This document shows, in pieces, positions 1 through 64,000 of a stretch of DNA of 64,000 nt. The notes below the pieces were generated by a model. That model ran no database searches and had not been told where the DNA came from. It was given only the letters and a program-made list of their open reading frames with translations. How positions within the stretch are numbered: the first letter of the stretch is position 1; every line of letters begins with the position of its first letter. The DNA lies in contig CALMRZ010000065.1 in NCBI GenBank assembly GCA_937872225.1, positions 7,007 through 71,006 on the forward strand, given 5' to 3'. Made by a program: the position numbers and the translations under genes. The DNA is from an uncultured Spirochaetota bacterium (GTDB lineage Bacteria; Spirochaetota; UBA4802; UBA5550).

Positions 1-826
1 GCTGAAAAATGCTTCGTAGTATTCATCATATTTTACTATTCTTGCATCCTGTAGAGCGGCGGTCATATCTTCAATTTTAGGCAGTATCCATTGATCGAAT
101 TTTATCTTCACGTTATATATTTTTTCCGAGGGTGAACGGAGCCCGTATTTCCCGATAAACGCTCCACTTATTGATTTCTTCAAAATATAATCAGGTGTGA
201 TTATTTTTTCATTGAATGTTTCATTCATTATCTCGATGTCCTTGATTTTGCTTAAAATAAAGTAATTTGCTTCTCCGGAGTCGGTAGGTTTTCCGTACAA
301 ATAGAAATTGTCATTGGTGAGAATGATGAAATATGGATGCACAATGAATGATTCCTGCTCGTCACTGTAAGAGCGAGTATAGTTGAATTGAATTTTCTTT
401 TTTTCGATTCTTGCGAAGTGTATTGCGGTAAATATCCAGAGACATGATTCCGGAGTCCTTTTTACCAGGCTGGCTATGGCCCGTTTCCTGTGAAAGTCTT
501 CTGATGTAAAAATTGAATGGCTGAAGGAGATCTCCTCCAGTACTGTTCTGTGTATTTTATTTATTTCCCATTCACTCCTGCCCTGCCCTATTGAAACAAG
601 GCCTCTAGATTTCAAAAACGTCCTGGCGTTTTTGGCCACAGCAGCAGGGTTAGGTGAAAAATCTTTAGATTCAGCATAGTCGCCGAACAGTGATTTATCT
701 TTCCAAAGGGTGTTGGTAATATTCTGTGCATTCCACTTGCTATTAGCACTGTTATTTTGCAGAAGGCCGAGAATATGTAGGCATCTCTTGAAGATGTTTA
801 TTTTTATATTGTAAACATTAGTCATG
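1..826 (-). CDS. WYL-domain transcriptional regulator (HTH-WYL-WCX type), partial; ATG at 824-826, 3' end runs past the window start
   Basis: Own minus-strand translation; absent from the ORF track because there is no stop in the window. It reads MTNVYNIKINIFKRCLHILGLL...SFIVHPYFIILTNDNFYLYGKPTDSGEANYFILSKIKDIEIMNETF...EKIYNVKIKFDQWILPKIEDM. The central aromatic-YL-hydrophobic motif followed by an FxLSKI strand matches the WYL signature, and the C-terminal part looks like a WCX domain. The sequence is AT-rich. Confidence 0.5.
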
Positions 827-872
827 ATACACCCCCCGCTTCTATATTCTCAAAAATACACGAAACAATCAT

Positions 873-894
873 TCTACTTATAACTTTAAGTTAG
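873..894. promoter_or_regulatory. Nested palindrome ATAACTTTAAGTTAGAAGTTAT (inner AACTTtAAGTT) about 45 bp upstream of the WYL regulator start; candidate autoregulatory operator
   Basis: Inverted repeat read directly in the sequence, lying between the WYL start at 826 and the end of the DnaA-like gene at 942. Confidence 0.3.
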
Positions 895-941
895 AAGTTA
901 TGATGTATATTTCAACTGAATAATTTTGATCTTGGATGAAT

Positions 942-1529
942 TTATTGTATTTCTATAATTTGGCCCCGATTGATACGGGATTTAAGCTTTTTGTTGAAAC
1001 TTGTATATTTTTTTGGATGAAATAATCCTGAAACAACAATCATTTTGCCCTTATTATACAAGTCGTTAATGACATGACATACTTCAGTCTGAGTCTCTTC
1101 TTTATCCGTCAAATCGTCAAAATCATCAAGTAACAACATATCAAGATTAAAGTATTGATTAACAAAATCGTCCCCCGTCCTTTCCCTAATCGATTGGATG
1201 AAATCATGTACGAATTTGTAAGTTGGTATGTATATGATTCTATTCTTAGGAATTTCATTGATTAATGCATGATATGTGGAAATGAGCAAATGTGTTTTCC
1301 CTGAACCAGTCCTCCCATATAAATACATTATATTTGGTCCGGTCCATGAATTAGAAGCTAATTGGGAGCACATCTTGAACGCCTTTTTATTTCCTGGTCT
1401 TACATCAAATGTTTTAAAATTATAAATATTATTAAATTGTATTCTATTCGTTTTCATTGAATCAGCCCAATTGACTATTGAGGATAATATTGATACTAAT
1501 TTGAAATCAATAAAATGCATGTGACTCAA
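942..1529 (-). CDS. Stand-alone DnaA/Hda-like AAA+ ATPase (DnaA domain III only, no DNA-binding domain IV)
   Basis: Walker A is LYGRTGSGKTHLL and Walker B is LLLDDFDDL. The spacing and the C-terminal GKMIVVSG...LKSRINRGQIIEI resemble the sensor/box region of DnaA domain III and Hda. The protein is 195 aa and AT-rich. Confidence 0.6.
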   Translation of the reverse strand: MSHMHFIDFKLVSILSSIVNWADSMKTNRIQFNNIYNFKTFDVRPGNKKAFKMCSQLASNSWTGPNIMYLYGRTGSGKTHLLISTYHALINEIPKNRIIYIPTYKFVHDFIQSIRERTGDDFVNQYFNLDMLLLDDFDDLTDKEETQTEVCHVINDLYNKGKMIVVSGLFHPKKYTSFNKKLKSRINRGQIIEIQ

Positions 1530-1563
1530 AGTTAGATGTAATTAGAAAATAAATTAATATATT

Positions 1564-1669
1564 TGACATAACAATGTCAATAATGCATTCTAATATTTAA
1601 ATAATATTTTAAAGAGTTGGAGCCTTAATATTAAAAAGTAAAATTCATTGAGATAAAACAATAGTCTCA
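1564..1669. promoter_or_regulatory. Divergent promoter region with two palindromes: TTGACAtaacaaTGTCAA (1564-1580) and TGAGAtaaaacaatagTCTCA (1649-1669)
   Basis: Inverted repeats read directly. They lie between the minus-strand ATPase gene and the plus-strand 1672 gene, and the first includes a TTGACA -35-like hexamer. Confidence 0.25.
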
Positions 1670-1671
1670 AT

Positions 1672-2295
1672 TTGAGGTATTATATGTATTCTGATAAAAT
1701 AAAACTGCTTCCATGGGAAGGCTCAAATTATTTAGAACAAAATCCTAAAATACTAATTCTTGGCTTATCAATTTATGATAAGAAAAAAAGTAAACATGTT
1801 GTACAAGAATATATTGAGGGTTTAATAAATGATGACTGGAACTACCCATTCTTTACAAAAATTCAAAATATATTTTCTAATCCAAATCATTGGGATGAAA
1901 TTACACCAGAAAGATATGCCCTTAATAAAAAGCTCTTCTGGGATGATGTATGTTTTTATGAATATATTCAGGAACGAATGGACAATCCCAAACAGAAAGT
2001 ACCAGCAAAATATTGGGAAAACTCGAAAGGAGCATTCAAAGAAATATTGCAGAAACTTAAACCTGATATCGTAATTGCCTTAGGATACGAAATGTATATG
2101 AACTTACCTCAAGAAGGTTCAGAAGGGATTCTAATTAAGCATGGCAACAACATAATGGAGACATGGAAATATAATATTTCAGGTAACGATACTTATGTCT
2201 GCCAGGTTCAACATCCTTCTTCGGTTGGTTTTAAACAAGATATATGGATAAAGCTATTTGAAGTTTTTTTAAAAAAATTTAGTAAATTGAAATAA
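1672..2295 (+). CDS. Hypothetical protein, possibly a UDG-fold (uracil-DNA glycosylase superfamily-like) protein lacking the canonical GEAPG motif
   Basis: A beta-strand-like KILILGLSIYD lies near the N-terminus, DIVIALGYEMY sits mid-protein, and QVQHPSSVGF lies near the C-terminus. Spacing and order resemble UDG family motifs 1 and 2 (HPS). This is a weak call from pattern only. Confidence 0.35.
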   Translation: MRYYMYSDKIKLLPWEGSNYLEQNPKILILGLSIYDKKKSKHVVQEYIEGLINDDWNYPFFTKIQNIFSNPNHWDEITPERYALNKKLFWDDVCFYEYIQERMDNPKQKVPAKYWENSKGAFKEILQKLKPDIVIALGYEMYMNLPQEGSEGILIKHGNNIMETWKYNISGNDTYVCQVQHPSSVGFKQDIWIKLFEVFLKKFSKLK

Positions 2296-2369
2296 TACAA
2301 GAGTAACTAGCTCATAGAGCAATAAAACACACTTTAATTTTATATTTTATAATTTATCATGGAGGGCTT

Positions 2370-2621
2370 ATGGGAAATTATTATTGCGAATATTGCGGGG
2401 CAAAAGATACGAATATTCATCATTTAACATCTGGCCCATGCCAATATCATCCCAATGGCCCACTCAAAGGGAATCATAAACTTTATGAAGGAAGTGAAAA
2501 AACAAAATATTTTTGTAAATATTGTGGTGCCTCAGATCCCAGTCTCCATCATTTAACATCTGGTCCATGCCAAAAACACCCCAAAGGGGCTTTAAAGGGT
2601 TACCATTCTCCGGCATTATAA
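2370..2621 (+). CDS. Small protein with two tandem ~38-aa Cys/His repeats (C-x2-C-x9-HH-x5-C-x2-H), putative zinc-binding
   Basis: The two repeats are YCEYCGAKDTNIHHLTSGPCQYHPNGPLKGNH and FCKYCGASDPSLHHLTSGPCQKHPKGALKGYH. A GGAGG-like RBS (ggaggg) lies 6 nt upstream of the ATG. Confidence 0.5.
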   Translation: MGNYYCEYCGAKDTNIHHLTSGPCQYHPNGPLKGNHKLYEGSEKTKYFCKYCGASDPSLHHLTSGPCQKHPKGALKGYHSPAL

Positions 2622-2694
2622 AGTTTCAAAGGTACTGTCGTCGGATCCTGTCTTATGGACCCCAGTGAAGGGAGATGATAAGAAAAGACTTCAA

Positions 2695-3009
2695 TTATTG
2701 ATCGTATCCTGCCGTTAATAGCCACTCACCGCTTTGAAGATGAGTAAACATTTGTCCTTTTCTAGGACCCATCGTACAATCATATTTAATAAAACATCTG
2801 GAACAGATGCAGCCCCATGCATTCTTTTCACCATCCAGGCATGCGTCCAGCATAAGCCGTTTATTATTGAACGAAGCTCCGCACAGATCGCATGAATGGG
2901 AGTGTCCGGCGAAAATGATCTCTTCTTCTTGTAGAAGATTCTCATGCGCTATAAGTTGAAGCTCGAATTCATCCTGGGGCTCACAGAAAGGTGTATATGT
3001 TTTCATCAT
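2695..3009 (-). CDS. Cys-rich hypothetical protein (104 aa)
   Basis: The ORF carries multiple C-x2-C pairs (HSHSCDLCG, CICSRC); I could not assign a family. Confidence 0.4.
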   Translation of the reverse strand: MMKTYTPFCEPQDEFELQLIAHENLLQEEEIIFAGHSHSCDLCGASFNNKRLMLDACLDGEKNAWGCICSRCFIKYDCTMGPRKGQMFTHLQSGEWLLTAGYDQ

Positions 3010-3091
3010 ACCATCAATTCTCCTTAAACAACTAGCTTAATAGAAAGTATAGAATGTACCATGACAAATAGTGTCACATCGCATTAATTTT

Positions 3092-3544
3092 TCATCTGGA
3101 AGATCCCTTCACAAGAAAACGATCAAGCTGATTGGCGAAAGCCTGGCGGTCTTTCTGTCTGAAAGAGGAAGGCCCGCCCGTGTCCATTCCGCTGTTCCTG
3201 AGAAGGTCCATTAAATCGCGCGTGGCAAGGCGGTCCTTGATGTTTTCCGGTGTATAAAGATCGCCCCGGGGATTGAGCACGAAACCGCCTTTGGCGATCA
3301 CACGGTCCGCAAGGGGCAAATCAGCGGAAATGACAAGGTCATTAACCTCCACCATTTCAACAATGCGGTCATCCGCCACGTCAGGACCGGCCGAAACTTC
3401 AATACATGAAATATACGCCGAGCCCGGTACGATCAGGCACTGATTTGCAACAAGCACAAGGGGAACATGAACGCGCTCGGCCGCACGATACAGTATTTCT
3501 TTTACAACGACCGGGCATGAATCCGCATCCACAAGTATCCGCAT
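3092..3544 (-). CDS. YaiI/UPF0178 (DUF188) family protein
   Basis: The N-terminus [13 protein letters not shown] matches the characteristic MxIWVDADACP start of the YaiI family. GC-rich, unlike its neighbours. TAATG overlap with the upstream RNase H gene. Confidence 0.7.
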
Positions 3545-4110
3545 TAAACGCCTCTTTTAATCTCTTCCATCCATGATCGGAGGGCCTTCCTGACTTCCCT
3601 GTCGACGATGGAAAATATCCGATGAACAGTGTCATGCGAGGCGACACGGGAATGCCCCTCGACCTTGATAACGTTCATGTTCAGTTCATCATATAATGAA
3701 TATAATTTCCGGTATAATGACGCGTTCTTTATCTCGGTTTTTGTTTTCTTGCTGATGTAATTCTTGTTCTCCAGTCCGGATCTTCTTCGCGATAAATCCG
3801 CGACGCATTGGGAATCCGTGTACACTGACAATTCCCAATGGCGGGAACCGGTTGCTTTTTGATAATCCTCGAGCGCCCATACAATCGTACGAATTTCCAT
3901 TTGAGTTGAACCGGCGCCCGTACATCTGCGCAGCACCAACCGCCCGATTATATCCGCTTTATCAATACTGTCGGGACCGGCTTCCAGGAGCGCGGCAGGC
4001 AGAAAAAGATATCCCCCAACGCCGCGCTTGAGTTGTGAATTCACGCTTGCATCCGTGAAAAGAACATCACCTCTCACCAGAGAGTTTTCTTTCTTAGCCA
4101 TTTCAATCAC
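3544..4110 (-). CDS. RNase H (type 1) domain protein
   Basis: DEDD-type motifs in order: TDAS (Asp), [10 protein letters not shown] (Glu), YTDSQ (Asp), KVEGHS...HD. 188 aa. Translationally coupled to yaiI. Confidence 0.65.
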
Positions 4111-4516
4111 CCGTAAATGTAAACCATATCAAACAATTCTATTATATAATATTCAATGTCAATTACATCTTGATTTCAGAGCGATAATGAGAACCCGCGG
4201 GAAGCGGGATTCTTACTTCTGTCATTTACAAGTGGATTTCTGCCCCGCCTCCACTCTGATCAAGCATTGGCAGCATTTCACCTATTGCCGGAGAAGAGCA
4301 AAGTGTTGCGGATTTTTAAAACACGACCGTTGTGAAGTATAAATGACAATTCAAAATGATTTTTCGAAAAAGTGTAAAATTAAGCTAATTTATTAAAACC
4401 TCGAAATACTAATAAAATATAGCCATTGGGTTCTAGGCATCACCCTGACTCAATGGCAAGCGATAGAAGATGATTTTGAATATATCTTCTAAAATTTTAT
4501 TTTAAGGAGGTTTCTT

Positions 4517-4789
4517 ATGAAACCCTATAAATCAATTTTTAATACCAGCAGCAATACTCGACGATTTACCAGAGTATCAAGGCATCACAAACAACGCGAA
4601 AGTATGAATAGAAAACCAATCATACCGCCGAGATATATTCCACTAACGGAACGTCTCGGTGAGCAAGTAGAAGAAAAGCACGTTACTCCGGTTGTACAAA
4701 ATGTCTTTGTTTTCAATTTTAATGGCGGAGAAAACATTGAGGATGTACTAACCGGAATTCTGAAGTGTATTAAACAGGCAGCACTTTGA
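4517..4789 (+). CDS. Hypothetical protein (90 aa)
   Basis: A strong RBS AAGGAGG lies 7 nt upstream of the ATG, and the terminator hairpin follows. AT-rich. Confidence 0.5.
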   Translation: MKPYKSIFNTSSNTRRFTRVSRHHKQRESMNRKPIIPPRYIPLTERLGEQVEEKHVTPVVQNVFVFNFNGGENIEDVLTGILKCIKQAAL

Positions 4790-4796
4790 TGAAAAC

Positions 4797-4846
4797 TAGA
4801 ACTAAGATTTCAGGCAATTACAGTATTTCTGAAATCTTAGTTCTTT
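4797..4846 (+). terminator. Rho-independent terminator-like hairpin
   Basis: A 14-bp perfect stem AACTAAGATTTCAG/CTGAAATCTTAGTT with a 15-nt loop, followed by TTTATAATTTT. Confidence 0.5.
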
Positions 4847-4912
4847 ATAATTTTCCAAAGAGAATATCTCTAAGGATTACTAATAATTAAACAACTCTGG
4901 GAGGAAGATACC

Positions 4913-5710
4913 ATGTCCGGAATGAGTATTGATGATCGAACCTTAGTCAGATTCTTTTATAAATCAAAAAAGAATTTTATGGCTGAGATGCAGGGGAAAA
5001 TGAAACCTGAACTAATGGATCAAGCTATTAATATGTTTTTTTCACCTAAAAGAAAGAAGTTTACTGACCAGGAGAAAGAGGAGCGAAAAAGACGTATTTT
5101 GAACCAAGTTAGTCGGATAAATCGGGAATTTGGCATAAGTAAAAATTCCATAAAGATAAACCAAAAATCCCAAGACCAAGTTGACCTGCTTGTACGAGAA
5201 TCAGAGTTTTCAAAGAACAGGAAAGACAAACTCAGAATCTTTTTAATAGAATTAATTCGCTGGCGAAAATATTTTGAGAGTCTTACCTACGAACAGCTGA
5301 GGGCCATGGAGGGGATATACTGGGACGTTACAGTTCATGCCCTTAATGGTCTCACTCCCCTGCCATCAACCCTTTTAGGTCGCTGGGTATCCGGTGATGT
5401 GCCAGCAAGAAAGCCTGCTGATGCGTTTATGAACGATATCATAGCAAAAATAAAAAATGAAGATAAGAAGTTATTATTCATGGACGCCTATTACCTTGAT
5501 AAAACCGGAAAAAAGTATGTCCTTAAAAAGTCTGTTACAGAAGAACAAAAATCTGAGATGCGAAAAATCATGAACGAAATCAGTTATAGCAATAAAAGCG
5601 GTACAAAATATATCGATTTCCTAAAATACCTGATTGATAAAAAGGTAGTTGAGTTAAAAGTCCAATATTCAACGCTTGGGAAATGCAAATACTATAAAAT
5701 TAATATATAA
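4913..5710 (+). CDS. Hypothetical protein (265 aa), Lys/Glu-rich
   Basis: A GGGAGGAAG RBS precedes the ATG. No recognisable motif. AT-rich. Confidence 0.5.
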   Translation: MSGMSIDDRTLVRFFYKSKKNFMAEMQGKMKPELMDQAINMFFSPKRKKFTDQEKEERKRRILNQVSRINREFGISKNSIKINQKSQDQVDLLVRESEFSKNRKDKLRIFLIELIRWRKYFESLTYEQLRAMEGIYWDVTVHALNGLTPLPSTLLGRWVSGDVPARKPADAFMNDIIAKIKNEDKKLLFMDAYYLDKTGKKYVLKKSVTEEQKSEMRKIMNEISYSNKSGTKYIDFLKYLIDKKVVELKVQYSTLGKCKYYKINI

Positions 5711-5805
5711 TCTATACATAACTGCATAAATGTATTTATTTCTGGGGAAACATAATTGGAGAAAAAACAGCATTTTCAATACCCCAGAATTCTAAATGCC
5801 CACTT

Positions 5806-6002
5806 CCACCATCCAGATCATGAAATCCAGTAGGATATCATCAATCAATTGGTTCGAATACTGTCTTCCCGTGGGAGCATGGGCGCTTTTTCGAACTCCG
5901 GGAAGCGCCTTTTTATTTTCCGACCATTGTTGTTGCAATTATTGACAAAATGGTCGGTTCGGATAATGTCTTCCCGCAGCATTACGATAAGACTCGAACT
6001 CC
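5806..6002. repeat. Conserved intergenic repeat, copy 1 (~197 bp): 3' conserved block, terminator hairpin GGGCGCTTTTTCGAACTCCGGGAAGCGCC+T-run, then TTGACA-16-TAATGT promoter
   Basis: About 90% identical to 6705-6902. Contains an internal direct repeat GGTTCG(A/G)ATA(A/C)TGTCTTCCCG. The promoter elements are at 5942-5969. Confidence 0.7.
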
Positions 6003-6081
6003 ACAAACTACACTTAGAATAATTTATAGAAATCAAGATTTTTCTCTTGATTATTGTAACCCATTGGGTTACATTAATTTT

Positions 6082-6360
6082 GTGATAAAGAGTTTTAAAC
6101 ACAAAGGGCTGGAACAATTCTTTGATACTGGCAGCAAAAAAGGAATCCAGCCCGACCATGCATCGAAACTCGAACGTATTCTGGACAGGCTGGCAGCTGC
6201 CAAAAAACCGAAAGACATGAACCTGCCAGGTTATAAATTACATGTGTTATCCGGCAATAAGGCCGGTACCTGGGCAGTGAGCATCAGCGGTAATTGGAGA
6301 GTGACATTTAAATTTGAAGGTGAAGATGTGATAGTCGTTGATTATATTGACTATCATTGA
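6082..6360 (+). CDS. higB: HigB toxin (RelE/ParE superfamily mRNA interferase), GTG start
   Basis: (V)IKSFKHKGLEQFF...GNWRVTFKFEGEDVIVVDYIDYH aligns end-to-end with HigB (MIKSFKHKGL...ANWRITFQF...YEDYH). The ORF-track start at 5950 reads through the repeat and is rejected. Confidence 0.85.
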   Translation: MIKSFKHKGLEQFFDTGSKKGIQPDHASKLERILDRLAAAKKPKDMNLPGYKLHVLSGNKAGTWAVSISGNWRVTFKFEGEDVIVVDYIDYH

Positions 6361-6380
6361 AATCAACAAGGATTAACATC

Positions 6381-6680
6381 ATGAATATAACAAAAAGAAA
6401 ACCTGTGCATCCGGGGATCGTACTTCTTGAAGACGTGATAAAACCCCTCAATCTGACAATTACCAAGGCGTCTGAATGTATGGGTATATCCAGAAAAACA
6501 CTTTCAGAATTGGTGCATGGCCATTGTACGCTGACCCCCGAAATGGCCGTGCGGATTGGCGAAGCCACAGGTACCACCCCGGAAAGCTGGCTGGAAATGC
6601 AAAACAGGCTTTCTCTATGGGAAGCCAAACAGCATAAACCCCGAGTCAAACCATTGGCTGATATGTGTTGTGAAGCATGA
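6381..6680 (+). CDS. higA: HigA antitoxin (XRE-family HTH)
   Basis: PVHPGIVLLEDVIKPLNLTITKASECMGISRKTLSELVHGHCTLTPEMAVRIG...WLEMQNRLSLWEA matches HigA. An AGGA RBS lies 7 nt upstream of the ATG at 6381. The ORF-track start at 6357 is a TTG overlapping the higB stop. Confidence 0.85.
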   Translation: MNITKRKPVHPGIVLLEDVIKPLNLTITKASECMGISRKTLSELVHGHCTLTPEMAVRIGEATGTTPESWLEMQNRLSLWEAKQHKPRVKPLADMCCEA

Positions 6681-6704
6681 TAGATTTTAATCCTGTTTAC
6701 TGCC

Positions 6705-6902
6705 CCACCATCCAGATCATGAAATCCAGCAGGATATAATCAATCAGCTGGTTCGAATACTGTCTTCCCGTGGGAGCATGAGGCGCTTTTCGAAATCCGG
6801 GAAGCGCCTTTTTTATTTTCCGACCATTATTGTAGCGATTATTGACAAAATGGTTGGTTCGAATACTGTCTTCCCGCTGCATTACGATAAGACCCGAACT
6901 CC
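6705..6902. repeat. Conserved intergenic repeat, copy 2 (~198 bp): terminator hairpin GGCGCTTTTCGAAATCCGGGAAGCGCC+T-run, then TTGACA-16-TACTGT promoter
   Basis: Begins 25 bp after the higA stop. Promoter at 6842-6869, about 115 nt upstream of the mqsR ATG, the same spacing as copy 1 to the higB GTG. Confidence 0.7.
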
Positions 6903-6983
6903 CTTAAAGGCATTCATATCAATCATTTTTCTATTGACCATTCTGTATATTTTTAATATATTGACATTGTAAAGATATTATAA

Positions 6984-7286
6984 ATGGATAAATTTAAGGC
7001 ACATTATTCGCTGTTGCGGGTTAAGGCCCTGGTCAAAGAGGGCCGATATCGAATTACCGCTGCAGCTATTAAAAGCGGTTTTGAGGATTTTTCACTATTA
7101 TCAGAAGATCTTGCCGAATGTGAGCTCAGGCTTGAAGCATCGGACTTATACAAGTCAATGACGAGCCGTTTTGATGCAACCTTGTAGCAGGACGTTTATC
7201 ATACAAGGATTATTACCAAAATAGCCTATATTAAACTGCAAATTCTTGATGATGAAACGGTGATAATCTCATTCAAGGAGAAATGA
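6984..7286 (+). pseudogene. mqsR: mqsR toxin homologue interrupted by an in-frame TAG at 7185-7187 (conserved Trp codon TGG->TAG)
   Basis: MDKFKAHYSLLRVKALVKEGRYRITAAAIKSG...SDLYKSMTSRFDATL*QDVYHTRIITKIAYIKLQILDDETVIISFKEK matches MqsR, with the stop where MqsR has TIWQDVY. The reading frame continues intact to a TGA overlapping the mqsA ATG. Confidence 0.75.
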
Positions 7287-7287
7287 C

Positions 7288-7713
7288 ATGAAAGAAAAAA
7301 AATGGGTTGATTGCCCTTCCTGCGGGTCTAAAGGAACCATGAAATACAAAAAAGGCATGTCGGAAACATACCGCAACCCCGGATATGAACCGATAACCGT
7401 GACCAACCTTGACGGATATTTCTGCTCTGCCTGCGGTGAAGGGATATACAGCATTAAATCGAGTAAAATCATAACATCGAAGCTGACTGATGAAAAAGCG
7501 CGCCAGGACTCAAAACGGGTCGTCGCCTCTGACCTCATTGATGTTGATTCGGTTGCGAAGAAACTTTCGGTTACCAGGCAGCGAGTGCACCAGATGATGG
7601 ATGAAGGTAAAATATCATATGTGTATGTCGGGAAGCACAGATTCCCAGTCAGGGATAATGAAAGCTCGTATAAGAAGTTAAAGAAAAGAATACATACGAT
7701 AGCACATAATTGA
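7288..7713 (+). CDS. mqsA: MqsA-like antitoxin (N-terminal zinc-ribbon CPSCG...CSACG plus C-terminal XRE HTH)
   Basis: The zinc-ribbon plus HTH domain order matches MqsA, and the start overlaps the mqsR frame end (TGACATG). Confidence 0.75.
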   Translation: MKEKKWVDCPSCGSKGTMKYKKGMSETYRNPGYEPITVTNLDGYFCSACGEGIYSIKSSKIITSKLTDEKARQDSKRVVASDLIDVDSVAKKLSVTRQRVHQMMDEGKISYVYVGKHRFPVRDNESSYKKLKKRIHTIAHN

Positions 7714-7726
7714 TTATTTTATACTT

Positions 7727-7840
7727 CCACCGCCCAAATTATAAAATCCAGCAGGATATCATCCAAGAGCTGGTTCGATAACTGTACTCCCTTGGGAGCA
7801 GAATAGGACGTTTTAGAACTCACGGTAACGTGCTTTTTGT
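7727..7840. repeat. Conserved intergenic repeat, copy 3 (partial, more diverged): left block plus terminator-like hairpin GGACGTTTtagaactcacggtAACGTG + T-run
   Basis: Begins 14 bp after the mqsA stop. Shares AAATCCAGCAGGATAT..TGGTTCGA.A.CTGT..CCC.TGGGAGCA with copies 1 and 2 and lacks the promoter half. Confidence 0.55.
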
Positions 7841-8069
7841 TTATATGGGAACGCTTCGTGGTTCCGGTAAGGGCGGGATCATTATCCGTCAGCCCAGCTC
7901 CCGGTTGAATTTCTATCTGCTCATTCATGGCCATTATAGGCTCTTTCATCAAAAAGATGTAAGGCTTTTTCCATTGGATTCCCACAGTCTCTTTATTGAC
8001 AGCGATGCGCTCAGTCTTCTCATTTATTATCCGGGACTTTTTATCGTAATCAGCCGACGGCGGCGCACC

Positions 8070-10850
8070 CTACCGGGGATGCAGTACCATCAGGCATTTT
8101 ATTGTCAACTGATCCGGGAAATAATCATTCCTTGCCGCCCATTCATTGCGCGATTTTTCCACCCATCGGTCGAGCTCAAACGGCTCCATGTAATCGAGAC
8201 AGGTGTCCTCATCCGGTGCAGACCTGATGACCTGCATTATTTCATCCACATGATTGCTGTTAAGAACAATCCCCCCCTGTCTGTTAAAAATTGCGGGATA
8301 CAGTCTCGATTTGCTTGAAAATAAAACATACAAGCTCACGTCTTTTACTGCCGCCTGTTTAAAGCTCCTGATTCCGTCGGGAAGCCTTCTGTATTTTTTC
8401 AGCTCATGGTCCTGGAGGCCCGCCAGGTCATCAATGAAATTACTGGTGCTCAGATGGTCGGCATTTTCTATAAACCGCATGACCTCGTCGAGTTCAAGGT
8501 CCGCGTCGCCAAAATTATGCATGCATCGCGCAAGCTCGGTCATCTCGAAGGCCTCGCCTTTTTCCTCCACCATTACCGGGATGTCGGTGAAAGACCGCAT
8601 CTCCCTGTTTTTGGCCACAAGTCGGTTCTGCCAGTTAAGGGCGTGATGGATATCGCGATTGCCCATCGTTGACGGAATGAGATTGTACACGTATATCTCC
8701 CTCGGCACCTTCCATGGCCGCAGTATTCTTCCCATTCGCTGCGCCAGCACCAGGACGGTCCACGGCAGATCGAAATTGATCATTACCGAGGCGTCCTGGA
8801 AGTTGAACCCTTCGGACATGGCCGTGGTCGCCACGAGAATATCGATGGCACTCTCGTCGGTCTCCGCTCCATCGTCATCGCCCTGTATGTCAATGCTGTT
8901 GGCGACAGGGGCGAATCTCCTTATCAATTCCTCAATGTCTTCACTTTTATCCACGGTGTGCGCCACGGACTTCCCGGGAACAAGCCTTCCAATAATTTCG
9001 GTGATGTATTTGGCAGTCTCAATATAAAAGCAAAATATCACAATTTTCTTATCAACATGGGTTTTGACAATATCCATCAACCTGGCGATCTTATCCTCGA
9101 TGGCGGATGAATGTGCGGGATCGATATACGGAGCGATTTCCAGGCGCATCTCCGATGTTACCTGTGTAAGTTTGTCCTGGTTTTCAAAACGCATCTTCCT
9201 GAACCCCTCCTCCCTTTCCATCTTCGCGAGGAGTTCATCGGCCTGTTTCATGGAGGAGCAGAACTGGTGAACGACCCTCGCTTCGAAAAGCGGGTCGCGG
9301 TCGCCCGAGAGATAATCTTCGAAAAGAGAACCGTTGTCTTCATTGGCCGATCTGCGGTTGAGGAGCCCGCTTTTAAGAAGCCTTACCATCATGCCGTCGC
9401 ATTCGTTTCGGTATTCCATGTTCTTCATGTGTATGACCCTCGGGAAATACCTTTTCTGGTCGCCCGAGAAGAGGACAAAGCGCTCGTTCGCCGGATCCCT
9501 GTAGCTGAAGTGGGTCACCACCGTGGGCGATGTGAGGACTACTCCGGGGGAAATTTCCGAAAGCTCTCCGGCATTGATCACTTGCCAGGGGATGCCATGG
9601 TTTTCTCCCATGAGCGTTTTTTCCGTTCCACGAGGAGGAAGCAGGGCCAGCTGGTTATTGATATCATCAATTCCCCTGCTGTAGGGGGTCGCTGTCATGA
9701 GCAGCACTTTGGCCTGCTTGCTCACGGCGTCGATTATCCTTCTGTTGCGCAGCCGTATTTCGTTGCCTTCTTGGGAATTCCTCAAGTGGTGGCTCTCGTC
9801 AAGTATAATGATGGTTTTACCGTTCGCCCTTCGGAGTTCCCCCTCGAGCTCGGCGATATCACGGTAGTGCCGCCAATCCTCGACCGAAAGAATGTAATAT
9901 GAGAATTCGATGCTTGACAGGCGTGCAGCGCGCATCGTTCGCTGCCACATTCGTTTCAGCCCCGCTGGACACAAAACAATAGCTGCATCTATCTGGTTCT
10001 TCATCCGTAAGTATGCAACGGCATGAGCCGCCATAATGGTCTTTCCAAGGCCGGTGGAAGCCACAAGCATCGCGCCCCCGAATTCCTCGATATTACGAAG
10101 AATACGCGAGACCACAGGACGCTGATACCCTGCCAGCTGAGGCAACGTGCCCGTCTCTTCGTCGTCGGGAAGTCCGTACAGTTCGATGAGTGAACGAATA
10201 TATACATCAAAGGGTCGGTAAATTTTGAGCCATTCATCAAGACGATCGAGCAGCTCTTCGGCGATGCAGACGGCCTTATCGTAATAATAATCGAACTTTT
10301 CAACAAAAAATAAAACATCGTCGGTATCATAAATTGCAATACCCGCTTCACGGCTCGCAACAAGTCCATGCCTGGTAAAATTGGCCGAGGTGACCACGGC
10401 GGCCCGCTCATCGGCGATGTACAGCTTGGCGTGATGATATATATAGCGCGGGTCCATTGAGGTAGGGCCCTCATTGACCGAAACATTGACCAGGAACCTG
10501 CGGCTCCTGACAGCATCGCGAAGCTCCTCCATCGCTCTTGTCCTGTCATCTAATGGGGTCGTGGCGAGCGATTCAAAAAATTCCGAGATTACCTCGCTTA
10601 TCCTGTCTGCGCCCGTGTCCGGACGGCCCAACAGGAGCCTGACTTCCTTGCCTCGAAGCACCTCCCTGAGGCACTCATATCCCGCCGGCTCGAAATAGGC
10701 TGTTGCGATACGCACAACCGACGCGTCTTCAATCGTAGACCGTATAACGCGTAATGCCGCGCCCCCTCCTGAAAAGAAACGGGATAAGGATGCATTATTA
10801 TTTTGAGGAATATTCATAGTTCTATTTGCCCTGTGCATCTTTGTTGTCAA
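8070..10850 (-). CDS. Phospholipase-D-family (HKD) nuclease fused to an SNF2-family helicase (926 aa), with a ~200-aa C-terminal tail of unknown function
   Basis: N-terminal HxK-x4-D motif HHAKLYIADERAAVVTSANFT. SNF2_N features: QRPVVSRIL..MLVASTGLGKTIMAA (Walker A), ILDESHHLRN (DExH), LLMTATP. Helicase-C features: VATTAMSEGFNFQDASVMINFDLPW..QRMGRILR. Ends in TAG. GC-rich. Confidence 0.8.
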   Translation of the reverse strand: MTTKMHRANRTMNIPQNNNASLSRFFSGGGAALRVIRSTIEDASVVRIATAYFEPAGYECLREVLRGKEVRLLLGRPDTGADRISEVISEFFESLATTPLDDRTRAMEELRDAVRSRRFLVNVSVNEGPTSMDPRYIYHHAKLYIADERAAVVTSANFTRHGLVASREAGIAIYDTDDVLFFVEKFDYYYDKAVCIAEELLDRLDEWLKIYRPFDVYIRSLIELYGLPDDEETGTLPQLAGYQRPVVSRILRNIEEFGGAMLVASTGLGKTIMAAHAVAYLRMKNQIDAAIVLCPAGLKRMWQRTMRAARLSSIEFSYYILSVEDWRHYRDIAELEGELRRANGKTIIILDESHHLRNSQEGNEIRLRNRRIIDAVSKQAKVLLMTATPYSRGIDDINNQLALLPPRGTEKTLMGENHGIPWQVINAGELSEISPGVVLTSPTVVTHFSYRDPANERFVLFSGDQKRYFPRVIHMKNMEYRNECDGMMVRLLKSGLLNRRSANEDNGSLFEDYLSGDRDPLFEARVVHQFCSSMKQADELLAKMEREEGFRKMRFENQDKLTQVTSEMRLEIAPYIDPAHSSAIEDKIARLMDIVKTHVDKKIVIFCFYIETAKYITEIIGRLVPGKSVAHTVDKSEDIEELIRRFAPVANSIDIQGDDDGAETDESAIDILVATTAMSEGFNFQDASVMINFDLPWTVLVLAQRMGRILRPWKVPREIYVYNLIPSTMGNRDIHHALNWQNRLVAKNREMRSFTDIPVMVEEKGEAFEMTELARCMHNFGDADLELDEVMRFIENADHLSTSNFIDDLAGLQDHELKKYRRLPDGIRSFKQAAVKDVSLYVLFSSKSRLYPAIFNRQGGIVLNSNHVDEIMQVIRSAPDEDTCLDYMEPFELDRWVEKSRNEWAARNDYFPDQLTIKCLMVLHPR

Positions 10851-11093
10851 GAATTATCCTTATCAAGCGATTCCAGCAATAAGACCGATACCTCTTTTCC
10901 ACGGGAAGCTTAATAAGTTCCGGGCATTCTGTGGATACGGAGAGAAAATGAGAATTACATAACAGTACTTACCCAAAGCACATGCCTCGCCCTGGCATGA
11001 CCCACGTAGAGCAATTCCTCAGCAAGGAAGCGCGCCTTTTCTCCAGGGCCCGTTTGCAGAAGACACACTGTTTTTCAGACATGTTCCGATCTT

Positions 11094-12755
11094 CTATTCA
11101 TGCAAGAGTTGTTCCATCTCCGTGAGTTTATGCTTGACTTCATCAATACGGCCGGCGGTATCGGGGGTTCGCTCCATGAGGGATTCAACTAATTTAAGCT
11201 CGTTGTTGACATACAAGAGGGTCTGCTCCATCATGCGGTCCATTTCCCTGTAAATCTTCCCCGTTAAGTCCGAAACAAGGCGGTGGATATTTTTGTCCAC
11301 TTCACCGGGGATCTGACCGGCGAAAAAACGGGCGAAAATCTTCCTGAAGATAAACATGGGGAACAGGAACCAGAACATGTCGAGATGGAAATCAAAAGCC
11401 CTGCTTATTGAGATATCCGGTCGGCGTATATCGAACACAAGTTCTCCCCATTCTTCGGAATGCATGGAAATTCCGAGAGACTTGCTTATGTTTTCATTAA
11501 GCCGCTGGCGGAAAGACTTGAGATAAAAAGACAAGTGCTTCTTTGCGCCGGTTATAATATACGAGGAACGATCCTCTTCCAACAACAGCTTTTTTATTTC
11601 CGATGAGAGGGAATCTTTTATCCATGCTTCATATTGTTTCGTAAACGAGTAAAGCGTGCCTTTCCACCCGGGAAATGATTGTAAAAAATCAGCGGTCAGT
11701 CTCTCTATAATGGGTTTAATATACTCCTTCATATATTCGAACAGCGTCTCACGCGTTTCGTTTTTATAGCTGTCAAGAATGAACAGAAGTTCACGGCGGA
11801 CATAGTGGGCGTTCATATGCTCTTCAAAGACGGCCTTTTTGAGTTTTTCAAGCTCGCCGCGTTCGACCTTGGATGCCTGTCTCGCAATTTCAAGGTATGA
11901 AATACATGATTTTATCAGCGTGGATGCCTTATGGCGCACGATAGTATTGCGAACTTCGTCAACACGAACAAGCAGAGGACCAATGATCGAGGTTTCAATT
12001 TTATCAACATGCTTCCGCGTGTCCTTAACGGTAGAAAAGGGACACAGGGGAAACGAGCGCTCAAGGTTTGTATTTAACGCGTTTTCCGTAAAAGATACAA
12101 TATCCGCAACCTGCTTTTCAGAATACAGGTCAATCTTTGTAATTATTATATAAACTTCCGGGGAATAACGGAGGACATCCTCCAAGAGACGCATTTCGAC
12201 CTCTGAAATCGGACGTTCGGCGCTCATCACGAAAAGAACGGCGCCAGTCTCGGGAAACCAGCCAAGGGCCGTTTCAGTGTTGTGCTTCCATACGCTCCCG
12301 ATCCCGGGCGTATCGATGAGCCGGGCGCCGCCCCATTTTCTGAGTTCCGTGAGCTCGACATCGACTATGGCCACACCCTTCTCGTTTTCAGGATTGCCGG
12401 ATTCGGATACATATTCGTCGAGATCTTCAATTGTTGTTTCACGCACGCCGCCGCCGTTGAAGGTCACGAGCGCACGGTTGTTTTCCCCCGGAGAAAGCCT
12501 GGTAATGACTGACGTCACGGGAATACTGCCCACGGGAAGGACCGCCGTTCCGGTGAGGGCGTTCAGGAACGAACTCTTGCCGGCTTTGAATTGTCCGAGA
12601 ACGGCTATGTCGAGGTAACGCTGTTCGTTGACGAAACGCAGCACGGAACCGGCGACCTTTTCAATGCTTTGAAGGTTAAATTCAGTGCTTACAGCTTCAA
12701 CGACATGAATCGCGCTTATTGCGCGTTCGCGTAAAGAAACCGCATTTTCAATCAT
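11094..12755 (-). CDS. Dynamin-family large GTPase (bacterial dynamin-like / LeoA-like)
   Basis: G1 P-loop GQFKAGKSSFLNALTG, G3 DTPG, G4 TKID. The rest is long helical stalk-like sequence. A GGAGG RBS and 13-nt gap couple it to the upstream small membrane gene. Confidence 0.8.
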   Translation of the reverse strand: MIENAVSLRERAISAIHVVEAVSTEFNLQSIEKVAGSVLRFVNEQRYLDIAVLGQFKAGKSSFLNALTGTAVLPVGSIPVTSVITRLSPGENNRALVTFNGGGVRETTIEDLDEYVSESGNPENEKGVAIVDVELTELRKWGGARLIDTPGIGSVWKHNTETALGWFPETGAVLFVMSAERPISEVEMRLLEDVLRYSPEVYIIITKIDLYSEKQVADIVSFTENALNTNLERSFPLCPFSTVKDTRKHVDKIETSIIGPLLVRVDEVRNTIVRHKASTLIKSCISYLEIARQASKVERGELEKLKKAVFEEHMNAHYVRRELLFILDSYKNETRETLFEYMKEYIKPIIERLTADFLQSFPGWKGTLYSFTKQYEAWIKDSLSSEIKKLLLEEDRSSYIITGAKKHLSFYLKSFRQRLNENISKSLGISMHSEEWGELVFDIRRPDISISRAFDFHLDMFWFLFPMFIFRKIFARFFAGQIPGEVDKNIHRLVSDLTGKIYREMDRMMEQTLLYVNNELKLVESLMERTPDTAGRIDEVKHKLTEMEQLLHE

Positions 12756-12768
12756 GTTTATGACCTCC

Positions 12769-12987
12769 TTATTGCCCTCTGAATAGAAACAACGCGACCC
12801 CCGAGCAGATGATCGCCATGATAAAGGCCAATACGGCCATTTCTACGGCAAAAGCGGTTTTCTTTTTTCTGCTTATTCCCGGAAAATGACTCCAGCCGCT
12901 GTAAGCATTCATAAATGCCATGACTGACCCAATTATGCCGAAAGGGACGGCGAGAATCACGATTGCAAATATGACCCGCTTGTCCAT
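12769..12987 (-). CDS. Small two-helix membrane protein (72 aa), first gene of the dynamin / PLD-SNF2 module
   Basis: Two hydrophobic segments (VIFAIVILAVPFGIIGSVMAF and FAVEMAVLAFIMAIICSGVALFLF) separated by a basic loop. Confidence 0.5.
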   Translation of the reverse strand: MDKRVIFAIVILAVPFGIIGSVMAFMNAYSGWSHFPGISRKKKTAFAVEMAVLAFIMAIICSGVALFLFRGQ

Positions 12988-13104
12988 GTGCGCATCCTCA
13001 TTGCTTCAGCTTGGTCGCGAACACGGCTGATGCGCCGAGTTCACGCTCTATTTCAAGGAGACGGCTGTATTGTGCGATCAGCTCGCTCCCGCAGGCCGAT
13101 CCAG

Positions 13105-13365
13105 TCATGGTCTGTCCGCCTCACATAATGTGGTCAAAGCCCCGAGAAAGCCGGTAACGAAAAAAAGACGAAAGGACGGATTTATCATGTTTTTTTCGCT
13201 GGCGAGAGAGAATATCGAGTTTATCAAAAAACAGCCGGAAAGATTTACGAACAATGCGCCTATGGGGAAACGATCGGTGAATAATTTGTCGGCCAGCAAT
13301 GAGATTAAATAACGGGAAACCGCCCCGATGCTACCTCCAGCCGCTACGAAAAGTATCTTTTCCAA
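13105..13365 (-). pseudogene. crcB: crcB (FluC fluoride channel) remnant: N-terminal 86 codons only; all three frames hit stops where the last ~40 residues should be
   Basis: (M)EKILFVAAGGSIGAVSRYLIS...FPIGALFVNLSGCFLI...VTGFLGALTT matches FluC through TM3 and then ...LCEADRP*. TTG start with a GGAGGAG RBS. Sits directly downstream of a fluoride riboswitch. Confidence 0.6.
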
Positions 13366-13398
13366 ATCTCCTCCATAAATATATATCCATAGTATTCA

Positions 13399-13450
13399 TG
13401 CAGGAGTCATCAGCCATCGGGCAGTTAACGGTGAACTCCATCACCTTTGG
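13399..13450 (-). ncRNA. Fluoride riboswitch (crcB RNA motif) aptamer
   Basis: The minus strand reads AAAGGUGAUGGAGUUCACCGUUAACUGCCCGAUGGCUGAUGACUCCUGCA, containing GGnGAUGGnGUUCnCC, AACUGCC and CUGAUGAnUCCUnC of the consensus. The 3' CUCCUGCAU can pair with the downstream AUGGAGGAG covering the RBS, a translational ON-switch design. Confidence 0.7.
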
Positions 13451-13540
13451 CACGGTGATCATTACATATTCAGGTTAACACAAAAACATAATAGACATTT
13501 ATATGTCAAGAACATATTCATTACGTGACCACTGTTTGCA

Positions 13541-14128
13541 TTAAGACTCTTCGATACGTTGTTTCACCATCACTAGTGCCTTTAATCGTCCGTCAGCCAT
13601 ACGGACTTCTTCGGGCATCTCCATACTCAGCGCCATTTCTTCCATAATTTCACAAATGGATTCATTTTTCATATCAACCAGAATATCCTCAATGTCCTGC
13701 CGCAGGTGCCATGGGGCATTTATTATTTCAATCATCCGGTTCACGATGGTACTGCGATCTGCACTTGAAGCAAAGGCCCTGCCGATCGGATGTCTGTGCA
13801 TGTGACTTTTCTTTTCCCTCTCGGTTTCAGGCCAGGACCTGACTGAGCCGGCAATTGACGACTTGACCCCCGCAAGAAAAAACAGGAATACCGGCATTAT
13901 CTCGCCCCGGGCGTCGATCAGCATTTTCCCGGCGACAGCGATGATCTCTCGCCCCTCATAGCCTATTACCGGTCCGACGAAAACATAAAAGACCCGAACC
14001 TTTACGCCCGGTTCACGCTCACCACAACGAAAATTTATGCGATACTGGGCCACAAGACCGACCGCATCTTCGCCGGTGTCAAACCCCTGCTGGAGCATTC
14101 GATCTATGCGGCCTGGAGGTCCTACCAA
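13541..14128 (-). CDS. Hypothetical protein (up to 195 aa; start uncertain)
   Basis: ORF on the minus strand with moderate GC. No motif recognised. Competes with antisense ORFs. Confidence 0.35.
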   Translation of the reverse strand: MVGPPGRIDRMLQQGFDTGEDAVGLVAQYRINFRCGEREPGVKVRVFYVFVGPVIGYEGREIIAVAGKMLIDARGEIMPVFLFFLAGVKSSIAGSVRSWPETEREKKSHMHRHPIGRAFASSADRSTIVNRMIEIINAPWHLRQDIEDILVDMKNESICEIMEEMALSMEMPEEVRMADGRLKALVMVKQRIEES

Positions 14129-14157
14129 CAGGGATATGACGACAGGCGTCGTACCAC

Positions 14158-14817
14158 TTGTACCGCCTGTCGGTATTGACGCCCAATGGGCACAAATACG
14201 TCAACATGCCGCGCCGGCATGGGCAGATCAAGCCGGGCATCGAGATAGTGTTGAACGACGTACAGGATAAAAGCATGGAACGTGTCAATCACGGCTACAT
14301 GGTCCGCCTTGCATACAATTACGCCCGGCGCATCGGATACGGAACCTGGCATGACTACGACCGTCTCTTTTTCAGGGAAAAACTGGGCACAAACCGGGCC
14401 CCTCCGACCGGGCACACCGAGGGGATCTGGTGCGAATCCGGCATACGAAACACGCACCGGTTCTATTCCAACGCCGGCGGCTATTACGACTTCAAGGGCG
14501 ATTTCAATCTGCTGGTTGATGTATACGGTGGATATTTCATCGGCGTGGACCGGAACAATGCCGAGCAGATCGGCGGCTATCTTCAGGATTACGGGGTGAC
14601 GCACGGCTATTAGTCGCCGAATTTCTACCATCGCTTGTACGTGATCTCGCGCCTACAGGTCGGATTCCCGATCCCATTCTGGGACGCCCGCATCCAGCCC
14701 GGGTTCAACATGATATACATGCCGACAAAGAACCAGGTCATCGGTATGGGCAGGGGAGCCATCTGGAACCGGTGGCTGGTGCTCATGGCGTTTGAAAAGA
14801 ACCAGACGCCCCAATGA
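14158..14817 (+). pseudogene. Outer-membrane beta-barrel-like protein fragment interrupted by an in-frame TAG at 14611-14613 and lacking a signal peptide
   Basis: A Gly/aromatic-rich sequence (GGYYDFKGDFNLLVDVYGGYFIGVD...GYLQDYGVTHGY*SPNFYHRLYVISRLQVGFPIPFWDARIQPGFNMIYMP) continues in the same frame across the stop (the 14635 ORF). The N-terminus looks truncated. Confidence 0.4.
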
Positions 14818-14840
14818 TGAAGGCTACCGCCGGGTAACGG

Positions 14841-16652
14841 CTACCTGCGTCGAAGCAGAATGGCGGTGAGATCGTCCCTCAGGGGCCGGTTGCCGATGAA
14901 GCGTTCCATGTCTCCGATGATGCGGGCCATGGTCCCGTCGGTGCTTCCGGCCGGGGCCCGCCTGAAGGAATCAACGAGACGGTCAAGGCCGTAGCGGTTT
15001 TTCGCGCTGTCGATGCATTCCACGAGGCCGTCCGTGTAGGCCAGTATCAGGTCGCCGGGGTTGACTTCAAACGTGACAACCGTGAATTTCGGCACGATGG
15101 AATCAATGCCGAGGAAGCCTCCCCGTATGTCCTGTCCCGCGTTGTCGATCACGCTGACGTCTCCGGCGGCGCTTCGCATGAGGAGGTGCGTATGGCCGGC
15201 ATTGACGTATTCCGCCGTGCCGTCGTTGAAGCGGATAAGCATGCCGGTCATAAAATCGTCCAGCTTCCCGATCTCCTTCACCAGTTCATTGTTGATGGCC
15301 GTCAGCACCTCGTCCAGCGGCCGGTCCCTCATGGCATTGAACCCTTTAAAGACAAGGGACCGCGCTATTATCGTTATAAGTCCCGCGGATACGCCGTGGC
15401 CTGACACATCGAAAAGGGAAACGCCCCGCAGCGTGTCGCCTGCCTGGTAAAAGTCATAGAAATCTCCCGAGACCGGCAACAAAGGCCTGAAGACGGTGCT
15501 GATCTCCCACGCCGTATCATCAGGCGGCGTACTGTGAAACAGCCTGGACTGTATCTGCGCGGCCATCTCCATCTCGACCTGCATCATGGCCTGGAATTTA
15601 CGGAGCTGGCGGTTCTCCCTGAGGTCATATCCGACGAACACAACGCCCAGCAGGTCGCCTTCGCTGTCGCGGAGGGCCGACATTGACAGCCGCACCGGGA
15701 TATCACTCCCTGCACGCGGCATGATATTGACCTCTATGCTGTCGTGGTCCAGGGGGGACTCCTTGAACCGTGAAATCGCGTCCCCGACAAGTTCCCGCTC
15801 CCTGATCAAGGAGTGGATCGCCTTTCCCGTGATATCGTCCTGTTCCATCTCCATGATTCTGCGCGTATGCGGGTTTGTCTGCCGTATGAAGCCTTCGTGG
15901 TCTGACAGGAAAAGGAGATCGTTCATGCTGTTGATGATCGTGCTGGCCGCGAAGGACGTGTCGATCTTCATCATGCCGTATTTGTGTATCGCGTACCAGA
16001 GGCCGAACATCCAGACCAGGATTATGATTGGCGCGATCAGGGGATAGCGGACAACGCCGGCGAACGGAAGGATGTTGTCGAAAACCGAGGCGCCTGTCAG
16101 CGAGATAATGGAGGTCACGAGGAAAATCCGTACCTGTTTTCTCACGCGCCGGTGGGGGCTCTTCTTACCCCACCGGTACAGGGCGTACCAGGCGATCCCC
16201 AGGACCAGGTAATAGGCGGTAAGGTAAAGAAATATCCAGACCGGCCCGATATCGTAGACCGTTATCCACCCGCCTGACACGCGGTGCATCAGGGAGGTGT
16301 CAATAAGAAAGCCGTTGACCCATATGAATGCCGCCGCCGGCGTCCCGTAGACCACAAGGTAAAAGACCTTCCCCGTCAGATGCTCATTTCTCGACAGCAG
16401 CATCACCAGGTGGAGGATGAAGGGGATGAAGAACAGCCATCCAAAGGTCGACAGGTGGTACCAGCAGAATGCCACATCCACGTCTTCACTTATATGCATG
16501 AAGGCGTAGGCGAAGGACCATAACGCAAAATTCATGCAGACAACAAGCATCTGGATGTTGATGCGGGATTGCCTGTTAAGCTGATAGGTCGTTATGCCCA
16601 GATACAGGTATATCAGGAAAGAGAAAAGCAACAGGGTGGATACAACATTCAC
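14841..16652 (-). CDS. Membrane sensor: N-terminal multi-TM domain, PAS-like region, and PP2C-family (SpoIIE/RsbU-like) Ser/Thr phosphatase
   Basis: N-terminal multi-TM region, then the PP2C motifs SGDFYDF and DVSGHGVSAGL and a later DGLVE. Confidence 0.75.
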   Translation of the reverse strand: MNVVSTLLLFSFLIYLYLGITTYQLNRQSRINIQMLVVCMNFALWSFAYAFMHISEDVDVAFCWYHLSTFGWLFFIPFILHLVMLLSRNEHLTGKVFYLVVYGTPAAAFIWVNGFLIDTSLMHRVSGGWITVYDIGPVWIFLYLTAYYLVLGIAWYALYRWGKKSPHRRVRKQVRIFLVTSIISLTGASVFDNILPFAGVVRYPLIAPIIILVWMFGLWYAIHKYGMMKIDTSFAASTIINSMNDLLFLSDHEGFIRQTNPHTRRIMEMEQDDITGKAIHSLIRERELVGDAISRFKESPLDHDSIEVNIMPRAGSDIPVRLSMSALRDSEGDLLGVVFVGYDLRENRQLRKFQAMMQVEMEMAAQIQSRLFHSTPPDDTAWEISTVFRPLLPVSGDFYDFYQAGDTLRGVSLFDVSGHGVSAGLITIIARSLVFKGFNAMRDRPLDEVLTAINNELVKEIGKLDDFMTGMLIRFNDGTAEYVNAGHTHLLMRSAAGDVSVIDNAGQDIRGGFLGIDSIVPKFTVVTFEVNPGDLILAYTDGLVECIDSAKNRYGLDRLVDSFRRAPAGSTDGTMARIIGDMERFIGNRPLRDDLTAILLRRR

Positions 16653-16940
16653 CGTTTCACCCCATGCCGGCGGTTGCTACGCCTGGATCCGCGATTTTGA
16701 TCATATCGCACACATGGCCCCCATAGTCTAAAAAAATTCAAAACCATTCAGTTTATCATTAAATCTTTATTATAGCAAGAAAAAAAAACCGCTATTTGAC
16801 CTCTTTAAAACAAGGAAAGCCCCCACCAATTCTGCTCGATCACGGTATGAAATGCGCAAAAAAACCTGTTGTTAATACGGTGTTGTCGCGAGTACCATGT
16901 GTGCGGGTGACGTGCAACTGCGGGCCACACAACGGCAGGG

Positions 16941-16974
16941 GTGAAAAGCCGCATCCCGCCCTTCCCCATGCGGC
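16941..16974 (-). terminator. Rho-independent terminator for the outer-membrane-protein gene
   Basis: On the minus strand, GCCGCATggggaagggcgggATGCGGC followed by TTTTCAC. Confidence 0.5.
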
Positions 16975-17036
16975 CCTTCCGAAAAACCGGCATTAAGAAA
17001 CAATCACCATCAGCGGAATGAACCCGGGCTGTCCGG

Positions 17037-17765
17037 TCATTCATCATCCTGCATGTTCCTTGATTTTTCCGTGAACCGGTACAGGACACCCACCGTGGCA
17101 TATCCCTCGTATCCCGTCGCTGACGCCTTGCCGTCGCCGACCTCGTGAGACGATCCGTACACCGACGTGGAGAGGTGGAAGCCGCCCTCGAAAGAAAGGC
17201 GCAGATTGGGGTATACCTCATAATCCACTCCCAATGCCAGGCCCGTTCCGATGGGAAGTATCCTATATCTCCTTTTTCTGTAAACAGGGACATTGGTGGC
17301 AATAAAATCGCTGTACAGAAACATGCTGCTGGATGAATCCTTGCCCCAGATATAGAAGAGGTTCAGCTGGGGCCCGAACCAGACGAAGAAATCATCGGTC
17401 CTGAACGGCACATAGGAGAAGGTATTGACCAGGGAAAAGCGGGCTATGTCAAACCGTTTGGCAATAAACGCTTCCAAGCCCAGGTTCTGCCTCAGCATGA
17501 ACCGTCCGTCAAGAAATTCACCGGTCCACACCAGTCCGCCGCCAGCCATCACCGCGGTGCTCATTGAAGGCGGTGTCCGCGTGACAAAAATATAAGTCGA
17601 TGACCGGGACACGCTCCAGGTGTAGCCGCCGGCCTCTGTTGAAATATAGGCGCCGGCGCAATAGGTGTTGGCCAGGGAAGCTGCCGGACGCAGCATGACA
17701 CACCCGATAGCGATGAACGCCGTCAAACATATCGCGCCTGACAGATGGGTCTTCAATGGATTCAT
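17037..17765 (-). CDS. Outer-membrane beta-barrel protein (start taken at MNPLKTHLSGAICLTAFIAIG signal peptide)
   Basis: Signal peptide, alternating aromatic/Gly beta-strand pattern, and a C-terminal ...VGVLYRF. The longer ORF-track start at 17840 is rejected. Confidence 0.55.
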   Translation of the reverse strand: MNPLKTHLSGAICLTAFIAIGCVMLRPAASLANTYCAGAYISTEAGGYTWSVSRSSTYIFVTRTPPSMSTAVMAGGGLVWTGEFLDGRFMLRQNLGLEAFIAKRFDIARFSLVNTFSYVPFRTDDFFVWFGPQLNLFYIWGKDSSSSMFLYSDFIATNVPVYRKRRYRILPIGTGLALGVDYEVYPNLRLSFEGGFHLSTSVYGSSHEVGDGKASATGYEGYATVGVLYRFTEKSRNMQDDE

Positions 17766-18029
17766 GGTTTTACTCCTCATCGTGGTTCCCGGTTCCGACG
17801 CCGAGGTTCTTACCCGGCGCATCGTGCATGGTGCCTGCATGAAAAAGCATTCATTCGGGCAACATGGACAAGTATGAAAAAAAACAGTCTATCCGGTGTC
17901 CCGCAATCAACAGATACCATCCCGGTCAGATGTCCAGCGCTTTTCTCATGGCATTCATTGTACCCGGAGCGTTCAATTCCCGGATCAGGGAAATATCTTT
18001 TCCCGGTTCGTCGCATCACGAAAACATTT

Positions 18030-19517
18030 TCATTGGGACAGGGTCACCCAAGCCTTCCCCGTGCCGGAGCCGGTGCAGGACAATAATTGTCCCGAGACGG
18101 CACAGCTGCCGCCCGGTATGCTGTGTGAAAGCGTTTTATCATTTTTATAGTCTTCCGGTAAATAAATCTCTGTCGCGGCGTCGGGCAGCGTTGTGGTCCA
18201 TGTCAGGGTAAACCCGGCATCTGTAAGGGTAAAGATCCCCGGCGTGCCCGCAATTTTCTGCGGATAGGGCCGCGGGGTATAATTTGCCCGCAGCCGGCCG
18301 GCATCGTCAACAATGCTGAAGTCCTCCATGTTCCATCCGTCCTTTAACGCGCTTGTCCAGCCGGGGGTATAGCACCAATGGATCCCCGACGCGAAGTGGT
18401 CATCAAGCCAGTCATACTGGGCCGCTATGTACCCGGCTACATTATCGGTTTCCGCAGGCGCGCCGAATTCGCTCAACACCAGGGGGACGCCCCAGGATCC
18501 GGCCTTGTCAAGGAGGGCATTCAGCGAATCCCCGGGATCATTGCCCCGCCAGGACTTGAAAAGGGCCACCATGCCGTCGTAGAAATGCGGGGAATAGGCG
18601 AAATTGGCGAAGGACGGCTTTGCCATGGTGTTGGACGCCATGCCGCTGGACACGATGGCCTTGGGCGGCACAAAGAGTATGGTGTTGGGGTGCCGGCCGC
18701 GGATTTTGCCGGCAACCAGCTCAAAAAACTCCTCCAGCTGATCATTGGACCCCCAGGGCTCGTTGATCAGTTCGTACCCTATGACATTGTCGTATTGGGA
18801 CATCCGGTAGGCGACGGCCTCCACCATGTCCAAATACCTGGTGCGCACGCCGTAGAGGTCCCGGTGAAAGTCCCGCCACGTTTTCTGGTGCGACAGGCTG
18901 AAAACCATCCGCAGGCCCCACGAGGAACAGGCCTCGCCGTTGTCAGGGGTCGCGTGCTTCACCGCCGGCGTAACCGCCCATTCCGGAAAACCCTCGCCGC
19001 AGCCGCCGATGGAATAGCGTGAATAGGCATCCTGGTGGAAGTCCACCAGCACATACAGGCCCCGTTCCCTGGCCCAGCTAACGATCCGCTCGTAATAATC
19101 CAGGTAGTCTTCGTCATAGGCGCACCGTGTCGACTCCAATGCTTCCCAGGTGAAGAGGAGCCTGATCGTGTTGAATCCCCAGCCGGGAAGCGGGTCAAGC
19201 ATGTCGCCGCTGGCAATGGGCATGAAGTCCGGGACCTTCGAATTTCCGGAGACATTGATGCCGCGCAGGATGACTATCCTTCCATGGCTGTCTTTGAAAT
19301 AATTCCCGTCAACGACGAGTGGGGCCGCGGCGGGCGCAGGCGGATCATAGGCGACCGCAGGGCACGGTTCCGGCACCGGGGCGACAGGGGTTCTATCAGC
19401 CTCGAACAACAAAAGCGCGGTTTCAGTCAACGATTTTGAATCCTCCTTGTTGTCGGTATCGCATGAAACAGCAAGAGAGACAATAGCGACCATGATCATT
19501 GTAGCAATTTTTTTCAT
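18030..19517 (-). CDS. Glycoside hydrolase family 5 lipoprotein (endoglycoceramidase/cellulase-like)
   Basis: Lipobox in MKKIATMIMVAIVSLAVSC. GH5 acid/base LINEPW and nucleophile LSEFG. A proline-rich linker follows the signal peptide. Confidence 0.75.
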   Translation of the reverse strand: MKKIATMIMVAIVSLAVSCDTDNKEDSKSLTETALLLFEADRTPVAPVPEPCPAVAYDPPAPAAAPLVVDGNYFKDSHGRIVILRGINVSGNSKVPDFMPIASGDMLDPLPGWGFNTIRLLFTWEALESTRCAYDEDYLDYYERIVSWARERGLYVLVDFHQDAYSRYSIGGCGEGFPEWAVTPAVKHATPDNGEACSSWGLRMVFSLSHQKTWRDFHRDLYGVRTRYLDMVEAVAYRMSQYDNVIGYELINEPWGSNDQLEEFFELVAGKIRGRHPNTILFVPPKAIVSSGMASNTMAKPSFANFAYSPHFYDGMVALFKSWRGNDPGDSLNALLDKAGSWGVPLVLSEFGAPAETDNVAGYIAAQYDWLDDHFASGIHWCYTPGWTSALKDGWNMEDFSIVDDAGRLRANYTPRPYPQKIAGTPGIFTLTDAGFTLTWTTTLPDAATEIYLPEDYKNDKTLSHSIPGGSCAVSGQLLSCTGSGTGKAWVTLSQ

Positions 19518-19715
19518 TACCCGGCGTCTCCGATTACTGGTATTGCAGGCACGATGCATGAACACCTGTTCTTGACAGTGGGAGATAATGACCACCGTGT
19601 TCAATATGGCAAGTGCTTTTTGCAGGACCATGACGTCAAATAGGCATTATAATGAAGCGGTATTGACCCGGCGTAAAAAATGCTTGATGCCACCCCCCCT
19701 TAAAAATCATAATGC

Positions 19716-21221
19716 ATGATATTCTTTATGACAAGCGGGCTTCCCATGAACCAGAAAGAACAATACCGGGCCTTGTTCGAACCACGGTCGATAGCATTCA
19801 TCGGCGCGTCAACCGCGGTGACCAAGTGGGGGTTCAACATCCTTCACCACCTCTACAGGGGGGGGTTCGACGGCGTTATTTATCCGGTCAATCCCCAGGG
19901 AGGGACCTGGTTCGGCAGGGAAATGTATAAAAGCCTTGCCGTTGTCCCCCGCCCCGTCGACCTGGCCGTGATCGTCGTGCCCAAGGAACTGGTGCCCGGG
20001 ACGATGCGGGATTGCGCCGCCGCGGGCATACGGGCCGCGGTGGTCATCACCGCCGGTTTCAGCGAGACCGGTCCGGAGGGCGCAGCGCTGGAACAGGAGA
20101 TGCTTGCCATCGCCGGCGAAAACGGCATCCGCGTCGTGGGGCCCAATACCATGGGCGTCTTCAGCGCCTATCCCTCTCCCGTGCAGTCCGTCATGATGTC
20201 GACGAAGATCAGGCAGGGCGGCGTCGCCATTGTATCCCAGAGCGGCAACCTGGGGACCTCCATGACGTACCGTTTGAACCGCCGCGAGATCGGCATAAGC
20301 CGCCTTATCAGCTCCGGCAACGAGGCTGACCTGAAGATCGAGGATTACCTGGAGTACCTTGAAACTGACGATAAAACGAGGATCATATGCCTCTACGTTG
20401 AGGGGTTGCGGCAGGGACGCCGGTTCCTGGATACAGCCCGCCGGGTCGCCCTCAAAAAGCCAATCATCCTCCTCAAGGGCGGCACCGGGACCATCGGCGC
20501 AGGCGCGGCCATGTCCCACACCGGCGCGCTGGCGGGAAGTTACGCCGTGTTTCACGCCATGTGCAGCCAGGCCAATATCATCCTGGCCGATACCCTTGAC
20601 GAAGTGGCCGACGTGGCGGGCCTCCTGCTCTCCCAGCCGGAGTTTATCGGCAAGCGGATCGGCATCGTGACCCAGGGCGGCGGCTGGGGCGTCATATCGG
20701 CCGACCTGTGCGAGAAGGCGGGCCTTGAGGTCCCTCCCATAGATGAACGCGTCGTGTCGGAGCTTGACGCGATCCTGCCCCCCTTCTGGAGCAGGCGCAA
20801 CCCCATCGACCTCGTCGCGCCGGGGAAAATATCCATGATCACGGATTCCATCGCCGCTCTGCTGGAGCACGGGGACATGGACGCCATACTGCTCCTGGGG
20901 CTCGGGTACATGACCGCCCGGGCGCGGCGCTGGCTCGATTCGCCGATCCTTCCCGTCGAGGCCATGGAACAGCCCGCGCGCAAGATGATCGACGGCGAGA
21001 TGGAGCTCCTTGACCTCGTGGTGAAGCAGATACGGAATTTTAAAAAGCCGATAATCCCGGTCATTGACCTGGTGGCCTTCGACGAACCGGCGGCGTGCAA
21101 CATTGTCAGGCACCTGGACAGCGAGGGGATCATGGCCTACTCTTCACCGGAACAGGCCATCGGCGCCATTGCCAGGGCGCAGGACTATTTCAGGAAAAGA
21201 CGCGCCCGTGCAGACCGCTAG
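19716..21221 (+). CDS. Acyl-CoA synthetase (NDP-forming) / CoA-binding domain protein (acetate-CoA ligase alpha-like); start possibly at 19746
   Basis: CoA-binding N-terminus (SIAFIGAS...GFDGVIYPVNP) followed by a succinyl-CoA-synthetase-like ligase region. Confidence 0.65.
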   Translation: MIFFMTSGLPMNQKEQYRALFEPRSIAFIGASTAVTKWGFNILHHLYRGGFDGVIYPVNPQGGTWFGREMYKSLAVVPRPVDLAVIVVPKELVPGTMRDCAAAGIRAAVVITAGFSETGPEGAALEQEMLAIAGENGIRVVGPNTMGVFSAYPSPVQSVMMSTKIRQGGVAIVSQSGNLGTSMTYRLNRREIGISRLISSGNEADLKIEDYLEYLETDDKTRIICLYVEGLRQGRRFLDTARRVALKKPIILLKGGTGTIGAGAAMSHTGALAGSYAVFHAMCSQANIILADTLDEVADVAGLLLSQPEFIGKRIGIVTQGGGWGVISADLCEKAGLEVPPIDERVVSELDAILPPFWSRRNPIDLVAPGKISMITDSIAALLEHGDMDAILLLGLGYMTARARRWLDSPILPVEAMEQPARKMIDGEMELLDLVVKQIRNFKKPIIPVIDLVAFDEPAACNIVRHLDSEGIMAYSSPEQAIGAIARAQDYFRKRRARADR

Positions 21222-21288
21222 GCGGCGCCCGGGATTATCCGCTGGATTAACAAGTCGGGATGCACGACAGGAGGCCGCTGCGGGCCCC

Positions 21289-23118
21289 TCATTCTTCCGA
21301 ATAGAGGCGGTCGATATCCTCCTGGTACCGCTTCAGAACTTCCTTCCGCTTGAGCTTGAAGGTCTGGGTCAGGAGACCGTTCTGGAGTGTGAACCCCTCG
21401 GCGAGCACCAGGACCTTTTTCGGGATCTCGTAGGAGCCGAACTTCCCCTTGAGGTGCGATGTTATTTCCCGGGTAAAATATTCATGCACCGCTTTCACCT
21501 TCACCATTTCCGCCGGGTCCGCGGGCCAGCCGTTCTTCTCCGCGATCGGCTTCAGCACGTTCAGATCGGGAAACACGAGGCATATGGTATAGGGCTTGTT
21601 GAGGCCGTATATCATCGTCTGCTCGACGATCGGCAGCAGGGTGATTTCCTCCTGCATGGCCACCGGGAAAACGAACTTGCCGTTTTCAAGCTTGAACTGC
21701 TCCTTGATCCTGCCGGTGATATAGAGGAACCCGTCCTCGTCAACGAAGGCACGGTCGCCGGTGCGGAGGCCGCCGTCTTCGGTCATGGCGGCCCGGGTCT
21801 CCTCAGGCTTGTTGTGGTACCCCTTCATGACGTTGGGGCCGTATATGACAAGCTCCCCTTCCTTGCCGTGGGGATCGTCTTCGATGACGCTCCGGTCGAT
21901 ATGCAGCGTCACCTTGTCGATGGCCCTGCCGCAGCTTCCGATCTTGTACGCCTCCGGGCTGTTCATCGAACCCGCCGGGGAAATTTCCGTCATCCCCCAG
22001 GCCTCATATATGGGAATGCCCAAGTCGAAGAAGAACTCGCAGATGACCGGGCTCAGGGCCGCGCTCGAACTCACGCACTGGGACAGCTGGCCCCCGAAAC
22101 GCTCGCGGATTTTTGAAAACACCACTTTATCGGCAATCCTGAATTTTAGTTCGGTGAGGGCGCTCGTTTTCCCCTCCTTGAGGAGTTCCCTGCGGTGACG
22201 GCCGGCTTCGACCCCCATGTCGAAGAGCTTTTTGGCGAGGCCGCCGGTCTCGTTCATGCGCGCGCACAGGCCGTCATAGATGCGGTTGAACACGCGCGGT
22301 ACCGCGACCAGGAAATTCGGCTTCACCACGGCAATATCGTCCACGATGGTCTGCGGGCTTTCGGCGAACCCCGTCGAGCCGCCCAGACGCATGACGACAT
22401 TCAACTCGCCGGTCTGGCCGTAGGAATGGGCCCAGGGCAGAAACGAGAGCGTCCTCACGGTATCGTCAAGCTGATTGAGCGTTTTGATGACGGCATGGAC
22501 GTTGCTGGAAAAATTCCCGTGCGTGAGGAGCACGCCTTTGGGGTCCCCGGTGGTCCCGGAGGTGTAAATAAGGCCGGCCACGTCGTCAGGCTTGGGATAC
22601 CTGGCCTTGACCGGCGAGGCCTCGCCGGTTTTTTCGAGGCCTGCCATGGTCCCCGGGCCCGTTCCTTCGATCCGGATCACGTACTTGAGGCCCTTCACCT
22701 CGCCGGGCCAATCCTTGACCTTGTCGTATATTTCTTCGCCCGAAACAAACAGGACCTTCACCCCGCTGTCTTCCACGATATACTTCCATATCTTCGGCAG
22801 CTCGACCTTGTACATGGGGACATACCGGGCGCAGAGTCCGTAGGCGGCGAAACAGGCCGTGGCCCAGGCCACGCTGTTGTTGTCGATTATGCCCACGGCA
22901 TCGCCCTCTCCAACGCCAAGGGAGGCGAGGCCCGCCCGAAGATTGTCGACCCGCTTCGCGACCTGCCGGTAGGTGACCCATTCGTACACCTTGTCGCTGT
23001 TCTTGGTCCCCATCCACTCCTTGTCCCCGAATTTCGCGACCGATTCTTCGAACATTTCCACCAGGTTGTCAGGCTTATCAAGGACATAGGTAAATCTAGG
23101 TTTCGCTGTTTCCGCCAT
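21289..23118 (-). CDS. Long-chain-fatty-acid--CoA ligase (AMP-dependent synthetase/ligase)
   Basis: AMP-binding motif IYTSGTTGDPKGV, a later YGMTE-like WGMTE, and 609 aa. Confidence 0.85.
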   Translation of the reverse strand: MAETAKPRFTYVLDKPDNLVEMFEESVAKFGDKEWMGTKNSDKVYEWVTYRQVAKRVDNLRAGLASLGVGEGDAVGIIDNNSVAWATACFAAYGLCARYVPMYKVELPKIWKYIVEDSGVKVLFVSGEEIYDKVKDWPGEVKGLKYVIRIEGTGPGTMAGLEKTGEASPVKARYPKPDDVAGLIYTSGTTGDPKGVLLTHGNFSSNVHAVIKTLNQLDDTVRTLSFLPWAHSYGQTGELNVVMRLGGSTGFAESPQTIVDDIAVVKPNFLVAVPRVFNRIYDGLCARMNETGGLAKKLFDMGVEAGRHRRELLKEGKTSALTELKFRIADKVVFSKIRERFGGQLSQCVSSSAALSPVICEFFFDLGIPIYEAWGMTEISPAGSMNSPEAYKIGSCGRAIDKVTLHIDRSVIEDDPHGKEGELVIYGPNVMKGYHNKPEETRAAMTEDGGLRTGDRAFVDEDGFLYITGRIKEQFKLENGKFVFPVAMQEEITLLPIVEQTMIYGLNKPYTICLVFPDLNVLKPIAEKNGWPADPAEMVKVKAVHEYFTREITSHLKGKFGSYEIPKKVLVLAEGFTLQNGLLTQTFKLKRKEVLKRYQEDIDRLYSEE

Positions 23119-23444
23119 GCGTGTATTCCCCGTTATAATGTGATGATGACACGATCCATGTGGCTATACCTTTCCCCATCAATGACGGATGCGTCGCAGA
23201 CTGGATCGGATCATGCCGATGTGAATGTCAACAATTGTTTAGAAAGCCCCGGATTTATCAACCAAAAAACATATTGGGCCGATTTCCCCTGCAAAAAACC
23301 ATGGCGTGACGCCAGGTCCGATCCGGACTTGACTGGAGGGTCCCCTGGCCAAAACTTGTTGACCAGCCGGGCCCTTCATGGTACAATAAATCGTTCCGTC
23401 ATTTCAGGCCCTTTCCATGCCGGGCAGAAAGAGACGAGGTATTC

Positions 23445-25028
23445 ATGAAACGGTATTCATCCATTGCGTCAGCGCTCCTACTTGCCGCCATGGGCGCCAT
23501 CTTTTTCATTTCAACTCCGAATCACGCCGGCGACGGTCGTGTCCGCGGTTTTGCCGACCTGCACCTCCACCAGATGGCTGAATACGCCTATGCCGGCGCC
23601 TGGTTCCACGGGAGCCACCGGGGGCCTGAAAGCGAGGCACTCAAAAAATGCTCCGGCGGCGACATCCTGAGCGGCGACCACGCCCGCACCAGGTACGGCG
23701 TGTTGAACGAGTTCCTGGGCATGGTTGCCGGCACCGACGGAGACACGGGATGGCATTTCCATAAAAGAAACGGGTATCCGTCCTATTCAGGCTGGCCGCG
23801 GTGGAACACCATCGCGCACCAGCAGGTATGGGAAGGGCACCTCAAGCAGGCCCATGAAAACGGCCTGTCGCTGTATGTCATGTCCGCCGTCGACTTCACT
23901 CCGCTCTGCGCCTGCATGCCGAAAAAGAACATGAAGCCCGGCCTGAAATGCAACGAGATGTCCAGTGTTGACGTCCAGCTCCAGGCGGCAATCGATTTTG
24001 CCGCCGACAGGGACTGGGTGAAAATTGCCCGTACGCCGGAAGAAGCGCGGAGCATCATCAATTCCGGCAAACTGGCCATGGTCCTCGCCATCGAGGTGAC
24101 CGGCCTCTTCAACAATGACGACTGGCGGGAACGGCTTGATTACTACTACCGCCACTATCATGTCCGGTCGATACAGTTCGCGCACCAGCTCGACAACCGG
24201 TTCACCGGCGTGGCGCCTCACCATTTCATCTTCAAATTCTTCAAGATCATCGAGGATATCGGCGAAGGCGACATGACGCCTGGCTTCAACCTGGACGCCA
24301 GCGGCCGGAACAGGCTCGGGATGACCGCCGAGGGGAAGGACCTGGCCAGGGCCATGATGGAAAAGAACATGATCATCGACATCTCCCACATGTCCGAGCG
24401 CGCCGTCCGCGATCTGTACGCTATTGCCGCCGAGATGAATTATTACCCGCTGGTGCTTTCCCACGGCCACCTGCGCTCCATCATGACTGACAAAAAGCAG
24501 AAAGAGGAAAAGACCACGCCCGACTACATCATCCGAATGATACGAGAGACCGGCGGCATGATCGGATTGCGAACCGGCTCCGAACAGGTCAAGACCTATG
24601 GCGCATCGGGAGTGCCCAATGACTGCGACGGCTCCACGAAATCCTTCGCCCAGGCCTACCAGTACGGGACCCTCGGCCTCAAGGTGGACATCGCCTTCGC
24701 GAGCGACTTCAACGGCTTCATCCAGCAGATCCGTCCCCGCTTCGGCGGGCGGTATGAGACCTGCGGCGCATCGGGAAACCCGGCCTCCGCGGACAGGCAG
24801 CGGAAACTGCAGACCGGGCGCGTCGGCACGCCCCTTGATTACCAGGGGTTCGGCCATATCGGCCTCGAAGGGGACATCATCCGCGAATTGAAAAATTTCG
24901 GCGTAGACACTCATGGCCTTGAGAATTCGGCCGAAGCCTTCCTGAAGGTCTGGGAGCGGTGCCATGACAGGGACAGGACCGGTCCCTTCGACACCGGCGA
25001 CATGGACACGGGCGGCATAACTGAATGA
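23445..25028 (+). CDS. Secreted membrane-dipeptidase (peptidase M19)-like metallohydrolase
   Basis: Signal peptide. ADLHLH, VLAIEVTG, IIDISHMSE and LVLSHGH correspond to the M19 metal-ligand motifs (DGHNDL, lEGg, DvSHvS, SHSS). Confidence 0.6.
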   Translation: MKRYSSIASALLLAAMGAIFFISTPNHAGDGRVRGFADLHLHQMAEYAYAGAWFHGSHRGPESEALKKCSGGDILSGDHARTRYGVLNEFLGMVAGTDGDTGWHFHKRNGYPSYSGWPRWNTIAHQQVWEGHLKQAHENGLSLYVMSAVDFTPLCACMPKKNMKPGLKCNEMSSVDVQLQAAIDFAADRDWVKIARTPEEARSIINSGKLAMVLAIEVTGLFNNDDWRERLDYYYRHYHVRSIQFAHQLDNRFTGVAPHHFIFKFFKIIEDIGEGDMTPGFNLDASGRNRLGMTAEGKDLARAMMEKNMIIDISHMSERAVRDLYAIAAEMNYYPLVLSHGHLRSIMTDKKQKEEKTTPDYIIRMIRETGGMIGLRTGSEQVKTYGASGVPNDCDGSTKSFAQAYQYGTLGLKVDIAFASDFNGFIQQIRPRFGGRYETCGASGNPASADRQRKLQTGRVGTPLDYQGFGHIGLEGDIIRELKNFGVDTHGLENSAEAFLKVWERCHDRDRTGPFDTGDMDTGGITE

Positions 25029-25049
25029 GGGGCAATTGCCCCCGGTTCC

Positions 25050-26955
25050 TCATTCTGGGCTCCCGTCCGCGACAACACAGTCCCTGGCAAGGCGCTTTCC
25101 CCGGTACATGGCGTCATCAGCCCTGCGTATGTTGGCGTCACCGTTCATCGAATGATCGTATTCCGCCACACCGATGGTGACCGTTGTGGAAACGGGCATA
25201 CCCTTGTAATCGACCGACAGGCCGTTTATCTTTTCCCTGATCCGCTCGGCGGTCATCCGGGCGTCTTCCAGGGGCGTTTCCGCGAAAAAAAGCAGGAACT
25301 CCTCGCCGCCCCACCGCGCCACCATGTCCTCCTTCCGGATGCACTCCTTTATGGCCTGCGCGACCCCCTGCAGCACCATGTCTCCGCATTCATGTCCGCG
25401 GGTGTCGTTGATCGACTTGAAATTATCACTATCGGCCATCGCAATGGAGAAGGGCCTCCCCGTCCTGCCGGCCCAGGCGGTTTCTTCTTCGAGGCGTTCG
25501 AGGAGGTGCCGCCGGTCGGCAGCACTTCCACGAGGTCCCGGAACCGTTTTTCGCTCCGTTCAAGCTCCCTGTTGCGCAGGGCAAGCCGCTTTTTTTCTTC
25601 GGCAAGCTCCTCCGTGCGCTCATCGACGCGGAACTCAAGGCTTCTGCTGAAAGCTTCCAGCTGGTGCGTGAGCGTTTCAGCCTGGTCGTGGGAGCGTGAG
25701 AAACGGAGCGACAGCATGTACGCCTGGTTCATGGTGAAAAGAAGGAACCCGAAGGAAGCGATGTTGGCAGTCTGGACCAGGTACATGGTGCGCAGGATGT
25801 CATTTCCCACCGTCACCAGGGCGATGATAAGGCCGGCGACGAAGATCACCGAACCGTCCCGCTTCTTCCATACCGCCCTCCCCGCAATCCAGATCATGCA
25901 AAGGCCCGAAGCCACCATGATGAAATTGGACCAGTCAATGCTGTGGTGGTAAATGCGCGCCGGCGTTACAAGCACCAGCAGTGAAAACAGGATCCCGGGA
26001 ATGACAAGAATCATTCTGAGCGTCCGGGGGCTTTCTTCAGGGAATATGTCGAAGAGATATAAAAAGGAAGAGAGGCACCGTGGCATAGATGGTGAGTATA
26101 TCGGCCTTGAAAAAATACTCATGGGGGACGGAGGGAAAGGAAGCGCTGAGGATCCGCTCCCCGACCAGGATGCCGCGTATCCCCAGGATGATGCAGAAAA
26201 TGCCGAAATAGATTGTCGATTTTTCGCGCCGCCGGATAAAAAAAGAATCCGATATGATAGAGGCCTATGACGACCAGCCCTCCCAGCATGAAGTAATCCA
26301 GGAAAAGCTTCGTCTCCCACGAGGTATGGAGGGCCGTTTCCGGGCCCAGCGTTATTGACCTGGACAGCCCCCCGCCCTTGTAAACGTAATTGGAGACCTC
26401 GACCAGCAGTTCCAGGGTCTTTCCCCGTACCGGGATGGAATAGATGCGCGGTTCAAAACGCCAGTCAGACAACTTGGGGTCGGAGCTCACGACGCCGACA
26501 GAGCCGACCGGCATGCCGTCCGCGTAAAGATTATACGCCGTTTCGACATCTGGAATCCGGATTGCCAGGCTGTCGCTCGTTTCCGGCAGAATTACCTTCA
26601 GGCGGCATGTCCCGTAACCATGTGGGCCAAGTTTTGCCCCGGCGATCCTTGACGCGCTCCATGTTCCGGGGACGACAAGATATGCCGCGGGGGCATCAGT
26701 CGCAATTGCGCCGTGGAGCATTTACCAGTGGAATTCCCACTCGCCGTCGAGACAGACCGGCCCCTTTGTCTCAAAGTCCCAGTTGCTCAGTTCAAGCACA
26801 CCGAGCCTGGCTTTTGGCGGTGATGGACTGGAATTCAAGGGAGGAGGCGAACAGGCTGGAACCATCAAAAGCAACACCATGAGACCGGTTAACAGGGGCC
26901 CGATCATGGCGCGGCTATGCCGAAAACCCGGATCATTCATGGTGTCACTATTCAC
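25050..26955 (-). pseudogene. 7TMR-DISMED2 / 7TM receptor / GGDEF diguanylate cyclase gene broken by an in-frame TAA (26722-26724) and at least two frameshifts (near 26119-26320 and near 25440-25460)
   Basis: ORF 26722-26955 (LELSNWDF..GEWEFHW*) continues in frame into ORF 26119-26721 (DISMED2). The 7TM segment is in ORF 25349-26320. The GGDEF domain (RRHLLE..AWAGRTGRPFSIAMADSDNFKSINDTRGH...RWGGEEF) is in another frame (25050-25439), and reading upstream of its M gives the canonical cyclase sequence. Confidence 0.6.
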
Positions 26956-27181
26956 ATAACATATGACATGACTGCAACCCTATAATAGAGATACGATAAT
27001 AAAAGAAACCGATCAAGCTTTTTTTTATTAATAAAGCAGGAACGGTAAATCCGTCAAGCCCGCGTTATATTATTCTAATTTTTTTGCCGTTGATTGCCGA
27101 AAATCTAATGAATTTTTTTGTTTCGGTCAACCGGGCAGTACCACGTATTACGAATGGGAATCTGTCACTGGGACTTACAGC

Positions 27182-27610
27182 ATGAAAAGCGGAAAAAATC
27201 ACTCATCGACATTCAAAAAGGTCATCCAAAGCGATAAAGATGAAGCCAGGAAACTTATCATGGAAGCGCTTTCATTCCTGAACGACCTGCAGGAGTCGGG
27301 CCTGGCCTGCGAGATATCCGAATTCAACTTCAGGCTTGCCCTTGACGAAGCCATGGAAAACGCCATAAGTCACGGCAACGGCTATGATGCAGCAAAAAAG
27401 ATCCACCTGACCATACGGGGCTTTAAGAACAAGATCGACATGACCGTCGAAGACGAGGGGAATGGGTTTAAACCGGAAACCGACCCGCGGATGGAACTTC
27501 AAAAGAATTTATTCGCCTCCCACGGCAGGGGGCTCTGCCTCCTGAACACGCTGGGCTCCATACAGTGGAACAAGAAGGGAAACAGCATCAACGTTGTGCT
27601 GAAACACTGA
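27182..27610 (+). CDS. HATPase_c-type anti-sigma-factor-like Ser kinase (RsbW/SpoIIAB-like)
   Basis: N-box-like ENAISHGN and G-box VEDEGNGF. 142 aa. Confidence 0.6.
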   Translation: MKSGKNHSSTFKKVIQSDKDEARKLIMEALSFLNDLQESGLACEISEFNFRLALDEAMENAISHGNGYDAAKKIHLTIRGFKNKIDMTVEDEGNGFKPETDPRMELQKNLFASHGRGLCLLNTLGSIQWNKKGNSINVVLKH

Positions 27611-27631
27611 TGCAACGTCAGGGATGTCCCC

Positions 27632-28930
27632 TTAGTATCCCGCCATCGCCTCCACTTCCTTCACCGCGGTTATCGCGGCAACGGTCCCGTCCGCCACGGC
27701 GGTCGTTATCTGCCGGTACGGCTTGCTTCGCACGTCGCCGGCCGCGAACACGCCCGGCACATTGGTGTGCAGCAGCTCGTCTGCCGCAACGTAGCCCCAC
27801 TGGTCCAGTTTCAAGGCGCCGTTAAAGATGCTTATATTCGGCTTCAGTCCGGCGAAAATAAAGACGCCGTCGGTAGCCATTTTTCTTCTCTCGCCTGTTT
27901 TCAGGTCTTCTATGGTGACGTCCATGCCGCCGTCAGGCCGCCTTTCAAAGGCCCTGGGCTCATGCTCAAAGATGAATTCTATTCTCGGGTTGGCGAAGGC
28001 TTTCTCCTGGGCCTCCTTGTTGGCCTGAAGCTTGTCGAACTGGTGGACAATGGTGACCTTCCTGGCGAACCTGGTTATGAAGAGGGACTCCTCAACGGCG
28101 GAATTGCCTCCGCCGATGACGACGACTTCCTTATTATCGTAATATTTCGCGTCGCAGGTTGCGCAGTACGAGATGCCCTTCCCCTTGTATTCGGCTTCGC
28201 CCGGCACATTCAGCTCCCGGTATGAGGACCCGGTGGCTATTATTATCCGCTTCGCACGGATCGTCTCGAAACCGTCAACAAGGATAGTCTTTGCCGCGAG
28301 ATCAACGTTCGTCACTTCGACGGCCTGGCGGAACTCGACACCGGCGTGCTTGGCCTGCTCCGTCATGAAATGGGTAAGCATGAAGCCCTCAACGGGCTTT
28401 TCGAAGCCGGGATAGTTCGACACCAGGTGGGTCGTGGTCACCTGACCGCCCGGCAGGGCCTGGTCAACGAGGATGGTCTTCACCTTCGCCTGGGCGGCGT
28501 AGATGCCCGCGGTCAGGCCCGTCGGCCCGCCGCCGATGATGAGGATATCGCAGTCGGTCATGACCGGCTGCACCATGGCCCGGAGCTCATCTGCCTTTTT
28601 CTTATCGATCAGCAGTTCCAGGTTCCCGACAAGATCAGATCTTCTGATCCCGCCGCTCAGGCGCTGTCCCACTTCTTTGCCGTCCTTGAAAAAAATCACG
28701 GTGGGCGACGACATGACGCCGAGCTTCTCGGCCAGGGGCCGGTTCTCCTGCCGGAACATCTTCATGAACCTGATGTCCTTGCCGTATAGTTCGCTCAACG
28801 GTTCGAATTTAGCCGCCAGCGCCTCACAGGGAGGGCATTCCGTCGAATAAAAGTCCAGCACGACGCTGCCGCCGCCCAGCACTTCGCTTTCGAATTGAGA
28901 TGCGTTGATGTACGATATCAGTTCCGACAT
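27632..28930 (-). CDS. Thioredoxin - thioredoxin reductase fusion protein
   Basis: N-terminal thioredoxin fold with a CPPC redox motif (YSTECPPCEAL). The TrxR part has FAD/NAD GxGxxG motifs (IIGGGPTG, VIGGGNSA), the redox-active CATCD, and GVFAAGD. Confidence 0.8.
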   Translation of the reverse strand: MSELISYINASQFESEVLGGGSVVLDFYSTECPPCEALAAKFEPLSELYGKDIRFMKMFRQENRPLAEKLGVMSSPTVIFFKDGKEVGQRLSGGIRRSDLVGNLELLIDKKKADELRAMVQPVMTDCDILIIGGGPTGLTAGIYAAQAKVKTILVDQALPGGQVTTTHLVSNYPGFEKPVEGFMLTHFMTEQAKHAGVEFRQAVEVTNVDLAAKTILVDGFETIRAKRIIIATGSSYRELNVPGEAEYKGKGISYCATCDAKYYDNKEVVVIGGGNSAVEESLFITRFARKVTIVHQFDKLQANKEAQEKAFANPRIEFIFEHEPRAFERRPDGGMDVTIEDLKTGERRKMATDGVFIFAGLKPNISIFNGALKLDQWGYVAADELLHTNVPGVFAAGDVRSKPYRQITTAVADGTVAAITAVKEVEAMAGY

Positions 28931-28977
28931 GATGATTCTCCTGTTTTCTGTGCCGACCGCGGCCCGCCGCGGACGCG

Positions 28978-30294
28978 TTATTCATTCCCCTTGTCGAAAT
29001 AGAGCGAGATCCCCATTTCAAGCAGCGGCAGCACCGGACGGCAGTCCGGGGCATGGAGCTTCCCGGTCCTGTTCCGCGCAACCGAACCGCACCCGCCGCC
29101 GCAGGCCAACTGAAGGCTGCACCCGGCGCATTCCGGTATGGTGGTCACGTCCCGCGATTCCCATTCCTCGATGGCGTCCTCCCGCCTGGTCTCCGCGGGG
29201 TAGAAGGTGCCGACCTCTTCGCCGTCCTTGCCCACCGTTGCCGTGCAGGGATAGATCTTCCCGGCGTAGTCAAAGGCCCATTCGCTTTTGCATCCGGGGC
29301 AGGAATCATAGAGGGGCACCGGCAGATCTCCATTGTCGAAAAGGAAGCGCGAGACCGAATAAGCGGGCCGGTGAAATTCCAGCACGTGGGGGTGACGCTG
29401 GATGATCTCATAGAGCTTCTCGTACAATCCCGCCCGCTCGAAGAGGCGCGCGCTGTCGGCCTGGCAGCGGTGGAGTTCATAATTGCGGCCGAGCTGGGTC
29501 TTGAAGAGGGGGTTCTTCGTCCAGCCCTTCTCCATGGCAAACCAGGCAAGTGCCGGAAGATCATCTATGTTTTCCCGGTCGATGACCATGCGAAGATTCA
29601 CGGGAAAGCCCCTTACCAGGGCCCCGTCGATCCCCGCCACGATGCGGTCGAAGGTACCGCCCCCGCCTTTCAACGGACGCCGCCCGTCATGGACGCCGCG
29701 CACGCCGTCCAGAGTCACCTGTATCTCGCGGATCGAACCCTTTGCCAGAACATCGAGGTAATCGCCGAGATGGTAGCCGTTGGTCACCACCGCTACCGGT
29801 ATTCCCCGTTCCGCCGCCTTTGTGATGATCTGCTCAATACTCGCACGGGAACCGGCTCCGGGAAGAAGCGGCTCGCCGCCGAAAATGGTGATGTATTTCC
29901 TCTTGTCAGAAAATTCACGAGTGATATAAGCATAGAAAGCATTGATGACCTCCTCTGTTAACGGCGACTTATCCTTTGCGTATCCCTCCTGGTAGCAGTA
30001 CGAGCAGGAGAAATTGCAGGAATACCAGGGCACGAAAAACAGCTGCACCTCGTTCGATTCGCGCTCGTCGAGAAAATCGAGGTATTTGAGCCTGTAAAGG
30101 CGTTCTTCCTCCATTTCATCAACAAGATACCCTTTCGCGCTGTATTCTTCCACATCGGCATACGTTTTTTCGCTGATCTCTCTCGCCTTTTCCGGCGTAA
30201 GAATATCCGCGTTCCCCGAAAGGGGGTTGATAATGAAATAGTTTTCCGAATCCCTGATCTTGCCGAATATATTGTGTTTTGAAAAAGTTTTCAT
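28978..30294 (-). CDS. Radical SAM protein with C-terminal SPASM-type Cys cluster (start taken at MKTFSKHN, 30292-30294)
   Basis: CxxxCxxC is CNFSCSYC. The C-terminus has CPGC...CTATVG...CAGCSLQLACGGGCG, typical of SPASM/twitch domains. An AGGA RBS precedes. The longer ORF-track start at 30444 is rejected. Confidence 0.7.
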   Translation of the reverse strand: MKTFSKHNIFGKIRDSENYFIINPLSGNADILTPEKAREISEKTYADVEEYSAKGYLVDEMEEERLYRLKYLDFLDERESNEVQLFFVPWYSCNFSCSYCYQEGYAKDKSPLTEEVINAFYAYITREFSDKRKYITIFGGEPLLPGAGSRASIEQIITKAAERGIPVAVVTNGYHLGDYLDVLAKGSIREIQVTLDGVRGVHDGRRPLKGGGGTFDRIVAGIDGALVRGFPVNLRMVIDRENIDDLPALAWFAMEKGWTKNPLFKTQLGRNYELHRCQADSARLFERAGLYEKLYEIIQRHPHVLEFHRPAYSVSRFLFDNGDLPVPLYDSCPGCKSEWAFDYAGKIYPCTATVGKDGEEVGTFYPAETRREDAIEEWESRDVTTIPECAGCSLQLACGGGCGSVARNRTGKLHAPDCRPVLPLLEMGISLYFDKGNE

Positions 30295-30502
30295 TGTAAC
30301 GAATCCTGATCGTATCATTGTATCCGTGACGCCCGCCATGCCGGTACCCCGGCATGGCGGGCCCGGCCCCTTAATCGTGGCACCCTGCCACGATGGAAGA
30401 GATCTTCGCGCAGCACTGGGCTGTCGCGCAGCATTGTGCGGCACTCTTCTTCTTAATGAGTGTCTTCATTTAAAACATCTCCTTATTATATAAATTCCTT
30501 CA

Positions 30503-31144
30503 TTATTTATTGGCCGATATGGTCCAGCTTACAACCTCGATGGCGCCTTTCGCATAGGGGGCGCTTTCCTCGAGTATTGTGACATCCGAAAAACCGGCCG
30601 CCCTGACACCTTCAAGGTACTCATCGCGGGTCACTGACCCGGCCCAGCATTCGGCGACCGCCTGCGGGTCGTTCCGGTAGCGATCGGGGACAGGGGCCGT
30701 TGAATAGATATCGCTCACAATGAAGCGGCCGCCCTTCTTCATGACGCGGTATATCTCCTTCCACACGCGCCTCTTGTCCGAGGCGTGGTTGATGGTGCAG
30801 TTGGATATGACCACGTCGGCAACATCATCGTTCAGCGCGATCTTTTCCAGTCCAGATTTCACGAAAGAAACATTTGTTACTCCGAATTTTTTTGCCGTGG
30901 CCCTTGCCTTTTCAAGCATGCCGTCGGAAACATCTATGCCATACACAAACCCCTCCGGGCCGACGATATCCGCCATGCGGAGGGCGTCCGCGCCCCTGCC
31001 GCTGCCCAGGTCCACGCAGGTTTCACCGGGCCTCACCGCCGCGCGCTCCAGGGCTCCGCCGCAGGAAAGGCAGCAGTTCGACTCCGCGAGGTTGCTGTAC
31101 CGCGCATTAATTGTGTCGAGTTGTATCGGCGTCGACGTCCCCAT
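30503..31144 (-). CDS. arsM: Arsenite S-adenosylmethionine methyltransferase
   Basis: The conserved Cys cluster NCCLSCGG lies upstream of the SAM motif VDLGSGRGAD. ISNCTIN...DKRRVWKEIYRVMKKGGRFIVSD closely parallels ArsM (ISNCVINL..DK.RVL.EAFRVLKPGGRFAVSD). Confidence 0.75.
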   Translation of the reverse strand: MGTSTPIQLDTINARYSNLAESNCCLSCGGALERAAVRPGETCVDLGSGRGADALRMADIVGPEGFVYGIDVSDGMLEKARATAKKFGVTNVSFVKSGLEKIALNDDVADVVISNCTINHASDKRRVWKEIYRVMKKGGRFIVSDIYSTAPVPDRYRNDPQAVAECWAGSVTRDEYLEGVRAAGFSDVTILEESAPYAKGAIEVVSWTISANK

Positions 31145-31568
31145 TGTCGTCCTCCATGGCGAATATCAGGAGGCGCAGGGCCTTCTGTATGACGGCAAAT
31201 TCAGTCTCTGACATTCGTGCCCTTATTTTGTCTTCACATTGTTTCCTGAATACGGCGGTATCATGGTTCACCGAAATTCCTTCTTCCGTCAGCGATACCC
31301 GGCTGTAGCGCCTGTCATGTTCATCAGCTTCCCTGCGCAAAAATCCTCTGGTAGCAAGTTTGTCTATAATCCTGCTCATGCGCGATGGCGAGAGGGTGTT
31401 TCTCTTTGCCAGGTCTATAATGGGTACCGATTCCCCCGGATTGAGGGACGCAAGAACCTGTAGTTCCTTTGCGGTGAGACTGTTATCCTCGCCGCTGCTA
31501 TTGTTCAGGTGGCAGCACTGCTCATTGAGCATCATTATTGTCTCTACTATATTATATTGCATATCCAA
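31107..31568 (-). CDS. MarR-family transcriptional regulator
   Basis: The winged-helix region LTAKELQVLASL...RRYSRVSLTEEG is typical of MarR. It overlaps arsM by 38 nt, suggesting an operon. Confidence 0.65.
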   Translation of the reverse strand: MDMQYNIVETIMMLNEQCCHLNNSSGEDNSLTAKELQVLASLNPGESVPIIDLAKRNTLSPSRMSRIIDKLATRGFLRREADEHDRRYSRVSLTEEGISVNHDTAVFRKQCEDKIRARMSETEFAVIQKALRLLIFAMEDDNGDVDADTTRHN

Positions 31569-31727
31569 TTGCCCCTGTCAACTGTTGCTAATGGCAAATA
31601 TATATAATGCGAGCATGAATGTCAATACATTTTTTTAGTATTTTATAAAATTCTATTATTTATCAAGGTTTTTAAAATTTATTTAAGGATTTTAGCGAAA
31701 ACACAAATAATTGCAGGTATATAAAGA

Positions 31728-31770
31728 TGCAGGAGGTCCATGCTCAAAATAGCATGCTGGACCTCCTGCG
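31728..31770. other. Long near-perfect hairpin GCAGGAGGTCCATGCTcaaaatAGCATGCTGGACCTCCTGC in an AT-rich 490-bp intergenic region, flanked by two ~35-bp imperfect direct repeats (about 31634-31668 and 31928-31962)
   Basis: Read directly. Roughly 16 bp of stem. The direct repeats are TTTTTAG(T/A)ATTTTATAAA(A)TT(C/A)(T/C)T(A)TTTA(T/A)C. Confidence 0.4.
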
Positions 31771-32060
31771 GTAACGTATTTACCATCTGTATCTTCTGCC
31801 CTGTCCGGCCCAACGGGGAGTGCCATCAAAGCATTTCAATTCTACAACATCTGGAACCCCTCTTAATCGTTTTTGCCACAATGCCATTTTGCCCGTCAGT
31901 ATTGATCCTGGCGCCGGTAACTTCAATTTTTTTAGAATTTTATAAATTACTTATTTAACGATCATTAAGTTTTTTTTAATTTTTTTTAAAAATCGTGTCG
32001 GTACATTCAGACCTGTTACGTTGAACCTTTATAACAATATAAAAAAGGAGTTGCAGCAGT

Positions 32061-32564
32061 ATGAAAAAAATAATTCCATTCATCACCTCGCTTTTATTGG
32101 CCATGCCAATAATGATCTTTGCCCAGGAAAAGGAAATGGAGAAAGATCAACTGCGGGAAAAAATCCAGGAAAAAACGGTAAAGAAAGAAGCAGTCAAAGA
32201 GCAATTGCGCGCGAAGAAGCAGGACCGCGAACAGAAGCGTGACGCCGTGAAAAGCCAGATTCGGGAAAAAAAGCAGGACCGCGACAGGGTCCGTGAAGCA
32301 AAAAAAGACCAGGTCAAAGAAAAGAATCAATTGAAGAATCAGAACAAGATAGCCAACAAGGAACAGATCAGGAACAAACAGCAGGACCGCAAGCGCAAAC
32401 GCGAAGCCAGGAGAGACCAGATCAGGGAAAGAAACGAGGAGCGCAAAGCCAGCCAGGAGCTTAAGAGAGAACAGATACGGAACCAGGCCCAGCAGCGGGC
32501 CATCAATCAGGAAGTTATTAAAAATGCGGTTCAGAATCAAAACCGCAAGGGAGGGGGAAGATAA
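32061..32564 (+). CDS. Secreted low-complexity repeat protein (K/R-D/E-Q-I/L-R-E-K repeats every ~14 aa)
   Basis: Signal peptide MKKIIPFITSLLLAMPIMIFAQE, then repeats KDQLREK, KEQLRAK, KSQIREK, KDQVKEK, KEQIRNK, RDQIRER, REQIRNQ. An AAAGGAG RBS precedes. CpxP/Spy-like periplasmic proteins have a comparable repeat style, but this is not established. Confidence 0.5.
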   Translation: MKKIIPFITSLLLAMPIMIFAQEKEMEKDQLREKIQEKTVKKEAVKEQLRAKKQDREQKRDAVKSQIREKKQDRDRVREAKKDQVKEKNQLKNQNKIANKEQIRNKQQDRKRKREARRDQIRERNEERKASQELKREQIRNQAQQRAINQEVIKNAVQNQNRKGGGR

Positions 32565-32671
32565 TCCCCTGATTCACCGACGCGAAAACTATAAGCTTAA
32601 GAAGACCGGGTTGATGGCCATCACCCGGTCTTCTATAACATTATGCGGGGTTTGTTTACAGGAGCCTTGAC

Positions 32672-33805
32672 ATGGGACTTCGCACTTTTTTACGTATACA
32701 TAACATCACAACAGCTGTTCTCATCGTGGGTTTGGCGGCAACATTTTTATCCATGCCCTTATTTTCCCAAATCGATGAAACCGGTCAGTCGCCTCAGGAT
32801 GACAGGCCCATGCAGGAAGAGGCCAGAAAAAACGCCAGCGGGGAAGAGCCGAAAAAGAATAAAATATTCGGATTTGAGATCGGCATGAGCGGCGGATATG
32901 CGACAGGCATTTCCGTCAGCAACTGGCAATACAGGCCATACGCGAACCTGGTACTCAGTCACAAGTATATAAAAGGAACGGCCGGCGTTTACCGCTGCAA
33001 GAATTTCCTCATAACGGACGGGGAAGGCTCTTTTGAAAACATCAACTTCACACAGCCGAAGATAGGGCTTTCGCTATATCCCCATAATGTTATCGAGCTA
33101 TACGGCGAATACCGCTATTCAACCGGCGACTATTCCCATTATTACCGTGGTCACGAGGGGACCGCCGGTTTCCTGCTCGATTTTGACGTCGTGACCATCG
33201 ATGCATCATGTAACAAGCGTCTTGTAGAATACGAGTTTAAATCAGTCAACTGGGCAGACAAGATTACCCTCTTATACAGGGACATCAACATTCACGGCAG
33301 GGCAACCCAGCTCTATACCATTGACACGAACAGGACCAAGTATCTTGACGATACAACGGCAACCGTAAACCTGTCATGGAATATTATCGACACCACCAGT
33401 CTCGACCTGACCTACTATTACCTCTACAGCATATTCAAGTATCCCAGGGATTCATATTACAATCACACCGGAAGGGCCGGTGTATATTCCGACGTATGCA
33501 AATACATTTCAATCCACGGGGGCGCAAGTCTCGGTCTTGATGCGGAACGCTACCTCATTGCCGGCGGTGATTTCGGTGCGACGTTCAACATACTCGGCTA
33601 TGTGACAATTACCGCGTCCTACCTTCCAAGTTATTTCTTCGCGCCCGTCGGCGGCAGCGCGCTGAAACGCATTATAGACTCATATGTGCTTTATAGTTAC
33701 AGCTATAATAGCGCCGGATCTACCAACCCCTATCTCCAGCCATCGCAGATCGGGAAATCATTCTGGAATCACAGCGTGAATTTCAACATAACCTTCAGAT
33801 ATTGA
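32672..33805 (+). CDS. Putative outer-membrane beta-barrel protein
   Basis: N-terminal hydrophobic signal-anchor, Tyr/Gly-rich alternating pattern, and a C-terminal ...NITFRY aromatic terminus. Confidence 0.5.
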   Translation: MGLRTFLRIHNITTAVLIVGLAATFLSMPLFSQIDETGQSPQDDRPMQEEARKNASGEEPKKNKIFGFEIGMSGGYATGISVSNWQYRPYANLVLSHKYIKGTAGVYRCKNFLITDGEGSFENINFTQPKIGLSLYPHNVIELYGEYRYSTGDYSHYYRGHEGTAGFLLDFDVVTIDASCNKRLVEYEFKSVNWADKITLLYRDINIHGRATQLYTIDTNRTKYLDDTTATVNLSWNIIDTTSLDLTYYYLYSIFKYPRDSYYNHTGRAGVYSDVCKYISIHGGASLGLDAERYLIAGGDFGATFNILGYVTITASYLPSYFFAPVGGSALKRIIDSYVLYSYSYNSAGSTNPYLQPSQIGKSFWNHSVNFNITFRY

Positions 33806-33849
33806 ACCATAAAGGATACCTTCTCATACGTCAGAGCCGGGGCAGGGAC

Positions 33850-35016
33850 CTATCTTCCCCTCCTCATCTGCTGGTTCATATTGTTCCTGTTGAACCGGCG
33901 CATCTCGTTCATCTGCTGTTTCTTCAGTTCCATTCTCTGCTGCCGCGCCTCCCGCTCACGCTCCTCGCGTCCATACCCTTTTCCATCTGCGCCGTCATCC
34001 TGTCTGCTTCCGTCATTCTTCATAGTGGCGCTTCCGGAAGAATCACTGTCTTTCCCTGACATGTCAGCGCCGCTGCCGCCCCTGCCGGCAACAGGTCCGG
34101 CTGCCGCTGCTGACGGCAGGAGAAGATGATCGTATGCCCCCTTCCGCAGGGCATCGATATTTTCGAATATTGCCAATTCTTCGCTTGTCGCGGGAATGAT
34201 CCTGGCTGAATCTGAAATAATGCATTTTTCTCCCGCATGAACAACAATGCTTTCACGACTCCGCCTTGGGGTGACCCTTACACTGTCTTTTTTCATTATG
34301 ACAAGGCTCATGCCCCGGGTTGTCTGCAACAGGAACTCCGTGCCGAGGGATTCGATCCTGGCATTGGGCGTGATGTATTCATATGATATTGTCTCTTCAT
34401 TGCCGTGTATGGATGACAGCAGCAATCCATCATGGAGGCTGTTCTTCAGCACTATCCGGCCGGCTTTTTCCCGGACAAATGAGTCAATCGAAAGATCGGA
34501 CCTGTTTACCAGGGTTATGCTCGCTATTGAACCATGGACGATACGCGTTACGGCTTTATCCGGCACCCTGATCCATCCGCCGTCATAGATCTTCATGCCC
34601 GACACCAGCGGCTTTTCATTTAATGTGATTCCCATGTCAGCGACACCTGCCGTCATGGCGATCCGTCGGGGCCCGGCAGGCCAGTACAGAATGGTCCCGA
34701 TAACAATAATCACGGCAGCGGCTGATGATGCCAGTACGGCCCGGGGATACCTTCTGATATGGTCGAGGAGTCCCTTCGTCCCCGATGGCGTTTCACCGGA
34801 ACGTATTTCGCGCCATGAACGGACAATCCGTTCCTGGATACTGTCATTGAGCCGCACGTGTTGGTACCGTGGCGCTATCGCCGCCGCCAGCCTTTCCTGT
34901 TTCTTGCGGCATTCGGCGCATGAACGGATATGGCCCTCGAACCGCTCCCGCCGGACGGGCTTCATTGTTTCTGCAAGGTAGGCAGCAAGATCTTTGTATG
35001 TCAGATGTTTATTCAC
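33850..35016 (-). CDS. Anti-sigma factor (zinc-finger HxxxCxxC N-terminus, TM segment, FecR-like periplasmic domain)
   Basis: HIRSCAECR motif and a single TM (AVIIVIGTILYW). Directly downstream of the ECF sigma factor. Confidence 0.6.
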   Translation of the reverse strand: MNKHLTYKDLAAYLAETMKPVRRERFEGHIRSCAECRKKQERLAAAIAPRYQHVRLNDSIQERIVRSWREIRSGETPSGTKGLLDHIRRYPRAVLASSAAAVIIVIGTILYWPAGPRRIAMTAGVADMGITLNEKPLVSGMKIYDGGWIRVPDKAVTRIVHGSIASITLVNRSDLSIDSFVREKAGRIVLKNSLHDGLLLSSIHGNEETISYEYITPNARIESLGTEFLLQTTRGMSLVIMKKDSVRVTPRRSRESIVVHAGEKCIISDSARIIPATSEELAIFENIDALRKGAYDHLLLPSAAAAGPVAGRGGSGADMSGKDSDSSGSATMKNDGSRQDDGADGKGYGREEREREARQQRMELKKQQMNEMRRFNRNNMNQQMRRGR

Positions 35017-35033
35017 GCTCTATCAGACCCGCT

Positions 35034-35594
35034 CTATTGTATAACGAATTTGAATACAAACACCGCCAGCAAAATCAGCAATAAAAGCGTAAAACCGTAC
35101 TTTTCCAGCGATTCCGCCAGGTATTCCAGCATCTCCTTCATTTTTCTCTGGGCCGTCCGCTCGGAAATCCCCAGATTTTCGGCTATCTCGCCATAAGTCA
35201 TATCAAGCTCCATCTTCATGATATACACCGACCGCGAAACAGGATCTTTTTTATCTATAAGATCAGATACCCGGTTTCTCAGCTCCTCATATTCAATGTT
35301 TTTTTCGCTGTCACGGGGCGCGTTATAGGCAATATTTTCATCGAGGGGCATTTCCCGCGTTGAGCGGTTTTTCCTCAGGTAATCGATGCAGAGATTGCGC
35401 GCGATACGGTACAGAAAGGCGCGAATGTTGGTTTCATCTATTGCGCGGTCCCGGGAATGCCGAATGAGCCTCACGAAGGCATCATGGAATATATCCTCGG
35501 CCGTTTCCTTTATTTTAACGAACCCGAAGATATAAATAAGCAGTTCCCTGCCGTACAGGGAATACAATTCTTTTAATCGCTGTTCTTCTATCAT
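35034..35594 (-). CDS. ECF (sigma-70 family, group IV) sigma factor
   Basis: Region 2 (DIFHDAFVRLI, FLYRIARNLCIDYLRK) and region 4 (TYGEIAENLGISERTAQRKM). Confidence 0.8.
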   Translation of the reverse strand: MIEEQRLKELYSLYGRELLIYIFGFVKIKETAEDIFHDAFVRLIRHSRDRAIDETNIRAFLYRIARNLCIDYLRKNRSTREMPLDENIAYNAPRDSEKNIEYEELRNRVSDLIDKKDPVSRSVYIMKMELDMTYGEIAENLGISERTAQRKMKEMLEYLAESLEKYGFTLLLLILLAVFVFKFVIQ

Positions 35595-35804
35595 GATGAG
35601 GACGTGTGATAACTTAGCAAATCATTAATTTTACGCATTTACCGGTCGACACTGTCAACCGGGCAACCCGGCTGCAGGCACAGGGATAGTTGATGGTATC
35701 CCTGATAAACTAATTAGTCATCAGGCCAGCATGTCCATTACTTTTCTCATCATCCGCATTGTTATTTGTTATTTTCACCGGAACGATCCCGGCATCCGGC
35801 TGTT

Positions 35805-36167
35805 CTATTTCGCGAATAACATCTTCAGGGATATCAGCAGCAGCGCAACGCCGAAGATCTTCTCAAGAACACCATTGGATACGGCAGCGGCCAGCCTGGC
35901 CCCGAGAAAACTCCCCGCCAGGAAGCCGACCGCGATAAAAATGGCAGCCTGGAAATCCACATATCCCTGCCGGTAATAAGCCCATGCCGCGAGGATGCCT
36001 ATTGGCGGCACCATGAGGGCCAGCGTCGTGCCCTGGGCCTGGTGCTGGGAAAATCCGAAAAAAAACAGCAGCGCAGGAACGATAATAATGCCGCCGCCGA
36101 TGCCGATCAATCCGCTCAATGTCCCGGCAACCACGCCGAGGAGGATCAATAAAACAATTGTCATCAT
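35805..36167 (-). CDS. TSUP/DUF81 (TauE/SafE-like) membrane protein, single-repeat form
   Basis: GLIGIGGGIIIVP motif typical of DUF81. 120 aa with four hydrophobic helices. Confidence 0.55.
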   Translation of the reverse strand: MMTIVLLILLGVVAGTLSGLIGIGGGIIIVPALLFFFGFSQHQAQGTTLALMVPPIGILAAWAYYRQGYVDFQAAIFIAVGFLAGSFLGARLAAAVSNGVLEKIFGVALLLISLKMLFAK

Positions 36168-36437
36168 GGCAATTCACCTGATTCAAAGAATAGTTTTTAT
36201 AGATAAGTACCAGATATACCAGAATTGTTGCAGGCTGCACTTATTTTTCAATGAGCCATCACCAGTAATTCTTTAACACGCGGAACAGCATTACCCACCG
36301 GCCGCGGGCTGATTCCATCCCGCTATTTCAACTGTTTAATTCATCTATATTTTAAATGTTTATTATTTGATATCTTTATTGACAAATATATCCCGTTTCA
36401 TTAAATTGATGAAACCCTGTCATACGCGAGGTTATCC

Positions 36438-37550
36438 ATGAAGAATATTCTCTCATCAAGAATCGGCATGATAGTGGCCGGTTCGGCCATCGGGATCATT
36501 GCGGTTTTATTGCAGGCCGCGGGGAACCCGCCGAACATGGGGATCTGCGTCGCCTGCTTCGAGCGCGACATAGCCGGTGCTCTGGGGCTCCACCGGGCTG
36601 ATGTTGTCCAGTACCTGAGGCCGGAAATACCGGCAATCGTTCTCGGGTCGTTCATTATTTCCACCGTCATGAAGGAATACAAGCCGCGGGCCGGGTCATC
36701 AACGCTGATCCGCTTTTTTCTCGGGATGTTCGCCATGGTCGGCGCCCTTGTTTTTCTCGGGTGCCCCTGGCGCGCCCTTCTCCGCCTTGCCGGCGGCGAT
36801 CTGAATTCGCTCCTCGGCCTGCTCGGCCTTGTCTGCGGCATCGGCATCGGAGTGGTCTTCCTCAATAGGGGATACAGCCTTGGGAGATCGCACGACAACA
36901 GAAAAGCCAGCGGATGGCTATTCCCTGCCTTCATGCTGGGCCTCGTGCTTCTCAATGTATCCGGCGTGTCATTTTCCGAAGGCGGGCCCATATTTTTCAG
37001 CGCCAAGGGACCCGGCTCAATGCATGCCAACGTCATTATCAGCCTCGCCGCCGGCCTCGCCTTCGGGGCCATAGCCCAACGGAGCAGGTTCTGCACCATG
37101 GGATCCATACGCGACATCATCCTCGCCCGGGACTTCCATCTCATGACCGGCGTCGCATCACTCCTGACGACCGCATTTATCGGGAACCTTATACTCGGCA
37201 CATTCAATCCGGGCTTTACGGGCCAACCGGTGGCGCACAGCAACCATCTCTGGAACTTTCTCGGCATGACCCTCGCGGGACTGGCCTTTGCCCTCGCAGG
37301 CGGCTGTCCCGGGAGACAGCTCATTCTTTCCGGGGAAGGCGATGCCGACGCGGGGGTGTTCGTCATGGGCATGATCACCGGCGCGGCCTTTGCGCACAAT
37401 CTGTCCCTGGCCGGCAAGCCCGACACCATGGCCGGAGACGTGTTTACACTGGGAGGGCCCGGTATCTATGGCCAGGCGGCCGTTATCACCGGCATCATTT
37501 TCTGCCTCATCATAGGCTTCACCATGCGCGAAAAGCTGACAGTGAAGTAA
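36438..37550 (+). CDS. YeeE/YedE-family inner-membrane protein (thiosulfate/selenium-compound transporter family)
   Basis: Duplicated Cys-containing motifs GICVACFERD and SRFCTMGSIRD (the conserved Cys in both halves), with about 9 TM segments. Confidence 0.7.
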   Translation: MKNILSSRIGMIVAGSAIGIIAVLLQAAGNPPNMGICVACFERDIAGALGLHRADVVQYLRPEIPAIVLGSFIISTVMKEYKPRAGSSTLIRFFLGMFAMVGALVFLGCPWRALLRLAGGDLNSLLGLLGLVCGIGIGVVFLNRGYSLGRSHDNRKASGWLFPAFMLGLVLLNVSGVSFSEGGPIFFSAKGPGSMHANVIISLAAGLAFGAIAQRSRFCTMGSIRDIILARDFHLMTGVASLLTTAFIGNLILGTFNPGFTGQPVAHSNHLWNFLGMTLAGLAFALAGGCPGRQLILSGEGDADAGVFVMGMITGAAFAHNLSLAGKPDTMAGDVFTLGGPGIYGQAAVITGIIFCLIIGFTMREKLTVK

Positions 37551-37572
37551 TAATGACACAAAGGAGAACCCC

Positions 37573-37785
37573 ATGTCTGAACAAGTAATAGACGCCCGGG
37601 GCCTGTCGTGCCCCCAACCGGTGGTGCTGGTCCGCAAAGCGATCAGCGACGGACGCACGGAATTCAGTATAATCGTCAGCAGCGATGTGGCAAGGGAAAA
37701 CGTTCTGAGGACCCTGAAAAACAGCGGTATGAAGGGGATCGTCAGCAGCAACGGCGATGATATCATCATCAAGGCATCCAGATAA
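37573..37785 (+). CDS. TusA-like sulfurtransferase (YeeD/YedF-like)
   Basis: CPxP motif in DARGLSCPQPVV. 70 aa. An AAGGAGAA RBS precedes. Confidence 0.75.
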   Translation: MSEQVIDARGLSCPQPVVLVRKAISDGRTEFSIIVSSDVARENVLRTLKNSGMKGIVSSNGDDIIIKASR

Positions 37786-37815
37786 ATACATCTAATTAAA
37801 ATCAAGGGAGTAATC

Positions 37816-39087
37816 ATGAGCGGAGAATACGTAAACATGTGGAAAGAACTCGGGCTTGACCTGGAAGCCCACGACCAGTTACTTTCAGTGCTGGGACAGG
37901 CCTATGGCGACATTTTCCTTTCGCAGAAGAACAGGCCTGAAGGAATGAAATACTTCGACTTCGTCGTGTCCGAGGTCCACGGCCTCCGTATTCGGGAGAT
38001 CCTTGAGGAAAAGGCCAAGGGCAACATCATCGTCGGGACCTTCTGCGTATATGTCCCCGAAGAGCTGGTCCTGGCCGTCGGCGGCGTCCAGATCGGCCTC
38101 TGCGCCGGCGCAGAGATAGCCTTTGACAAGGTGGAAGAACATCTCCCTCGGAACACCTGCGCTCTGATCAAGTCGTCCCTGGGCTTCAGGCTGGGCCGCC
38201 TCTGCCCCTACACGGAAGCCTGCGACTTCATAGTTGGAGAAACCACCTGCGACGGCAAGAAGAAAGCCTATGAAATATTCAGCGGCATGAAGGACATGTA
38301 CGTCATGGAAATACCGCAGATGAAAAACGCATCGGACCGCGCCCTGTGGAAAGGCGAGATCGAGCGCTTCAGGGCGGAACTGGAAAAAAGGTCCGGAAGG
38401 AAAATAACGCCGGATTCGCTCCGAAACGGCATCCGGATCGTGAACAATAAACGGGCGGCGCTGCAGCGCCTTGCGGCGATCAGATATCAATACCCCGCCG
38501 TCATTTCCGGCAGAGACGCGCTCCTGATCAACCAGGTATCTTTTTATGACAATCCCGAAAGGTTTACGGACTCCGTTTCAAAGCTTTGCGACGAGCTTGA
38601 GGAGCGGGGAAAAAACAACGTCACCATCGGTAACGACGGAACCAAGAAAATCCTTGTATCCGGCTGTCCCATGGCCGTCCCGAACTGGAAAGTCCCCTTC
38701 GTTATCGAAAGCGGAGGTGCAGTCATTGTGGCCGAGGAGTCCTGCGTCGGGGAACGCAACACGAGAAACGCCGTCAAGGACACCGGCGCCACGGTCGAGC
38801 AGCTCCTCGACAATATCGTCGACCGCTACATGAAGATCAACTGCGCCTGCTTTACTCCCAACAAGGAGCGCATCGAGGACATCAGTTCGATCTACCGGGC
38901 ATCAGGGGCCGACGGCGTCATACATTATTCCCTCCAGTTCTGCACCCCGTACCTCATGGAATCAAAAAAAGTGAAGGACCTGTGCGTGGCCCGGGATATT
39001 CCATACCTCTCCCTGGAAACCGATTATTCCCCCGGAGACATGGAGCAGATCAGGACCAGGGTCGAGGCATTTATTGAAAAAATATAG
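37816..39087 (+). CDS. 2-hydroxyacyl-CoA dehydratase / BcrC-BadD-HgdB family protein
   Basis: VGTFCVYVPEELVLAVGGVQIGLCAGAE and additional conserved Cys (CPYTEACDF, SGCPMA) fit the HgdB/BcrC fold. 423 aa. Confidence 0.55.
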   Translation: MSGEYVNMWKELGLDLEAHDQLLSVLGQAYGDIFLSQKNRPEGMKYFDFVVSEVHGLRIREILEEKAKGNIIVGTFCVYVPEELVLAVGGVQIGLCAGAEIAFDKVEEHLPRNTCALIKSSLGFRLGRLCPYTEACDFIVGETTCDGKKKAYEIFSGMKDMYVMEIPQMKNASDRALWKGEIERFRAELEKRSGRKITPDSLRNGIRIVNNKRAALQRLAAIRYQYPAVISGRDALLINQVSFYDNPERFTDSVSKLCDELEERGKNNVTIGNDGTKKILVSGCPMAVPNWKVPFVIESGGAVIVAEESCVGERNTRNAVKDTGATVEQLLDNIVDRYMKINCACFTPNKERIEDISSIYRASGADGVIHYSLQFCTPYLMESKKVKDLCVARDIPYLSLETDYSPGDMEQIRTRVEAFIEKI

Positions 39088-39106
39088 TTTTCAATAGATA
39101 ACACTG

Positions 39107-39148
39107 ACCGTATCTTCCCATCCGTTTAGGGGAAGATACGGTTTTTTA
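39107..39148 (+). terminator. Rho-independent terminator
   Basis: ACCGTATCTTCCC-atccgttta-GGGGAAGATACGGT followed by TTTTTT. Confidence 0.6.
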
Positions 39149-39191
39149 TCAAGCAGTGCGTATTTACTGGACATCAGGGCGGAAACCATAG

Positions 39192-39407
39192 TTGTATTCA
39201 GTAATTCTTTTTCACTCAACGAATCACGCCATATGGACGGCAAAACTTCTGAAAAAAAAAGGGCTCCCGCACGTCATGATCCCCGTTCCCCGTCACCTCA
39301 GCTCGGATTGCGGATATTGCGTACGGATTAACGAAGAGAACGTCCGGGAAATCGAGGAAACCCTAAAATCATCAGGCGTTGAATATGAAAGTATCCAGCC
39401 ATTCTGA
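39192..39407 (+). CDS. DUF3343-like small protein (putative S/Se carrier often found with YedE/YedF), TTG start
   Basis: (M)YSVILFHSTNHAIWTAKLLKKKGL...SSDCGYCVRI matches the DUF3343 pattern (conserved Cys late in the protein). Confidence 0.5.
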   Translation: MYSVILFHSTNHAIWTAKLLKKKGLPHVMIPVPRHLSSDCGYCVRINEENVREIEETLKSSGVEYESIQPF

Positions 39408-39439
39408 CCCACGGCCGTACTGATGGCAGTGAAAACAGG

Positions 39440-39850
39440 CTACTTCTTGGGAATAACCAGCACCGGCACGGAAATTGAATCGATAATATTGACATCGGAA
39501 CTGTCAAAAAGCATTGAATAAAGCTTGTTTCTGATCTTGTGACCCGTCACGATCAGGTCTATATTGTTTTTTTTGCAGTATTCCTGAATCTCCTGTTCAA
39601 GTTTCCCCTTTGACACGGCATAGGTCACATTCAAACCGCCCAGCAATTCAGCAGGCGCCACTTCCTGCACCTTCAGGGCCACGGCGTCTTCCTTGTCAGC
39701 GGGGTACCGATACCCTGCGCCCTCGTCATTGACGTATAGGATATGCACCGTGCAGTTAAGGATGCGGGCGAGTTCCAGGACCTTGACAACGGTTGTTATG
39801 TTCTTTGAATTCAGATTGATCGGGTAGAGAATATTCTTGAACTCCAGCAT
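39440..39850 (-). CDS. Universal stress protein (UspA family)
   Basis: ILYPINLS...HILYV...DLIVTGHK...VPVLVIP is the typical Usp fold pattern. Confidence 0.7.
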   Translation of the reverse strand: MLEFKNILYPINLNSKNITTVVKVLELARILNCTVHILYVNDEGAGYRYPADKEDAVALKVQEVAPAELLGGLNVTYAVSKGKLEQEIQEYCKKNNIDLIVTGHKIRNKLYSMLFDSSDVNIIDSISVPVLVIPKK

Positions 39851-40128
39851 AGGCCCCTCCTGACGTAGTTACTTATGTATTCCGGCTATTGCGAAATATG
39901 TCAATTCATATTTCGCCGATTCGCGGCGGACCGGCCAGACCGGCCAGTGCTTTCTTCCGGCGAAAGTCGCGTGGCTCCGACAAGTTCCAGAATAATATTC
40001 TGCATCTATTCGAATATAATTCACCATATAGACACTATTATTGAATCATATTCCCGGAAGAATATGCGCTATGACCGTGATATCATTTGCCCAAACACCT
40101 GCTTTCAGTGCCATGGAGGCGTTATTTC

Positions 40129-41538
40129 ATGAAAAAGATACTCTTTATCAATCCGACCATAAACAACACGGTCTTCGGAAAAATGAAGATGCTGGCCCTT
40201 CCCCCCATGGGGTTGGGTGTTCTGGCGAGCAGGACGCCGGAGCGCTATTCCGTTGCAGTCATCGATGAAAATGTCGACACCCTGGACACCGGCGCGGACG
40301 CGGACCTGGTGGCGGTCACCGCCACCACCGGCCAGGCCCCGCGGGCCTACCAGATCCTTCATGAATTCAGGAGGCGGGGCATCCCGACTGTCATGGGAGG
40401 CATCCACGCTTCGGTCCTGTCCGGCGAAGCTGCCCGCCATGCCGACACGGTCGTCACCGGTGAGGCCGACGAACTGTGGCCCCGCGTACTGGATGATTAC
40501 GAGAAGAACAATCTGAAAAAGGTGTACGCCGCGGAAACGAGGCCGGGCCTTGAGAATATTCCAAAGATCGACCGGAGCATATATTCCAGTAAATACATGG
40601 TCCATTCCGTGCAGACGTCCCGGGGCTGTCCCTGCAACTGCAGTTTCTGCTCCGTGACGAAATTCAATGGGAGCAGGTACCGCTTCAGGACCCTGGACCA
40701 GGTCGTCGAGGAAATCGAAGGGCTTGAGGACCAACGGTTTTTCATCGCCGATGACAGCATCGTGGGCCTGGGCAACGACGGCATCGCCCACGCAAAAAAT
40801 CTCTTTGCCAGGCTGAAAGGCCTGGGAAAGTCATGGGGGTCCCAGGTCTGCATAACCATAGCGGAACATGACGACCTGCTCCGCGACGCCGCCGAGGCAG
40901 GGGCCAACACGTTCTACATAGGATTCGAATCCATAGACGCGGAAGCGCTCAAGTCGGTAAACAAGAAGATCAACCTGCGCCCCATAATCCGCAACTACAA
41001 GAAGACGATTAGAAAATTCCACGACCACGGGATCGGAGTCATTGGAGGGTTCATACTCGGCACCGACGCGGACACGAAGGACGTATTCGACAAGACCATA
41101 GAGTTCATCCACGAGACCGGCATAGACGGGAGCCAGTTTACCATCATGACCCCCTTCCCCGGCACCCGCCTCTACGAACAGATGAAAAAAGAAGACCGCC
41201 TCCTCTATACCGACTACCCGAAAGACTGGGTGCGGTACAACGCCTACGAGGCTGTCATACGGCCCCGCAACATGACCGTGGACGAGCTCATCAGGGGATG
41301 GCGCAGGGTGTATGATGAAACGTCATCTCCGCTGAATTCGATTAAGAGAGGTTTCAGGACCCTGGTGAACACGGGCAGCCTCGTCAATGCGTCGATCAAC
41401 CTTTTCTGGAATTATTACAACTACCGGGCGATACAGCACGCCAACAAACTGGAACGGGTTCCTGTTCCCGATGCCGGCGCCCGGCCCTGGGTCAAAGCCG
41501 TTCCTGGTCAATACTGCGGCGATAATCCGCCGGAGTGA
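40129..41538 (+). CDS. B12-binding-domain radical SAM protein (start taken at MKKILFIN)
   Basis: N-terminal B12-binding Rossmann-like region (LFINPT...LGVLAS), then CPCNCSFC (CxxxCxxC). A GGAGG RBS lies 10 nt upstream of the 40129 ATG. Confidence 0.75.
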   Translation: MKKILFINPTINNTVFGKMKMLALPPMGLGVLASRTPERYSVAVIDENVDTLDTGADADLVAVTATTGQAPRAYQILHEFRRRGIPTVMGGIHASVLSGEAARHADTVVTGEADELWPRVLDDYEKNNLKKVYAAETRPGLENIPKIDRSIYSSKYMVHSVQTSRGCPCNCSFCSVTKFNGSRYRFRTLDQVVEEIEGLEDQRFFIADDSIVGLGNDGIAHAKNLFARLKGLGKSWGSQVCITIAEHDDLLRDAAEAGANTFYIGFESIDAEALKSVNKKINLRPIIRNYKKTIRKFHDHGIGVIGGFILGTDADTKDVFDKTIEFIHETGIDGSQFTIMTPFPGTRLYEQMKKEDRLLYTDYPKDWVRYNAYEAVIRPRNMTVDELIRGWRRVYDETSSPLNSIKRGFRTLVNTGSLVNASINLFWNYYNYRAIQHANKLERVPVPDAGARPWVKAVPGQYCGDNPPE

Positions 41539-42580
41539 TGCCGGTCATCTTCTTGAAGGTGGCATGGAACGCCGAATAGGAATTGAACCCCACGGCAAAG
41601 GCGATCGATATGATCTGCCTGTCCGGTTCATCCAGGAGCATCTTCTTCGCCTCCTCGATGCGGTAGCCGTTGACGAAATTGTTGAAGTTCTTCTCGTGAT
41701 AGGTGTTGAGGAACTGCGAAAGCTGGGTTTTCGTCAGCTGCAGGGCCTCGCTGAGTCGTCCCAGGGACAGGTCCTCATCGCAGAAGAGCTTTTCCTCCTC
41801 CATGATTATCCTCAACTGCCGGTCAATGCCCTTCTGGTCGACCTTGTCAAGGTATGATTTCGCGTATTTCTTTTTTTTGGGCGGGATCGTGCCGAACTGC
41901 ATCAGGTAGGGATACCTGATCGATATCAGGTAAAATCCTATGACGATGAGGCTTATGATGATGCTGTCCAGGGCCAGGAGCGTCTCGGAAAGGGTGACGG
42001 AGCCGGCTATGCCTACGATTCCCAGGAAGAGCCAGATGATGAGGAGCGTGATGAGAAAGATCAGGGGCTGATACGCCAGGTTTTCACTCGGTCTGCGGAA
42101 CCATATCTGCCATATCGAAAGCGATATGTAAAAAATCGGCAGGACCACGGCGGCGATGGCGGAAACCAGGATCTGGATGAACTTGTAGTCCTCCTGGAGG
42201 AGGAACATCCTCACCAGTTCCCGCTTCTCATCAACCGAGACGAAGCCGAAGGGTATCATGATGATCACGACGATCATCATGGGGATGAAATTCAATATGT
42301 CATAGTAGTACAATTTCTGCTTGTTCTTGATGAAGCTCAGCACGTAAAGATACAGGAGCGGTCCGATGCTCATCTCGATGGGGAGCAGGATAAGAAAGTA
42401 TCCCGGGTACTGCAGGATCAGCTTCGTGTGGAGCATGTATATGAAGAGCGTGAGATAGCCCAGTTCGGCGATGAAGATCGCCAGGACCACGTTCCTGAAG
42501 CGCCAGGGCCTGATGAGGAGGCCGATCGCCATGAGAAAGCTCAGGAAAATGGTCGAATGAATGATCAGGGAGAGATCCAT
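41492..42580 (-). CDS. AraC-family transcriptional regulator with N-terminal multi-TM domain
   Basis: About 7 TM helices, then the AraC HTH (LSEALQLTKTQLSQFLN...IAFAVGFNSYSAFHATFKKMTGITPADYRR). Confidence 0.75.
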   Translation of the reverse strand: MDLSLIIHSTIFLSFLMAIGLLIRPWRFRNVVLAIFIAELGYLTLFIYMLHTKLILQYPGYFLILLPIEMSIGPLLYLYVLSFIKNKQKLYYYDILNFIPMMIVVIIMIPFGFVSVDEKRELVRMFLLQEDYKFIQILVSAIAAVVLPIFYISLSIWQIWFRRPSENLAYQPLIFLITLLIIWLFLGIVGIAGSVTLSETLLALDSIIISLIVIGFYLISIRYPYLMQFGTIPPKKKKYAKSYLDKVDQKGIDRQLRIIMEEEKLFCDEDLSLGRLSEALQLTKTQLSQFLNTYHEKNFNNFVNGYRIEEAKKMLLDEPDRQIISIAFAVGFNSYSAFHATFKKMTGITPADYRRSIDQERL

Positions 42581-42778
42581 AGTCTTCGAATCACCACGAC
42601 AGATCGGTATAGCGTTGCGTAATTATTCCGTCAGCAGGACATAACAAAGACACAGAGATCGGCTGATGTCAAGAGGATTATTGCGGTTCCCGCGTCGCAG
42701 GCGTGCCGAAATAATCCCTTGACAAGTATCCCGCCGGCTGTTTTCATTGAGACGCGGAACGACAGAAGATACCAAGCC

Positions 42779-43033
42779 ATGAATGAATCACATGATGCCA
42801 ACACGTCATACTGCCGCATGCTGGGACACCACGTGCCCTTCAAGTACTGCCGCACCGTTAACGACAGCCTGCCCTGCCGGAAGATAAAGGACTGCTGGTT
42901 TGAGCGGATGGATATTGAACATTTCATCGGAGAAAATTATACCGATGACGAAACAGGGCGGATCTTCGCCGCTCCGTCCCAGAAAATTACCGCGCTGATC
43001 GATCTCATAAACAAAGTAAAGAACAACACGTAA
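42779..43033 (+). CDS. Hypothetical Cys-rich small protein (start taken at MNESHD)
   Basis: YCRMLGHHVPFKYCRTVNDSLPCRKIKDCW. Divergent from the AraC gene. Confidence 0.35.
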   Translation: MNESHDANTSYCRMLGHHVPFKYCRTVNDSLPCRKIKDCWFERMDIEHFIGENYTDDETGRIFAAPSQKITALIDLINKVKNNT

Positions 43034-43251
43034 ACATCATTTCTTGATTCAGATATACGGTGGCATGTGGCGGCAATGACTTCTTTAAATTCTGCTGCAT
43101 GAACATCTCAAACTGTTTCACAATAATAATACCGGCTCATTGCCAAAATTTTTTAATTACGATATGAAAATTGAAAAATCTCCTTGAAAAACATTGATAT
43201 TTTAGTGTTTTATTATTTTATTATATTTAGCAATACATAGGATACCGAATC

Positions 43252-43404
43252 ATGAAGAAAGTATTAATTCTGGGGGGCGGTTTCCCGGGCCAGGTTTTCT
43301 ATGCCATAACAGTAGGCAATCCCGATTTTTTTTATAGTTCTGCATCTCGCAGAACTGCGCAATCTCTTCAAGACGGGATAACGTTCCCGCCCTGCCGCCG
43401 CTGA
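43252..43404 (+). pseudogene. N-terminal stub of an FAD/NAD(P)-binding oxidoreductase (MKKVLILGGGFPG...), terminated after ~50 codons, right after a T8 homopolymer
   Basis: GxGxxG Rossmann start with an AGGA RBS. The frame is lost after GATTTTTTTTATAG. The antisense 64-aa ORF at 43264-43458 is rejected. Confidence 0.3.
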
Positions 43405-43483
43405 CAAGGCCGTCGGCGTGCCGATAGATGCGCCTGGCATCCTCGCCCCTGTATACATCGAGGAGACCTTCCCTGATGCCGGC

Positions 43484-43750
43484 TCACCCGCCTAACGCAA
43501 CATCAATCCAGGTAATGGCTTCATGGGGGCACGCGGATATGCATCTGCCGCAGGCGTCACAGAGTTCGTAATCGAACACTATGCATTCCGGGCTGCAGGG
43601 TACGTCCATGGCAATGCAGTATTTGATGCATTTCGCGCAGCAGTTGCCGGAAGATTCATAAATCGCCTTTAGCGGACAGGCCTCAATGCATAGGTTGCAC
43701 TTTTTGCATTTTTTCGCATCTACCGCCGGCAGTCTTCTTTCAGCCTTCAT
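43484..43750 (-). CDS. 2x[4Fe-4S] ferredoxin
   Basis: CKKCNLCIEACP and CDACGRCISACP motifs. Confidence 0.7.
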   Translation of the reverse strand: MKAERRLPAVDAKKCKKCNLCIEACPLKAIYESSGNCCAKCIKYCIAMDVPCSPECIVFDYELCDACGRCISACPHEAITWIDVALGG

Positions 43751-44102
43751 GGCACCCGTGCTCGTGGGCGTGGCAGGAAATTCCTGAATCCTGAAGCGTG
43801 CCGGCGAGCCACTGCTCCGCTACCTTTTTAACGTCACCGGAGCATCCGCGGAGGACCCTGATGCCGTGGCTGTTGAGGACGTTTACCGCGCCCTCGCCCA
43901 TGTTCCCGGCGAGCATCATGGTAACTCCCATCTGCGACAGGGTATGCGCGATATCGGACTTGCATCCGCATCCTGCCGGCGACATGACCTTTTCTTCATT
44001 AACAATCTCATTGTTTTCATTGGTGGTGAATACGGTGAAATATTCACAATGCCCGAAATGAGCATCGACGTTGTTCCGGTTTGATGGCAGTGCTATCTTC
44101 AT
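43740..44102 (-). CDS. NifX/NifB-C-terminal-like dinitrogenase FeMo-cofactor-binding-domain protein
   Basis: MKIALPSN...DAHFGHCEYFTVF matches the family start (MKIA.p...v..HFG.a..f). Confidence 0.65.
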   Translation of the reverse strand: MKIALPSNRNNVDAHFGHCEYFTVFTTNENNEIVNEEKVMSPAGCGCKSDIAHTLSQMGVTMMLAGNMGEGAVNVLNSHGIRVLRGCSGDVKKVAEQWLAGTLQDSGISCHAHEHGCHEG

Positions 44103-44341
44103 GTAAAACTCCTTATAAATTTAAACATTGATGGTTACTGCGTCATGGTACATTCAATTTTGGGCATATGCCCATAATCTGTCAAGAGGAAAATTTCTTC
44201 TTGAATTTCAAAGAGATTGACATAGTATATATCAATATTTATTAGTGTTTACAAAAAATAGTAGAAACAACTAATTTAATTTGTTTAGTATATCACAACC
44301 TCTAAAGCAGACCTTGGGAACACACATGAAAAGGATTTGTC

Positions 44342-45151
44342 ATGGATAAATCAGTGATTTTTGCCTTTGCCCTGACAATAATTGCCGGATTATCCACGGG
44401 GATCGGCAGCATTTTCGCGTTTTTCACCAGGCGGACCAACACGAAATTCCTCGCCGTGGCCCTCGGTTTTTCCGCCGGCGTGATGATTTACGTTTCTTTC
44501 GTCGACATATTCATGGAGGCAAAGGACCTGCTGGTCATAGAGCTGGGCAAACAAGGCGGCATGTGGGCCACCGTGGGCGCCTTTTTCGGCGGCATATTTA
44601 TCATCGCCCTGATCGATTATCTGGTTCCATCCTACGAGAACCCCCATGAGTCGCACATGGTGGAGGAGATCGGCGCCTGCGAAACCATCCCGGTCAACGG
44701 GAAGCTTTTCAGGTCGGGCCTGCTGGTTGCGGCGGCGATCACCATCCACAACTTCCCGGAAGGGATCGCCACCTTCACCATGGCCCTGAAAAACCCGTCG
44801 GTAGGCATAGCCATCGCCTTCGCCATAGCAGTTCACAACATCCCGGAGGGCATAGCCGTCTCCATTCCGGTTTTCTGCGCAACGGGCAAGCGGAAAAAGG
44901 CCTTTTTTCTATCACTCCTTTCAGGTTTCGCCGAACCATTGGGGGCGCTCCTGGCATACATCATCCTTTTGCCATTTTTAAACAACTTCATACTGGGCAT
45001 CGTTTTCGCCTCTGTGGCCGGAATCATGATCTACATATCCTTCGATGAACTGCTTCCGGCCTCGCGTGAATACGGCGAGCATCACCTTTCGATGTATGGC
45101 CTGATAGCGGGTATGATCATCATGTCTGTCAGTCTTGTATTGTTGGGATAG
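44342..45151 (+). CDS. zupT: ZIP-family zinc transporter ZupT
   Basis: Two HNxPEG signatures (HNFPEGIA, HNIPEGIA). 8 TM. 269 aa. Confidence 0.85.
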   Translation: MDKSVIFAFALTIIAGLSTGIGSIFAFFTRRTNTKFLAVALGFSAGVMIYVSFVDIFMEAKDLLVIELGKQGGMWATVGAFFGGIFIIALIDYLVPSYENPHESHMVEEIGACETIPVNGKLFRSGLLVAAAITIHNFPEGIATFTMALKNPSVGIAIAFAIAVHNIPEGIAVSIPVFCATGKRKKAFFLSLLSGFAEPLGALLAYIILLPFLNNFILGIVFASVAGIMIYISFDELLPASREYGEHHLSMYGLIAGMIIMSVSLVLLG

Positions 45152-45293
45152 GTTTGAGCATGCACTGCCCGCATATATTGATGGTTAACGGCGCAGTGAA
45201 AGAACAGCCCTTTCCGCCTATTTCCCGATTTTATCATGGCAGCCCATGGTCTTTTCCTGTACAGGAAAAGACCATGGGCTATAGTTTTGTACA

Positions 45294-46610
45294 ATGAATA
45301 ACAGCGGAGAAAAAAATATCATCCTCAACAGCATCGCCGACGGGGTCTTCACCGTTGATATGGATTTCCGGATCACCTCCATGAACCGAGCAGCGGAGGC
45401 TATTCTGGGAATTGAAGAAAAAGACGCCGTGGGGAGGCTCTGCTTTGAAATTTTCCATGCCAACATCTGCGAGCATTCCTGCGCTTTGAAAGAAACGTTG
45501 GACACCGGCAATAATATAATCAATAAAACGATATATATCGTCAATTCCGGCGGGGAGAGGGTCCCCATCAGCGTAAGCACCGCGCTTTTAAAAAATGGGA
45601 AAGGCGATGTAATCGGCGGTGTCGAGACATTCCGCGATATCACCGCTATAGAAACACTCCGCAAGGAAATCGAATCGAGCTACACCTTCGAGGACATTGT
45701 CAGCAAAAACAAAGTCATGCGCGAGCTGTTCGGCATTCTCCCCGACATCGCGACAAGCGACAGCTCGGTCCTCATAGAAGGCTCCAGCGGCACCGGGAAA
45801 GAACTTATCGCCCGGGCCATCCATTCGTTGAGCAATAGAAAGACAAAACCCCTGGTCGTCATCAACTGCGCCGCGGTCCCCGACAATCTCCTTGAATCGG
45901 AATTATTCGGCTACAAGGCGGGCGCCTTCACCGACGCGAAAAAAGACAAGCCGGGAAAAATAGCCCTGGCCGAGGGAGGCACGCTATTTCTCGACGAGAT
46001 AGGCGAAATATCGCCCGCAATCCAGGTCAAGCTCCTCCGCTTCATCCAGGAGCGCGAATACGAGCCGCTGGGCGGCGTTTCCACCGTTAAATCCAATGTA
46101 CGAATAATCGCGGCCACGAATAAAATACTCACGGAAGAAGTCCGCGGCGGCAATTTCAGGGAAGACCTCTATTATCGGATCAACGTTATCAATATAAGAC
46201 TTCCTGCCTTGAGAGAACGAAAAGAGGACATCCCCTTCCTTATCAAACATTTTATCCACAAGTTTAATGTCCTCAAGGGCAAAAATATCGAGGGCGTGAG
46301 CGATGATGTCATGAACATACTCATGAACCATGACTATCCCGGCAATATCCGCGAGCTGGAAAATATTATCGAGCATGCCTTCGTCCTCTGCCGTGAACCA
46401 TATATCCGTCAGCTGCATCTTCCCAACCATTTTAAAAATATCGTAACGCCGCTTCACGACAATTTGACCCTCGAAGAAATGGAGCGAATTTATATACTCA
46501 AAGCGCTGGAAAAAAATTCATGGAACAGAAAGAATACGGCTAAAGACCTCGGCATTGACACAACCACACTCTGGCGGAAGATAAAAAATCTCAAGATTGC
46601 TAAAGAATAA
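45294..46610 (+). CDS. Sigma-54-dependent transcriptional activator (PAS sensor, AAA+ sigma-54 interaction domain, Fis-type HTH)
   Basis: Walker A GSSGTGKE, GAFTDA (GAFTGA variant), ESELFGY, and the C-terminal HTH NTAKDLGIDTTTLWRKI. Confidence 0.85.
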   Translation: MNNSGEKNIILNSIADGVFTVDMDFRITSMNRAAEAILGIEEKDAVGRLCFEIFHANICEHSCALKETLDTGNNIINKTIYIVNSGGERVPISVSTALLKNGKGDVIGGVETFRDITAIETLRKEIESSYTFEDIVSKNKVMRELFGILPDIATSDSSVLIEGSSGTGKELIARAIHSLSNRKTKPLVVINCAAVPDNLLESELFGYKAGAFTDAKKDKPGKIALAEGGTLFLDEIGEISPAIQVKLLRFIQEREYEPLGGVSTVKSNVRIIAATNKILTEEVRGGNFREDLYYRINVINIRLPALRERKEDIPFLIKHFIHKFNVLKGKNIEGVSDDVMNILMNHDYPGNIRELENIIEHAFVLCREPYIRQLHLPNHFKNIVTPLHDNLTLEEMERIYILKALEKNSWNRKNTAKDLGIDTTTLWRKIKNLKIAKE

Positions 46611-46615
46611 CCGGG

Positions 46616-46664
46616 CATTGCGAAATGCAATACTTAACATGTAATCACATTGCACTTTGCAATA
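46616..46664. promoter_or_regulatory. Two palindromic sites, CATTGCgaaaTGCAAT and ATTGCActtTGCAAT, about 190-235 bp upstream of the sigma-54 promoter; candidate enhancer-binding (UAS) sites
   Basis: Inverted repeats ATTGC-N4/5-GCAAT read directly. Their position is appropriate for bacterial enhancer-binding-protein sites. Confidence 0.35.
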
Positions 46665-46852
46665 ATTATAGTGTCATTCAAACATCACCGAGAACCATTA
46701 ACCGGTAATCAAGACTTCCAGAAAATTTTTTTTCACTCCAGCAGGCAATCTACCTTCCTGTTTATATAAAAACCCCGAAGAATATGCGTTTATTCAATGA
46801 AATCATTTTTACAGATGAGCTGATTGCATATTTATAACAAAAATTCATTCCC

Positions 46853-46868
46853 TGGCATGATAGTTGCT
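46853..46868 (+). promoter_or_regulatory. Sigma-54 (-24/-12) promoter TGGCATgatagTTGCT
   Basis: GG and GC sit at canonical spacing (consensus TGGCAC-N5-TTGCA). It lies about 12 nt upstream of the first ATG of the 46881 operon, so there would be a very short or no leader, which adds some uncertainty. Confidence 0.5.
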
Positions 46869-46880
46869 TTATAGTATAGC

Positions 46881-47303
46881 ATGAAGAACGAATTGATAGC
46901 GGTACCGGTATTCCAGGAACGTGTGTCTCCGCTGATGGATGTATCCAACAGATACATGATTTATGAAACGGAAGACGGCAGGATCAAACAGAGGATCGCC
47001 ATATCTCTGAACGCTGACGGTGAATCCCAGCGGGTGGAAAAGCTGAAAGAAATCGGCGTTAACACGATCATCTGCGGAGCGGTGAGCGGCTACATAGCTC
47101 ATCTCGTTAGTGATAGGGGAATGCGCCTACTCTCTATGATATACGGCCCCATTGACGAAATCATAACGAATTATCTTCAAAACACCCTCGGTTCATACTG
47201 CTCTGGCGGGGGGTGCAACGGCCGTAAAAGACAACGGCGTGGCCAATGCGGCAGGGATTCCGGGAGGGCGCGTCAAAAAAATGCAAGCGGGGAAAGAAAA
47301 TGA
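46881..47303 (+). CDS. NifX/NafY-like FeMo-cofactor-binding-domain protein
   Basis: MKNELIAVPVFQERVSPLMD...RYMIYETEDGRI...IICGAVSG is the family pattern. The Gly/Arg-rich C-terminal tail may reflect a frame problem or an overlap with the next gene. Confidence 0.55.
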   Translation: MKNELIAVPVFQERVSPLMDVSNRYMIYETEDGRIKQRIAISLNADGESQRVEKLKEIGVNTIICGAVSGYIAHLVSDRGMRLLSMIYGPIDEIITNYLQNTLGSYCSGGGCNGRKRQRRGQCGRDSGRARQKNASGERK

Positions 47304-47659
47304 AATTAGCGGTGTCAACCGGCGGGAAAAATCTTAATGCGCCAATGGACGAGCGGTTCGGCCGCGCCGTCGGATTTATTATTTTCGATACATCGACCGG
47401 TTCCTATGAATATATCGATAACGAAAAGAACATGGATTCCGCCCAGGGAGCGGGCATCCAGTCGGCGAAAACGGTCATCGATGCCGGCGCGGCAATCCTC
47501 ATCACAGGCAACGTCGGCCCCAAGGCGTATGCCGCCTTGGCCACCGCGGGAATCGAAATATATCTCAAGAACGGAGGTACGGTGGGCGAAGCGATTGAGG
47601 CGTATCGTTCCGGCTCACTGTCAAATACGCCGGAGGCGAACGTTGAGGGCCACTGGTGA
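47300..47659 (+). CDS. NifX/NafY-like FeMo-cofactor-binding-domain protein (start taken at MKLAVSTGG)
   Basis: MKLAVSTGGKNLNAPMDERFGRAVGFIIFD...ILITGNVGPKA. Confidence 0.65.
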   Translation: MKLAVSTGGKNLNAPMDERFGRAVGFIIFDTSTGSYEYIDNEKNMDSAQGAGIQSAKTVIDAGAAILITGNVGPKAYAALATAGIEIYLKNGGTVGEAIEAYRSGSLSNTPEANVEGHW

Positions 47660-47698
47660 GTACTGTTTCAAATCTGGTGTTCATATAAGGAGGCGTAT

Positions 47699-48172
47699 AT
47701 GGATAAATCGACGGTATATGATGAGTTCAAAGGCTATAATTGCTATCCTCTTGGAACGGGCGAGGAGATGATTCGGGCAAGGATGGTTGAGTTGTTTGAT
47801 AAAATCATCAAAAAGAATGAAACCTGTCTTGTCAAGGCGCGGGATAAGGGAATGGAAAAGTTGATGTCAAGGATACTGGCGGTTAAGGCGCGGATGGAAC
47901 GCATGCGGAAAGAAATGACCCATGTCGAACCGAACGTTGAATACAAGTTTGAACCCCTGTCTCCCTCTGACGAGGAAATGCTGAAGGAAATTGACGGTAA
48001 AATGGAAGAGATAATCCAGCAAACAATCGACGCAATCGAACCTTTGACCTGCATGGAAACCGACATGCATATAAGCGACCGGTTTGCCATGATGGATTCT
48101 TCCCTGCGGGAAATCGAGAATCTCTGCCACAGACGCATGGCAATATTTAAAAAGCTGCGCGTGTATGGATAA
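47699..48172 (+). CDS. Hypothetical protein (157 aa)
   Basis: A GGAGG RBS precedes. No motif recognised. Confidence 0.5.
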   Translation: MDKSTVYDEFKGYNCYPLGTGEEMIRARMVELFDKIIKKNETCLVKARDKGMEKLMSRILAVKARMERMRKEMTHVEPNVEYKFEPLSPSDEEMLKEIDGKMEEIIQQTIDAIEPLTCMETDMHISDRFAMMDSSLREIENLCHRRMAIFKKLRVYG

Positions 48173-48239
48173 AAATCCCGTAGCGGATTGAATGTAGAAG
48201 GAATTCAAAAAGAAATACTTTATACGGAGGTATTAGCAC

Positions 48240-48587
48240 ATGCCACGAGGAGATAGAACGGGGCCCGAAGGAATGGGACCAATGACGGGCCGGGGCGCCG
48301 GGTTGTGCCGGGGAAACGATACTCCCGGATATTTGAGCGCCGGTGGGGGCCGTTTCGGCGGATCCGGCAGGATGGGAGGCGGATTCGGCGGAAGACGCAG
48401 GGGATGCCGTAATATGTTTTATGCTACCGGGCTCCCCGGCTGGATGCGTTTCAATGGTGATACAGCCGGTTCCCGGGAAAACGAAATACAGCATCTCAAA
48501 TCACAGGCTGATTATTTAAACAGATCTCTCGATGCCGTTAACAAACGGTTGATGGATATTGAGAAAACAAGTAGCGCTTCAGAATAA
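48240..48587 (+). CDS. DUF5320-family protein
   Basis: MPRGDRTGPEGMGPMTGRGAGLCRG...C-terminal coiled coil, the hallmark start of DUF5320. Confidence 0.65.
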   Translation: MPRGDRTGPEGMGPMTGRGAGLCRGNDTPGYLSAGGGRFGGSGRMGGGFGGRRRGCRNMFYATGLPGWMRFNGDTAGSRENEIQHLKSQADYLNRSLDAVNKRLMDIEKTSSASE

Positions 48588-48674
48588 GCCTTCTTACCAT
48601 AGCGCCAGGCGCTCCCTGATGTCGGATTATTGATATCGGGGAGCGCTGAATTTATTACAATTTAAGGAAAGTAC

Positions 48675-49520
48675 ATGATAACAAAAATTACCGTCTTATG
48701 TGAAAACAGCGTTATTGTACCTGCCCCACCCCTCATCGGCGAGCATGGGTTCTCTTGCCTTATCGAATCTGAAGACGCCACCCTCTTTGATACCGGCCAG
48801 GGATTCGGGATCGAGAACAACATGGGCAAAATGGGGAAACAGTTCGATGCAATAAAACGTATCGTCCTCAGCCATGGCCACTTTGACCATACCGGCGGGT
48901 TGCTCACCGTGCTACAAAATCGGAAGGAGAAGACGCCCGTTTACCTTCATCCTGATGCCTTTAATGACAAGAAGGCAGTCATTCCCCTGCCGCAGAACAC
49001 CATTGAAATGCCCATCGGCATGAGGGCCTCTAAAGAAGAATACGAAAAGGCCGGTGCCGATTTTAAGTTCATCAATGGGTTCGTAAAAATCACGGATTCC
49101 ATATCGGCCCTGTCTGATGTCAAGCGTCCGTCTGACTGGAAAACATGGGATACCCGTCTCAAACAGAAGATCAACGGTGGAATAAAAGACGATCCTTTCA
49201 CCGATGACCTTTCATTGCTTATCAATACCGAATCTGGTCCAGTGGTGTTACTGGGCTGTGCTCACGCCGGCATCGTCGAGATACTGAATGACCTGTCGGA
49301 AAAAACCGGGAACACGGAATTCCACGCTGTCATTGGCGGAACACACCTTGAAAGCGCGCCCGAGGAGTACGTGGCCCTTGCCATGGACACGTTGAGAAAA
49401 TTCAAGGTGAAAAAAATAGCCGTATCCCACTGCACCGGACTTAAAATGGCCGGCAGGTTCGCCGCAGAATTTAAAAACGAGTTCGCCAACGCTTCAGTCG
49501 GCAGCGTTTTCGAGTTTTAA
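48675..49520 (+). CDS. MBL-fold metallo-hydrolase
   Basis: HxHxDH motif LSHGHFDHTGG and a downstream His/Asp pattern. Confidence 0.7.
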   Translation: MITKITVLCENSVIVPAPPLIGEHGFSCLIESEDATLFDTGQGFGIENNMGKMGKQFDAIKRIVLSHGHFDHTGGLLTVLQNRKEKTPVYLHPDAFNDKKAVIPLPQNTIEMPIGMRASKEEYEKAGADFKFINGFVKITDSISALSDVKRPSDWKTWDTRLKQKINGGIKDDPFTDDLSLLINTESGPVVLLGCAHAGIVEILNDLSEKTGNTEFHAVIGGTHLESAPEEYVALAMDTLRKFKVKKIAVSHCTGLKMAGRFAAEFKNEFANASVGSVFEF

Positions 49521-49534
49521 TGGGAGTCGATCAT

Positions 49535-50392
49535 ATGAATATAGCCATCGCAAGCGGGAAAGGAGGCACGGGGAAAACGACCATTGCCATGTCCCTGGCG
49601 TCCTGCTACGCAAGGAATGGCATGAATGTCGCCCTTCTCGACTGCGATGTAGAGGAGCCGAATGTCAATCTTTTCCTGAAAGCTGAAATCGAGAAGACGG
49701 AAACGTTCAGTGTGCTTGTCCCGCATGTTGACGGATCCCGCTGCAACGGCTGCGGAGAGTGCGAGCGTATATGCGCCTTCAGCGCCATCGTTCTCGTTAA
49801 GGGAAAGCCGCTGGTTTTTAGCGATATGTGTCATTCCTGCGGCGGGTGCTTTCACGTTTGTCCCGAACGTGCGATAGAGGAAACAGATAAAGCGACTGGT
49901 GTTATTGAATCCGGTTCAAGGGACGGAATATGCTTTGCCGGCGGCAGGCTCAATATCGGCGAGGCAATGTCCCCGCCGCTCATCAGGGAAGTGAAACGCC
50001 GTCATCCCGAATCGGAAGTACGGATATTCGACTCCCCTCCCGGAACATCCTGCCCGGCGGTTGAGGCCATGAAAGACAGCGATTTTGTCGTCCTGGTGAC
50101 GGAGCCGACCCCCTTCGGTTTGAACGATTTCATTCCCGCCGCGGGCGCGGTGAGGGCGCTGGGCATCCCCTTCGGTGTTGTTGTGAACCAGGCATTTGGT
50201 GACGGTTCGATCATGCGTGAATATAAATCAAGAGGATATAACGTAATAGCGTCCATCCCACACTCCCGCGGAATCGCAGAAGCATATTCGCGCGGAGATT
50301 GTATTTCATACATTCTCGAACACTTCCGGGAAGAAATAGAAAAAATTGCAAGCCATGCGGAATATTACAATAAAAGGACCGCGCGGGTATGA
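49535..50392 (+). CDS. MinD/ParA-superfamily P-loop ATPase with inserted 2x[4Fe-4S] ferredoxin domain (CooC-like)
   Basis: Deviant Walker A IASGKGGTGKTT. CNGCGECERICAF and CHSCGGCFHVCP. Start taken at MNIAIAS. Confidence 0.75.
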   Translation: MNIAIASGKGGTGKTTIAMSLASCYARNGMNVALLDCDVEEPNVNLFLKAEIEKTETFSVLVPHVDGSRCNGCGECERICAFSAIVLVKGKPLVFSDMCHSCGGCFHVCPERAIEETDKATGVIESGSRDGICFAGGRLNIGEAMSPPLIREVKRRHPESEVRIFDSPPGTSCPAVEAMKDSDFVVLVTEPTPFGLNDFIPAAGAVRALGIPFGVVVNQAFGDGSIMREYKSRGYNVIASIPHSRGIAEAYSRGDCISYILEHFREEIEKIASHAEYYNKRTARV

Positions 50393-51264
50393 TACAGGAA
50401 CTGGTCATCATCAGCGGCAAGGGAGGCACCGGAAAAACGAGCATGGCCGCATCACTCGCGTTCCTTGCAAAAAACAAGGTCATCGCCGACTGCGATGTGG
50501 ACGCCGCAGACATGCACCTGGTGTTGCAGCCGGAAGTTAAGCAGTCAACGGTATTTGAAGTCGGACTGAAGGCTTCAATCGGCAGGGATATTTGCAAATC
50601 GTGCGGCGAATGCCTCCGGTACTGCCGCTTTGACGCCATCAGCGATGATTTTGTCGTCGACCCGATATCCTGCGAAGGCTGCGGCGTGTGCGCCCATTTC
50701 TGCCCCCATGAAGCCATTGAAATGAAGCGTCACATGTCCGGTAAATGGTTCGTGTCCGATACGCGCCACGGCCCACTCGTTCACGCGCAACTGGGCATCG
50801 CCGAAGGGAATTCAGGCAAGCTTGTCACTCTTATAAAAAAGAAAGCCAGGGAAATCGCCACCGAGAAAGGACACGAACTCGTCATTGTTGATGGCTCCCC
50901 GGGAACAGGGTGCCCGGTCATCGCCACGGTGTCGGGCGCGTCGCTGGTCCTCATCGTGACCGAGCCGACGGTTTCGGGCATGCACGATTTACGGAGGGTA
51001 TTGGAGTTGGCCCGTCATTTCAACGTCAGGACAGCAGTCTGCGTCAACAAGGCCGACATCAATCCCGATAACGTCGCTGCAATTGAGGCATTCTGTTCGA
51101 ACAACGGAATCCCCATAGCCGGAGCCATTCCCTATGACACGGACGTGACCCGGGCGCAGATCGCCGGTAAAAGCGTCGTAGAGCATTCAAATGGACAGGC
51201 AGCTCGGGCAATAAAAACAACATGGAATACTATCTCTGAAATTCTATCAGGGACCAGTCAATAA
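50389..51264 (+). CDS. Second MinD/ParA-superfamily ATPase with ferredoxin insert (paralogue of the previous gene)
   Basis: IISGKGGTGKTS, CKSCGECLRYCRF and CEGCGVCAHFCP. Overlaps the previous gene by 4 nt. Confidence 0.75.
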   Translation: MIQELVIISGKGGTGKTSMAASLAFLAKNKVIADCDVDAADMHLVLQPEVKQSTVFEVGLKASIGRDICKSCGECLRYCRFDAISDDFVVDPISCEGCGVCAHFCPHEAIEMKRHMSGKWFVSDTRHGPLVHAQLGIAEGNSGKLVTLIKKKAREIATEKGHELVIVDGSPGTGCPVIATVSGASLVLIVTEPTVSGMHDLRRVLELARHFNVRTAVCVNKADINPDNVAAIEAFCSNNGIPIAGAIPYDTDVTRAQIAGKSVVEHSNGQAARAIKTTWNTISEILSGTSQ

Positions 51265-51283
51265 AAAAGGAGAATACATTATC

Positions 51284-52150
51284 ATGTGCAACAGCAAAGA
51301 AACAGACGTATCAGCAACAGCAGCGCCCAACCGCAACAAAGACGCCGAGGACAAGGCCTCTATCAACGAGAACATGGCCCGGATAGCCCATAAAATAATC
51401 GTACTCTCCGGCAAGGGAGGGGTGGGGAAAAGCACGGTCGCGGTCAACCTTGCCGTCTCCCTCGCGGAAAAAAAGTTCAAAACCGGCCTTCTCGACATAG
51501 ACATTCACGGCCCCAGCGTGCCGAAGCTCCTTGGAATTGACGGCGGACAGGTAATGGGGGCCAGAAACGGCAAAATGACGCCGGTTGAATACAATGAATG
51601 CTTGAAGGTTATATCAATAGGTTTTCTGCTACAAGATAATGACACCGCGGTCATATGGCGCGGCCCCATGAAATACACGGTGATCAAGCAGTTCCTGGCC
51701 GACGTCGATTGGGGCAATCTTGACTATCTTATCGTCGATTCCCCTCCCGGCACCGGTGATGAGCCGCTGTCGATATGCCAGCTTATCGAAAACGCGGACG
51801 GCGCGGTCGTGGTCACTACCCCCCAGGACGTGGCCCTCATCGACGTGCGCAAGTCAGTCAATTTCTGCAAACAGCTTCACATGCCGGTCATTGGCGTCAT
51901 AGAGAACATGAGCGGCTTTACCTGTCCCCATTGCGGAAAGGAAACGGACATTTTCAAAAACGGCGGCGGGAAGAAAATGGCGGAAGACATGGGCGTGCCG
52001 TACCTCGGGGAAATACCTATCGAGAGCCATATCGTGGCCAGCGGCGACAGCGGCAATCCTTTTCATGTCAATAATAATGCGGGCGAAACGCCTGCCCATA
52101 AAAGCTTTTCGGGTATCATTAATACCATACTGCACGGAGCAAAAAAATGA
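51284..52150 (+). CDS. Mrp/NBP35/ApbC-family Fe-S cluster carrier ATPase
   Basis: VLSGKGGVGKSTVAVNLA, DSPPGTGDE, and the CxxC FTCPHCG. Confidence 0.85.
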   Translation: MCNSKETDVSATAAPNRNKDAEDKASINENMARIAHKIIVLSGKGGVGKSTVAVNLAVSLAEKKFKTGLLDIDIHGPSVPKLLGIDGGQVMGARNGKMTPVEYNECLKVISIGFLLQDNDTAVIWRGPMKYTVIKQFLADVDWGNLDYLIVDSPPGTGDEPLSICQLIENADGAVVVTTPQDVALIDVRKSVNFCKQLHMPVIGVIENMSGFTCPHCGKETDIFKNGGGKKMAEDMGVPYLGEIPIESHIVASGDSGNPFHVNNNAGETPAHKSFSGIINTILHGAKK

Positions 52151-52485
52151 AGATTGCATTACCCGTATCAGACAAGAAGTTGTGCTTGCATTTCGGTCAT
52201 TGCGAACAATTCGAGGTGTTCGACGTGGACGAAAAAACAAAACACATAACCGGGCGGGCGACCTTCAGCGCGCCGCCCCACGAGCCGGGGCTTCTGCCAC
52301 GCTGGCTCGCCGACAAAGGGGTTAAGTGCGTCATCGCCGGCGGCATGGGATCCCGCGCCGTTGCCATATTCAAGGAAAACGGCGTCAACGTCATCACCGG
52401 CGCCCAGCCTGGAGAGCCGGCGGCCATTGTGAGGGACTACCTGGAAGGCCGCCTGGTTACGGGATCTAACGTCTGCGACCACTAG
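52147..52485 (+). CDS. NifX/NafY-like FeMo-cofactor-binding-domain protein
   Basis: MKIALPVSDKKLCLHFGHCEQFEVFDVD. Confidence 0.7.
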   Translation: MKIALPVSDKKLCLHFGHCEQFEVFDVDEKTKHITGRATFSAPPHEPGLLPRWLADKGVKCVIAGGMGSRAVAIFKENGVNVITGAQPGEPAAIVRDYLEGRLVTGSNVCDH

Positions 52486-52493
52486 GCGGCGAT

Positions 52494-52775
52494 ATGGATG
52501 AGACCATTCTCGTTCTGCAGCTCGGCGACGGATTCTGCATCGAATGCGCGGCAAAGCACGCGTACAACAAAATGGTGCTGGACATCATGACGTCAGATGA
52601 CACGCCCGGTCCCGGCATCGAGTCTATGCTTGACCTGTTGGTGGACTTCCTCGAAGGCGCTGATTTCGCACAGCTTCGCGGCTCCCATGAGGCCCTTGCC
52701 GGAGTTAAAGAATCGCGATGCAGCCTGCACAGAGACGAGCATGGACATCCATGCGTATCAGTGATTAGTCCATGA
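52494..52775 (+). CDS. Hypothetical protein (93 aa)
   Basis: ORF in the operon. No motif recognised. Confidence 0.4.
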   Translation: MDETILVLQLGDGFCIECAAKHAYNKMVLDIMTSDDTPGPGIESMLDLLVDFLEGADFAQLRGSHEALAGVKESRCSLHRDEHGHPCVSVISP

Positions 52776-52803
52776 CCTGACTTGACATTACGAAGGAGCC
52801 ACT

Positions 52804-53040
52804 ATGCCAACATATGATTATCTTTGTTATTCATGCGGAAACAGATTTGAAAGCTTCCAGAACATGAGCGACCGGCCCCATGAAACATGCCCTTCCTGCG
52901 GGGGTCCGGTAAAAAGGTTGATTTCCGGCGGGTCCGGATTTATCATAAAAAGCGGCGGTAAAACGAAAACCGCCTGCGGGAGCGATGTCCCCTGCTGCGG
53001 CAGGGGCGAGCCCTGCGGAAAATCAAATGGTTGCGGATAA
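52804..53040 (+). CDS. FmdB-family zinc-ribbon protein
   Basis: [16 protein letters not shown]...CPSCGG matches the FmdB pattern (MPIYEYxCxxCGHxFE). Confidence 0.7.
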
Positions 53041-53174
53041 TATCATTAAAGGAGGTGCCTATGCCTGAAGAATTCAAGCCTGGTTGCGCTAGGCCCACGG
53101 GAGGTCCCGTGGGGGAAGAACCGGTCAAAGCAGGGCCGGAAGAGACAAATATGAAAAAGGAGGAACGAAAAGCC

Positions 53175-53786
53175 ATGGTCCAAGTTGGTAAAAAAGCGCC
53201 GGATTTTACAGCGCCGGCTTATCTCCAGGGAAAATTCGTAAACGTCAAACTCTCTGAATATCTCGGAAAGTGGACGCTCCTCTGCTTCTATCCAGGGGAT
53301 TTTACCTTTGTTTGAGCAACGGAAATTTCGGCGGTCGCCGAAAAATATCCCGAGTTCCAGAAGCTCGGCGTGCAAATTCTTTCTATGAGCATCGACAGCG
53401 TATTCGTGCATAAAATGTGGAATGATAATGAACTTTCAAAAATGGTAAAGGGTGGCGTCCCCTTCCCCATGCTGTCCGACGCGGGAGGCAGGGTCGGCAC
53501 TGCGTATGGCATCTATGACGCGGACGCCGGAGTGGAGACCAGGGGCAGGTTCATCATCGACCCGGACGGCGTGGTGCAGGGGTTCGAGGTGCTCACGCCC
53601 CCAGTTGGGCGCAACGTGGCTGAATCCCTCAGGCAGGTTCAAGCCTTTCAACTAGTCCGTAACAGCAAAGGCACCGAAGCCACACCGTCGGGATGGAAAC
53701 CGGGAAAAATGACCCTGAAGCCGGGCCCGGACCTGGTGGGCAAAGTCTGGGAGGTTTGGAAAACGAGCATGGCTTTCGACGATTGA
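53175..53786 (+). CDS. Peroxiredoxin (AhpC/Prx) with in-frame UGA at 53313-53315 replacing the peroxidatic Cys: probable selenocysteine peroxiredoxin (PrxU-like). The ORF track splits it into 53031-53315 and 53370-53786.
   Basis: ...[16 protein letters not shown][TGA][35 protein letters not shown]... is colinear with the Prx active-site FYPLDFTFVCPTEI. The reading frame is continuous across the TGA. A hairpin follows (see SECIS feature). Start taken at ATG 53175 (RBS AAGGAGG); the earlier in-frame ATG at 53031 is possible. Confidence 0.7.
53318..53348 (+). other. Bacterial SECIS-like hairpin about 10 nt downstream of the UGA: UUUCGGC-GGUC-GCCGAAA
   Basis: A perfect 6-7-bp stem with a 4-nt apical loop GGUC containing G and U, at the distance from UGA expected for SelB-binding elements. 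Confidence 0.5.
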
Positions 53787-53883
53787 TTTTTTATGTGTCA
53801 GGAGCCCTTTTCGATAAGGTTTTCCTGACACATATTTGTATTTCTTTCCTTTAAAAACTATTTAACATATAAAGTGGTATATT

Positions 53884-55041
53884 ATGGTTTGTATACATCC
53901 TATTCGTGGTAGAATCTTAATGCTTTTTATATCAGCTTTGCTGATAAATGTTATACCAGGATCCATCCTTCTTGCAAAGGATCGAAAAACGTACATAGAC
54001 TCCCGTGAATTCGCCCGTGCTAAAGTTGAAAAAATTGAACGGACCCGCGGCGAGGGCGCCGGCGCGTCCTTCGTCGAGGTGCGCGTGCACCTGCGGATCC
54101 TGGACGGCGAGAAAAAGGGACAGACCCATGTTTCCGTTTATCGCGGCGAGGACGACATGCCCCGGGACATGTTCTACCATGAGGGAGACACCGTCTATAT
54201 CGGAATATCAAAAATGCCCGAAGCTGACGAAGTGGAGCACATCTCCATATACGATGTCGATAATACTGTCGGCATCATACTACTCGCCGTAATTCTCGTG
54301 GTATCGATACTCCTCGTCGGCAGATTGCGGGGCGCCCTGTCCATGCTTTCCCTGATCGCGACAATCATCCTGATATTCTATGTCCTGATACCCATGACCC
54401 TGAAAGGGCATTCCCCCCTTCCCCTTGCGGTGGGCACTTCCCTTTTCGCGATCGTAGTAACCATTCCCATCATACTCGGTTTCAAGACAAAGACCCTGGC
54501 GGCCATACTGGGGGCCACCTCCGGGGTGCTTCTGGCTACGCTGCTCGCCCTCTTCTCGGGATGGGTCATGCACCTGTCGGGCATCGTTACCGGGGAGATG
54601 ATGACGGTTTTTTACGCTTCAACAATCGATGTCAATCTGCGCGGCCTTGCCCTTGCCGGCATCGTTATCGCGGCCCTGGGCGCCATCATGGACGTGTGCA
54701 TCTCCATCGCGTCGGCAACGGAAGAGATTTTCCGTGTACACCCGGAGATCTCGGTCAAGGAGGCGTTTAAATCAGTCATGACCGTCAGCTCCGACATGCT
54801 GGGTGCAACGGTAAACACCCTCATGTTCGCTTACGTCGGGAGCGCACTGCCCCTGGTCCTTCTCATCGCCATGCGTTTTGACCCGCAGACTCCGCTCATG
54901 ATGGTTTTCAATTACAATCCGGTGCTCTCGGAGCTGGTGAAATCAGCGGTCGGCTGTATCGGCATGTTCCTGAGCATGCCCCTGACGGCATTTATCTGTA
55001 TCGAGCTTCATAAAGGGCACAAGAGAATAGAAAATTCCTGA
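53884..55041 (+). CDS. YibE/F-family membrane protein
   Basis: N-terminal extracytoplasmic region followed by about 8 TM helices rich in Gly/Ala/Leu, consistent with the YibE/F architecture. Start uncertain. Confidence 0.55.
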   Translation: MVCIHPIRGRILMLFISALLINVIPGSILLAKDRKTYIDSREFARAKVEKIERTRGEGAGASFVEVRVHLRILDGEKKGQTHVSVYRGEDDMPRDMFYHEGDTVYIGISKMPEADEVEHISIYDVDNTVGIILLAVILVVSILLVGRLRGALSMLSLIATIILIFYVLIPMTLKGHSPLPLAVGTSLFAIVVTIPIILGFKTKTLAAILGATSGVLLATLLALFSGWVMHLSGIVTGEMMTVFYASTIDVNLRGLALAGIVIAALGAIMDVCISIASATEEIFRVHPEISVKEAFKSVMTVSSDMLGATVNTLMFAYVGSALPLVLLIAMRFDPQTPLMMVFNYNPVLSELVKSAVGCIGMFLSMPLTAFICIELHKGHKRIENS

Positions 55042-55405
55042 CATCCCCACCATTACCTGATCTCAAGCCGGCTCTCTCCAGTGCCAATAACTCGCTGGAC
55101 ATGAATTAATCTTATCAAATCGCCTTTCATAATATGAATCCTCGAGCAGTGCGACTAAGCAAGGACTATACCATGGCCTCGCTTAATTTTATATACTAAA
55201 ACACTAAAATAATTCAATTAATACTTGATTTCAGAGGCTATTTCTATTATTAATGCAAAAAAATTCAAAAAAGCATGCAGAAAATAAGATTTGATTAATC
55301 TTCAAAGCCGCGCCTGCAGTCCGGCCGCATGCCTTTGATTATTACACCTTGCAATTCGTTATATACCGATTGCCATTAATTAAACATCGATCACACAGGT
55401 AAAAT

Positions 55406-56500
55406 ATGAAAGTTCAAGAAAAATATTTCGACCAGGCGACACAGGCCACCATCAAAGAAAAAATCAAGCCCCTTCTTGACAGCGTAACCAACGAGAAAGA
55501 GAAGCGACTGATTTCGGAATTCTGGGAAAAGGCCTCGGCTTATTTCGGCCAGCTCTTCGGTATCGACAGGGCCATAGACCAGGGGCTCATCGGCGAAGAT
55601 CCCGCCAGCGATATTGTAATAGAAGAAACCGATGCCATCCTCGAAGAAGGCAAGAAATTGGAGGAATCGATCGACAATCCCGAACTGATAAAAAAGATAA
55701 AGAAGCTCTTCCGCGAGTGCGGGATACCGGTCGGTATAAAATCCGAAATCGTAAAACACGCCTTCACCAAGCCGAGCGGATACGCGGGCGATTACGGGAT
55801 CATCGAAATGGTTTACAACGAAAAAATCATCTCCAGGGGATTCGGATACTGCGCCGACAAACGTTTCCTCAGGGACGACTATGCCCGGGCCGTTCGAAGC
55901 AGAAAGTCAAAAATGAGGGAGATACTGACCGACTACCTGCATTCCATTACATCCCCGGGCGTGGAGGTCCTCAATATCGCCTGTGGCTCATCCCGGGAAC
56001 TGCAGGAAATGTTCGACATAGCCACTTTTGATTCATCCAAAAAAATAAAGATCACCCTCGTTGACCATGACCAGGAAGCGCTGGATTTCTCCCGGAACGT
56101 ACTGAAAAACGTCCCTTCCAACGTGGAAATCTCGTTCCTGAAGCACAGCGTGTACGATTACGTAAAAAACCCCGACCCGTATAGAACAATACTAGCCGGA
56201 AAGGATATCGTGTATACTATCGGGCTGGCGGACTATATACCGGACCAACCCCTTAAAAGCCTCATCGCCTTTTTCTACAGCCTGCTGAATCACGGCGGCA
56301 AGCTGATCATAGCCCACAAGGACTCGAAGAATTACAGCCCCCTGGCGCCGGACTGGTGGTGCGACTGGACATTCCACCTCCGCAACGAGGCCGAGGTGAT
56401 CGACATCGTGAAGTCCAGCGGCATTGATAATTTCAAGCTGTCAATAGTGCGTGAAACAACTACGAACATTATTTTCTTCATCATGATAGAAAAAGAATAG
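55406..56500 (+). CDS. Class I SAM-dependent methyltransferase
   Basis: Motif I VLNIACGSSRE, acidic motif II LVDHD, and motif III-like HGGKLII. Confidence 0.6.
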   Translation: MKVQEKYFDQATQATIKEKIKPLLDSVTNEKEKRLISEFWEKASAYFGQLFGIDRAIDQGLIGEDPASDIVIEETDAILEEGKKLEESIDNPELIKKIKKLFRECGIPVGIKSEIVKHAFTKPSGYAGDYGIIEMVYNEKIISRGFGYCADKRFLRDDYARAVRSRKSKMREILTDYLHSITSPGVEVLNIACGSSRELQEMFDIATFDSSKKIKITLVDHDQEALDFSRNVLKNVPSNVEISFLKHSVYDYVKNPDPYRTILAGKDIVYTIGLADYIPDQPLKSLIAFFYSLLNHGGKLIIAHKDSKNYSPLAPDWWCDWTFHLRNEAEVIDIVKSSGIDNFKLSIVRETTTNIIFFIMIEKE

Positions 56501-56501
56501 A

Positions 56502-58649
56502 ATGAATTTTCTTGCCGTAACGGGACTGCTTAATTTCATAAGTTCAGCATTCATCGGGATTTTCGTACTCATCAAGAATCCCCGGGCCTCCCTCAACCGG
56601 CACTTCTTCAACATCAACGCCAGCATCGCGGTTTACAGCGTCGGGTACCTGCTGTGGCAGGTAAGCGGCCACCCCGATACCGCCCTGGCCTGGTTCAAGG
56701 TTCTCTTCTGCGGCATCATACTCATCAATGTCACGTTTCTTCATTACGTTTTTGCCATCCTGGGCAAACTGCCCCGGAAGAAATTCGAACTCATCGGCTA
56801 TTACCTGGCAAACGCAGTTTTTCTGGCCCTTAACCTGATGTCGCTGCTGTACACCGGACTCGAGCCCAGGCACGGTCACGGGTACTGGCCCGTTCCGACC
56901 ATCATCTTCAGCGTGTATCTCGCTTTCTGGATATGGCAGCTCCTGTACGGATTCATCCTTCTGCTCCTGAGCCTGAAAACCGTGACCGGCAGGCTCCGGG
57001 AGCAGGTAAAGTACACCATTGTCTCCGGCCTTATCGGATTCATAGGAGGCGCGTCCAATTGGCCGATGTGGTACGGCATCGATTTTGCGCCCTACGCGAA
57101 CATTCTCATAACAGGCTATATCGGGCTCATGGGGTTCGCGATCATACGCTTCCGCCTCATGGACATCAAGGTTGTCCTCACCCGGACCGGCATCTTCGTC
57201 GGGATCTATACTCTGGTGCTCGGAGGTCCGTTCCTGATAGGCGTCCGGACCGATTTCGGCTTCCTGTCCTTCCTGGCGCTGTTCGTTCTCGCCACCATCG
57301 GGCCCATCCTGTACCGATACCTCATGGGAAAGGCGGAAGGCGTCCTGCTGGCGAAGCAGAGGGAGTACCAGAGAATACTGAACGAATCCGTCGTCTTCAT
57401 GCTCCGCGAGCACAGCCTTGACCGGCTCCTCAAGCTCATCATTTACGGGATGAAGACGATCATCAAGGTCGATTACGCGGCGATTTTTCTCGATGACAAG
57501 GAGAATGAATGCTTCACGCTGAAGGTGGCGAATTCCTTCAGTGTCCTTCCGGAAGGCTTCTGCATACCCTACGACAACCCGACCATTGACCTCCTCAAGG
57601 AGCACAAACGCCCCCTGGTCCTGGAGGAAATGTCGCACCTGTTCCACAGCGACACGGACCGCAAGATCAAAATGATCGTCCCGTCGTTTTTCGACAACAG
57701 GCTCCTGGGGTTCCTTCTGCTGGGGGAAAAGGAGAGCAAGACCTTTTACACCATGGACGACCTGCAGACCTTCGAGCTGCTGTCCCACCAGACCGCCATG
57801 GCCATAGAAAACTGCCTCTACCTGGATGAGCGCAAAAAGACGCAGGAACGCCTCTTCCAGGCCGAGAAGCTGGCCTTCATCGGCGGCATGGCCGAAGGCG
57901 TCGCGCACCAGATACGAAACCGTCTCAACCATTTTTCACTCGGGTCCCGGCAGATACAGCACGAGATCGCTGATTTTCTGAAGGCGCATGCGGACCTGGT
58001 CAATCAAAACACGGCCATACGGGAGGCCTTCGATTCTCTCAACGACATCAGCGAGTCAATTGTCGAAAACGTGATACGGACCAATGCCGTCATCCAGGGA
58101 ATACTGAACTACACCCTCGCGGACGACAGGCGGAACACCTTCTCGGAACTCCCCTTTAAGGACGTCGCCGAGGGCGCCATTGACCTGGCCAAGATCAAGC
58201 ACGGCATCGATGAACTGCCCATCAAGACCGAGATCGACCCCGACGCGATGATCTACGGCATCATGACCCAACTCATGGAATCGCTGTACAATCTCATCGA
58301 CAACAGCTACGAGGCCATCGAGGAAAAAAGGAACACCTTCAAGAACGCCGAGGAAAGAAAAAGCTACGAGCCGTTCATCCTTATCAGGTTCACGCAGCAG
58401 CCGGACGGGTCCCTGATAGAGATCACCGACAACGGCATCGGCATAGCCAGCGAAGACGCCCGAAAGATCTTTGCCCCGTATTACACCACCAAGTCCTCCT
58501 TCAAGTCGCACTCGGAGCTGGGGATAGGCCTCTATGTCGTGCACCGGATCATAGAAGAGAACCACAAGGGCAGTATATGGTTTGAATCCAGACACATGCA
58601 GGGAACATCGTTTTTCATAAAGCTTCCGCTGCAGAACAATGCCGGATAA
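56502..58649 (+). CDS. Membrane sensor histidine kinase (multi-TM sensor, GAF-like region, HisKA, HATPase_c)
   Basis: About 7 TM. H-box EKLAFIGGMAEGVAHQIRNRLN. N/G boxes LIDNSYEA, ITDNGIGI and LGIGLYVV. Confidence 0.8.
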   Translation: MNFLAVTGLLNFISSAFIGIFVLIKNPRASLNRHFFNINASIAVYSVGYLLWQVSGHPDTALAWFKVLFCGIILINVTFLHYVFAILGKLPRKKFELIGYYLANAVFLALNLMSLLYTGLEPRHGHGYWPVPTIIFSVYLAFWIWQLLYGFILLLLSLKTVTGRLREQVKYTIVSGLIGFIGGASNWPMWYGIDFAPYANILITGYIGLMGFAIIRFRLMDIKVVLTRTGIFVGIYTLVLGGPFLIGVRTDFGFLSFLALFVLATIGPILYRYLMGKAEGVLLAKQREYQRILNESVVFMLREHSLDRLLKLIIYGMKTIIKVDYAAIFLDDKENECFTLKVANSFSVLPEGFCIPYDNPTIDLLKEHKRPLVLEEMSHLFHSDTDRKIKMIVPSFFDNRLLGFLLLGEKESKTFYTMDDLQTFELLSHQTAMAIENCLYLDERKKTQERLFQAEKLAFIGGMAEGVAHQIRNRLNHFSLGSRQIQHEIADFLKAHADLVNQNTAIREAFDSLNDISESIVENVIRTNAVIQGILNYTLADDRRNTFSELPFKDVAEGAIDLAKIKHGIDELPIKTEIDPDAMIYGIMTQLMESLYNLIDNSYEAIEEKRNTFKNAEERKSYEPFILIRFTQQPDGSLIEITDNGIGIASEDARKIFAPYYTTKSSFKSHSELGIGLYVVHRIIEENHKGSIWFESRHMQGTSFFIKLPLQNNAG

Positions 58650-58783
58650 CAAAGGGGGCACCCGTCAAGACCGGCCTCCCGGGGCATCGGATTGAAACCG
58701 TCCCCAATTTCAAAACAATGTATGCCATTCAGACGGAACAGCCTCTTTGTTCCGACAGGTGGCAGGCCCCTACATCCCGTTCA

Positions 58784-59629
58784 TCAGGGCATGGCCGCTG
58801 TCGCATCCCCCACGCGCAGCCTGACGGCATTCATATTTCCTCCCCTGCGGCAGGCAAGCACTGCCGCGCCAAGGGCCCCCATGAGCTGCGGATCGATCGC
58901 GAGGGGCGCGATCTCTATCCTGAGGAGCTCGCCGAGGGCCTTCATGAGGCCGGCGTTCTTGGCGCATCCGCCGGTCACGGTCAGTTTTTCCCTGATGCCG
59001 ATGCGCTTCAGGAGCGTGAAACACCGCTTGGCCACCGCGGCCTGTATACCGGCGGCGACGTCCGACGGCGGCTGTTTCTTCGCCAGGAGGCTTATGACTT
59101 CGCTCTCGGCGAAGACGCTGCACTGGGCGGTCACGGGGATCACCTTCCTGGCCTTCAATGACAGATGGGAAAATTCGTCAAGGTCCATGCGGAAAACCCT
59201 GCTCATGGCCTCGAAAAACCGTCCCGTCCCCGCGGCGCACTTGTCGTTCATGGCGAATTCCAGCACGGTCCCGTCACCGGCGACGGATATCCCCTTCAGG
59301 TCCTGACCGCCGATGTCCACGATCGTTTTAATGTCCTGGTCGCAGGAAAAAACGCCCATGGCATGGCAGCTGATTTCCGATATGTTCTCGTTGGCGAAGG
59401 GCACCTCGTTTCTGCCGTAGCCGGTCCCCACAAGATAGGCAAGGTCGCCGCTCCCCCCCAGTCCATCGACCATGGAGCATGCCCGTTCCATTACAAGACG
59501 CGATGTTTCCTCGGGATCGATCTCCGATGGCATGATGACCGTGGCCGCGACAGCCCCCCGCTCATCCAAGATGACCGCCTTGCCGGTTGTCGAGCCGATG
59601 TCGCATCCGCCGTACAATTTTCTTTCCAT
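58784..59629 (-). CDS. BadF/BadG/BcrA/BcrD-type ATPase (2-hydroxyacyl-CoA dehydratase activase, HgdC-like)
   Basis: Acetate/sugar kinase fold: N-terminal GCDIGSTTGKAVI. The cluster-ligating Cys lie in ...DKCAAGTGRF... and ...GGCAKN.... Confidence 0.75.
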   Translation of the reverse strand: MERKLYGGCDIGSTTGKAVILDERGAVAATVIMPSEIDPEETSRLVMERACSMVDGLGGSGDLAYLVGTGYGRNEVPFANENISEISCHAMGVFSCDQDIKTIVDIGGQDLKGISVAGDGTVLEFAMNDKCAAGTGRFFEAMSRVFRMDLDEFSHLSLKARKVIPVTAQCSVFAESEVISLLAKKQPPSDVAAGIQAAVAKRCFTLLKRIGIREKLTVTGGCAKNAGLMKALGELLRIEIAPLAIDPQLMGALGAAVLACRRGGNMNAVRLRVGDATAAMP

Positions 59630-59722
59630 GTCTGTCTCCTCATCAATACTATGGATCTGTCTTTTCGTACGAAGAGAGAAATCTTTATCGAATCACGCGG
59701 TGCTTCAAGATTTCTCCTCGCG

Positions 59723-61201
59723 TCACTCCTCTAAATGGCTTGCGCAAGCATCTGCCGTTACGTTACTGGCAACAGCCTCGCGCGTCGCATGTTCTTTCCC
59801 GTTCCTGCCCACCTTCATAACGTTCTGCATGAAATGGTCGATCTGGCGTATTATGCCTTCGTGGGAACAGATGCGCTGGTCCGAGAGATCGTACTCGATG
59901 ATAAGAAGGGGCACCCCTTTTTCCCTGCATGCCTCCCGGAGCATCTGGTTGAGAGCCATGGTGTTCTTGCAGCCGATATGTCCCGCCACCCATACCATGT
60001 CCAGGTCGAAGCGGTGATATATCCTGAAAATGTCGTCGATGTAGTTCTCCGCAGGCCCCCTGGTGTGCCGCGCCATCGGCCCCTGCATGATAATCTTGCC
60101 CAGGTCGCGGAGCATCGTGTCCGGCGTGGCAGTGTCTATCAGGGGCTGAGAGTTGTAGGTCATGCTGTCAATGACCAGGGTGATGCCGTATGCCTCCTCG
60201 GCCCACCTGAACAGTTCGGAGAAATGAAGGAGGGGCGGGTTCCAGAGCACGGCGCGGAACCGCTCATTGGGCACCGCACGAACTCCCGCCTCCAGGTTGC
60301 GCCGCGTCATATCGGCTATACGCCGAAAAAAGCGCGTTGCCTCAGGTCTGCCCGGGTCGGCATTGAACGACCAGAGGTGCCCCAGGTACACCGGCTCGGC
60401 CGCCATGGGAGCGGGCCTCGCGCTTATCATTTCCCATAGCTCTATCTCGATTTCCGCCATGCGGTTCCGCTCCTCGCAGATCTGTTTCAGGCGCTCCCAG
60501 TCCATCCTGCCCGGCGTGTTCTCTTCGAGCCAGGCGATCATTCTCCTGAGCTCCCCGGCGAAGTATTCCGCCGCCCGGTCGTCGTAGAAATTAAAGGGGA
60601 TATCAAGCCGGTATATCGACGCGTTGTTCCAGCGCCGGGTGATCTCGTACCCGGTCATATTGCCGTCACAGGGCAGGTTTGAGCTCACGATGACCGATGA
60701 TGGCGGCATTTGACCGCTCAGCACGATGCCAAGGGTCATTTTGACATGGCTGCATATGTCGGGCGGAATACCCTCATTCTCACTGCAGTCTATGTATTCT
60801 TCCGCGGCATGGCTGTCCAGGAGTGGAAGCAATATCGAGAGGAGCTCGGCCGGCCACACGGAAAGACCCATGGCGGTTGATATCTCCGGCGGCACCATTT
60901 CCTGGTGGAGTATGAATGTATCGCCCCGTTCGAGCGCGCGGACAAGTAGGCCGACCATTCTTCTCACTATAAATGAGATGAGCAGCTCATTGGCTTCACG
61001 GTAGAGGCCGGCCCGACCCGCGGCAAGGCGCCCCATCAGCAAGGGAGCCCGCAGCAGGGTGAACAGCCATGGATACCGTCTCATGTCGCGGAGCAGCGAA
61101 ACCGGTCCGCGCCGCAGGGCCAGCATCGTGAAACTGAGCAGTATTTGAACAAAATATTTTGCATGTATCAGGTAGTCGATAACGGTAGGCCTGTTGTTCA
61201 T
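59723..61201 (-). CDS. 2-hydroxyacyl-CoA dehydratase subunit (HgdA/HadB-like)
   Basis: Size and Cys pattern fit. The operon is positioned with the HgdB-like gene and the CooC-like ATPase. Confidence 0.6.
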   Translation of the reverse strand: MNNRPTVIDYLIHAKYFVQILLSFTMLALRRGPVSLLRDMRRYPWLFTLLRAPLLMGRLAAGRAGLYREANELLISFIVRRMVGLLVRALERGDTFILHQEMVPPEISTAMGLSVWPAELLSILLPLLDSHAAEEYIDCSENEGIPPDICSHVKMTLGIVLSGQMPPSSVIVSSNLPCDGNMTGYEITRRWNNASIYRLDIPFNFYDDRAAEYFAGELRRMIAWLEENTPGRMDWERLKQICEERNRMAEIEIELWEMISARPAPMAAEPVYLGHLWSFNADPGRPEATRFFRRIADMTRRNLEAGVRAVPNERFRAVLWNPPLLHFSELFRWAEEAYGITLVIDSMTYNSQPLIDTATPDTMLRDLGKIIMQGPMARHTRGPAENYIDDIFRIYHRFDLDMVWVAGHIGCKNTMALNQMLREACREKGVPLLIIEYDLSDQRICSHEGIIRQIDHFMQNVMKVGRNGKEHATREAVASNVTADACASHLEE

Positions 61202-61213
61202 GACGTTCCCCCC

Positions 61214-62344
61214 TTATTTCCCCATGCTCTCAATAAACGCCTGGACCCGCGTCCTGAGCTGGCCCTCGCCGCCATGGCGGTACTCCCGTTCCAGCCGAAG
61301 CACCGGGATGCCGGCGGAGCGGAGCGCCGCCGTGAGCGTGCTTCCCTCGACGCCCCAGGTATCGCAGAATTTTATCGCCTGGATAATGACGCCGTCGGCG
61401 CGGTATTCAAGGGCCGTCTGCCGTATCGCCTCCTCGCGCTCATCGAACTCCTCCATCATTCGCGGGCAGAGCACCTTGTAAAGGGTGTGCTGCGCGATCG
61501 CCCTGAGCGGGTCGCCGCTTTCCGGCACCGGTTCGAGCCCCGGAAGGGAACCGGTGCAGAAACGGTCCGCCACGACAAGGCCGCCCTGGGACTCGATGAC
61601 GTCGATAAAGGAAAGGTCATCCAGCTCCCCGCCGGCGACCATGATCCGCGCCCGGTAGGGCCCCACGCCGCCGCGCTCCACCGCCCTGCGGCGGAAATCC
61701 TCGACAAGGGGCATGAGAAGGTCCTTCGGCGACACCAGGGACGCTATCATGACCCGGTGAAACTCGCCGCCGGTGATAAGTGGCGGGTCCAGTTTCCGAA
61801 GATCTCCGATGGCGCGGAGCGCCTCTGCGAAGGCGTTGCGGCTTCGTATGGCGGCGGCCAGGTCGTCGCCGGCGGCGCTGACTCCGAAATGGGCCGACAT
61901 CTTATCGGCCAGCATTTTCAGCTCTTCCGTGAACCAGTCCAGGGCCGGCCCGCCCCGCTTGTGGGGCACGTCCAGGGTATGGCTGAAGGCCGGCTTCCGC
62001 AAATATTCAAGGTTATCCATCAGGCGGCGCATGTGGTCGCAGTTGGCCGTGAACACGACCCCGCCCAAGCGGTCATAGGCCCCGCCGATGGCGAATTCCA
62101 GGAGACTTTTCGTGTATGAGCAAATTACATTGGACATGTAGGTGTCGGCCATCTCGGTGCCGGCAATACCTGGCGCCCGGAGCCGCACGGGGAAGAGCTT
62201 TCCCGCGGAGAGGAGCGTTTCCGGGACGTAGCTGCAGGTATATCCCACGGGGACCCGTCCCTCGCCCATTGCCTGTTCCGCCAGGCGGTTCAGCGGCTCG
62301 GCCAGAAGATCATCAAAAAGCGAAATACCGGCGTACTGGTTCAT
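61214..62344 (-). CDS. 2-hydroxyacyl-CoA dehydratase subunit (HgdB/BcrB/BadE-like)
   Basis: PVGYTCSYVPETLLSAG...VVFTANCDHM is the typical family start with conserved Cys. Confidence 0.65.
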   Translation of the reverse strand: MNQYAGISLFDDLLAEPLNRLAEQAMGEGRVPVGYTCSYVPETLLSAGKLFPVRLRAPGIAGTEMADTYMSNVICSYTKSLLEFAIGGAYDRLGGVVFTANCDHMRRLMDNLEYLRKPAFSHTLDVPHKRGGPALDWFTEELKMLADKMSAHFGVSAAGDDLAAAIRSRNAFAEALRAIGDLRKLDPPLITGGEFHRVMIASLVSPKDLLMPLVEDFRRRAVERGGVGPYRARIMVAGGELDDLSFIDVIESQGGLVVADRFCTGSLPGLEPVPESGDPLRAIAQHTLYKVLCPRMMEEFDEREEAIRQTALEYRADGVIIQAIKFCDTWGVEGSTLTAALRSAGIPVLRLEREYRHGGEGQLRTRVQAFIESMGK

Positions 62345-63150
62345 GCCCCCACTCCTTCAATCTGTCTTTTTTTTGCGGCAGGGTACAGCCCGAAGGCGGA
62401 CAGGCACCGCCGCATCCCGGCCCGGACGGGGCATTCCGGTAGGTCCAGGAAGCTTTTTCCTTCGATATCAAATCTGCGGATGGTATCGTCCTCCGGGAGG
62501 ATGCCCAGGAGGGGCAGTCCCGCCGGGGCGCCCGTGCCGCTTTCCTCGCCGGCGCGGACACGGTTGACGACAAGGCCGCACCGCTCGAACCCGACCGCCC
62601 TGCTGGCCACGTCCAATATGCTGGAGGCAACGGCTAGGCCCTTGGCAGACTGGTCCGAAACGAGAAGGAGATGGCTCACGCGCTCCATAACGCGGCGGTT
62701 TACCTGCTCGATGCCCGCCTCCCCGTCGATCACCACGTAATCGAAATTGGTTGATATCGTTTCTATGACGTCTTTCAGAAAATCATTAACCTGGCAGTAG
62801 CATCCTTCCTGCTCGGGCCTGCCGATGGCGAGGAAGGCCAGGTTGTTCTTTTCCTCGAGGGCGGCAAGGACCTCGTAGTCGAGGGCCTTCGCCATCTGCC
62901 CCATGTCCCCGCGGACACCCTCCTTCACCCTGTCGATCAGGTCGTTCCGTATGTCGTCAACGGTCCTCCGGGCCCGGAAGCCGAGGGCGAGTGCAAGGCC
63001 CACGGCCGGATCGGCGTCAATGGCCAGGACCTTCTTCGCAGGGTCTTCGGCAAGCATGGCGGCCGTGACGGCGCTGACGGAGGTCTTGCCCACGCCGCCC
63101 TTGCCGCATACTGCTATGATAGCGGTGTTCATCGCTTCAGTTTCTTTCAT
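62341..63150 (-). CDS. CooC/MinD-like P-loop ATPase (start taken at MKETEAMNTAIIAV; AAGGAG RBS)
   Basis: Deviant Walker A AVCGKGGVGKTS. The longer ORF-track start at 63258 is rejected. Confidence 0.7.
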   Translation of the reverse strand: MKETEAMNTAIIAVCGKGGVGKTSVSAVTAAMLAEDPAKKVLAIDADPAVGLALALGFRARRTVDDIRNDLIDRVKEGVRGDMGQMAKALDYEVLAALEEKNNLAFLAIGRPEQEGCYCQVNDFLKDVIETISTNFDYVVIDGEAGIEQVNRRVMERVSHLLLVSDQSAKGLAVASSILDVASRAVGFERCGLVVNRVRAGEESGTGAPAGLPLLGILPEDDTIRRFDIEGKSFLDLPECPVRAGMRRCLSAFGLYPAAKKRQIEGVGA

Positions 63151-63886
63151 AAAGAGCTTTCTCCTTTCCGCGCAGCGTATCGCGCATTGACCTGAGCTCC
63201 GACACTTCCCCGCACACGTCGGTAAAATCGCAGGTGCCGCAGTCGAAGGACAGCTCACGGGCCATCTTGTTCATGGCGCCTATGAGACGCACGGCCCGCT
63301 CCCCGACATGCTGGAGGGAGCGGACGTCATCCGGCGACGACGTCACGATGAGAATTTCCGCGCCCCGCACGTAGTCCAGCCTGCGGTGCCTGTCCATGAG
63401 GGCCGAGGCGAGCACGTCAAGGGAAAACCCATCGGCGATTGCCTGCCTGCTGATCCTGCTCCATTCCCGCATGTACTGGGAAACGGCCCGCATCATGTAG
63501 CCCTTCAGGTTCACGTCATACCGCGCCAGCTCGATCTCGCGGTGACGCTCGTAGCAGTTTTCCTCGGTGAAGCCTTCAACATGGAGGATGACCGCCTTCC
63601 CCAGGGGGAGCCTCGCGCCGTCACTGCCTGCCGCGTCGGGGCCGATGCGGGTGATCATGCCGTCCCGCACCAGGTCAGCGTCCCCGGTCCAGACAAGGAA
63701 GGACGCCGATTCGTCCCGCGGATTGCCGAGCTCGACGGCGGTATCGCACTGCAGCACGATGTTGCCCTTCTCGCCCGCAGGCCATGGGCGGTGATCGGCC
63801 GCGGACTCCACGAATCCATGGGGCGACGTCCTCATCCCTTCCATCCAGGACCTGAGTTCATGTATTATTTCTTCAAATAGCTTCAT
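63137..63886 (-). CDS. Hypothetical protein with C-terminal CxxC-x5-C motif (FDCGTCDFTDVCGE)
   Basis: ORF in the operon between the partial activase and the CooC-like gene. No family assigned. Confidence 0.45.
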   Translation of the reverse strand: MKLFEEIIHELRSWMEGMRTSPHGFVESAADHRPWPAGEKGNIVLQCDTAVELGNPRDESASFLVWTGDADLVRDGMITRIGPDAAGSDGARLPLGKAVILHVEGFTEENCYERHREIELARYDVNLKGYMMRAVSQYMREWSRISRQAIADGFSLDVLASALMDRHRRLDYVRGAEILIVTSSPDDVRSLQHVGERAVRLIGAMNKMARELSFDCGTCDFTDVCGEVSELRSMRDTLRGKEKALYERN

Positions 63887-63896
63887 CGGGCATCAG

Positions 63897-64000
63897 TCGA
63901 CCAGTGCTCTCTCTTTACGCGGCACCGGCCCGCCGCCGGCGCCACGGGCCGCATCGAGAGCCATGAGGGCGGCCCCGATGGCCCCGTTTATCTGCGGATT
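63897..64000 (-). CDS. 3' end of a second BadF/BadG/BcrA/BcrD-type ATPase (activase), partial at window edge
   Basis: Own translation ...NPQINGAIGAALMALDAARGAGGGPVPRKERALVD* resembles the activase C-terminus. Confidence 0.4.

Follow-up and report, generated by a model that had tools for sequence, protein, structure and literature searches.

A tRNA-Asn island with anti-phage genes and an apparent serine-recombinase integration module in an uncultured Spirochaetota bacterium

Closest described systems

Islander/TIGER-type islands vary between strains, abut the 3′ end of a tRNA gene with their recombinase genes on the tRNA-proximal side, are atypical in composition, can form tandem arrays at one tRNA and carry defence cargo; they use tyrosine integrases and restore a tRNA segment of tens of nucleotides. 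SCCmec-type elements carry an adjacent pair of large serine recombinase genes (ccrA/ccrB), insert at the 3′ end of rlmH, a conserved host gene, and build composite tandem arrays in which some units lack a recombinase and are delimited by short direct repeats, with resistance genes as cargo. BrxR/CapW-type regulators, which lie within defence islands, combine an N-terminal winged helix with WYL and then WCX domains in about 300 aa. Pipolins, defined by a primer-independent PolB, occupy tRNA sites; their conserved core lies close to the integration site, their defence cargo is exchangeable, and WYL and uracil-DNA-glycosylase (UDG) genes recur in them; two elements may adjoin at one tRNA, and some use a large serine recombinase (PMC11551731). 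Serine integrases rarely use tRNA genes, and surveys deem such cases unproven (PMC4383910, PMC7192596), including the 14 of 297 serine-integrase elements placed at t(m)RNA genes (PMC7192596). According to the account in PMC4383910, which cites Tojo et al. 1996, the attP of myxophage Mx8 lies inside the integrase gene (IntP); because that gene spans attP, integration at a tRNA 3′ end alters the C-terminus of the enzyme.

We analysed a window of 64,000 nt from an uncultured Spirochaetota bacterium. Positions 1–5872 are, with a probability that we put at about 80%, the right end of an integrative island at the 3′ end of tRNA-Asn(GTT) beside nadA, one that is moved by serine recombinases, has integrated repeatedly and provides a platform for anti-phage genes. 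The kind of element is known; its integration module is unusual. The island shares the features of Islander/TIGER-type islands listed above, except that it has large serine recombinases rather than tyrosine integrases and that its ends share 7 nt rather than a restored segment of tens of nucleotides. The recombinase pair, the position at a conserved host gene's 3′ end and the composite arrays recall SCCmec, whereas the target is tRNA-Asn instead of rlmH, in a spirochaetal host, with defence rather than resistance genes as cargo and with scores far under the Ccr equivalog cut-offs (144 versus 900). With pipolins the locus has in common the tRNA site, the core near the integration site, the exchangeable defence cargo, the WYL and UDG genes, the adjoining of elements at one tRNA and, for some pipolins, a large serine recombinase, but the defining PolB is absent and only a DnaE palm/finger fragment is found, in one cargo slot.

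Strain variation and extent of the island

At least four distinct contigs, obtained from different samples with different assemblers, near-identical and from the same uncultured Spirochaetota species, show the site empty: identity with the window runs down to 5873 and is followed by tRNA-Asn, nadA, RNase PH and SecA. Places L045 and L046 are repeats of two of these contigs, and four further similar places were found. On the right-hand side, the empty-site contigs differ from the window at 9 of 16,000 positions. Since they lack everything left of 5873, positions 1–5872 form the right end of an island that varies between strains. Leftwards, contigs matching the window exactly carry the DNA as far as −33,237, where all of them end with the left end unassembled in the window's strain, so that the length is a lower bound: the window holds the right-hand ~6 kb of an island of at least 39.1 kb that is absent from some strains. 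The initial reading of the DNA as horizontally acquired and accessory is supported, as is its suggestion that the island extends past the left edge of the window (by at least 33.2 kb more). Its boundary at 8070 did not hold, as the strain-variable junction lies at 5873–5879, and the toxin-antitoxin (TA) pairs that it had counted as island content occur in island-free strains, as do the PLD-SNF2 helicase and the dynamin-like GTPase.

The compositional picture also differs from the first one. Positions 1–8070 are AT-rich, as had been noted, with a GC content of 38.6% (22.7% to 53.7% in 300-nt windows), against 53.5% in 8071–64000; from the 1-kb windows of 13121–64000 (mean 53.9%, sd 4.9, minimum 40.1%) the background is about 54%, not the ~60% first assumed. 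A sharp drop at about 8,070 had also been described; GC instead descends leftwards in steps, without a single sharp edge there, from 53.9% right of 13.1 kb to 49.9% in 8070–13120, 42.2% in 5873–8069, 35.4% in 4111–5872 and 34.0% in 1–3091. The compositional mosaic and its GC-rich inlay at 3092–4110 (50.0%) are real, and the leftward extension has 27–37% GC, two richer inlays excepted. The AT-rich zone 1–8070 does not form a single unit of 8 kb.

At the identical site, a sibling island of 35.0 kb is complete and could be mapped end to end within one 372.8-kb contig. The backbone common to sibling islands comprises the genes for a 265-aa, a 90-aa and a 104-aa protein, the WYL/WCX regulator, SSB, an ADP-ribosylglycohydrolase, a second WYL protein, DUF2779, UvrD+PD-(D/E)XK, a type III restriction-modification system, HerA+NurA and a NERD helicase. 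The siblings keep the 265-aa gene at 89–95% identity and SSB at 94%, and the stretch between them differs. Exchangeable cargo slots therefore separate the backbone genes, and the AT-rich DNA first flagged is one such slot plus the right-end backbone genes.

Genes of the AT-rich slot and defence cargo

The window starts within a regulator gene (1–825, minus strand) of which it holds the 5′ 275 codons of 317; the gene ends 128 nt past the left edge. Its annotation as a WYL-domain regulator starting at 826 and running off the window was confirmed by Pfam WYL in the window part (E 1e-9) and by the full-length protein recovered from the extension, in which both WYL and WCX pass the gathering cut-off (WCX E 1.4e-7). 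A profile of six relatives matches PDB WYL-domain proteins across the WYL-WCX part (E 1e-3). The domain order, the length and the place within a defence island are those of BrxR/CapW; unlike in that family, no model detects an N-terminal winged helix, or any HTH, the adjacent genes have no known defence match and the operator is putative. The regulators of sibling islands occupy the equivalent position with an identity of only 29–33%. A palindrome, ATAACTT-N8-AAGTTAT with a nested TAACTT-T-AAGTTA, is indeed present at 880–901, 55–76 nt upstream of the start codon. It is not statistically unusual, a perfect 7-nt arm being reached in 12.9% of shuffles of the 116-nt spacer and such repeats occurring at 0.22 per 116 nt in the AT-rich DNA here, and it is at most a candidate operator. 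The regulator had also been proposed to gate a defence island. It does lie in one; because the genes directly behind it match no known defence model, gating of a defence system is a conjecture. The WYL/WCX protein would most likely be a ligand- or damage-responsive repressor of the nine co-directional genes behind it.

Next to it lies, as annotated, a stand-alone DnaA/Hda-like ATPase (942–1529, minus strand; start codon uncertain), which consists of the AAA+ domain III only: Bac_DnaA matches with E 4.9e-38, NCBIfam TIGR00362 aligns over DnaA positions 100–267 of 437 with a score far under the equivalog cut-off, and gene callers give lengths of 65–192 aa that vary between assemblies. The 203-aa protein at 1684–2295 (plus strand) gave no match in sequence-level searches of Pfam, NCBIfam and PDB and belongs to a small orphan family (18 homologue clusters only, with conserved GES and HPSS motifs). 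Its AlphaFold (AF2) model (pLDDT 93.3) bears out the suggested UDG-like fold: all 45 Foldseek matches in PDB at E ≤ 0.001 are family 4 UDG, UdgX, TDG or MUG, with TM scores of 0.41–0.57. An 83-aa Cys-rich protein follows (2370–2621, plus strand), built of two copies of a ~43-aa CxxC...HH...C unit (direct repeat 2375–2477/2504–2606, 73% identity), for which zinc-ribbon matches are only sub-threshold. Two other island variants encode, at the corresponding place, proteins 50–51% identical to the 104-aa Cys-rich backbone protein (2695–3009, minus strand).

The GC-rich inlay (3010–4363, minus strand) contains a YaiI/YqxD family gene (3092–3544; DUF188 E 1.7e-45; NCBIfam YaiI 176.6 bits, cut-off 139) and, with stop/start overlap, an RNase H-like gene (3544–4110; Pfam RNase_H E 5e-10). 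Sibling islands are without it, homology picking up at 4364 and within the 104-aa gene, and relative to them the inlay is an insertion. The backbone genes adjoining the attachment site (plus strand) encode the 90-aa (4517–4789) and 265-aa (4913–5710) proteins and are 75–95% identical in two other variants; the 265-aa family has eight clusters only, and its predicted fold (AF2 pLDDT 70.8) found no match with E < 1.

Membership of a defence island, as initially annotated, is supported by strong PADLOC matches in the leftward extension, which encodes type III restriction-modification (MTase_III E 2e-168, REase_III E 8e-191), ThsB-type TIR proteins (E 5e-40 and 4e-84), PDC-M50A (E 4e-50), HerA twice, NurA, a NERD+UvrD helicase and UvrD/PD-(D/E)XK. 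Apart from generic WYL-domain and P-loop ATPase matches, no protein of 1–5872 or of the operon behind the WYL gene clearly fits a known defence model, and it is this neighbourhood that suggests that the AT-rich slot may itself serve in defence.

Alternatively, the slot (about −8,300 to 4,900) might not be defence cargo but the module by which the element replicates and maintains itself, comparable to pipolins and other integrative elements that replicate on their own. The WYL regulator would then govern a DnaA-like AAA+ initiator or loader, a small DnaE-type polymerase, SSB, RNase H and a pair of UDG-fold repair enzymes. The Bac_DnaA domain and the RNase H-like protein are in the slot, a 419-aa DnaE palm+finger protein keeps the IDVD aspartate pair, SSB adjoins it, two UDG-type proteins are present, and pipolins, with their tRNA sites and defence cargo, have recurrent UDG and WYL genes (PMC11551731). 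We nevertheless consider this unlikely: the slot is missing from otherwise complete sibling islands and so is not required for upkeep of the element, the DnaA-like protein lacks the DNA-binding domain IV, and there is no primer-independent PolB. The DnaE fragment is without PHP, beta-binding and OB parts, and where the third catalytic aspartate would align it reads KLIG, not MDFLG.

Much less probable still is a decayed prophage or phage satellite in place of a defence island, a reading to which the site-specific tRNA integration, serine integrases, SSB, AT-rich composition and matches to PHROG families (helicase-loader for the DnaA-like protein, DNA-polymerase for the DnaE fragment) would lend themselves. 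Against it, capsid, terminase, portal, tail and lysis families are all missing from the Pfam matches of the called genes over ~46 kb, 50,697 phage records gave zero DNA matches, and the 265-aa and WYL families have no relatives in IMG/VR (2.9 million viral contigs). Plasmid DNA matches were only gene-sized (toxin-antitoxin, YaiI).

Attachment sites, older units and proposed movement

Empty-site contigs and tRNA-end alignment place the presumed attR at 5806–5879, comprising the island's right end and the core GGGAGCA (5873–5879). The core equals the final bases of tRNA-Asn and recurs at 5873, 6772 and 7794, each copy preceded by a conserved ~65-nt end sequence; at 5806–5879 the minus strand encodes a recombinase-type tail in which AP is followed by TGRQYSNQLIDDILLDFMIWMVEVGI and a stop. 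Three 200-nt repeats (family D1) surround the TA pairs, copy 2 being 89% identical to copy 1, and between repeats 1 and 3 the tail codons comprise 14 identical, 6 synonymous and 7 non-synonymous ones. Judged by their sequence, the repeats are probably successive attachment-site relics with a common core.

Mini-unit E3 (5880–6778, plus strand), found in empty and occupied strains alike, consists of a left-end sequence that has decayed and carries a terminator-like hairpin, then higB (about 6082–6360; HigB-like_toxin E 1e-20), higA (about 6381–6680; HigA equivalog 96.4 bits), the right-end repeat and the core at 6772–6778. E2 (6779–7800, plus strand) holds mqsR (6984–7286), mqsA (7288–7713; MqsA_antitoxin E 4e-9), the repeat and the core at 7794–7800. 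An in-frame TAG interrupts mqsR at 7185–7187; read through, the product matches positions 1–95 of 95 of the Pfam profile (E 9e-20), and the 67-aa ORF covers 1–61 only. Both are recombinase-less mini-units. Beyond them lies a stub of a large serine recombinase gene (7719–8058, minus strand) that retains about the final 113 codons, its native tail unbroken. Over the 265 nt at 7794–8058 its DNA is 84% identical to the recombinase 3′ end abutting tRNA-Asn in occupied strains, the protein alignment runs through VGIQWKKPYIFLMKEP to SSKTSYSAP with the frame unbroken across the core, and the intact homologue has Pfam Resolvase+Recombinase. The stub is probably the left boundary of E1, an older unit that has decayed.

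The accessory block to its right (8070–13120, minus strand; GC 49.9%) is fixed, being present in 10 of 10 strain contexts. It encodes the PLD-nuclease+SNF2-type helicase (8070–10850; PLDc_2, ResIII, Helicase_C; PADLOC HKD+Snf2 E 2e-25), the dynamin-like GTPase (11094–12755; Dynamin_N E 1e-24; LeoA E 1e-11), a 72-aa membrane protein (12769–12987) and a 36-aa ORF. A fluoride riboswitch (13394–13454; Rfam RF01734, 59.3 bits) and then a crcB fragment (13105–13365) follow on the minus strand within 13105–13454. The fragment covers residues 1–79 of ~124, and tblastn with four CrcB relatives ends at residue 75–79. The missing half had been suggested to lie at the other island boundary; that boundary is tRNA-Asn beside nadA, tblastn of the window, the island and the nadA side found no C-terminal half, and the fragment also occurs in island-free strains. 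We conjecture that the block is what remains of E1, tied to the crcB truncation.

That the TA units and their repeats are chromosomal integron cassettes, with the AT-rich DNA as part of the array, we regard as nearly negligible: toxin-antitoxin cassettes are typical of chromosomal integrons and 0.9–1.0-kb one-operon units parted by a conserved repeat look cassette-like, but the repeats are accounted for base by base as recombinase 3′ end, core and tRNA flank, their motif was found nowhere else in the window, both strands carry genes left of 5872 without repeats between them, and a tyrosine recombinase of any kind is absent from the window part, the extension and the sibling island.

The recombinases are seen in the sibling island, where two tandem Resolvase+Recombinase proteins (524 and 565 aa) adjoin tRNA-Asn and Phage_integrase has no match among the called genes. 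The first is CcrB/XisF-like (E 4e-42), with CcrB as best NCBIfam match. Because all contigs of the window's strain end at −33,237, we infer its recombinase genes from the siblings; in occupied strains, the DNA after tRNA-Asn is a recombinase 3′ end. Only 7 nt are common to both island ends. No circular or attP junction was seen, one metagenome scan yielding only repeat 3 from the same species.

Two large serine recombinases thus appear to move the island, and insertion and excision would be carried out by the tandem pair at its far end. Since the second recombinase gene runs into the tRNA complement, the element's attachment site would lie within the 3′ end of that gene, with the crossover inside GGGAGCA, and integration would swap the enzyme's last 24–26 residues for 18 residues encoded by the tRNA complement. 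As in the account of Mx8, an integrase gene would cross attP and have its C-terminus altered at a tRNA 3′ end; Mx8 Int is a phage tyrosine recombinase, whereas the present enzyme is of the large serine type and belongs to an island that is not a phage. Successive integrations at one tRNA would have displaced older units rightwards, where they may have decayed into the HigBA and MqsRA mini-units and the stub at 7719–8058; the PLD-helicase/dynamin block ending at the truncated crcB is probably another decayed remnant. The island would then be a platform for anti-phage genes, with the TA pairs as stabilising relics.

A strain-variable island beside tRNA-Asn

The decisive comparison was a protein look-up with the dynamin-like protein (11094-12755), which yielded ten genomic contexts, all nearly identical to the window on their right-hand side (0-21 mismatches in 16 kb). 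In at least four independent contigs from strains of the same species that lack the island, hereafter empty contigs, this identity stopped at window position 5873 (9 mismatches in 16 kb), and to the left lay tRNA-Asn(GTT), nadA, RNase PH, SecA and further core genes. Two more contexts retained the 265-aa gene (4913-5710) and then parted from the window left of ~4,930 into other cargo. The last bases of the tRNA, GGGAGCA, recurred at 5873-5879, giving a direct repeat at both ends whose 7-nt core is as short as expected for a serine recombinase. The junction in the empty contigs therefore defines 1-5872 as part of an island that is precisely present or absent between close relatives, with its right junction at GGGAGCA (5873-5879) and not at ~8,070, where the initial annotation had drawn the boundary. 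The toxin-antitoxin pairs, the PLD-SNF2 helicase, the dynamin-like GTPase and a crcB fragment with its fluoride riboswitch were present with or without the island. The region is a tRNA-associated integrative defence island, a known kind, and the initial observation is confirmed in substance.

The suggestion that the island continues beyond the window was borne out by window-identical contigs, retrieved by exact-protein look-ups, that reached 33.2 kb further left (negative coordinates, with 0 the base left of window position 1). All contigs of the window's strain stopped at the same base, -33,237, which falls within the terminal part of a GC-rich ORF. Several metagenome contigs also broke at window ~4583 and ~5927, the latter within repeat 1, the first of three ~200-nt repeats. 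The breaks at these three positions suggest multi-copy or strain-variable sequence there.

GC content was 38.6% for 1-8070 vs 53.5% for 8071-64000. The proposed AT-rich first 8 kb was hence recovered, but the assumed genome background of ~60% was not: across 13121-64000, 1-kb windows had a mean GC of 53.9% (sd 4.9, minimum 40.1%), placing the background at ~54%. Instead of dropping sharply at 8,070, GC descended stepwise, from 49.9% (8070-13120) through 42.2% (5873-8069) and 35.4% (4111-5872) to 34.0% (1-3091), interrupted by the GC-rich yaiI and RNase H inlay already recognized at 3092-4110 (50.0%). The island part within the window (37.2%) was atypical against the core (53.9%, sd 4.9). Values of 27-37% prevailed across most of the extension, which ran at 24-40% as far as about -8,300, followed by a block of 45-51% and then AT-rich DNA again. 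Other dips to 42-47% occurred in the window at 31000-33000, 46000-47000 and 55000-56000.

We found no support for the idea that the island had split crcB, and rejected the proposal that the missing half lay at its other boundary. Searching by tblastn with four CrcB relatives, we recovered residues 1-79 of ~124 only (13129-13365) and no second half in the whole locus, and the truncation was fixed in all strain contexts compared, empty strains included. The ORFs after the fragment (36 aa, a 72-aa membrane protein and the dynamin-like GTPase) were unrelated to crcB. Ahead of the gene truncated after residue 79 there is still a fluoride riboswitch (59 bits; both within 13105-13454). In the GTDB species set, the crcB fragment matched only distant Firmicutes crcB loci.

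Serine recombinases and the putative attachment site

One sibling island, a variant at the same site, was assembled end to end within a 372.8-kb contig (L044). It measured 35.0 kb and had most backbone genes in common with the window's island; identity was 96% for the DNA stretch between NurA and the NERD helicase, both included, 89% for the 265-aa protein and 94% for SSB. In this fully assembled copy, tRNA-Asn was adjoined by a tandem pair of large serine recombinases (524 and 565 aa); no tyrosine integrase was present in the sibling and no Phage_integrase match anywhere. The 565-aa gene (L044 8046-9743; 848-2545 in L052, a further contig carrying it) had been missed by the gene finder, leaving a seeming 2-kb gene-free gap beside the tRNA; its reading frame ends within the complement of the tRNA, which supplies its last 18 codons. 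The 524-aa gene lies 327 nt upstream in L044, and L052 contains only its 3' end. An Rfam search of the 4.6 kb beside the sibling's tRNA-Asn returned the tRNA only. Looking leftwards for an integrase and an att site, as the initial annotation had advised, produced the att core GGGAGCA and, in the sibling, the serine recombinases; for the window's strain there is no assembled left end, its contigs ending at -33,237, and by comparison with the sibling a recombinase would be predicted there as well.

In occupied strains, tRNA-Asn is followed by 265 nt that form the 3' end of the 565-aa recombinase gene, and a copy of them, 84% identical, lies at window 7794-8058. The recombinase stub to which this copy belongs (8058-7719, minus strand) translates as ...VGIQWKKPYIFLMKEP...SSKTSYSAP followed by KGVQLSNQLLDDILLDFIIWAVEV and a stop, and the intact integrated gene ends with ...SSKTSYPAP followed by PVGLEPTTQWLTATCSTD and a stop. 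In the reading frame of the tail, the GGGAGCA core corresponds to the Ala-Pro codons. The right end of the island (5806-5872) and the second repeat each encode the same kind of tail (TGRQYSNQLIDDILLDFMIWMVEVGI, then a stop); of the tail-codon differences between repeats 1 and 3, 6 are synonymous and 7 non-synonymous. The junctions read ...CCTACCGGGGGAGCATGGGCGCTTTTTCG... for attB and ...CTGTCTTCCCGTGGGAGCATGGGCGC... for attR, with ...CTGTCTTCCCGTGGGAGCAGGATAGGACGTTTTCG... predicted for attP. The putative attP falls inside the second recombinase gene, at its 3' end, and integration would exchange the tail of the enzyme. From GGTTCGA to the core, the putative attP-type arm is 5 nt longer than the arm on the tRNA; this may recall the way in which large serine recombinases distinguish attP from attB. 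A metagenome scan for the predicted attP junction returned only repeat 3 of the same species and no excised form, which is uninformative on excision either way.

We tentatively propose a joint reading, with a probability of about one in four, that combines a ccrAB-like serine recombinase pair, a tRNA-Asn attB, a tail-swap switch and a WYL-headed operon acting as a new anti-phage system. The 3' end of tRNA-Asn would serve as attB and recombine with an attP that the second recombinase gene contains at its 3' end, so that a conserved amphipathic tail (...NQLxDDILLDFxIW...) would give way to a tRNA-encoded one upon integration; this swap would be a built-in switch of recombination direction or activity. 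The products of the operon would be a protein with ankyrin repeats, a mini DnaE of 419 aa that retains two of three catalytic aspartates, a UDG-type protein in translational coupling with one of agmatine/arginine-deiminase fold, and a number of orphans.

Among known systems, SCC elements recall both the recombinase pair and the recombinase-less tandem units of this locus, but the recombinases here fall outside CcrA, CcrB and CcrC (best match CcrB, 144.5 bits vs a cut-off of 900). Pipolins have a similar architecture and are defined by a primer-independent family B DNA polymerase (PMC11551731); no PolB family occurred among the Pfam matches of genes from the sibling or from the island of the window's strain. 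Integrase genes that reach across attP are described for Mx8 and SSV (PMC4383910); both have tyrosine integrases, whereas the enzyme here is a large serine recombinase. According to PMC4383910, no targeting of tRNA genes is known for serine integrases, and a later survey predicted serine-integrase elements at tRNA genes for only 14 of 297, adding that 'experimental proof will be required' (PMC7192596). By the surveys' account, the combination of serine recombinase and tRNA target had no report before their own predictions and still needs proof (PMC4383910, PMC7192596). A prophage origin was rejected, with no virion structural or packaging genes among the Pfam matches of called genes, no phage DNA match, and empty IMG/VR scans for relatives of the 265-aa and WYL families; so was a plasmid origin, the only matches being gene-sized and to higB and yaiI.

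Probable older units at the same tRNA

The motif GGTTCGAATACTGTCTTCCCG is confined to 5851-6876 within the 64-kb window. Each of the three repeat copies (cores at 5873, 6772 and 7794) consists of an element right end, GGGAGCA and sequence that elsewhere follows the tRNA, for which tandem accretion of units at one tRNA is the simplest reading. The newest unit, E4, would be the strain-variable island up to 5872, preceded by E3 (5880-6778, HigBA) and E2 (6779-7800, MqsRA), both without a recombinase, and by the oldest, E1 (from 7801), with a recombinase stub only. An integron cassette array was considered for these toxin-antitoxin repeats and rejected: the repeats are recombinase-end and tRNA-flank sequences and not attC, and an IntI tyrosine recombinase is missing, as there was no Phage_integrase match anywhere.

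Family searches identified the members of the previously noted toxin-antitoxin array as HigB/HigA and MqsR/MqsA. The mqsR gene (6984-7286) carries an in-frame TAG at 7185-7187, and its read-through product covers the full MqsR_toxin Pfam profile (1-95/95, E 9e-20); mqsA is intact. The toxin is probably inactivated, and the TAG fits decay in the order of the E1-E4 layering. The PLD-helicase/dynamin block (8070-13120, 49.9% GC) may, as a conjecture, represent what remains of E1, and the 3' half of crcB may likewise have been lost through a deletion at its far end. At 8070-12755, a PLD-nuclease+SNF2-type helicase stands beside a LeoA-like dynamin GTPase, fixed in all strains. The helicase had its best PADLOC match to 'HKD+Snf2' (E 2e-25), and the two may form an old defence pair outside the variable island.

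Cargo and module exchange

The WYL regulator, noted initially as running off the left edge, is 317 aa in full length in identical contigs and has a WYL domain followed by WCX (PF13280, 38.2 bits; PF25583, 32.2 bits; both above Pfam cut-offs). Its profile matched WYL proteins in the PDB (E 1e-3). No HTH family was matched in Pfam, NCBIfam or PDB profile searches; an N-terminal motif, RxLHIxxLLQN, is conserved among relatives. The palindrome offered as a plausible operator is present at 880-901, but 12.9% of shuffles were as good, so it does not exceed chance and is at most a candidate.

Nine genes follow the WYL gene on the same strand in the extension: a 565-aa ankyrin-repeat protein, orphans of 230, 169, 116, 170 and 310 aa, a 419-aa DnaE palm and finger fragment (-6745 to -5486; L002 886-2145), and a 180-aa protein with an overlapping PAD_porph-fold gene (-8225 to -6829; L019 10001-11397; L002 and L019 being contigs of the extension). 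The mini DnaE comprises part of the palm plus the fingers only; it keeps the IDVD aspartate pair, and at the third acidic position KLIG, with a different residue, aligns to MDFLG. Among 1.8 billion representatives, one relative of 495 aa was 50% identical, and several further ones of ~430-450 aa matched collinearly in a single stretch at ~30%. Relatives of the 180-aa protein are annotated as G:T/U-mismatch glycosylases; a metagenome scan for the protein itself gave no match. Its gene overlaps the PAD_porph-fold (agmatine/arginine deiminase-like) gene by 4 nt. The pair recurs at 65-69% identity beside SSB in a more distant island (L054 10001-11414), and the two genes may form a module that acts on modified bases.

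Within the window, the UDG-fold-like call for the 203-aa protein (1684-2295) stands, because all 45 PDB matches to its model (pLDDT 93.3) with E<=0.001 were UDG-superfamily enzymes (probability 1.00, TM 0.41-0.57); Pfam, NCBIfam and PDB searches gave no sequence-level match. GES and HPSS motifs are conserved across the 18 members of its family and, by eye, resemble UDG motifs A and B as predicted counterparts. The 203-aa and 180-aa proteins have no similarity at the sequence level. For the 265-aa protein we found no Pfam, PHROG, PADLOC or PDB sequence match and, with a mediocre model (pLDDT 70.8), no fold match. The stand-alone DnaA/Hda-like ATPase was recognized by family searches as an AAA+ domain only; YaiI reached its NCBIfam cut-off, and its gene overlaps the RNase H-like gene. 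An 83-aa Cys-rich protein (2370-2621) is an internal tandem duplication (2375-2477 and 2504-2606, 73% identical DNA) of the unit YCxYCGA...HHLTSGPCQxHPxGxLKGxH.

PADLOC gave no clear match for the proteins of 1-5872 or the nine genes behind the regulator, returning generic WYL-domain and P-loop ATPase matches and two weak ones, for a 207-aa protein and for the ankyrin protein (PDC-M72A, E 1e-4), the latter being the only match among the nine. Known defence systems begin ~13 kb from the regulator. The 45-51% GC block of the extension encodes SSB, ADP-ribosylglycohydrolase, a 186-aa WYL protein and DUF2779, and the AT-rich DNA beyond it two ThsB-type TIR proteins, a PDC-M50A membrane protein, UvrD+PD-(D/E)XK, a type III restriction-modification system, HerA+NurA, a NERD-UvrD helicase and a second HerA-like ATPase. 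The TIR and membrane proteins were considered as Thoeris, which was rejected as ThsA is missing. The initial defence-island proposal thus holds for the larger element, with the AT-rich slot itself giving no clear defence-model match.

Both sibling islands lack the GC-rich YaiI/RNase H pair, which is an insertion by comparison with them. Siblings also varied between the 104-aa gene (2695-3009) and SSB, between SSB and the glycohydrolase, between DUF2779 and UvrD, and at the left end of the island. The more distant island in L054 shares the WYL/WCX regulator, the UDG-type+PAD pair, SSB and DUF2779 (87%), with different cargo between them. Together, these variable slots and the shared scaffold indicate that the mosaic composition reflects module exchange within a conserved scaffold.

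As an AT-rich accessory island the element is ordinary, with several hot-swap slots; its value lies in the serine-recombinase/tRNA integration module and the uncharted cargo slot. That slot fills most of the AT-rich stretch with ~15 genes that lack a clear defence-model match and adjoin a WYL/WCX regulator, and is therefore a reasonable place to seek new defence functions. Empty, occupied and swapped states occur here within a single population, and the locus offers a natural example of a large-serine-recombinase element whose target appears to be a tRNA gene. The recombinase gene itself seems to contain the attachment site, in which case integration would rewrite the tail of an enzyme whose class, the large serine recombinases, serves as genome-engineering tools.

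Follow-up and report, generated by a model that had tools for sequence, protein, structure and literature searches.

Two toxin-antitoxin operons, higBA and mqsRA, alternate with a repeat of about 200 bp in the DNA of an uncultured Spirochaetota bacterium analysed here (64 kb, referred to as the window), an arrangement which raises the question of whether the array is a chromosomal integron or the product of other machinery. From the comparisons described below, the repeat is probably a junction between mobile elements, the 3' end of a tRNA-Asn(GTT) gene having served a large serine recombinase (LSR) as the site of their serial integration. The toxin-antitoxin array is integron-like in look and appears to have been built by different, already known machinery.

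The repeat and its cargo

Three copies, as proposed in the original prediction, were recovered by repeat search and MAFFT alignment at positions 5806-6002, 6705-6902 and 7727-7840. Copies 1 and 2 are 83-89% identical over about 198 aligned nucleotides; copy 3 is 61% identical and spans the first 114 nt only. Their starts lie 96, 25 and 14 nt past the stop codons of a 265-aa gene, higA and mqsA, respectively. A search profile made of 23 repeat copies taken from several genomes matched, in the 64-kb window, these three copies and short internal partials at 5954-5981 and 6853-6881, with no copy beyond these; the proposed internal direct repeat is therefore real. The predicted alternation of genes and repeats with toxin-antitoxin cargo was also borne out, the Pfam assignments being HigB, an HTH antitoxin, MqsR and MqsA. 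On the plus strand, higB (6082-6360; HigB-like_toxin, 3.5e-21) and higA (6381-6680; HTH_3) form the cargo of mini-element A, and mqsR (6984-7287; MqsR_toxin) and mqsA (7288-7713; MqsA_antitoxin) that of mini-element B; as in type II toxin-antitoxin systems, these are adjacent small genes of curated families. The mqsR of the window is a pseudogene, in which an in-frame TAG (7185-7187) replaces a conserved Trp codon. An intact 100-aa MqsR is encoded in L014, L020, L093 and L095.

Other identities for the repeat were considered. Rfam and ARAGORN searches of the window gave no known RNA family and no tRNA at the repeat, and the 5' block, which carries the T-loop-like motif GGTTCGAAT and might have been read as a pseudo-tRNA, does not fold as a tRNA. 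Plus-strand coding was ruled out by an early stop in copy 2. Neither a BLAST search of plasmid and phage collections with the repeat nor a pattern scan of viral contigs returned a match. The sole Rfam/ARAGORN match in the window is a fluoride riboswitch, which lies away from the repeat.

The integron reading

The array had been likened to a sedentary chromosomal integron with VCR-type attC sites, in which case the repeats would be atypical attC sites that, folded as single strands, are substrates of an IntI tyrosine recombinase. The gene-repeat-gene-repeat order with toxin-antitoxin cargo does resemble integron arrays, and the predicted folds of the repeat exceed those of shuffled sequence in stability (z-scores -3.4 and -3.8), but RYYYAAC and GTTRRRY core sites are missing from both strands of the three copies and their flanks, in keeping with the doubt already voiced in the prediction, where canonical R''/R' sites had not been identified. 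The recommended folding of the bottom strand, extended to both strands as single-stranded DNA, gave multibranched structures with local hairpins rather than one long imperfect hairpin of the attC type. The suggested search for intI gave, in ten strains and up to 10 kb away in each direction, no member of the Phage_integrase (tyrosine recombinase) family among the precomputed Pfam hits of called genes. The array is headed by a tRNA-Asn gene or a serine-recombinase island, not by intI/attI, and the repeat demonstrably corresponds to the 3' end of a serine recombinase gene, as set out next. On present evidence the integron reading is already refuted, and its remaining probability is vanishingly small.

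A large serine recombinase at tRNA-Asn

The flank of the window is shared by L011, L012 (both with a 100% identical NadA) and L101. The order in L011 and L101 is nadA, tRNA-Asn and then an ORF of 565 or 549 aa with Pfam Resolvase and Recombinase domains and a PHROG 'integrase' match; antisense to tRNA-Asn, this ORF overlaps it by 63 nt with its 3' end, and a second LSR gene, of 524 aa, is found just upstream of the tRNA-overlapping one. In L011, the recombinase (3915-5612; PF00239 at 1.5e-19, PF07508 at 2e-11, phrog_95 'integrase' at 1e-71) sits at the element end and abuts tRNA-Asn. The window itself holds an 88-codon 3' fragment only, and in L012 only the island end is present, as DNA matching the recombinase 3' end. 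Orthology to Ccr or XisF was rejected, NCBIfam scores being far under the cut-offs; both recombinases fall far below those for CcrA, CcrB and CcrC and are therefore not Ccr orthologues. For a relative, the target is tRNA-Trp.

The minus-strand ORF at 7719-7985 can be aligned to full-length recombinases over their C-terminal part as far as ...SSKTSY.AP, where an attP-type tail takes over, and 7794-8058 is 84-91% identical by blastn to the recombinase 3' ends of L011, L012, L013 and L015. Past ...AP, proteins in the integrated form (P0002, P0003, P0004 and P0008) carry a tRNA-antisense peptide, and copies 1-3, together with homologues in the attP form (P0009 and P0013), carry a tail of the form L..DD.LLD...W; P0009 and P0010 are near-identical as far as the switch point. 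The minus strand of the 5' block thus encodes the predicted alternative C-terminal tail of the recombinase (...SNQLIDDILLDFMIWMVE), and the block is the putative P arm of attP. The P-arm frame is open in each of the 23 P arms (20 unique), and pairwise differences at codon positions 1, 2 and 3 number 706, 402 and 1111, a moderate codon signal given that one antisense frame has a similar synonymous count. A homologue search with the 88-aa ORF returned only the ORF itself. Its identity came from strain comparison.

The large island and its target site

The right-hand part of a low-GC integrated island, named Z, occupies positions 1-5805 and encodes a DnaC-like loader, DUF188, RNase H and, at its end (4913-5710), the 265-aa protein, for which no Pfam, PHROG or NCBIfam match was obtained. 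The GC content of the island is 33-43%, against 50-60% elsewhere in the window. The island is absent from four strains of the same species (L004, L005, L009 and L010), which have nadA and tRNA-Asn directly at its position, an intact tRNA-Asn(GTT) standing at the coordinates of the copy 1 5' block (5806-5879). The sequence 3' of this tRNA is identical to the window from 5880 onward, the identity beginning at a shared GGGAGCA. Set side by side, the three sequences of L004 (no large island), L011 (left junction) and copy 1 (right junction) show the switch again within the shared GGGAGCA; occupied and empty sites differ by the island, and the junctions share a short common core, as for elements integrated by LSRs. 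A completely empty attB, consisting of the tRNA followed by native sequence only, was not found among close relatives.

To the left, the L097 and L098 loci continue the island for at least 10 kb beyond the window start, with about 24 kb more on those contigs, and a walk with a window-encoded protein extended about 5.4 kb beyond L002 and did not reach the island end. The assemblies break inside the island, and its left end was not reached on the contig of the window. The identical flanks, and the origin of L006 and L012 in one sample, suggest that the island of the window is linked to the recombinase-bearing end.

Geometry of the att sites

The tRNA T-loop motif GTTCGA lies 5 bp farther from the crossover in the P arms than in the tRNA: measured to the end of AGCA, it is 28 nt away in the 20 P arms with both motifs in place (23 examined) and 23 nt away in the tRNA. 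As an inverted pair, GTTCGA...TCGAAC covers 43-48 bp. In serine integrases, the motif recognized by the zinc ribbon domain is 5 bp nearer the centre in attB than in attP (PMC3783163), and the locus shows, at the level of sequence, an attP of about 50 bp with inverted half-sites and this same offset. No clear motif was found in the native B' half-site; a shifted motif in the native B' half-sites of L092 and L094 was unconvincing, and no claim is made for it. The junctions are predicted to be attP-like sites of a tRNA-Asn-targeting LSR, not attC sites.

Anatomy of the three junctions

In copy 1, the P arm (5795-5879, minus strand) supplies the final ~28 codons that the serine-recombinase frame has when excised (attP form), ending in ...APTGRQYSNQLIDDILLDFMIWMVEVGI at the stop; the T-loop-like motif is at 5851-5859, and GGGAGCA, the crossover heptamer, is at 5873-5879. 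Next to it on the plus strand is a P' remnant (5880-5955) with homology to the 3' part of the recombinase coding sequence in L011; this remnant contains the intrinsic terminator hairpin of tRNA-Asn (5881-5910) with its T-run and a second hairpin (5920-5957). The internal direct repeat corresponds to a second short attP-like site, site 2 (5956-6002; GGTTCGGAT...CGCAGCA...CTCGAAC), which is the left boundary of the higBA cassette. The P' remnant and the start of site 2 make up a cargo-less unit of 106 bp that is missing from the L093 arrays, where the P arm is fused directly to the right half of site 2. Copy 2 is built in the same way, with a minus-strand P arm (6705-6778; tail ...APTGRQYSNQLIDYILLDFMIWMVGQ at the stop, GGTTCGAAT at 6750-6758, GGGAGCA at 6772-6778) and a plus-strand P' remnant (6779-6902) that includes a terminator hairpin (6780-6810) and site 2 (6856-6902), the left boundary of the mqsRA cassette. 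In copy 3 (7719-8058, minus strand), the P arm (7727-7800, GGGAGCA at 7794-7800) is in frame with the 88-codon LSR 3' fragment, and a degenerate terminator hairpin is found at about 7806-7845. Because of the tail coding, the tRNA terminator, the copy 3 remnant and the att geometry, each repeat is read as a junction of tandem elements.

The terminator and promoter assigned to the repeat in the original prediction bear on another explanation, namely that a terminator-plus-promoter module, insulating and driving neighbouring toxin-antitoxin operons and without any role in recombination, was duplicated locally in tandem, or that the repeat is a MITE-like element. The terminator stood: hairpins with T-runs were found by terminator scan at 5881-5910 and 6780-6810, downstream of transcription units and GC-rich as in Rho-independent termination, and that of 5881-5910 also lies directly 3' of the intact tRNA-Asn in L004, which identifies it as the predicted tRNA-Asn terminator carried in the P' arm. 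The hairpins follow the upstream operons, which they may terminate, and such a role is compatible with serial integration. The promoter (TTGACA-16-TA(A/C)TGT) was not upheld: the TTGACA motif is present, but the proposed promoter fails a standard sigma-70 scan, with a -10 hexamer matching at 3/6 positions, and the 106-bp segment holding it is absent from the L093 arrays, which keep the same toxin-antitoxin pairs. Further against a regulatory module, the 5' block is recombinase coding sequence and has the tRNA gene in its place in island-free strains. MITEs and transposons have terminal inverted repeats, target-site duplications and dispersed copies; here, a search for terminal inverted repeats or a long inverted repeat spanning the element gave none, and copies occur only in tRNA-Asn-linked arrays. 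A regulatory-module origin is already refuted on present evidence, and it and the MITE-like alternative together retain a very slim chance.

Toxin-antitoxin cassettes in other genomes

Between its junctions, each of the two units, higBA at 5880-6778 and mqsRA at 6779-7800, carries a toxin-antitoxin pair and nothing else. Both are flanked on either side by functional-looking att sites and lack a recombinase, which would class them as putative cis-mobilizable elements (CIME) or pseudo-SCC. Each is built from a P' half-site of about 25 nt, one toxin-antitoxin pair and a P arm of about 75 nt. Six cassette types, in either orientation, were identified: higBA (A), mqsRA (B), BrnT-like, mazEF, HepT/MNT and HigB2/HigA, the Pfam matches of the others being PemK/MazE, HepT/NTP_transf_2 and HigB_toxin/HTH_3, with the BrnT-like match below cut-off. 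The unrelated types A, B, C and F share a common left boundary, the half-site of about 25 nt ending ...CTCGAACTCC, after which cargo-specific DNA begins. Junction arrays of one to four copies were found in five further Spirochaetota MAG species and in metagenome contigs, and adjoin tRNA-Asn wherever the tRNA falls inside the fetched stretch. The order is A-B in the window, B-A-C in L014 and L096 and C-B-D-F in L095, higBA thus occupying a different array position in L014 and L096 than in the window. The separation of six cassette types by the same junction, in variable order and in at least five Spirochaetota species, favours a cassette junction over the local triplication that the prediction had named as its alternative. 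The same A-B array is present in 10 of 10 strains of this species, and there is therefore no sign of recent cassette movement; circular forms were not observed either.

The main competing account of these units, which is possible and clearly less likely than serial integration of mobile elements, holds that they were never mobile as small cassettes, and that they are remnants of full recombinase-bearing islands after internal deletions, the pair beside the P arm being kept by addiction, so that the array is a fixed graveyard and the differences in order reflect independent acquisitions or homologous recombination between junctions. Decay of this kind is seen directly in copy 3, with its recombinase stump of 88 codons, and the invariance of the array among the ten strains agrees with it. 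In L102, a vapBC-like pair directly follows the stop of a full recombinase gene in the attP form, which makes toxin-antitoxin genes normal right-end cargo of full elements; moreover, canonical serine integrases recombine attP only with attB (PMC3783163), and canonical LSRs do not carry out attP-like x attP-like recombination. Against this account, types A, B, C and F end at the same base on the left, as independent deletions would not, no other island debris is found in any cassette, and the same cassettes are permuted across species in both orientations. To the right of copy 3, window positions 7840-13780 are absent from L014, and no P arm marking the right end of the older element was found. 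A profile search of L103, whose recombinase locus is 67% identical, likewise gave no right-end P arm.

A model of serial integration

In the proposed model, attP would lie inside the 3' end of the recombinase gene, with the crossover within GGGAGCA. The minus strand of the P arm, left of the crossover, would encode the recombinase's own C-terminal tail, and the P' arm, right of it, would be the preceding part of the recombinase gene, its plus strand doubling as the tRNA terminator hairpin. Integration would join the recombinase gene to the tRNA antisense, giving it a new tail (...PVGLEPTTQWLTATCSTD), with the P arm remaining at the opposite end of the element. Further integrations at the tRNA-proximal site would stack elements, and each internal junction would therefore consist of P arm, crossover and P' arm, that is, the repeat of about 200 bp. 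In copy 1, the present large island would then end on its right against the higBA mini-element; copy 2 would be the join of higBA and mqsRA, and copy 3 that of mqsRA and an older element of which 88 recombinase codons are left. The two mini-elements may be cis-mobilizable cassettes that use a recombinase in trans and are retained by their addictive cargo. The occupied and empty sites, the recombinase identity, the tail homology, the att geometry and the variation in array content were established by comparison of sequences, and from these we infer that recombination does occur and that cassettes are mobilized in trans.

A difficulty for this model is that the large island would have entered a site whose right half was already P'-type (attL-like), which is not canonical pairing. 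Cassette shuffling would need attP-like x attP-like recombination, and the enzyme would need a promiscuity like that of CcrAB, unless the rearrangements arose in part by homologous recombination across the ~200-bp junctions. A more speculative and rather improbable extension is that a CcrAB-like recombinase pair runs an integron-like cassette system at tRNA-Asn, in which sub-kilobase toxin-antitoxin cassettes, with a minimal P' half-site on one side and a P arm on the other, would be excised and re-inserted tRNA-proximally by attP-like x attP-like recombination, and each P arm would be able to complete a recombinase frame on composite excision. The exchange of tails (~20-25 residues, conserved amphipathic versus tRNA-antisense) might in that case report the integrated or excised state and help to set direction.

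Relation to known systems

The closest precedents are the ssrA islands of Dehalococcoides and the composite islands of SCC. In Dehalococcoides, the 3' end of a CcrB-like recombinase gene always overlaps attL, the islands are in tandem and some lack an integrase (McMurdie et al. 2011, PMC3146451). Shared features include a CcrB-like LSR and a second serine recombinase gene at attL (DsiB/DsiA), a recombinase 3' end that crosses attL into a small-RNA gene or neighbouring island, islands arrayed in tandem downstream of the target, with copies of that gene's 3' end between them, and many units without an integration module, proposed to be cis-mobilizable (PMC3146451). The locus described here differs in its phylum (Spirochaetota), in its target (tRNA-Asn, or tRNA-Trp in a relative, instead of tmRNA), in a second recombinase that is also a full-length LSR of 524 aa, in recombinase-less units that are sub-kilobase with one toxin-antitoxin pair each, and in a P arm of about 75 nt with a tail conserved at the protein level, whereas DsiB ends are reported to be divergent. 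SCCmec and pseudo-SCC at rlmH (CcrAB or CcrC) are likewise LSR-driven cassettes at the 3' end of a conserved gene, with an LSR gene pair and tandem composites including recombinase-less units bounded by repeated integration-site sequences. The present locus departs from SCC in having recombinases that are not orthologous to Ccr, a tRNA target, cassettes of about 1 kb where those of SCC measure tens of kb, and an attP within the recombinase ORF.

Tandem accretion at one att site is also known from ICESt1/ICESt3-type CIME and from tycheposon arrays at tRNA genes, which share recombinase-less att-flanked units and, within the island, remnants of degraded integrases and incomplete tRNA repeats; these systems use tyrosine recombinases almost exclusively, and their units are multi-kb. 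According to the TIGER paper, serine integrases were previously not known to target tRNA genes. Chromosomal integrons have in common with the present arrays short single-operon cassettes, many of them toxin-antitoxin, a conserved recombination site between cassettes, and order and content that vary among relatives, but IntI, attC cores and a single-strand hairpin substrate are missing here, and the recombinase family, site architecture and tRNA anchoring differ. A frame spanning attP that is altered by integration, with different proteins in the integrated and excised states, is found for SSV-type archaeal integrases (PMC7253208) and in phages with integration-dependent immunity; in those cases tyrosine recombinases are involved and the integrase gene is split or the repressor truncated, whereas here a serine recombinase swaps only its final ~20-25 residues.

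Significance

An unexplained repeat is thereby turned into the map of an island hotspot, with attB (the tRNA-Asn 3' end), the attP arms and the bounds of one large, two mini and one decayed element, and small orphan minus-strand ORFs (48, 61 and 88 aa) are accounted for as recombinase tails. The locus points to a predicted serine recombinase family at tRNA-Asn and tRNA-Trp for which the T-loop sequence would be the distal motif recognized, attP and attB being offset by the textbook 5 bp, and its natural att sites may be of use in mining serine integrases for genome engineering. A regulatory idea open to testing is that the conserved tail swap may tell the integrated and excised forms of the recombinase apart. 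If cassettes carrying only toxin-antitoxin genes do move in trans, integron-like arrays would have arisen with a second, unrelated recombinase family.

Repeat copies and toxin-antitoxin genes

Repeat searching and alignment recovered the three repeat copies of the original prediction at 5806-6002 (copy 1), 6705-6902 (copy 2) and 7727-7840 (copy 3), of which copies 1 and 2 are 83-89% identical and copy 3 comprises the first 114 nt only, with a 61% match. A profile built from 23 copies and run against the 64-kb window detected these sites and, within copies 1 and 2, two short matches (5954-5981 and 6853-6881) that correspond to the internal direct repeat described earlier. The toxin-antitoxin nature of the flanking genes was supported by Pfam matches to HigB (6082-6360), an HTH antitoxin (6381-6680), MqsR (6984 onward) and MqsA (7288-7713), and a terminator scan placed a hairpin followed by a T-run at 5881-5910 and 6780-6810, as had been proposed. 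The TTGACA-16-TAATGT promoter suggested for the repeat received no call in a sigma-70 scan, and a better candidate mqsRA promoter was found outside the repeat, at 6934-6962. GC content is 33-43% over window bases 1-8000 compared with 50-60% in the remainder. The mqsR gene (6984-7287) carries an in-frame TAG (7185-7187) in place of a conserved Trp codon (..DATL*QDVYH..), the 33 codons past the TAG and mqsA being intact, whereas MqsR is intact at 100 aa in related species (loci L014, L020, L093 and L095). In the window's species mqsR is a pseudogene, with the toxin inactivated and the antitoxin kept.

Copy 1 as an occupied site in tRNA-Asn

Many contigs from metagenomes and MAGs encode an identical HigA; their sequence is constant rightward from higB and variable to the left. 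In the island-free loci L004, L005, L009 and L010, nadA lies just upstream and an intact tRNA-Asn(GTT) was called by ARAGORN at locus positions 9425-9498, equivalent to window 5805-5878 and thus to the position of the 5' block of copy 1; the post-tRNA sequence of these loci matches the window from 5880 on, identity beginning at the common heptamer GGGAGCA. Loci L001-L003 and L006-L008 have the 5' block in the tRNA's place, with three distinct island variants to its left. This alternation of 5' block and tRNA at the same position across strains identifies copy 1 as the right-hand junction of an element inserted in the tRNA-Asn 3' end.

Recombinases at the probable other end of the island

Loci retrieved via NadA included L011, L012 (NadA 100% identical in both) and later L101, all with the window's flank. 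What follows tRNA-Asn in L011 and L101 is, in place of higBA, the 3' end of an opposite-strand ORF of 565 or 549 aa, which overlaps the tRNA by 63 nt. The L012 sequence extends just 2.4 kb past the tRNA, and the DNA there matches the same recombinase 3' end. Resolvase and Recombinase domains and a PHROG 'integrase' match identify the tRNA-overlapping ORF as a large serine recombinase (LSR). Just upstream of it is another LSR gene (524 aa), giving an integration module of two full-length LSR genes in tandem, 524 aa and then 565 or 549 aa (L011 2014-3588 and 3915-5612; L101 2912-4486 and 4865-6514). The tandem arrangement recalls ccrA/ccrB and dsiA/dsiB, and both LSRs fall far under the NCBIfam cut-offs for CcrA, CcrB and XisF. 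The tRNA-proximal alleles differ by 23% between island variants of one species. The window's island and its recombinase end are not joined on one contig, and their link rests on identical flanks and on two same-sample contigs, L006 and L012.

The large island (window 1-4110, L097 10696-20579) has genes of replication type, for a DnaC-like helicase loader, a DNA polymerase III alpha fragment and SSB, and in addition encodes RNase H, DUF188, a WYL regulator and an ankyrin-like protein. No genes for phage structural proteins turned up in the 20 kb examined, and the island accordingly resembles a replicative integrative element more than a prophage. An 83-aa Cys/His-rich ORF at 2370-2621 consists of two copies of a ~43-aa unit (YC.YCGA...HHLTSGPCQ.HP.G.LKG.H; DNA repeat 2375-2477 versus 2504-2606, 73% identical). 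In three island variants of the window's species (window type, L003 and L007), the gene nearest the P arm encodes a 265-aa protein (4913-5710) with no match in Pfam, PHROG or NCBIfam, a 231-aa relative of which occupies the same position in L093; this conserved end-module gene is a candidate accessory or directionality factor.

The 5' block as an alternative recombinase C-terminus

The window ORF at copy 3 (7719-7985, minus strand) aligns residue by residue with the last ~60 residues of the LSRs. The aligned C-terminus reads GIQWKKPYIFLMKEP...TGTTKRSH.NKK.V.VSSKTSY.AP, after which the proteins diverge: those of integrated elements (P0002, P0003, P0004 and P0008) go on with PVGLEPTTQWLTATCSTD, which is tRNA-Asn antisense, and copy 3 continues with KGVQLSNQLLDDILLDFIIWAVEV, a tail also encoded in copies 1 and 2. 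Related tails are found in the more distant homologues P0009, which does not adjoin a tRNA (...LKLLDTSLMNVIIWFKE), and P0013 (...IKDLLLDWRLWLV), and P0010 is near-identical to P0009 until the switch point, its own end being tRNA-Trp antisense. The reading frame is open in 23 of 23 P arms from nine sources, with 706, 402 and 1111 pairwise differences at codon positions 1, 2 and 3, respectively. Together, the open frame and the tail homology place attP within the recombinase gene's 3' end. By this comparison, the 5' block is the P arm, left of the crossover (O), and the sequence to its right the P' arm, consisting of recombinase coding sequence; read on the tRNA strand, the P' arm forms a predicted hairpin and T-run acting as the tRNA terminator.

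The distance from the start of GTTCGA to the end of AGCA is 28 nt in the 20 P arms with both motifs in place; in the tRNA, whose T-loop is formed by GTTCGA, it is 23 nt. The inverted GTTCGA...TCGAAC pair around GTGGGAG spans 43-48 bp. Rutherford et al. described serine-integrase attP half-sites with a zinc-ribbon-domain motif at positions 16-24, the same motif lying 5 bp nearer the centre in attB (PMC3783163). The left half-site here fits this 5-bp offset rule; no convincing motif was readable in the native right half-sites inspected.

Composition and distribution of the array

Read in this way, copy 1 would consist of P of the large island, O and P' of the higBA unit, copy 2 of P of the higBA unit, O and P' of the mqsRA unit, and copy 3 of P of the mqsRA unit, O and P' of an older element, of which 88 recombinase codons are retained (DNA homology to recombinase 3' ends spanning 7794-8058). 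Past O, copies 1 and 2 are composite, with a ~75-nt recombinase 3' remnant carrying the terminator and then a second short attP-like site (5956-6002 in copy 1, GGTTCGGAT...CGCAGCA...CTCGAAC). In L093, the intervening 106 bp are absent and each P arm runs straight into the second site's right half, so that the 106-bp piece behaves as a separable cargo-less unit; it holds the TTGACA motif, which is therefore dispensable for the toxin-antitoxin pairs.

A ~6-kb segment right of the array (7840-13780) is absent from the otherwise syntenic L014 and carries, on the minus strand, a PLD-SNF2 helicase (8070-10850), a dynamin-like GTPase (about 11094-12755) and crcB with a fluoride riboswitch (13394-13454, Rfam 59 bits), as well as small ORFs. 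The recombinase stump at its start suggests that it may be the older element's cargo; no right-end P arm was found for it. The helicase and GTPase pair looks defence-like.

Searching with a 24-base P-arm pattern yielded six loci, distributed over five Spirochaetota MAG species, and no match among viral contigs, nor did BLAST of the repeat match plasmid and phage collections. The arrays (MAG loci and metagenome loci L014, L019 and L020) contain 1-4 junctions spaced 750-1020 bp apart, with one toxin-antitoxin pair per interval, and adjoin tRNA-Asn wherever the tRNA falls inside the fetched stretch. The cassettes are higBA (A), mqsRA (B), a BrnT/DUF4258-like pair (C, weak match), mazEF (D), HepT/MNT (E) and HigB(PF09907)/HigA (F), D and E being oriented opposite to A, B, C and F. 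Their order is A-B in the window and L093, tRNA-B-A-C in L014 and L096, tRNA-B in L019 and L020, tRNA-(GIY-YIG islet)-C-B-D-F in L095, and D-E in L092. A left half-site of ~25 nt is common to A, B, C and F, after which the sequences diverge. The ~350-bp islet between tRNA-Asn and the first cassette of L095 (3876-4316) encodes a 117-aa GIY-YIG protein and has the last part of the tRNA repeated on either side as a 24-nt sequence (3927-3950 and 4293-4316); it represents a small insertion of another kind at this tRNA.

Mechanism and relation to known systems

Comparison across loci and homology to recombinase genes make it quite probable that the repeats are serine-recombinase junctions. Whether the toxin-antitoxin units of ~1 kb are mobilized in trans as cis-mobilizable cassettes is, in our estimation, an evenly balanced question: the minimal left boundary that they share, their permuted orders and the lack of other island debris in the units argue for such movement, whereas ten strains of the window's species all have the same array, decay is demonstrable in copy 3, and canonical serine integrases recombine attP with attB only (PMC3783163). 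The large island inserted at a site with a right half that was already P'-type. Either the enzyme pair would be relaxed in its choice of partner, or homologous recombination across the ~200-bp junctions may have contributed.

The cassette-array organisation of the original prediction stands, but its integron mechanism was rejected, as there are no attC core sites, no predicted single-hairpin fold and no IntI among the Pfam hits of genes called within 10 kb in ten strains; a MITE reading was also rejected. The closest precedent is that of the Dehalococcoides ssrA genomic islands, in which the 3' end of a CcrB-like LSR gene always overlaps attL, islands stand in tandem with ssrA 3'-end repeats between them, and fifteen islands that lack an integrase have been put forward as cis-mobilizable (PMC3146451). 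Other systems of this general kind are SCCmec/pseudo-SCC composites, CIME accretion and tycheposon arrays. The present array differs from known systems in its tRNA target (according to a 2020 survey, no use of tRNA genes by serine integrases was known), in its sub-kilobase units of toxin-antitoxin genes only, in its cargo-less 106-bp unit, and in a P arm that encodes a tail conserved at the protein level.

A related recombinase (L104 10001-11614, 51-53% identity) overlaps tRNA-Trp(CCA) (11552-11625) by the same 63 nt, and a near-twin of it occurs in attP form on another contig, directly followed by a 72-aa gene and a PIN-domain gene, a vapBC-like pair (L102 283-1896 and 2163-2815). Toxin-antitoxin pairs adjoining the P arm thus recur in this family of elements.

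Follow-up and report, generated by a model that had tools for sequence, protein, structure and literature searches.

The 64-kb stretch of Spirochaetota DNA analysed here (the window, 64,000 nucleotides) carries on its minus strand what is quite probably the remnant left when one deletion removed the interior of a multigene fluoride-response operon, with the switch probably still governing the genes downstream. The leftover consists of a fluoride riboswitch, a crcB stub, an enolase tail, a gene for a small transmembrane (TM) protein and a dynamin gene. The sequence-only reading had seen crcB cut at an island junction here. That the site is an internal deletion within an operon, and not such a junction, is close to certain.

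Fluoride riboswitches as a class recognise fluoride in the form of a Mg2+-F- cluster and control gene expression in response. The one reported on the minus strand is genuine. Its aptamer occupies 13394..13454 (-) and aligns with Rfam RF01734 (the crcB motif) over model positions 1-64 of 64 (cmscan, 59.3 bits against a gathering score of 34, E 6.7e-14), and it scores 71.8 bits with our own covariance model R1. The sequence keeps both helices, P1 and P2, as well as the invariant nucleotides of core and pseudoknot (GAUGG.GU...CUGAUGACUCCU). Every column that is invariant in alignments A3 (13 relatives) and A4 (6 relatives) is kept, and the aptamer is identical in at least 10 assemblies. The TTG start of the crcB stub (13363-13365) lies 28 nt downstream of the aptamer 3' end on the same strand, with the Shine-Dalgarno (SD) sequence AGGAG at 13368-13372.

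The expression platform is predicted to be of the translational ON type, as had been proposed from the pairing of the 3' strand over the ribosome-binding site. A 39-nt hairpin at 13368..13406 (-) has a minimum free energy (MFE) of -30.9 kcal/mol in RNAfold (z = -2.9). In the MFE fold the aptamer 3' tail (CUCCUGCAUGAAUA) pairs with UAUUUAUGGAGGAG, CUCCU of the tail opposite AGGAG of the SD, which is thereby sequestered. Without fluoride, then, the tail would pair with the stub SD, and with fluoride the formation of the pseudoknot should release it. A homologous hairpin is predicted in an intact relative, L088 (z = -4.6), where the sequence differs and the pairing is kept. No U-tract terminator was found after the platform hairpin, and a search for promoters and terminators around the junction returned nothing informative. 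A terminator-like hairpin at 13313-13327 lies within the crcB coding region and is probably a chance feature of conserved coding sequence.

The crcB stub (13105..13365, minus strand, TTG start) had been described as a truncated gene of 86 codons. The truncation stands, whereas 86 codons is only the length of the open reading frame. CrcB accounts for codons 1-79 (13129-13365), ending ...GFLGALTT; the final seven codons (LCEADRP*) are an out-of-frame reading of other DNA, closed by TGA. The stub matches positions 1-66 of 103 of Pfam CRCB (PF02537) with 61.9 bits (cut-off 32.9, E 8e-17) and retains the GG..GA..RY and N41 motifs, and its 79 residues align at 73% identity to residues 1-79 of the intact L088 CrcB. 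Three near-invariant positions are altered (G30T, T37A and G49N), each to a residue found in 0 of the 118 homologues in an alignment limited to proteins of 110-150 aa. A complete CrcB/Fluc protomer has four TM segments in about 120-130 aa, including TM3b with its TTFSTF motif, which supplies the pore phenylalanines in characterised Flucs, and TM4. In the stub, homology to this four-TM protomer stops at residue 79 (..GALTT). TM3b-TM4 and TTFSTF are absent from all frames and from the whole 64-kb window, and all three frames are closed downstream of the stub, as had been noted. With these elements lost, the earlier view of crcB as dead holds, and the gene is evidently a pseudogene.

A tblastn search of the window with all L088 operon proteins found no copies of the deleted genes elsewhere in it. 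The same search gave a weak Usp match at 39452-39838, which is unrelated. No closer intact CrcB, of more than 75% identity, was found in a collection of 5.8 billion protein clusters. In a scan of genome contigs of GTDB representatives the best CrcB match reached at most 68%, and therefore the species is not among them. Is the cell left without a fluoride exporter? Only about 15% of Flucs are riboswitch-regulated (PMC11139923), so it is quite possible that an exporter is encoded elsewhere in the genome.

The DNA beyond the stub identifies what happened to crcB. Between the stub and the gene that starts at 12987 lie 129 nt that belong to an enolase gene and form its 3' end, the last 42 codons (12998..13126, minus strand, codons 384-425). 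Pfam Enolase_C matches here over positions 259-290 of 296 (E 6e-5), tblastn aligns the segment with residues 380-423 of the L088 enolase, and blastn finds 82% nucleotide identity to a closer relative, L169, beginning exactly at 13126. A full enolase has an Enolase_N domain and an Enolase_C TIM barrel in about 425 aa; only those last 42 codons are here. They contain an in-frame TGA at 13121-13123. A residual 36-codon ORF (12998-13108) persists, and its ATG overlaps the TGA of the stub (ATGA). Conserved residues have been lost (QIKTG to QTMTG, RSER to GSEL), and dN to L169 is 0.21, whereas intact relatives at similar dS give 0.07 over this segment, an excess that rests on only 42 codons.

CrcB homology stops at 13129 (tblastn) and L169 homology starts at 13126 (blastn). 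This puts the junction at 13126..13128, where the first two bases of crcB codon 80 (TT) are fused to enolase codon 384 (ATG). Since an enolase tail and the conserved 3' genes of an operon follow the stub, the loss, from crcB codon 80 to enolase codon 384, fell inside an operon and amounted to about 4.7 kb. In L088 the corresponding stretch runs from 10240 to 14922 (4683 bp). Flanking repeats, tRNA genes and IS ends were not found at the junction. The deletion is old enough for both remnants to have been altered at conserved residues and for an in-frame stop to have arisen.

Past the enolase tail come two intact genes. The first (12769..12987, minus strand) encodes a 72-aa protein with two hydrophobic helices and a conserved NAYSGWSHFPGISRKKK loop between them. 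Throughout this lineage its gene is conserved just upstream of that for the dynamin, with homologues in the same position in L169 (80%), L170 (62%), L171 (44%) and L088 (41%). The start of the gene, 10 nt past the stop of the enolase remnant, is preceded by an SD of its own (GAGGA). The second gene, the last of the operon (11094..12755, minus strand), starts 13 nt past the stop of the first and encodes a 553-aa BDLP/IniA-like dynamin GTPase (Pfam Dynamin_N, 87.7 bits, cut-off 27). Neither protein falls into a specific NCBIfam or Pfam family. Both genes are under purifying selection, with omega values against L169 of 0.16 and 0.08, respectively.

The dynamin retains motifs G1 (GQFKAGKS at 54), G3 (DTPG at 148) and G4 (TKID at 206), which do not vary across the family and point to a dynamin-type G domain with motifs G1-G4. 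The AF2 model (pLDDT 83.6, pTM 0.72) predicts the BDLP architecture, a helical neck and trunk with a membrane-binding tip; the hydrophobic segment DMFWFLFPMFIF at residues 459-470 follows a low-confidence loop. Foldseek places Nostoc BDLP (2j68/2j69; 2j69 at E 2e-18), mycobacterial IniA (6j72, E 4e-18) and Campylobacter DLP1/2 (5owv) as the best full-length structural matches. The window dynamin has in common with bacterial dynamin-like proteins the G1-G4 domain, the long helical neck and trunk and the hydrophobic tip, and IniA is also induced by stress. However, it is only 15-18% identical to BDLP, IniA and DLP1/2, lies outside any curated family and is a single protein of the 540-560-aa size class, paired in its lineage with the 72-aa TM protein. 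It also differs from known dynamins in its probable regulation by a fluoride riboswitch. We know of no dynamin described as regulated in this way. The anti-phage dynamin system LeoABC is a poor fit: the PADLOC LeoA model reaches 42 bits with its best stretch confined to residues 22-72, and no Leo partner genes lie beside the dynamin, whose neighbours are fluoride-operon genes.

Four relatives show what the operon may have looked like before the deletion. L088, L169, L170 and L171 have intact operons with an RF01734 match at the head and the small ORF and dynamin at the end. The L088 order is riboswitch-crcB-DUF190/CBS-NhaP-Usp-HEAT-eno-small ORF-dynamin, and that of L169 is riboswitch-NhaP-Usp-HEAT-eno-small ORF-dynamin. 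L088 thus provides an intact riboswitch-crcB locus of the kind that had been proposed for comparison. Gaps between genes are 10-31 nt in the window, L088, L169 and L171, which is operon-like spacing. The operon is evolutionarily fluid, as L169-L171, the three nearest relatives when judged by the dynamin, lack crcB at its head and differ in gene content. For this reason the ancestral layout was taken from the more distant L088: riboswitch, crcB, DUF190/CBS, an NhaP-type Na+/H+ antiporter, Usp, a HEAT-repeat protein, enolase, the two-TM protein and dynamin would have stood in that order. Another group of loci (L005-L007, CrcB 69%, order crcB-DUF190/CBS-NhaP-Usp) was set aside as a comparison, having no RF01734 match and no dynamin.

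Multigene operons of this kind have precedent. A fluoride-riboswitch operon of Enterobacter cloacae FRM has the order ppaC-uspA-eno-gpmA-crcB-orf5249 (PMC5533749), and riboswitch-associated genes include those for Fluc, CLC-F, Na+/H+ antiporters, pyrophosphatase, HAD phosphatases, enolase and formate hydrogen lyase (PMC11139923). Like these, the reconstructed ancestor joins crcB, a Na+/H+ antiporter, Usp and enolase behind one riboswitch. It differs in ending with a two-TM protein and a dynamin, which are missing from the lists in PMC5533749 and PMC11139923, and the window differs further in having lost every classical member.

Does the riboswitch still control the two genes that are left? On balance we favour the view that it does. 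Spacing and synteny are what suggest that the small ORF and dynamin are co-transcribed with it. In the full-length match, the invariant nucleotides, the position 5' of crcB and the pseudoknot strand that doubles as anti-SD, the element resembles other translational-ON members of RF01734. The difference is that its first regulated ORF is a dead stub and that any physiological output has to be supplied by genes lying more than 250 nt downstream. Because the design is translational and acts at the stub SD, it would need polarity or coupling to influence genes 250-600 nt further on. One possible route would be Rho-type polarity on the untranslated leader. Another would be the chain of tightly spaced or overlapping frames (stub TGA/ATG, 10 nt, small ORF, 13 nt, dynamin). 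That L088 runs a whole nine-gene operon from the same translational platform implies that polarity or coupling can work in such a design.

Alternatively, the deletion is real and the riboswitch is by now a relic without function, merely not decayed so far, while the small ORF and dynamin are expressed independently of fluoride from their own promoter and SDs. This is unlikely, but it is the most serious competitor. The platform acts on translation of a dead ORF, the leader has no intrinsic terminator for transcriptional control, and both downstream genes have strong SDs of their own and could have an internal promoter. Nor does the perfect conservation of the aptamer across assemblies say much about selection, because diversity within the species is too low. 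Against a relic, both coding remnants have decayed, whereas the aptamer keeps every invariant nucleotide and scores 59.3 bits to the 63.2 of intact operons, and the shared platform of L088 argues the same way. Further evidence against it comes from the dynamin family at large. Eighty dynamin homologue loci were picked by the dynamin profile alone, with no reference to crcB, and in 49-52 of these 80 unrelated loci the dynamin gene stands immediately behind a fluoride riboswitch of the same strand. For this family, control by fluoride is therefore the norm, and the riboswitch of the window probably still controls a real payload. The claim that it drives a dead gene is right about crcB, but the dead gene is not all it heads: two intact genes under purifying selection follow.

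A second alternative accepts the fluoride operon and doubts the single event. The layout might have arisen stepwise, by recombination of a riboswitch-crcB locus with an L169-like operon or by successive smaller deletions, and the operons of L169-L171, with no crcB at the head and a fluid gene content, lend this some support. However, the full colinear order exists in L088, a single deletion explains both breakpoints, and no second scar or repeat was seen. A stepwise origin is thus rather improbable, and one internal deletion remains the preferred account.

The island explanation fares worse. It holds that a dynamin/PLD-SNF2 accessory island was inserted into crcB, or that a deletion occurred at the island edge, leaving the riboswitch as an orphan in front of a dead gene. 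It fits the truncated crcB behind an intact riboswitch, the resemblance of the PLD-SNF2 protein to candidate defence helicases and the fall in GC content to 28-43% below about 8000. However, it is enolase tail, not island DNA, that adjoins the stub. The small ORF and dynamin follow enolase in all four intact-operon relatives, so the gene at 12987, taken earlier as the first of a dynamin/PLD-SNF2 module, belongs to the 3' end of a fluoride operon. What comes after the dynamin in these relatives is HIT or another gene and never PLD-SNF2, which means that dynamin and PLD-SNF2 are not one module; the flanking genes of the relatives (HIT and others) have no syntenic match in the window. The similarity of the dynamin to the defence dynamin LeoA is weak and limited to the GTPase domain. 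At 12987-13105, where synteny continues, there is no tRNA, integrase or flanking repeat, and no tRNA was found within positions 1-20000 of the window.

Population data point in the same direction. The junction is identical in 3 metagenome contigs and in at least 10 independent assemblies of the Spirochaetota species from different samples; the 86-aa stub protein is present on 8 contigs, and at least 20 encode an identical dynamin. The source samples come from anaerobic digesters. The junction is the same at all 10 sites compared and none has an intact allele, so the deletion appears to be fixed in the species. By downstream content the 10 assemblies form three groups, and colinearity among them breaks only at window position ~5905 or ~4955. 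Variation between strains is thus confined to positions at or below 5905. An island boundary at crcB is accordingly very improbable: the scar is a deletion scar, as one half of the earlier suggestion had it, but no accessory region has its edge there. An artefact of assembly or sequencing (a chimeric contig, to which metagenome-derived assemblies such as this are prone, or a local error hiding a full frame) can practically be dismissed, as the junction is the same base for base in at least 10 assemblies from differing samples and pipelines (JGI, ENA and the two NCBI MAGs GCA_029548125.1 and GCA_035450805.1) and no full-length crcB can be restored by error correction because the missing 45 CrcB codons are simply absent.

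The less ordinary side of the locus is the dynamin. At 50% identity its family falls into about 2,500 clusters, mostly from anaerobes of several phyla. The 80 sampled loci (704 kb) contain 93 riboswitch matches, with at least one match in 62 of them; in 66 there is a riboswitch, a neighbouring gene for enolase, NhaP, Usp or CrcB, or both. The arrangement is also carried by cultured Syntrophomonas palmitatica, in the order riboswitch-eno-...-dynamin, and by Ca. Formimonas warabiya, for which a complete genome is available. It is highly probable that the family is a genuine target of the fluoride riboswitch in general. A riboswitch close in front of the dynamin is its commonest natural arrangement, and the deletion has in effect recreated it. 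The odds are about even that this widespread BDLP/IniA-like family belongs to the core output of the fluoride riboswitch and had gone unrecognised there. The link is unmentioned in the literature searched, although the supplement of Baker et al. (2012) may list a dynamin or GTPase.

What might a dynamin do for a cell exposed to fluoride? The physiological roles of bacterial dynamin-like proteins are poorly defined, and what characterises these proteins is GTP-dependent membrane binding and remodelling. Together with its TM partner the dynamin would probably remodel or repair the membrane during fluoride/HF stress. Alternatively, the GTPase itself may respond to fluoride: the gamma-phosphate of GTP is mimicked by metal-fluoride complexes, which trap dynamins in their assembled transition state.

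Taken alone, a crcB pseudogene that decays behind an intact riboswitch is ordinary and a routine find. The locus does carry a caution for annotation, namely that a truncated gene beside unusual genes need not mark an island boundary. If the reading is correct, the window is a natural 'minimal' case in which exporter, antiporter and enolase have been deleted and riboswitch, dynamin and two-TM partner retained. The list of fluoride-riboswitch genes has been used to infer how fluoride is toxic, and it points to export, to pH homeostasis and to enzymes that phosphate analogues inhibit. A riboswitch directly upstream in ~60% of the sampled loci adds a membrane-remodelling GTPase to that list, and dynamin biologists gain a defined inducing signal. 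Fluoride stress would then have a component of membrane damage or remodelling, countered by the dynamin.

The minus strand at 13394-13454 carries a match to the full length of the Rfam fluoride riboswitch aptamer model (RF01734; E 6.7e-14), and this is the sole Rfam match in the 64-kb window. The score of 59.3 bits, above the gathering score of 34, bears out the fluoride riboswitch proposed by the sequence-only reading, and the aptamer is intact. The crcB stub (13105-13365, minus strand) lies 28 nt downstream of the aptamer 3' end. It has a TTG start and 86 residues and matches Pfam CRCB at positions 1-66 of 103, which confirms that an intact riboswitch precedes a truncated crcB. All three frames downstream of the CrcB part are closed, as the same reading had stated, but only residues 1-79 (ending GFLGALTT) are CrcB; the final seven codons and the stop come from foreign sequence.

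The translational ON design suggested earlier gains computational support from the predicted minimum free energy fold of the leader. There, CUCCU in the aptamer 3' tail pairs with the Shine-Dalgarno sequence AGGAG as part of a hairpin of 39 nt (13368-13406), with z = -2.9 relative to shuffled sequences. As modeled, this sequestering platform is intact and common to the window and L088, a relative's locus in which it heads a nine-gene operon. Positions 13393-13407, in the riboswitch 3' tail (ACTCCTGCATGAATA, minus strand), and 11095-11109, in the last codons and stop of the dynamin gene (ACTCTTGCATGAATA), form a near-repeat that matches at 14 of 15 bases and is probably due to chance.

What adjoins the stub is the extreme C-terminus of an enolase. 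The remnant ORF (12998-13108, minus strand; 36 codons) matches Pfam Enolase_C positions 259-290 of 296, and tblastn aligns 13138-13007 with residues 380-423 of an intact relative's enolase. Therefore the neighbor is the tail of another fluoride-regulon gene and not island DNA. Against L004, the shorter version of the L088 locus, tblastx assigns 13380-13129 to crcB and 13126-13007 to the enolase end, with the small ORF (12769-12987, minus strand) and the dynamin gene (11094-12755, minus strand) following in the same order in both. Against L169, blastn aligns 13126-11143 with 9630-11613 at 82% nucleotide identity, the homology starting exactly at enolase codon 384. These homology limits place the deletion junction at 13126-13128, between crcB codon 80 and enolase codon 384. 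L088 has 4683 bp between the corresponding positions. Searches of the junction flanks found neither tRNA nor repeat nor IS end, and tblastn with the relative's proteins recovered none of the missing operon genes elsewhere in the window.

Relatives show what the locus may once have contained. The nearest full-length CrcB proteins among 5.8 billion clusters are 69-75% identical, and one of them (P0003, from the NCBI MAG GCA_030154545.1) lies in L004/L088. This intact riboswitch-crcB operon reads RF01734 (63.2 bits), crcB (124 aa), DUF190/CBS (427 aa), Na+/H+ exchanger (406 aa), Usp (139 aa), HEAT-repeat (128 aa), enolase (426 aa), a 74-aa ORF, dynamin-like GTPase (541 aa) and a HIT-family gene. 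Using dynamin as the query yielded much closer relatives, whose operons end in dynamin and are each headed by an RF01734 match at the gathering threshold. These are L169 (dynamin 87% identical; riboswitch-NhaP-Usp-HEAT-enolase-71-aa ORF-dynamin-HIT), L170 (80%; riboswitch-NhaP-72-aa ORF-dynamin) and L171 (76%; riboswitch-HEAT-NhaP-enolase-64-aa ORF-dynamin). An uncharacterized soluble family of ~125-140 aa with no Pfam match and the motifs HLIF(I/V)K, SFH and W(F/Y)PFLWGE lies directly behind minus-strand fluoride riboswitches in L169 (two, in tandem; 5504-5926, minus strand) and L171 (5681-6082, minus strand). A similar protein is encoded just upstream of the crcB riboswitch in L088 (9457-9828, plus strand). 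The family may be another one linked to the fluoride riboswitch.

Does the riboswitch still control anything? Both remnants show signs of relaxed constraint. The enolase tail carries an in-frame TGA and the changes QIKTG to QTMTG and RSER to GSEL, the originals being conserved in three relatives' enolases. Its dN against L169 is 0.21, compared with 0.07 for the same segment between intact relatives at similar dS. In the stub, G30T, T37A and G49N fall at near-invariant positions, where not one of 118 homologues has these residues. Purifying selection acts, by contrast, on the small ORF (omega 0.16) and dynamin (omega 0.08, every G motif intact). The frames are also tightly chained. The stub TGA overlaps the ATG of the remnant ORF (ATGA, 13105-13108, minus strand). 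Gaps of 10 nt and 13 nt then separate the remnant's stop from the small ORF and the small ORF's stop from dynamin, and no intrinsic terminator was found from stub to dynamin. The remnant's ATG derives from AAG, the conserved Lys of the QIKTG motif in relatives, and the overlap could be chance or could be preserved translational coupling to the downstream genes. We propose that fluoride binding would free the Shine-Dalgarno sequence of the stub, and that its translation would allow expression of the small two-TM protein and dynamin, through suppressed Rho-type polarity or coupling. In this way the deletion would have reduced a long operon to a minimal unit of riboswitch and dynamin, as seen in most loci of the dynamin family. 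The main rival, that the riboswitch is a relic and dynamin is expressed independently, seems unlikely, and a multi-step history of the locus more doubtful still.

An island insertion is effectively excluded, given the enolase tail beside the stub, and given that the fluoride operons of four relatives share the small ORF and dynamin as their 3' end. The locus is almost certainly an internal operon deletion. Hence the sequence-only interpretation stands in part: there is a deletion scar, but operon synteny continues across it and no island edge is present. Nor does dynamin form a module with the PLD-SNF2 gene, which follows it in none of the four relatives; dynamin resembles the defence dynamin LeoA weakly and in the GTPase domain only, and PLD-SNF2 is independently similar to candidate single-gene defence helicases. 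An artefact behind the truncated crcB can be dismissed even more firmly: three JGI contigs share every base of the junction, and so do ten assemblies that come from separate samples and sources (JGI, ENA and the NCBI MAGs GCA_029548125.1 and GCA_035450805.1). From riboswitch through dynamin the ten show no mismatch; they differ from each other by SNPs upstream and gene content further downstream. The deletion is real, fixed and not recent.

Any accessory region starts only past the end of the dynamin gene (stop at 11094), and 12987-13105 is not its edge. The region there (8070-10850 on the minus strand, 7288-7713, 6984-7187 and 5950-6680) holds a PLD-SNF2 helicase, with partial matches to PADLOC 'HKD+Snf2', PLD_Helicase and an NCBIfam anti-phage PLD family, and then MqsA/MqsR and HigB/HTH toxin-antitoxin pairs, all common to 10 of 10 assemblies of the species. 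Within-species colinearity is lost only beyond these genes, at ~5905 or ~4955. The real variable region lies below those points, with a GC of 28-43% and with gene content that varies by strain (below ~5905, NadA and others in L176, L177 and L181). A 195-aa ORF at 942-1529 (minus strand), consisting solely of a DnaA-type/IstB-like AAA ATPase domain (Pfam Bac_DnaA, E 5e-38), sits in a low-GC segment (~29-37%), consistent with a mobile or foreign origin of this stretch.

The dynamin family itself very probably belongs to the fluoride regulon, to judge by gene neighborhoods. Among the loci retrieved with CrcB, unrelated MAGs (Elusimicrobia, Armatimonadia, Deltaproteobacteria) already showed dynamin homologues embedded in crcB/enolase/NhaP clusters, in many cases with a fluoride riboswitch immediately ahead of them. 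Searching metagenome contigs with a dynamin-only profile, which removes the CrcB-query bias, gave 80 loci; over the full length, identity to the window dynamin was 28-39%. With a covariance model derived from six RF01734 matches, 93 riboswitch matches were found in their 704 kb, against one in the whole 64-kb window. In 52 of the 80, a same-strand riboswitch lay directly upstream of dynamin, no more than ~190 nt from its estimated start. Of 20 loci tested with Rfam's own model, 18 were confirmed; the model also confirmed L089, did not support L160 and added none among 14 loci lacking a match. The conservative count directly upstream of dynamin is 49/80; 62 loci have any riboswitch and 66 a riboswitch and/or fluoride-type neighbors (enolase 33, NhaP 19, Usp 13, CrcB 6). 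Several loci carry many fluoride riboswitches per 10-15 kb (seven in L146, five in L029; also L156, L150, L153 and L097), each ahead of its own gene in a large fluoride cluster of which dynamin is part. In L103, a riboswitch-controlled dynamin is followed ~1.3 kb downstream by a group II intron domain (3296-3435; RF02003, 75 bits).

The family counts 2,524 representatives (E <= 1e-30, clusters at 50% identity). RF01734 matches precede dynamin in Syntrophomonas palmitatica (riboswitch-enolase-...-dynamin) and Ca. Formimonas warabiya (riboswitch-MutS-like x2-CrcB-DUF190-dynamin). In the latter (CP017634.1, locus L183) the tandem genes at 735-3799 have MutS_V domains, and weak riboswitch-like matches below the Rfam gathering score lie at 3830-3902 and 4865-4936. 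Pfam and NCBIfam hold no family specific to this dynamin. Full-text literature searches, across 8 million papers, for fluoride riboswitch with dynamin, and for fluoride, riboswitch and dynamin-like, did not find the combination, and the eight papers mentioning a GTPase were, by their titles, unrelated. The riboswitch-associated functions named in a 2024 review (PMC11139923) are exporters, Na+/H+ antiporters, pyrophosphatase, HAD phosphatases, enolase and formate hydrogen lyase, with no dynamin among them. As far as could be checked, the link is undescribed, with the supplement of Baker et al. (2012) a possible exception.

In the AlphaFold model of the window dynamin (pLDDT 83.6), residues 459-470 make up a hydrophobic tip segment. 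Foldseek aligns the whole length of the model with Nostoc BDLP and with mycobacterial IniA (E ~1e-18), and the predicted fold resembles theirs. Because this fold and the TM partner point that way, the putative role would be membrane remodeling or repair in fluoride stress. As an alternative, metal-fluoride complexes might act directly on the GTPase cycle. The crcB pseudogene itself is ordinary; the probable link of a dynamin family to fluoride riboswitches that it exposes is experimentally tractable.
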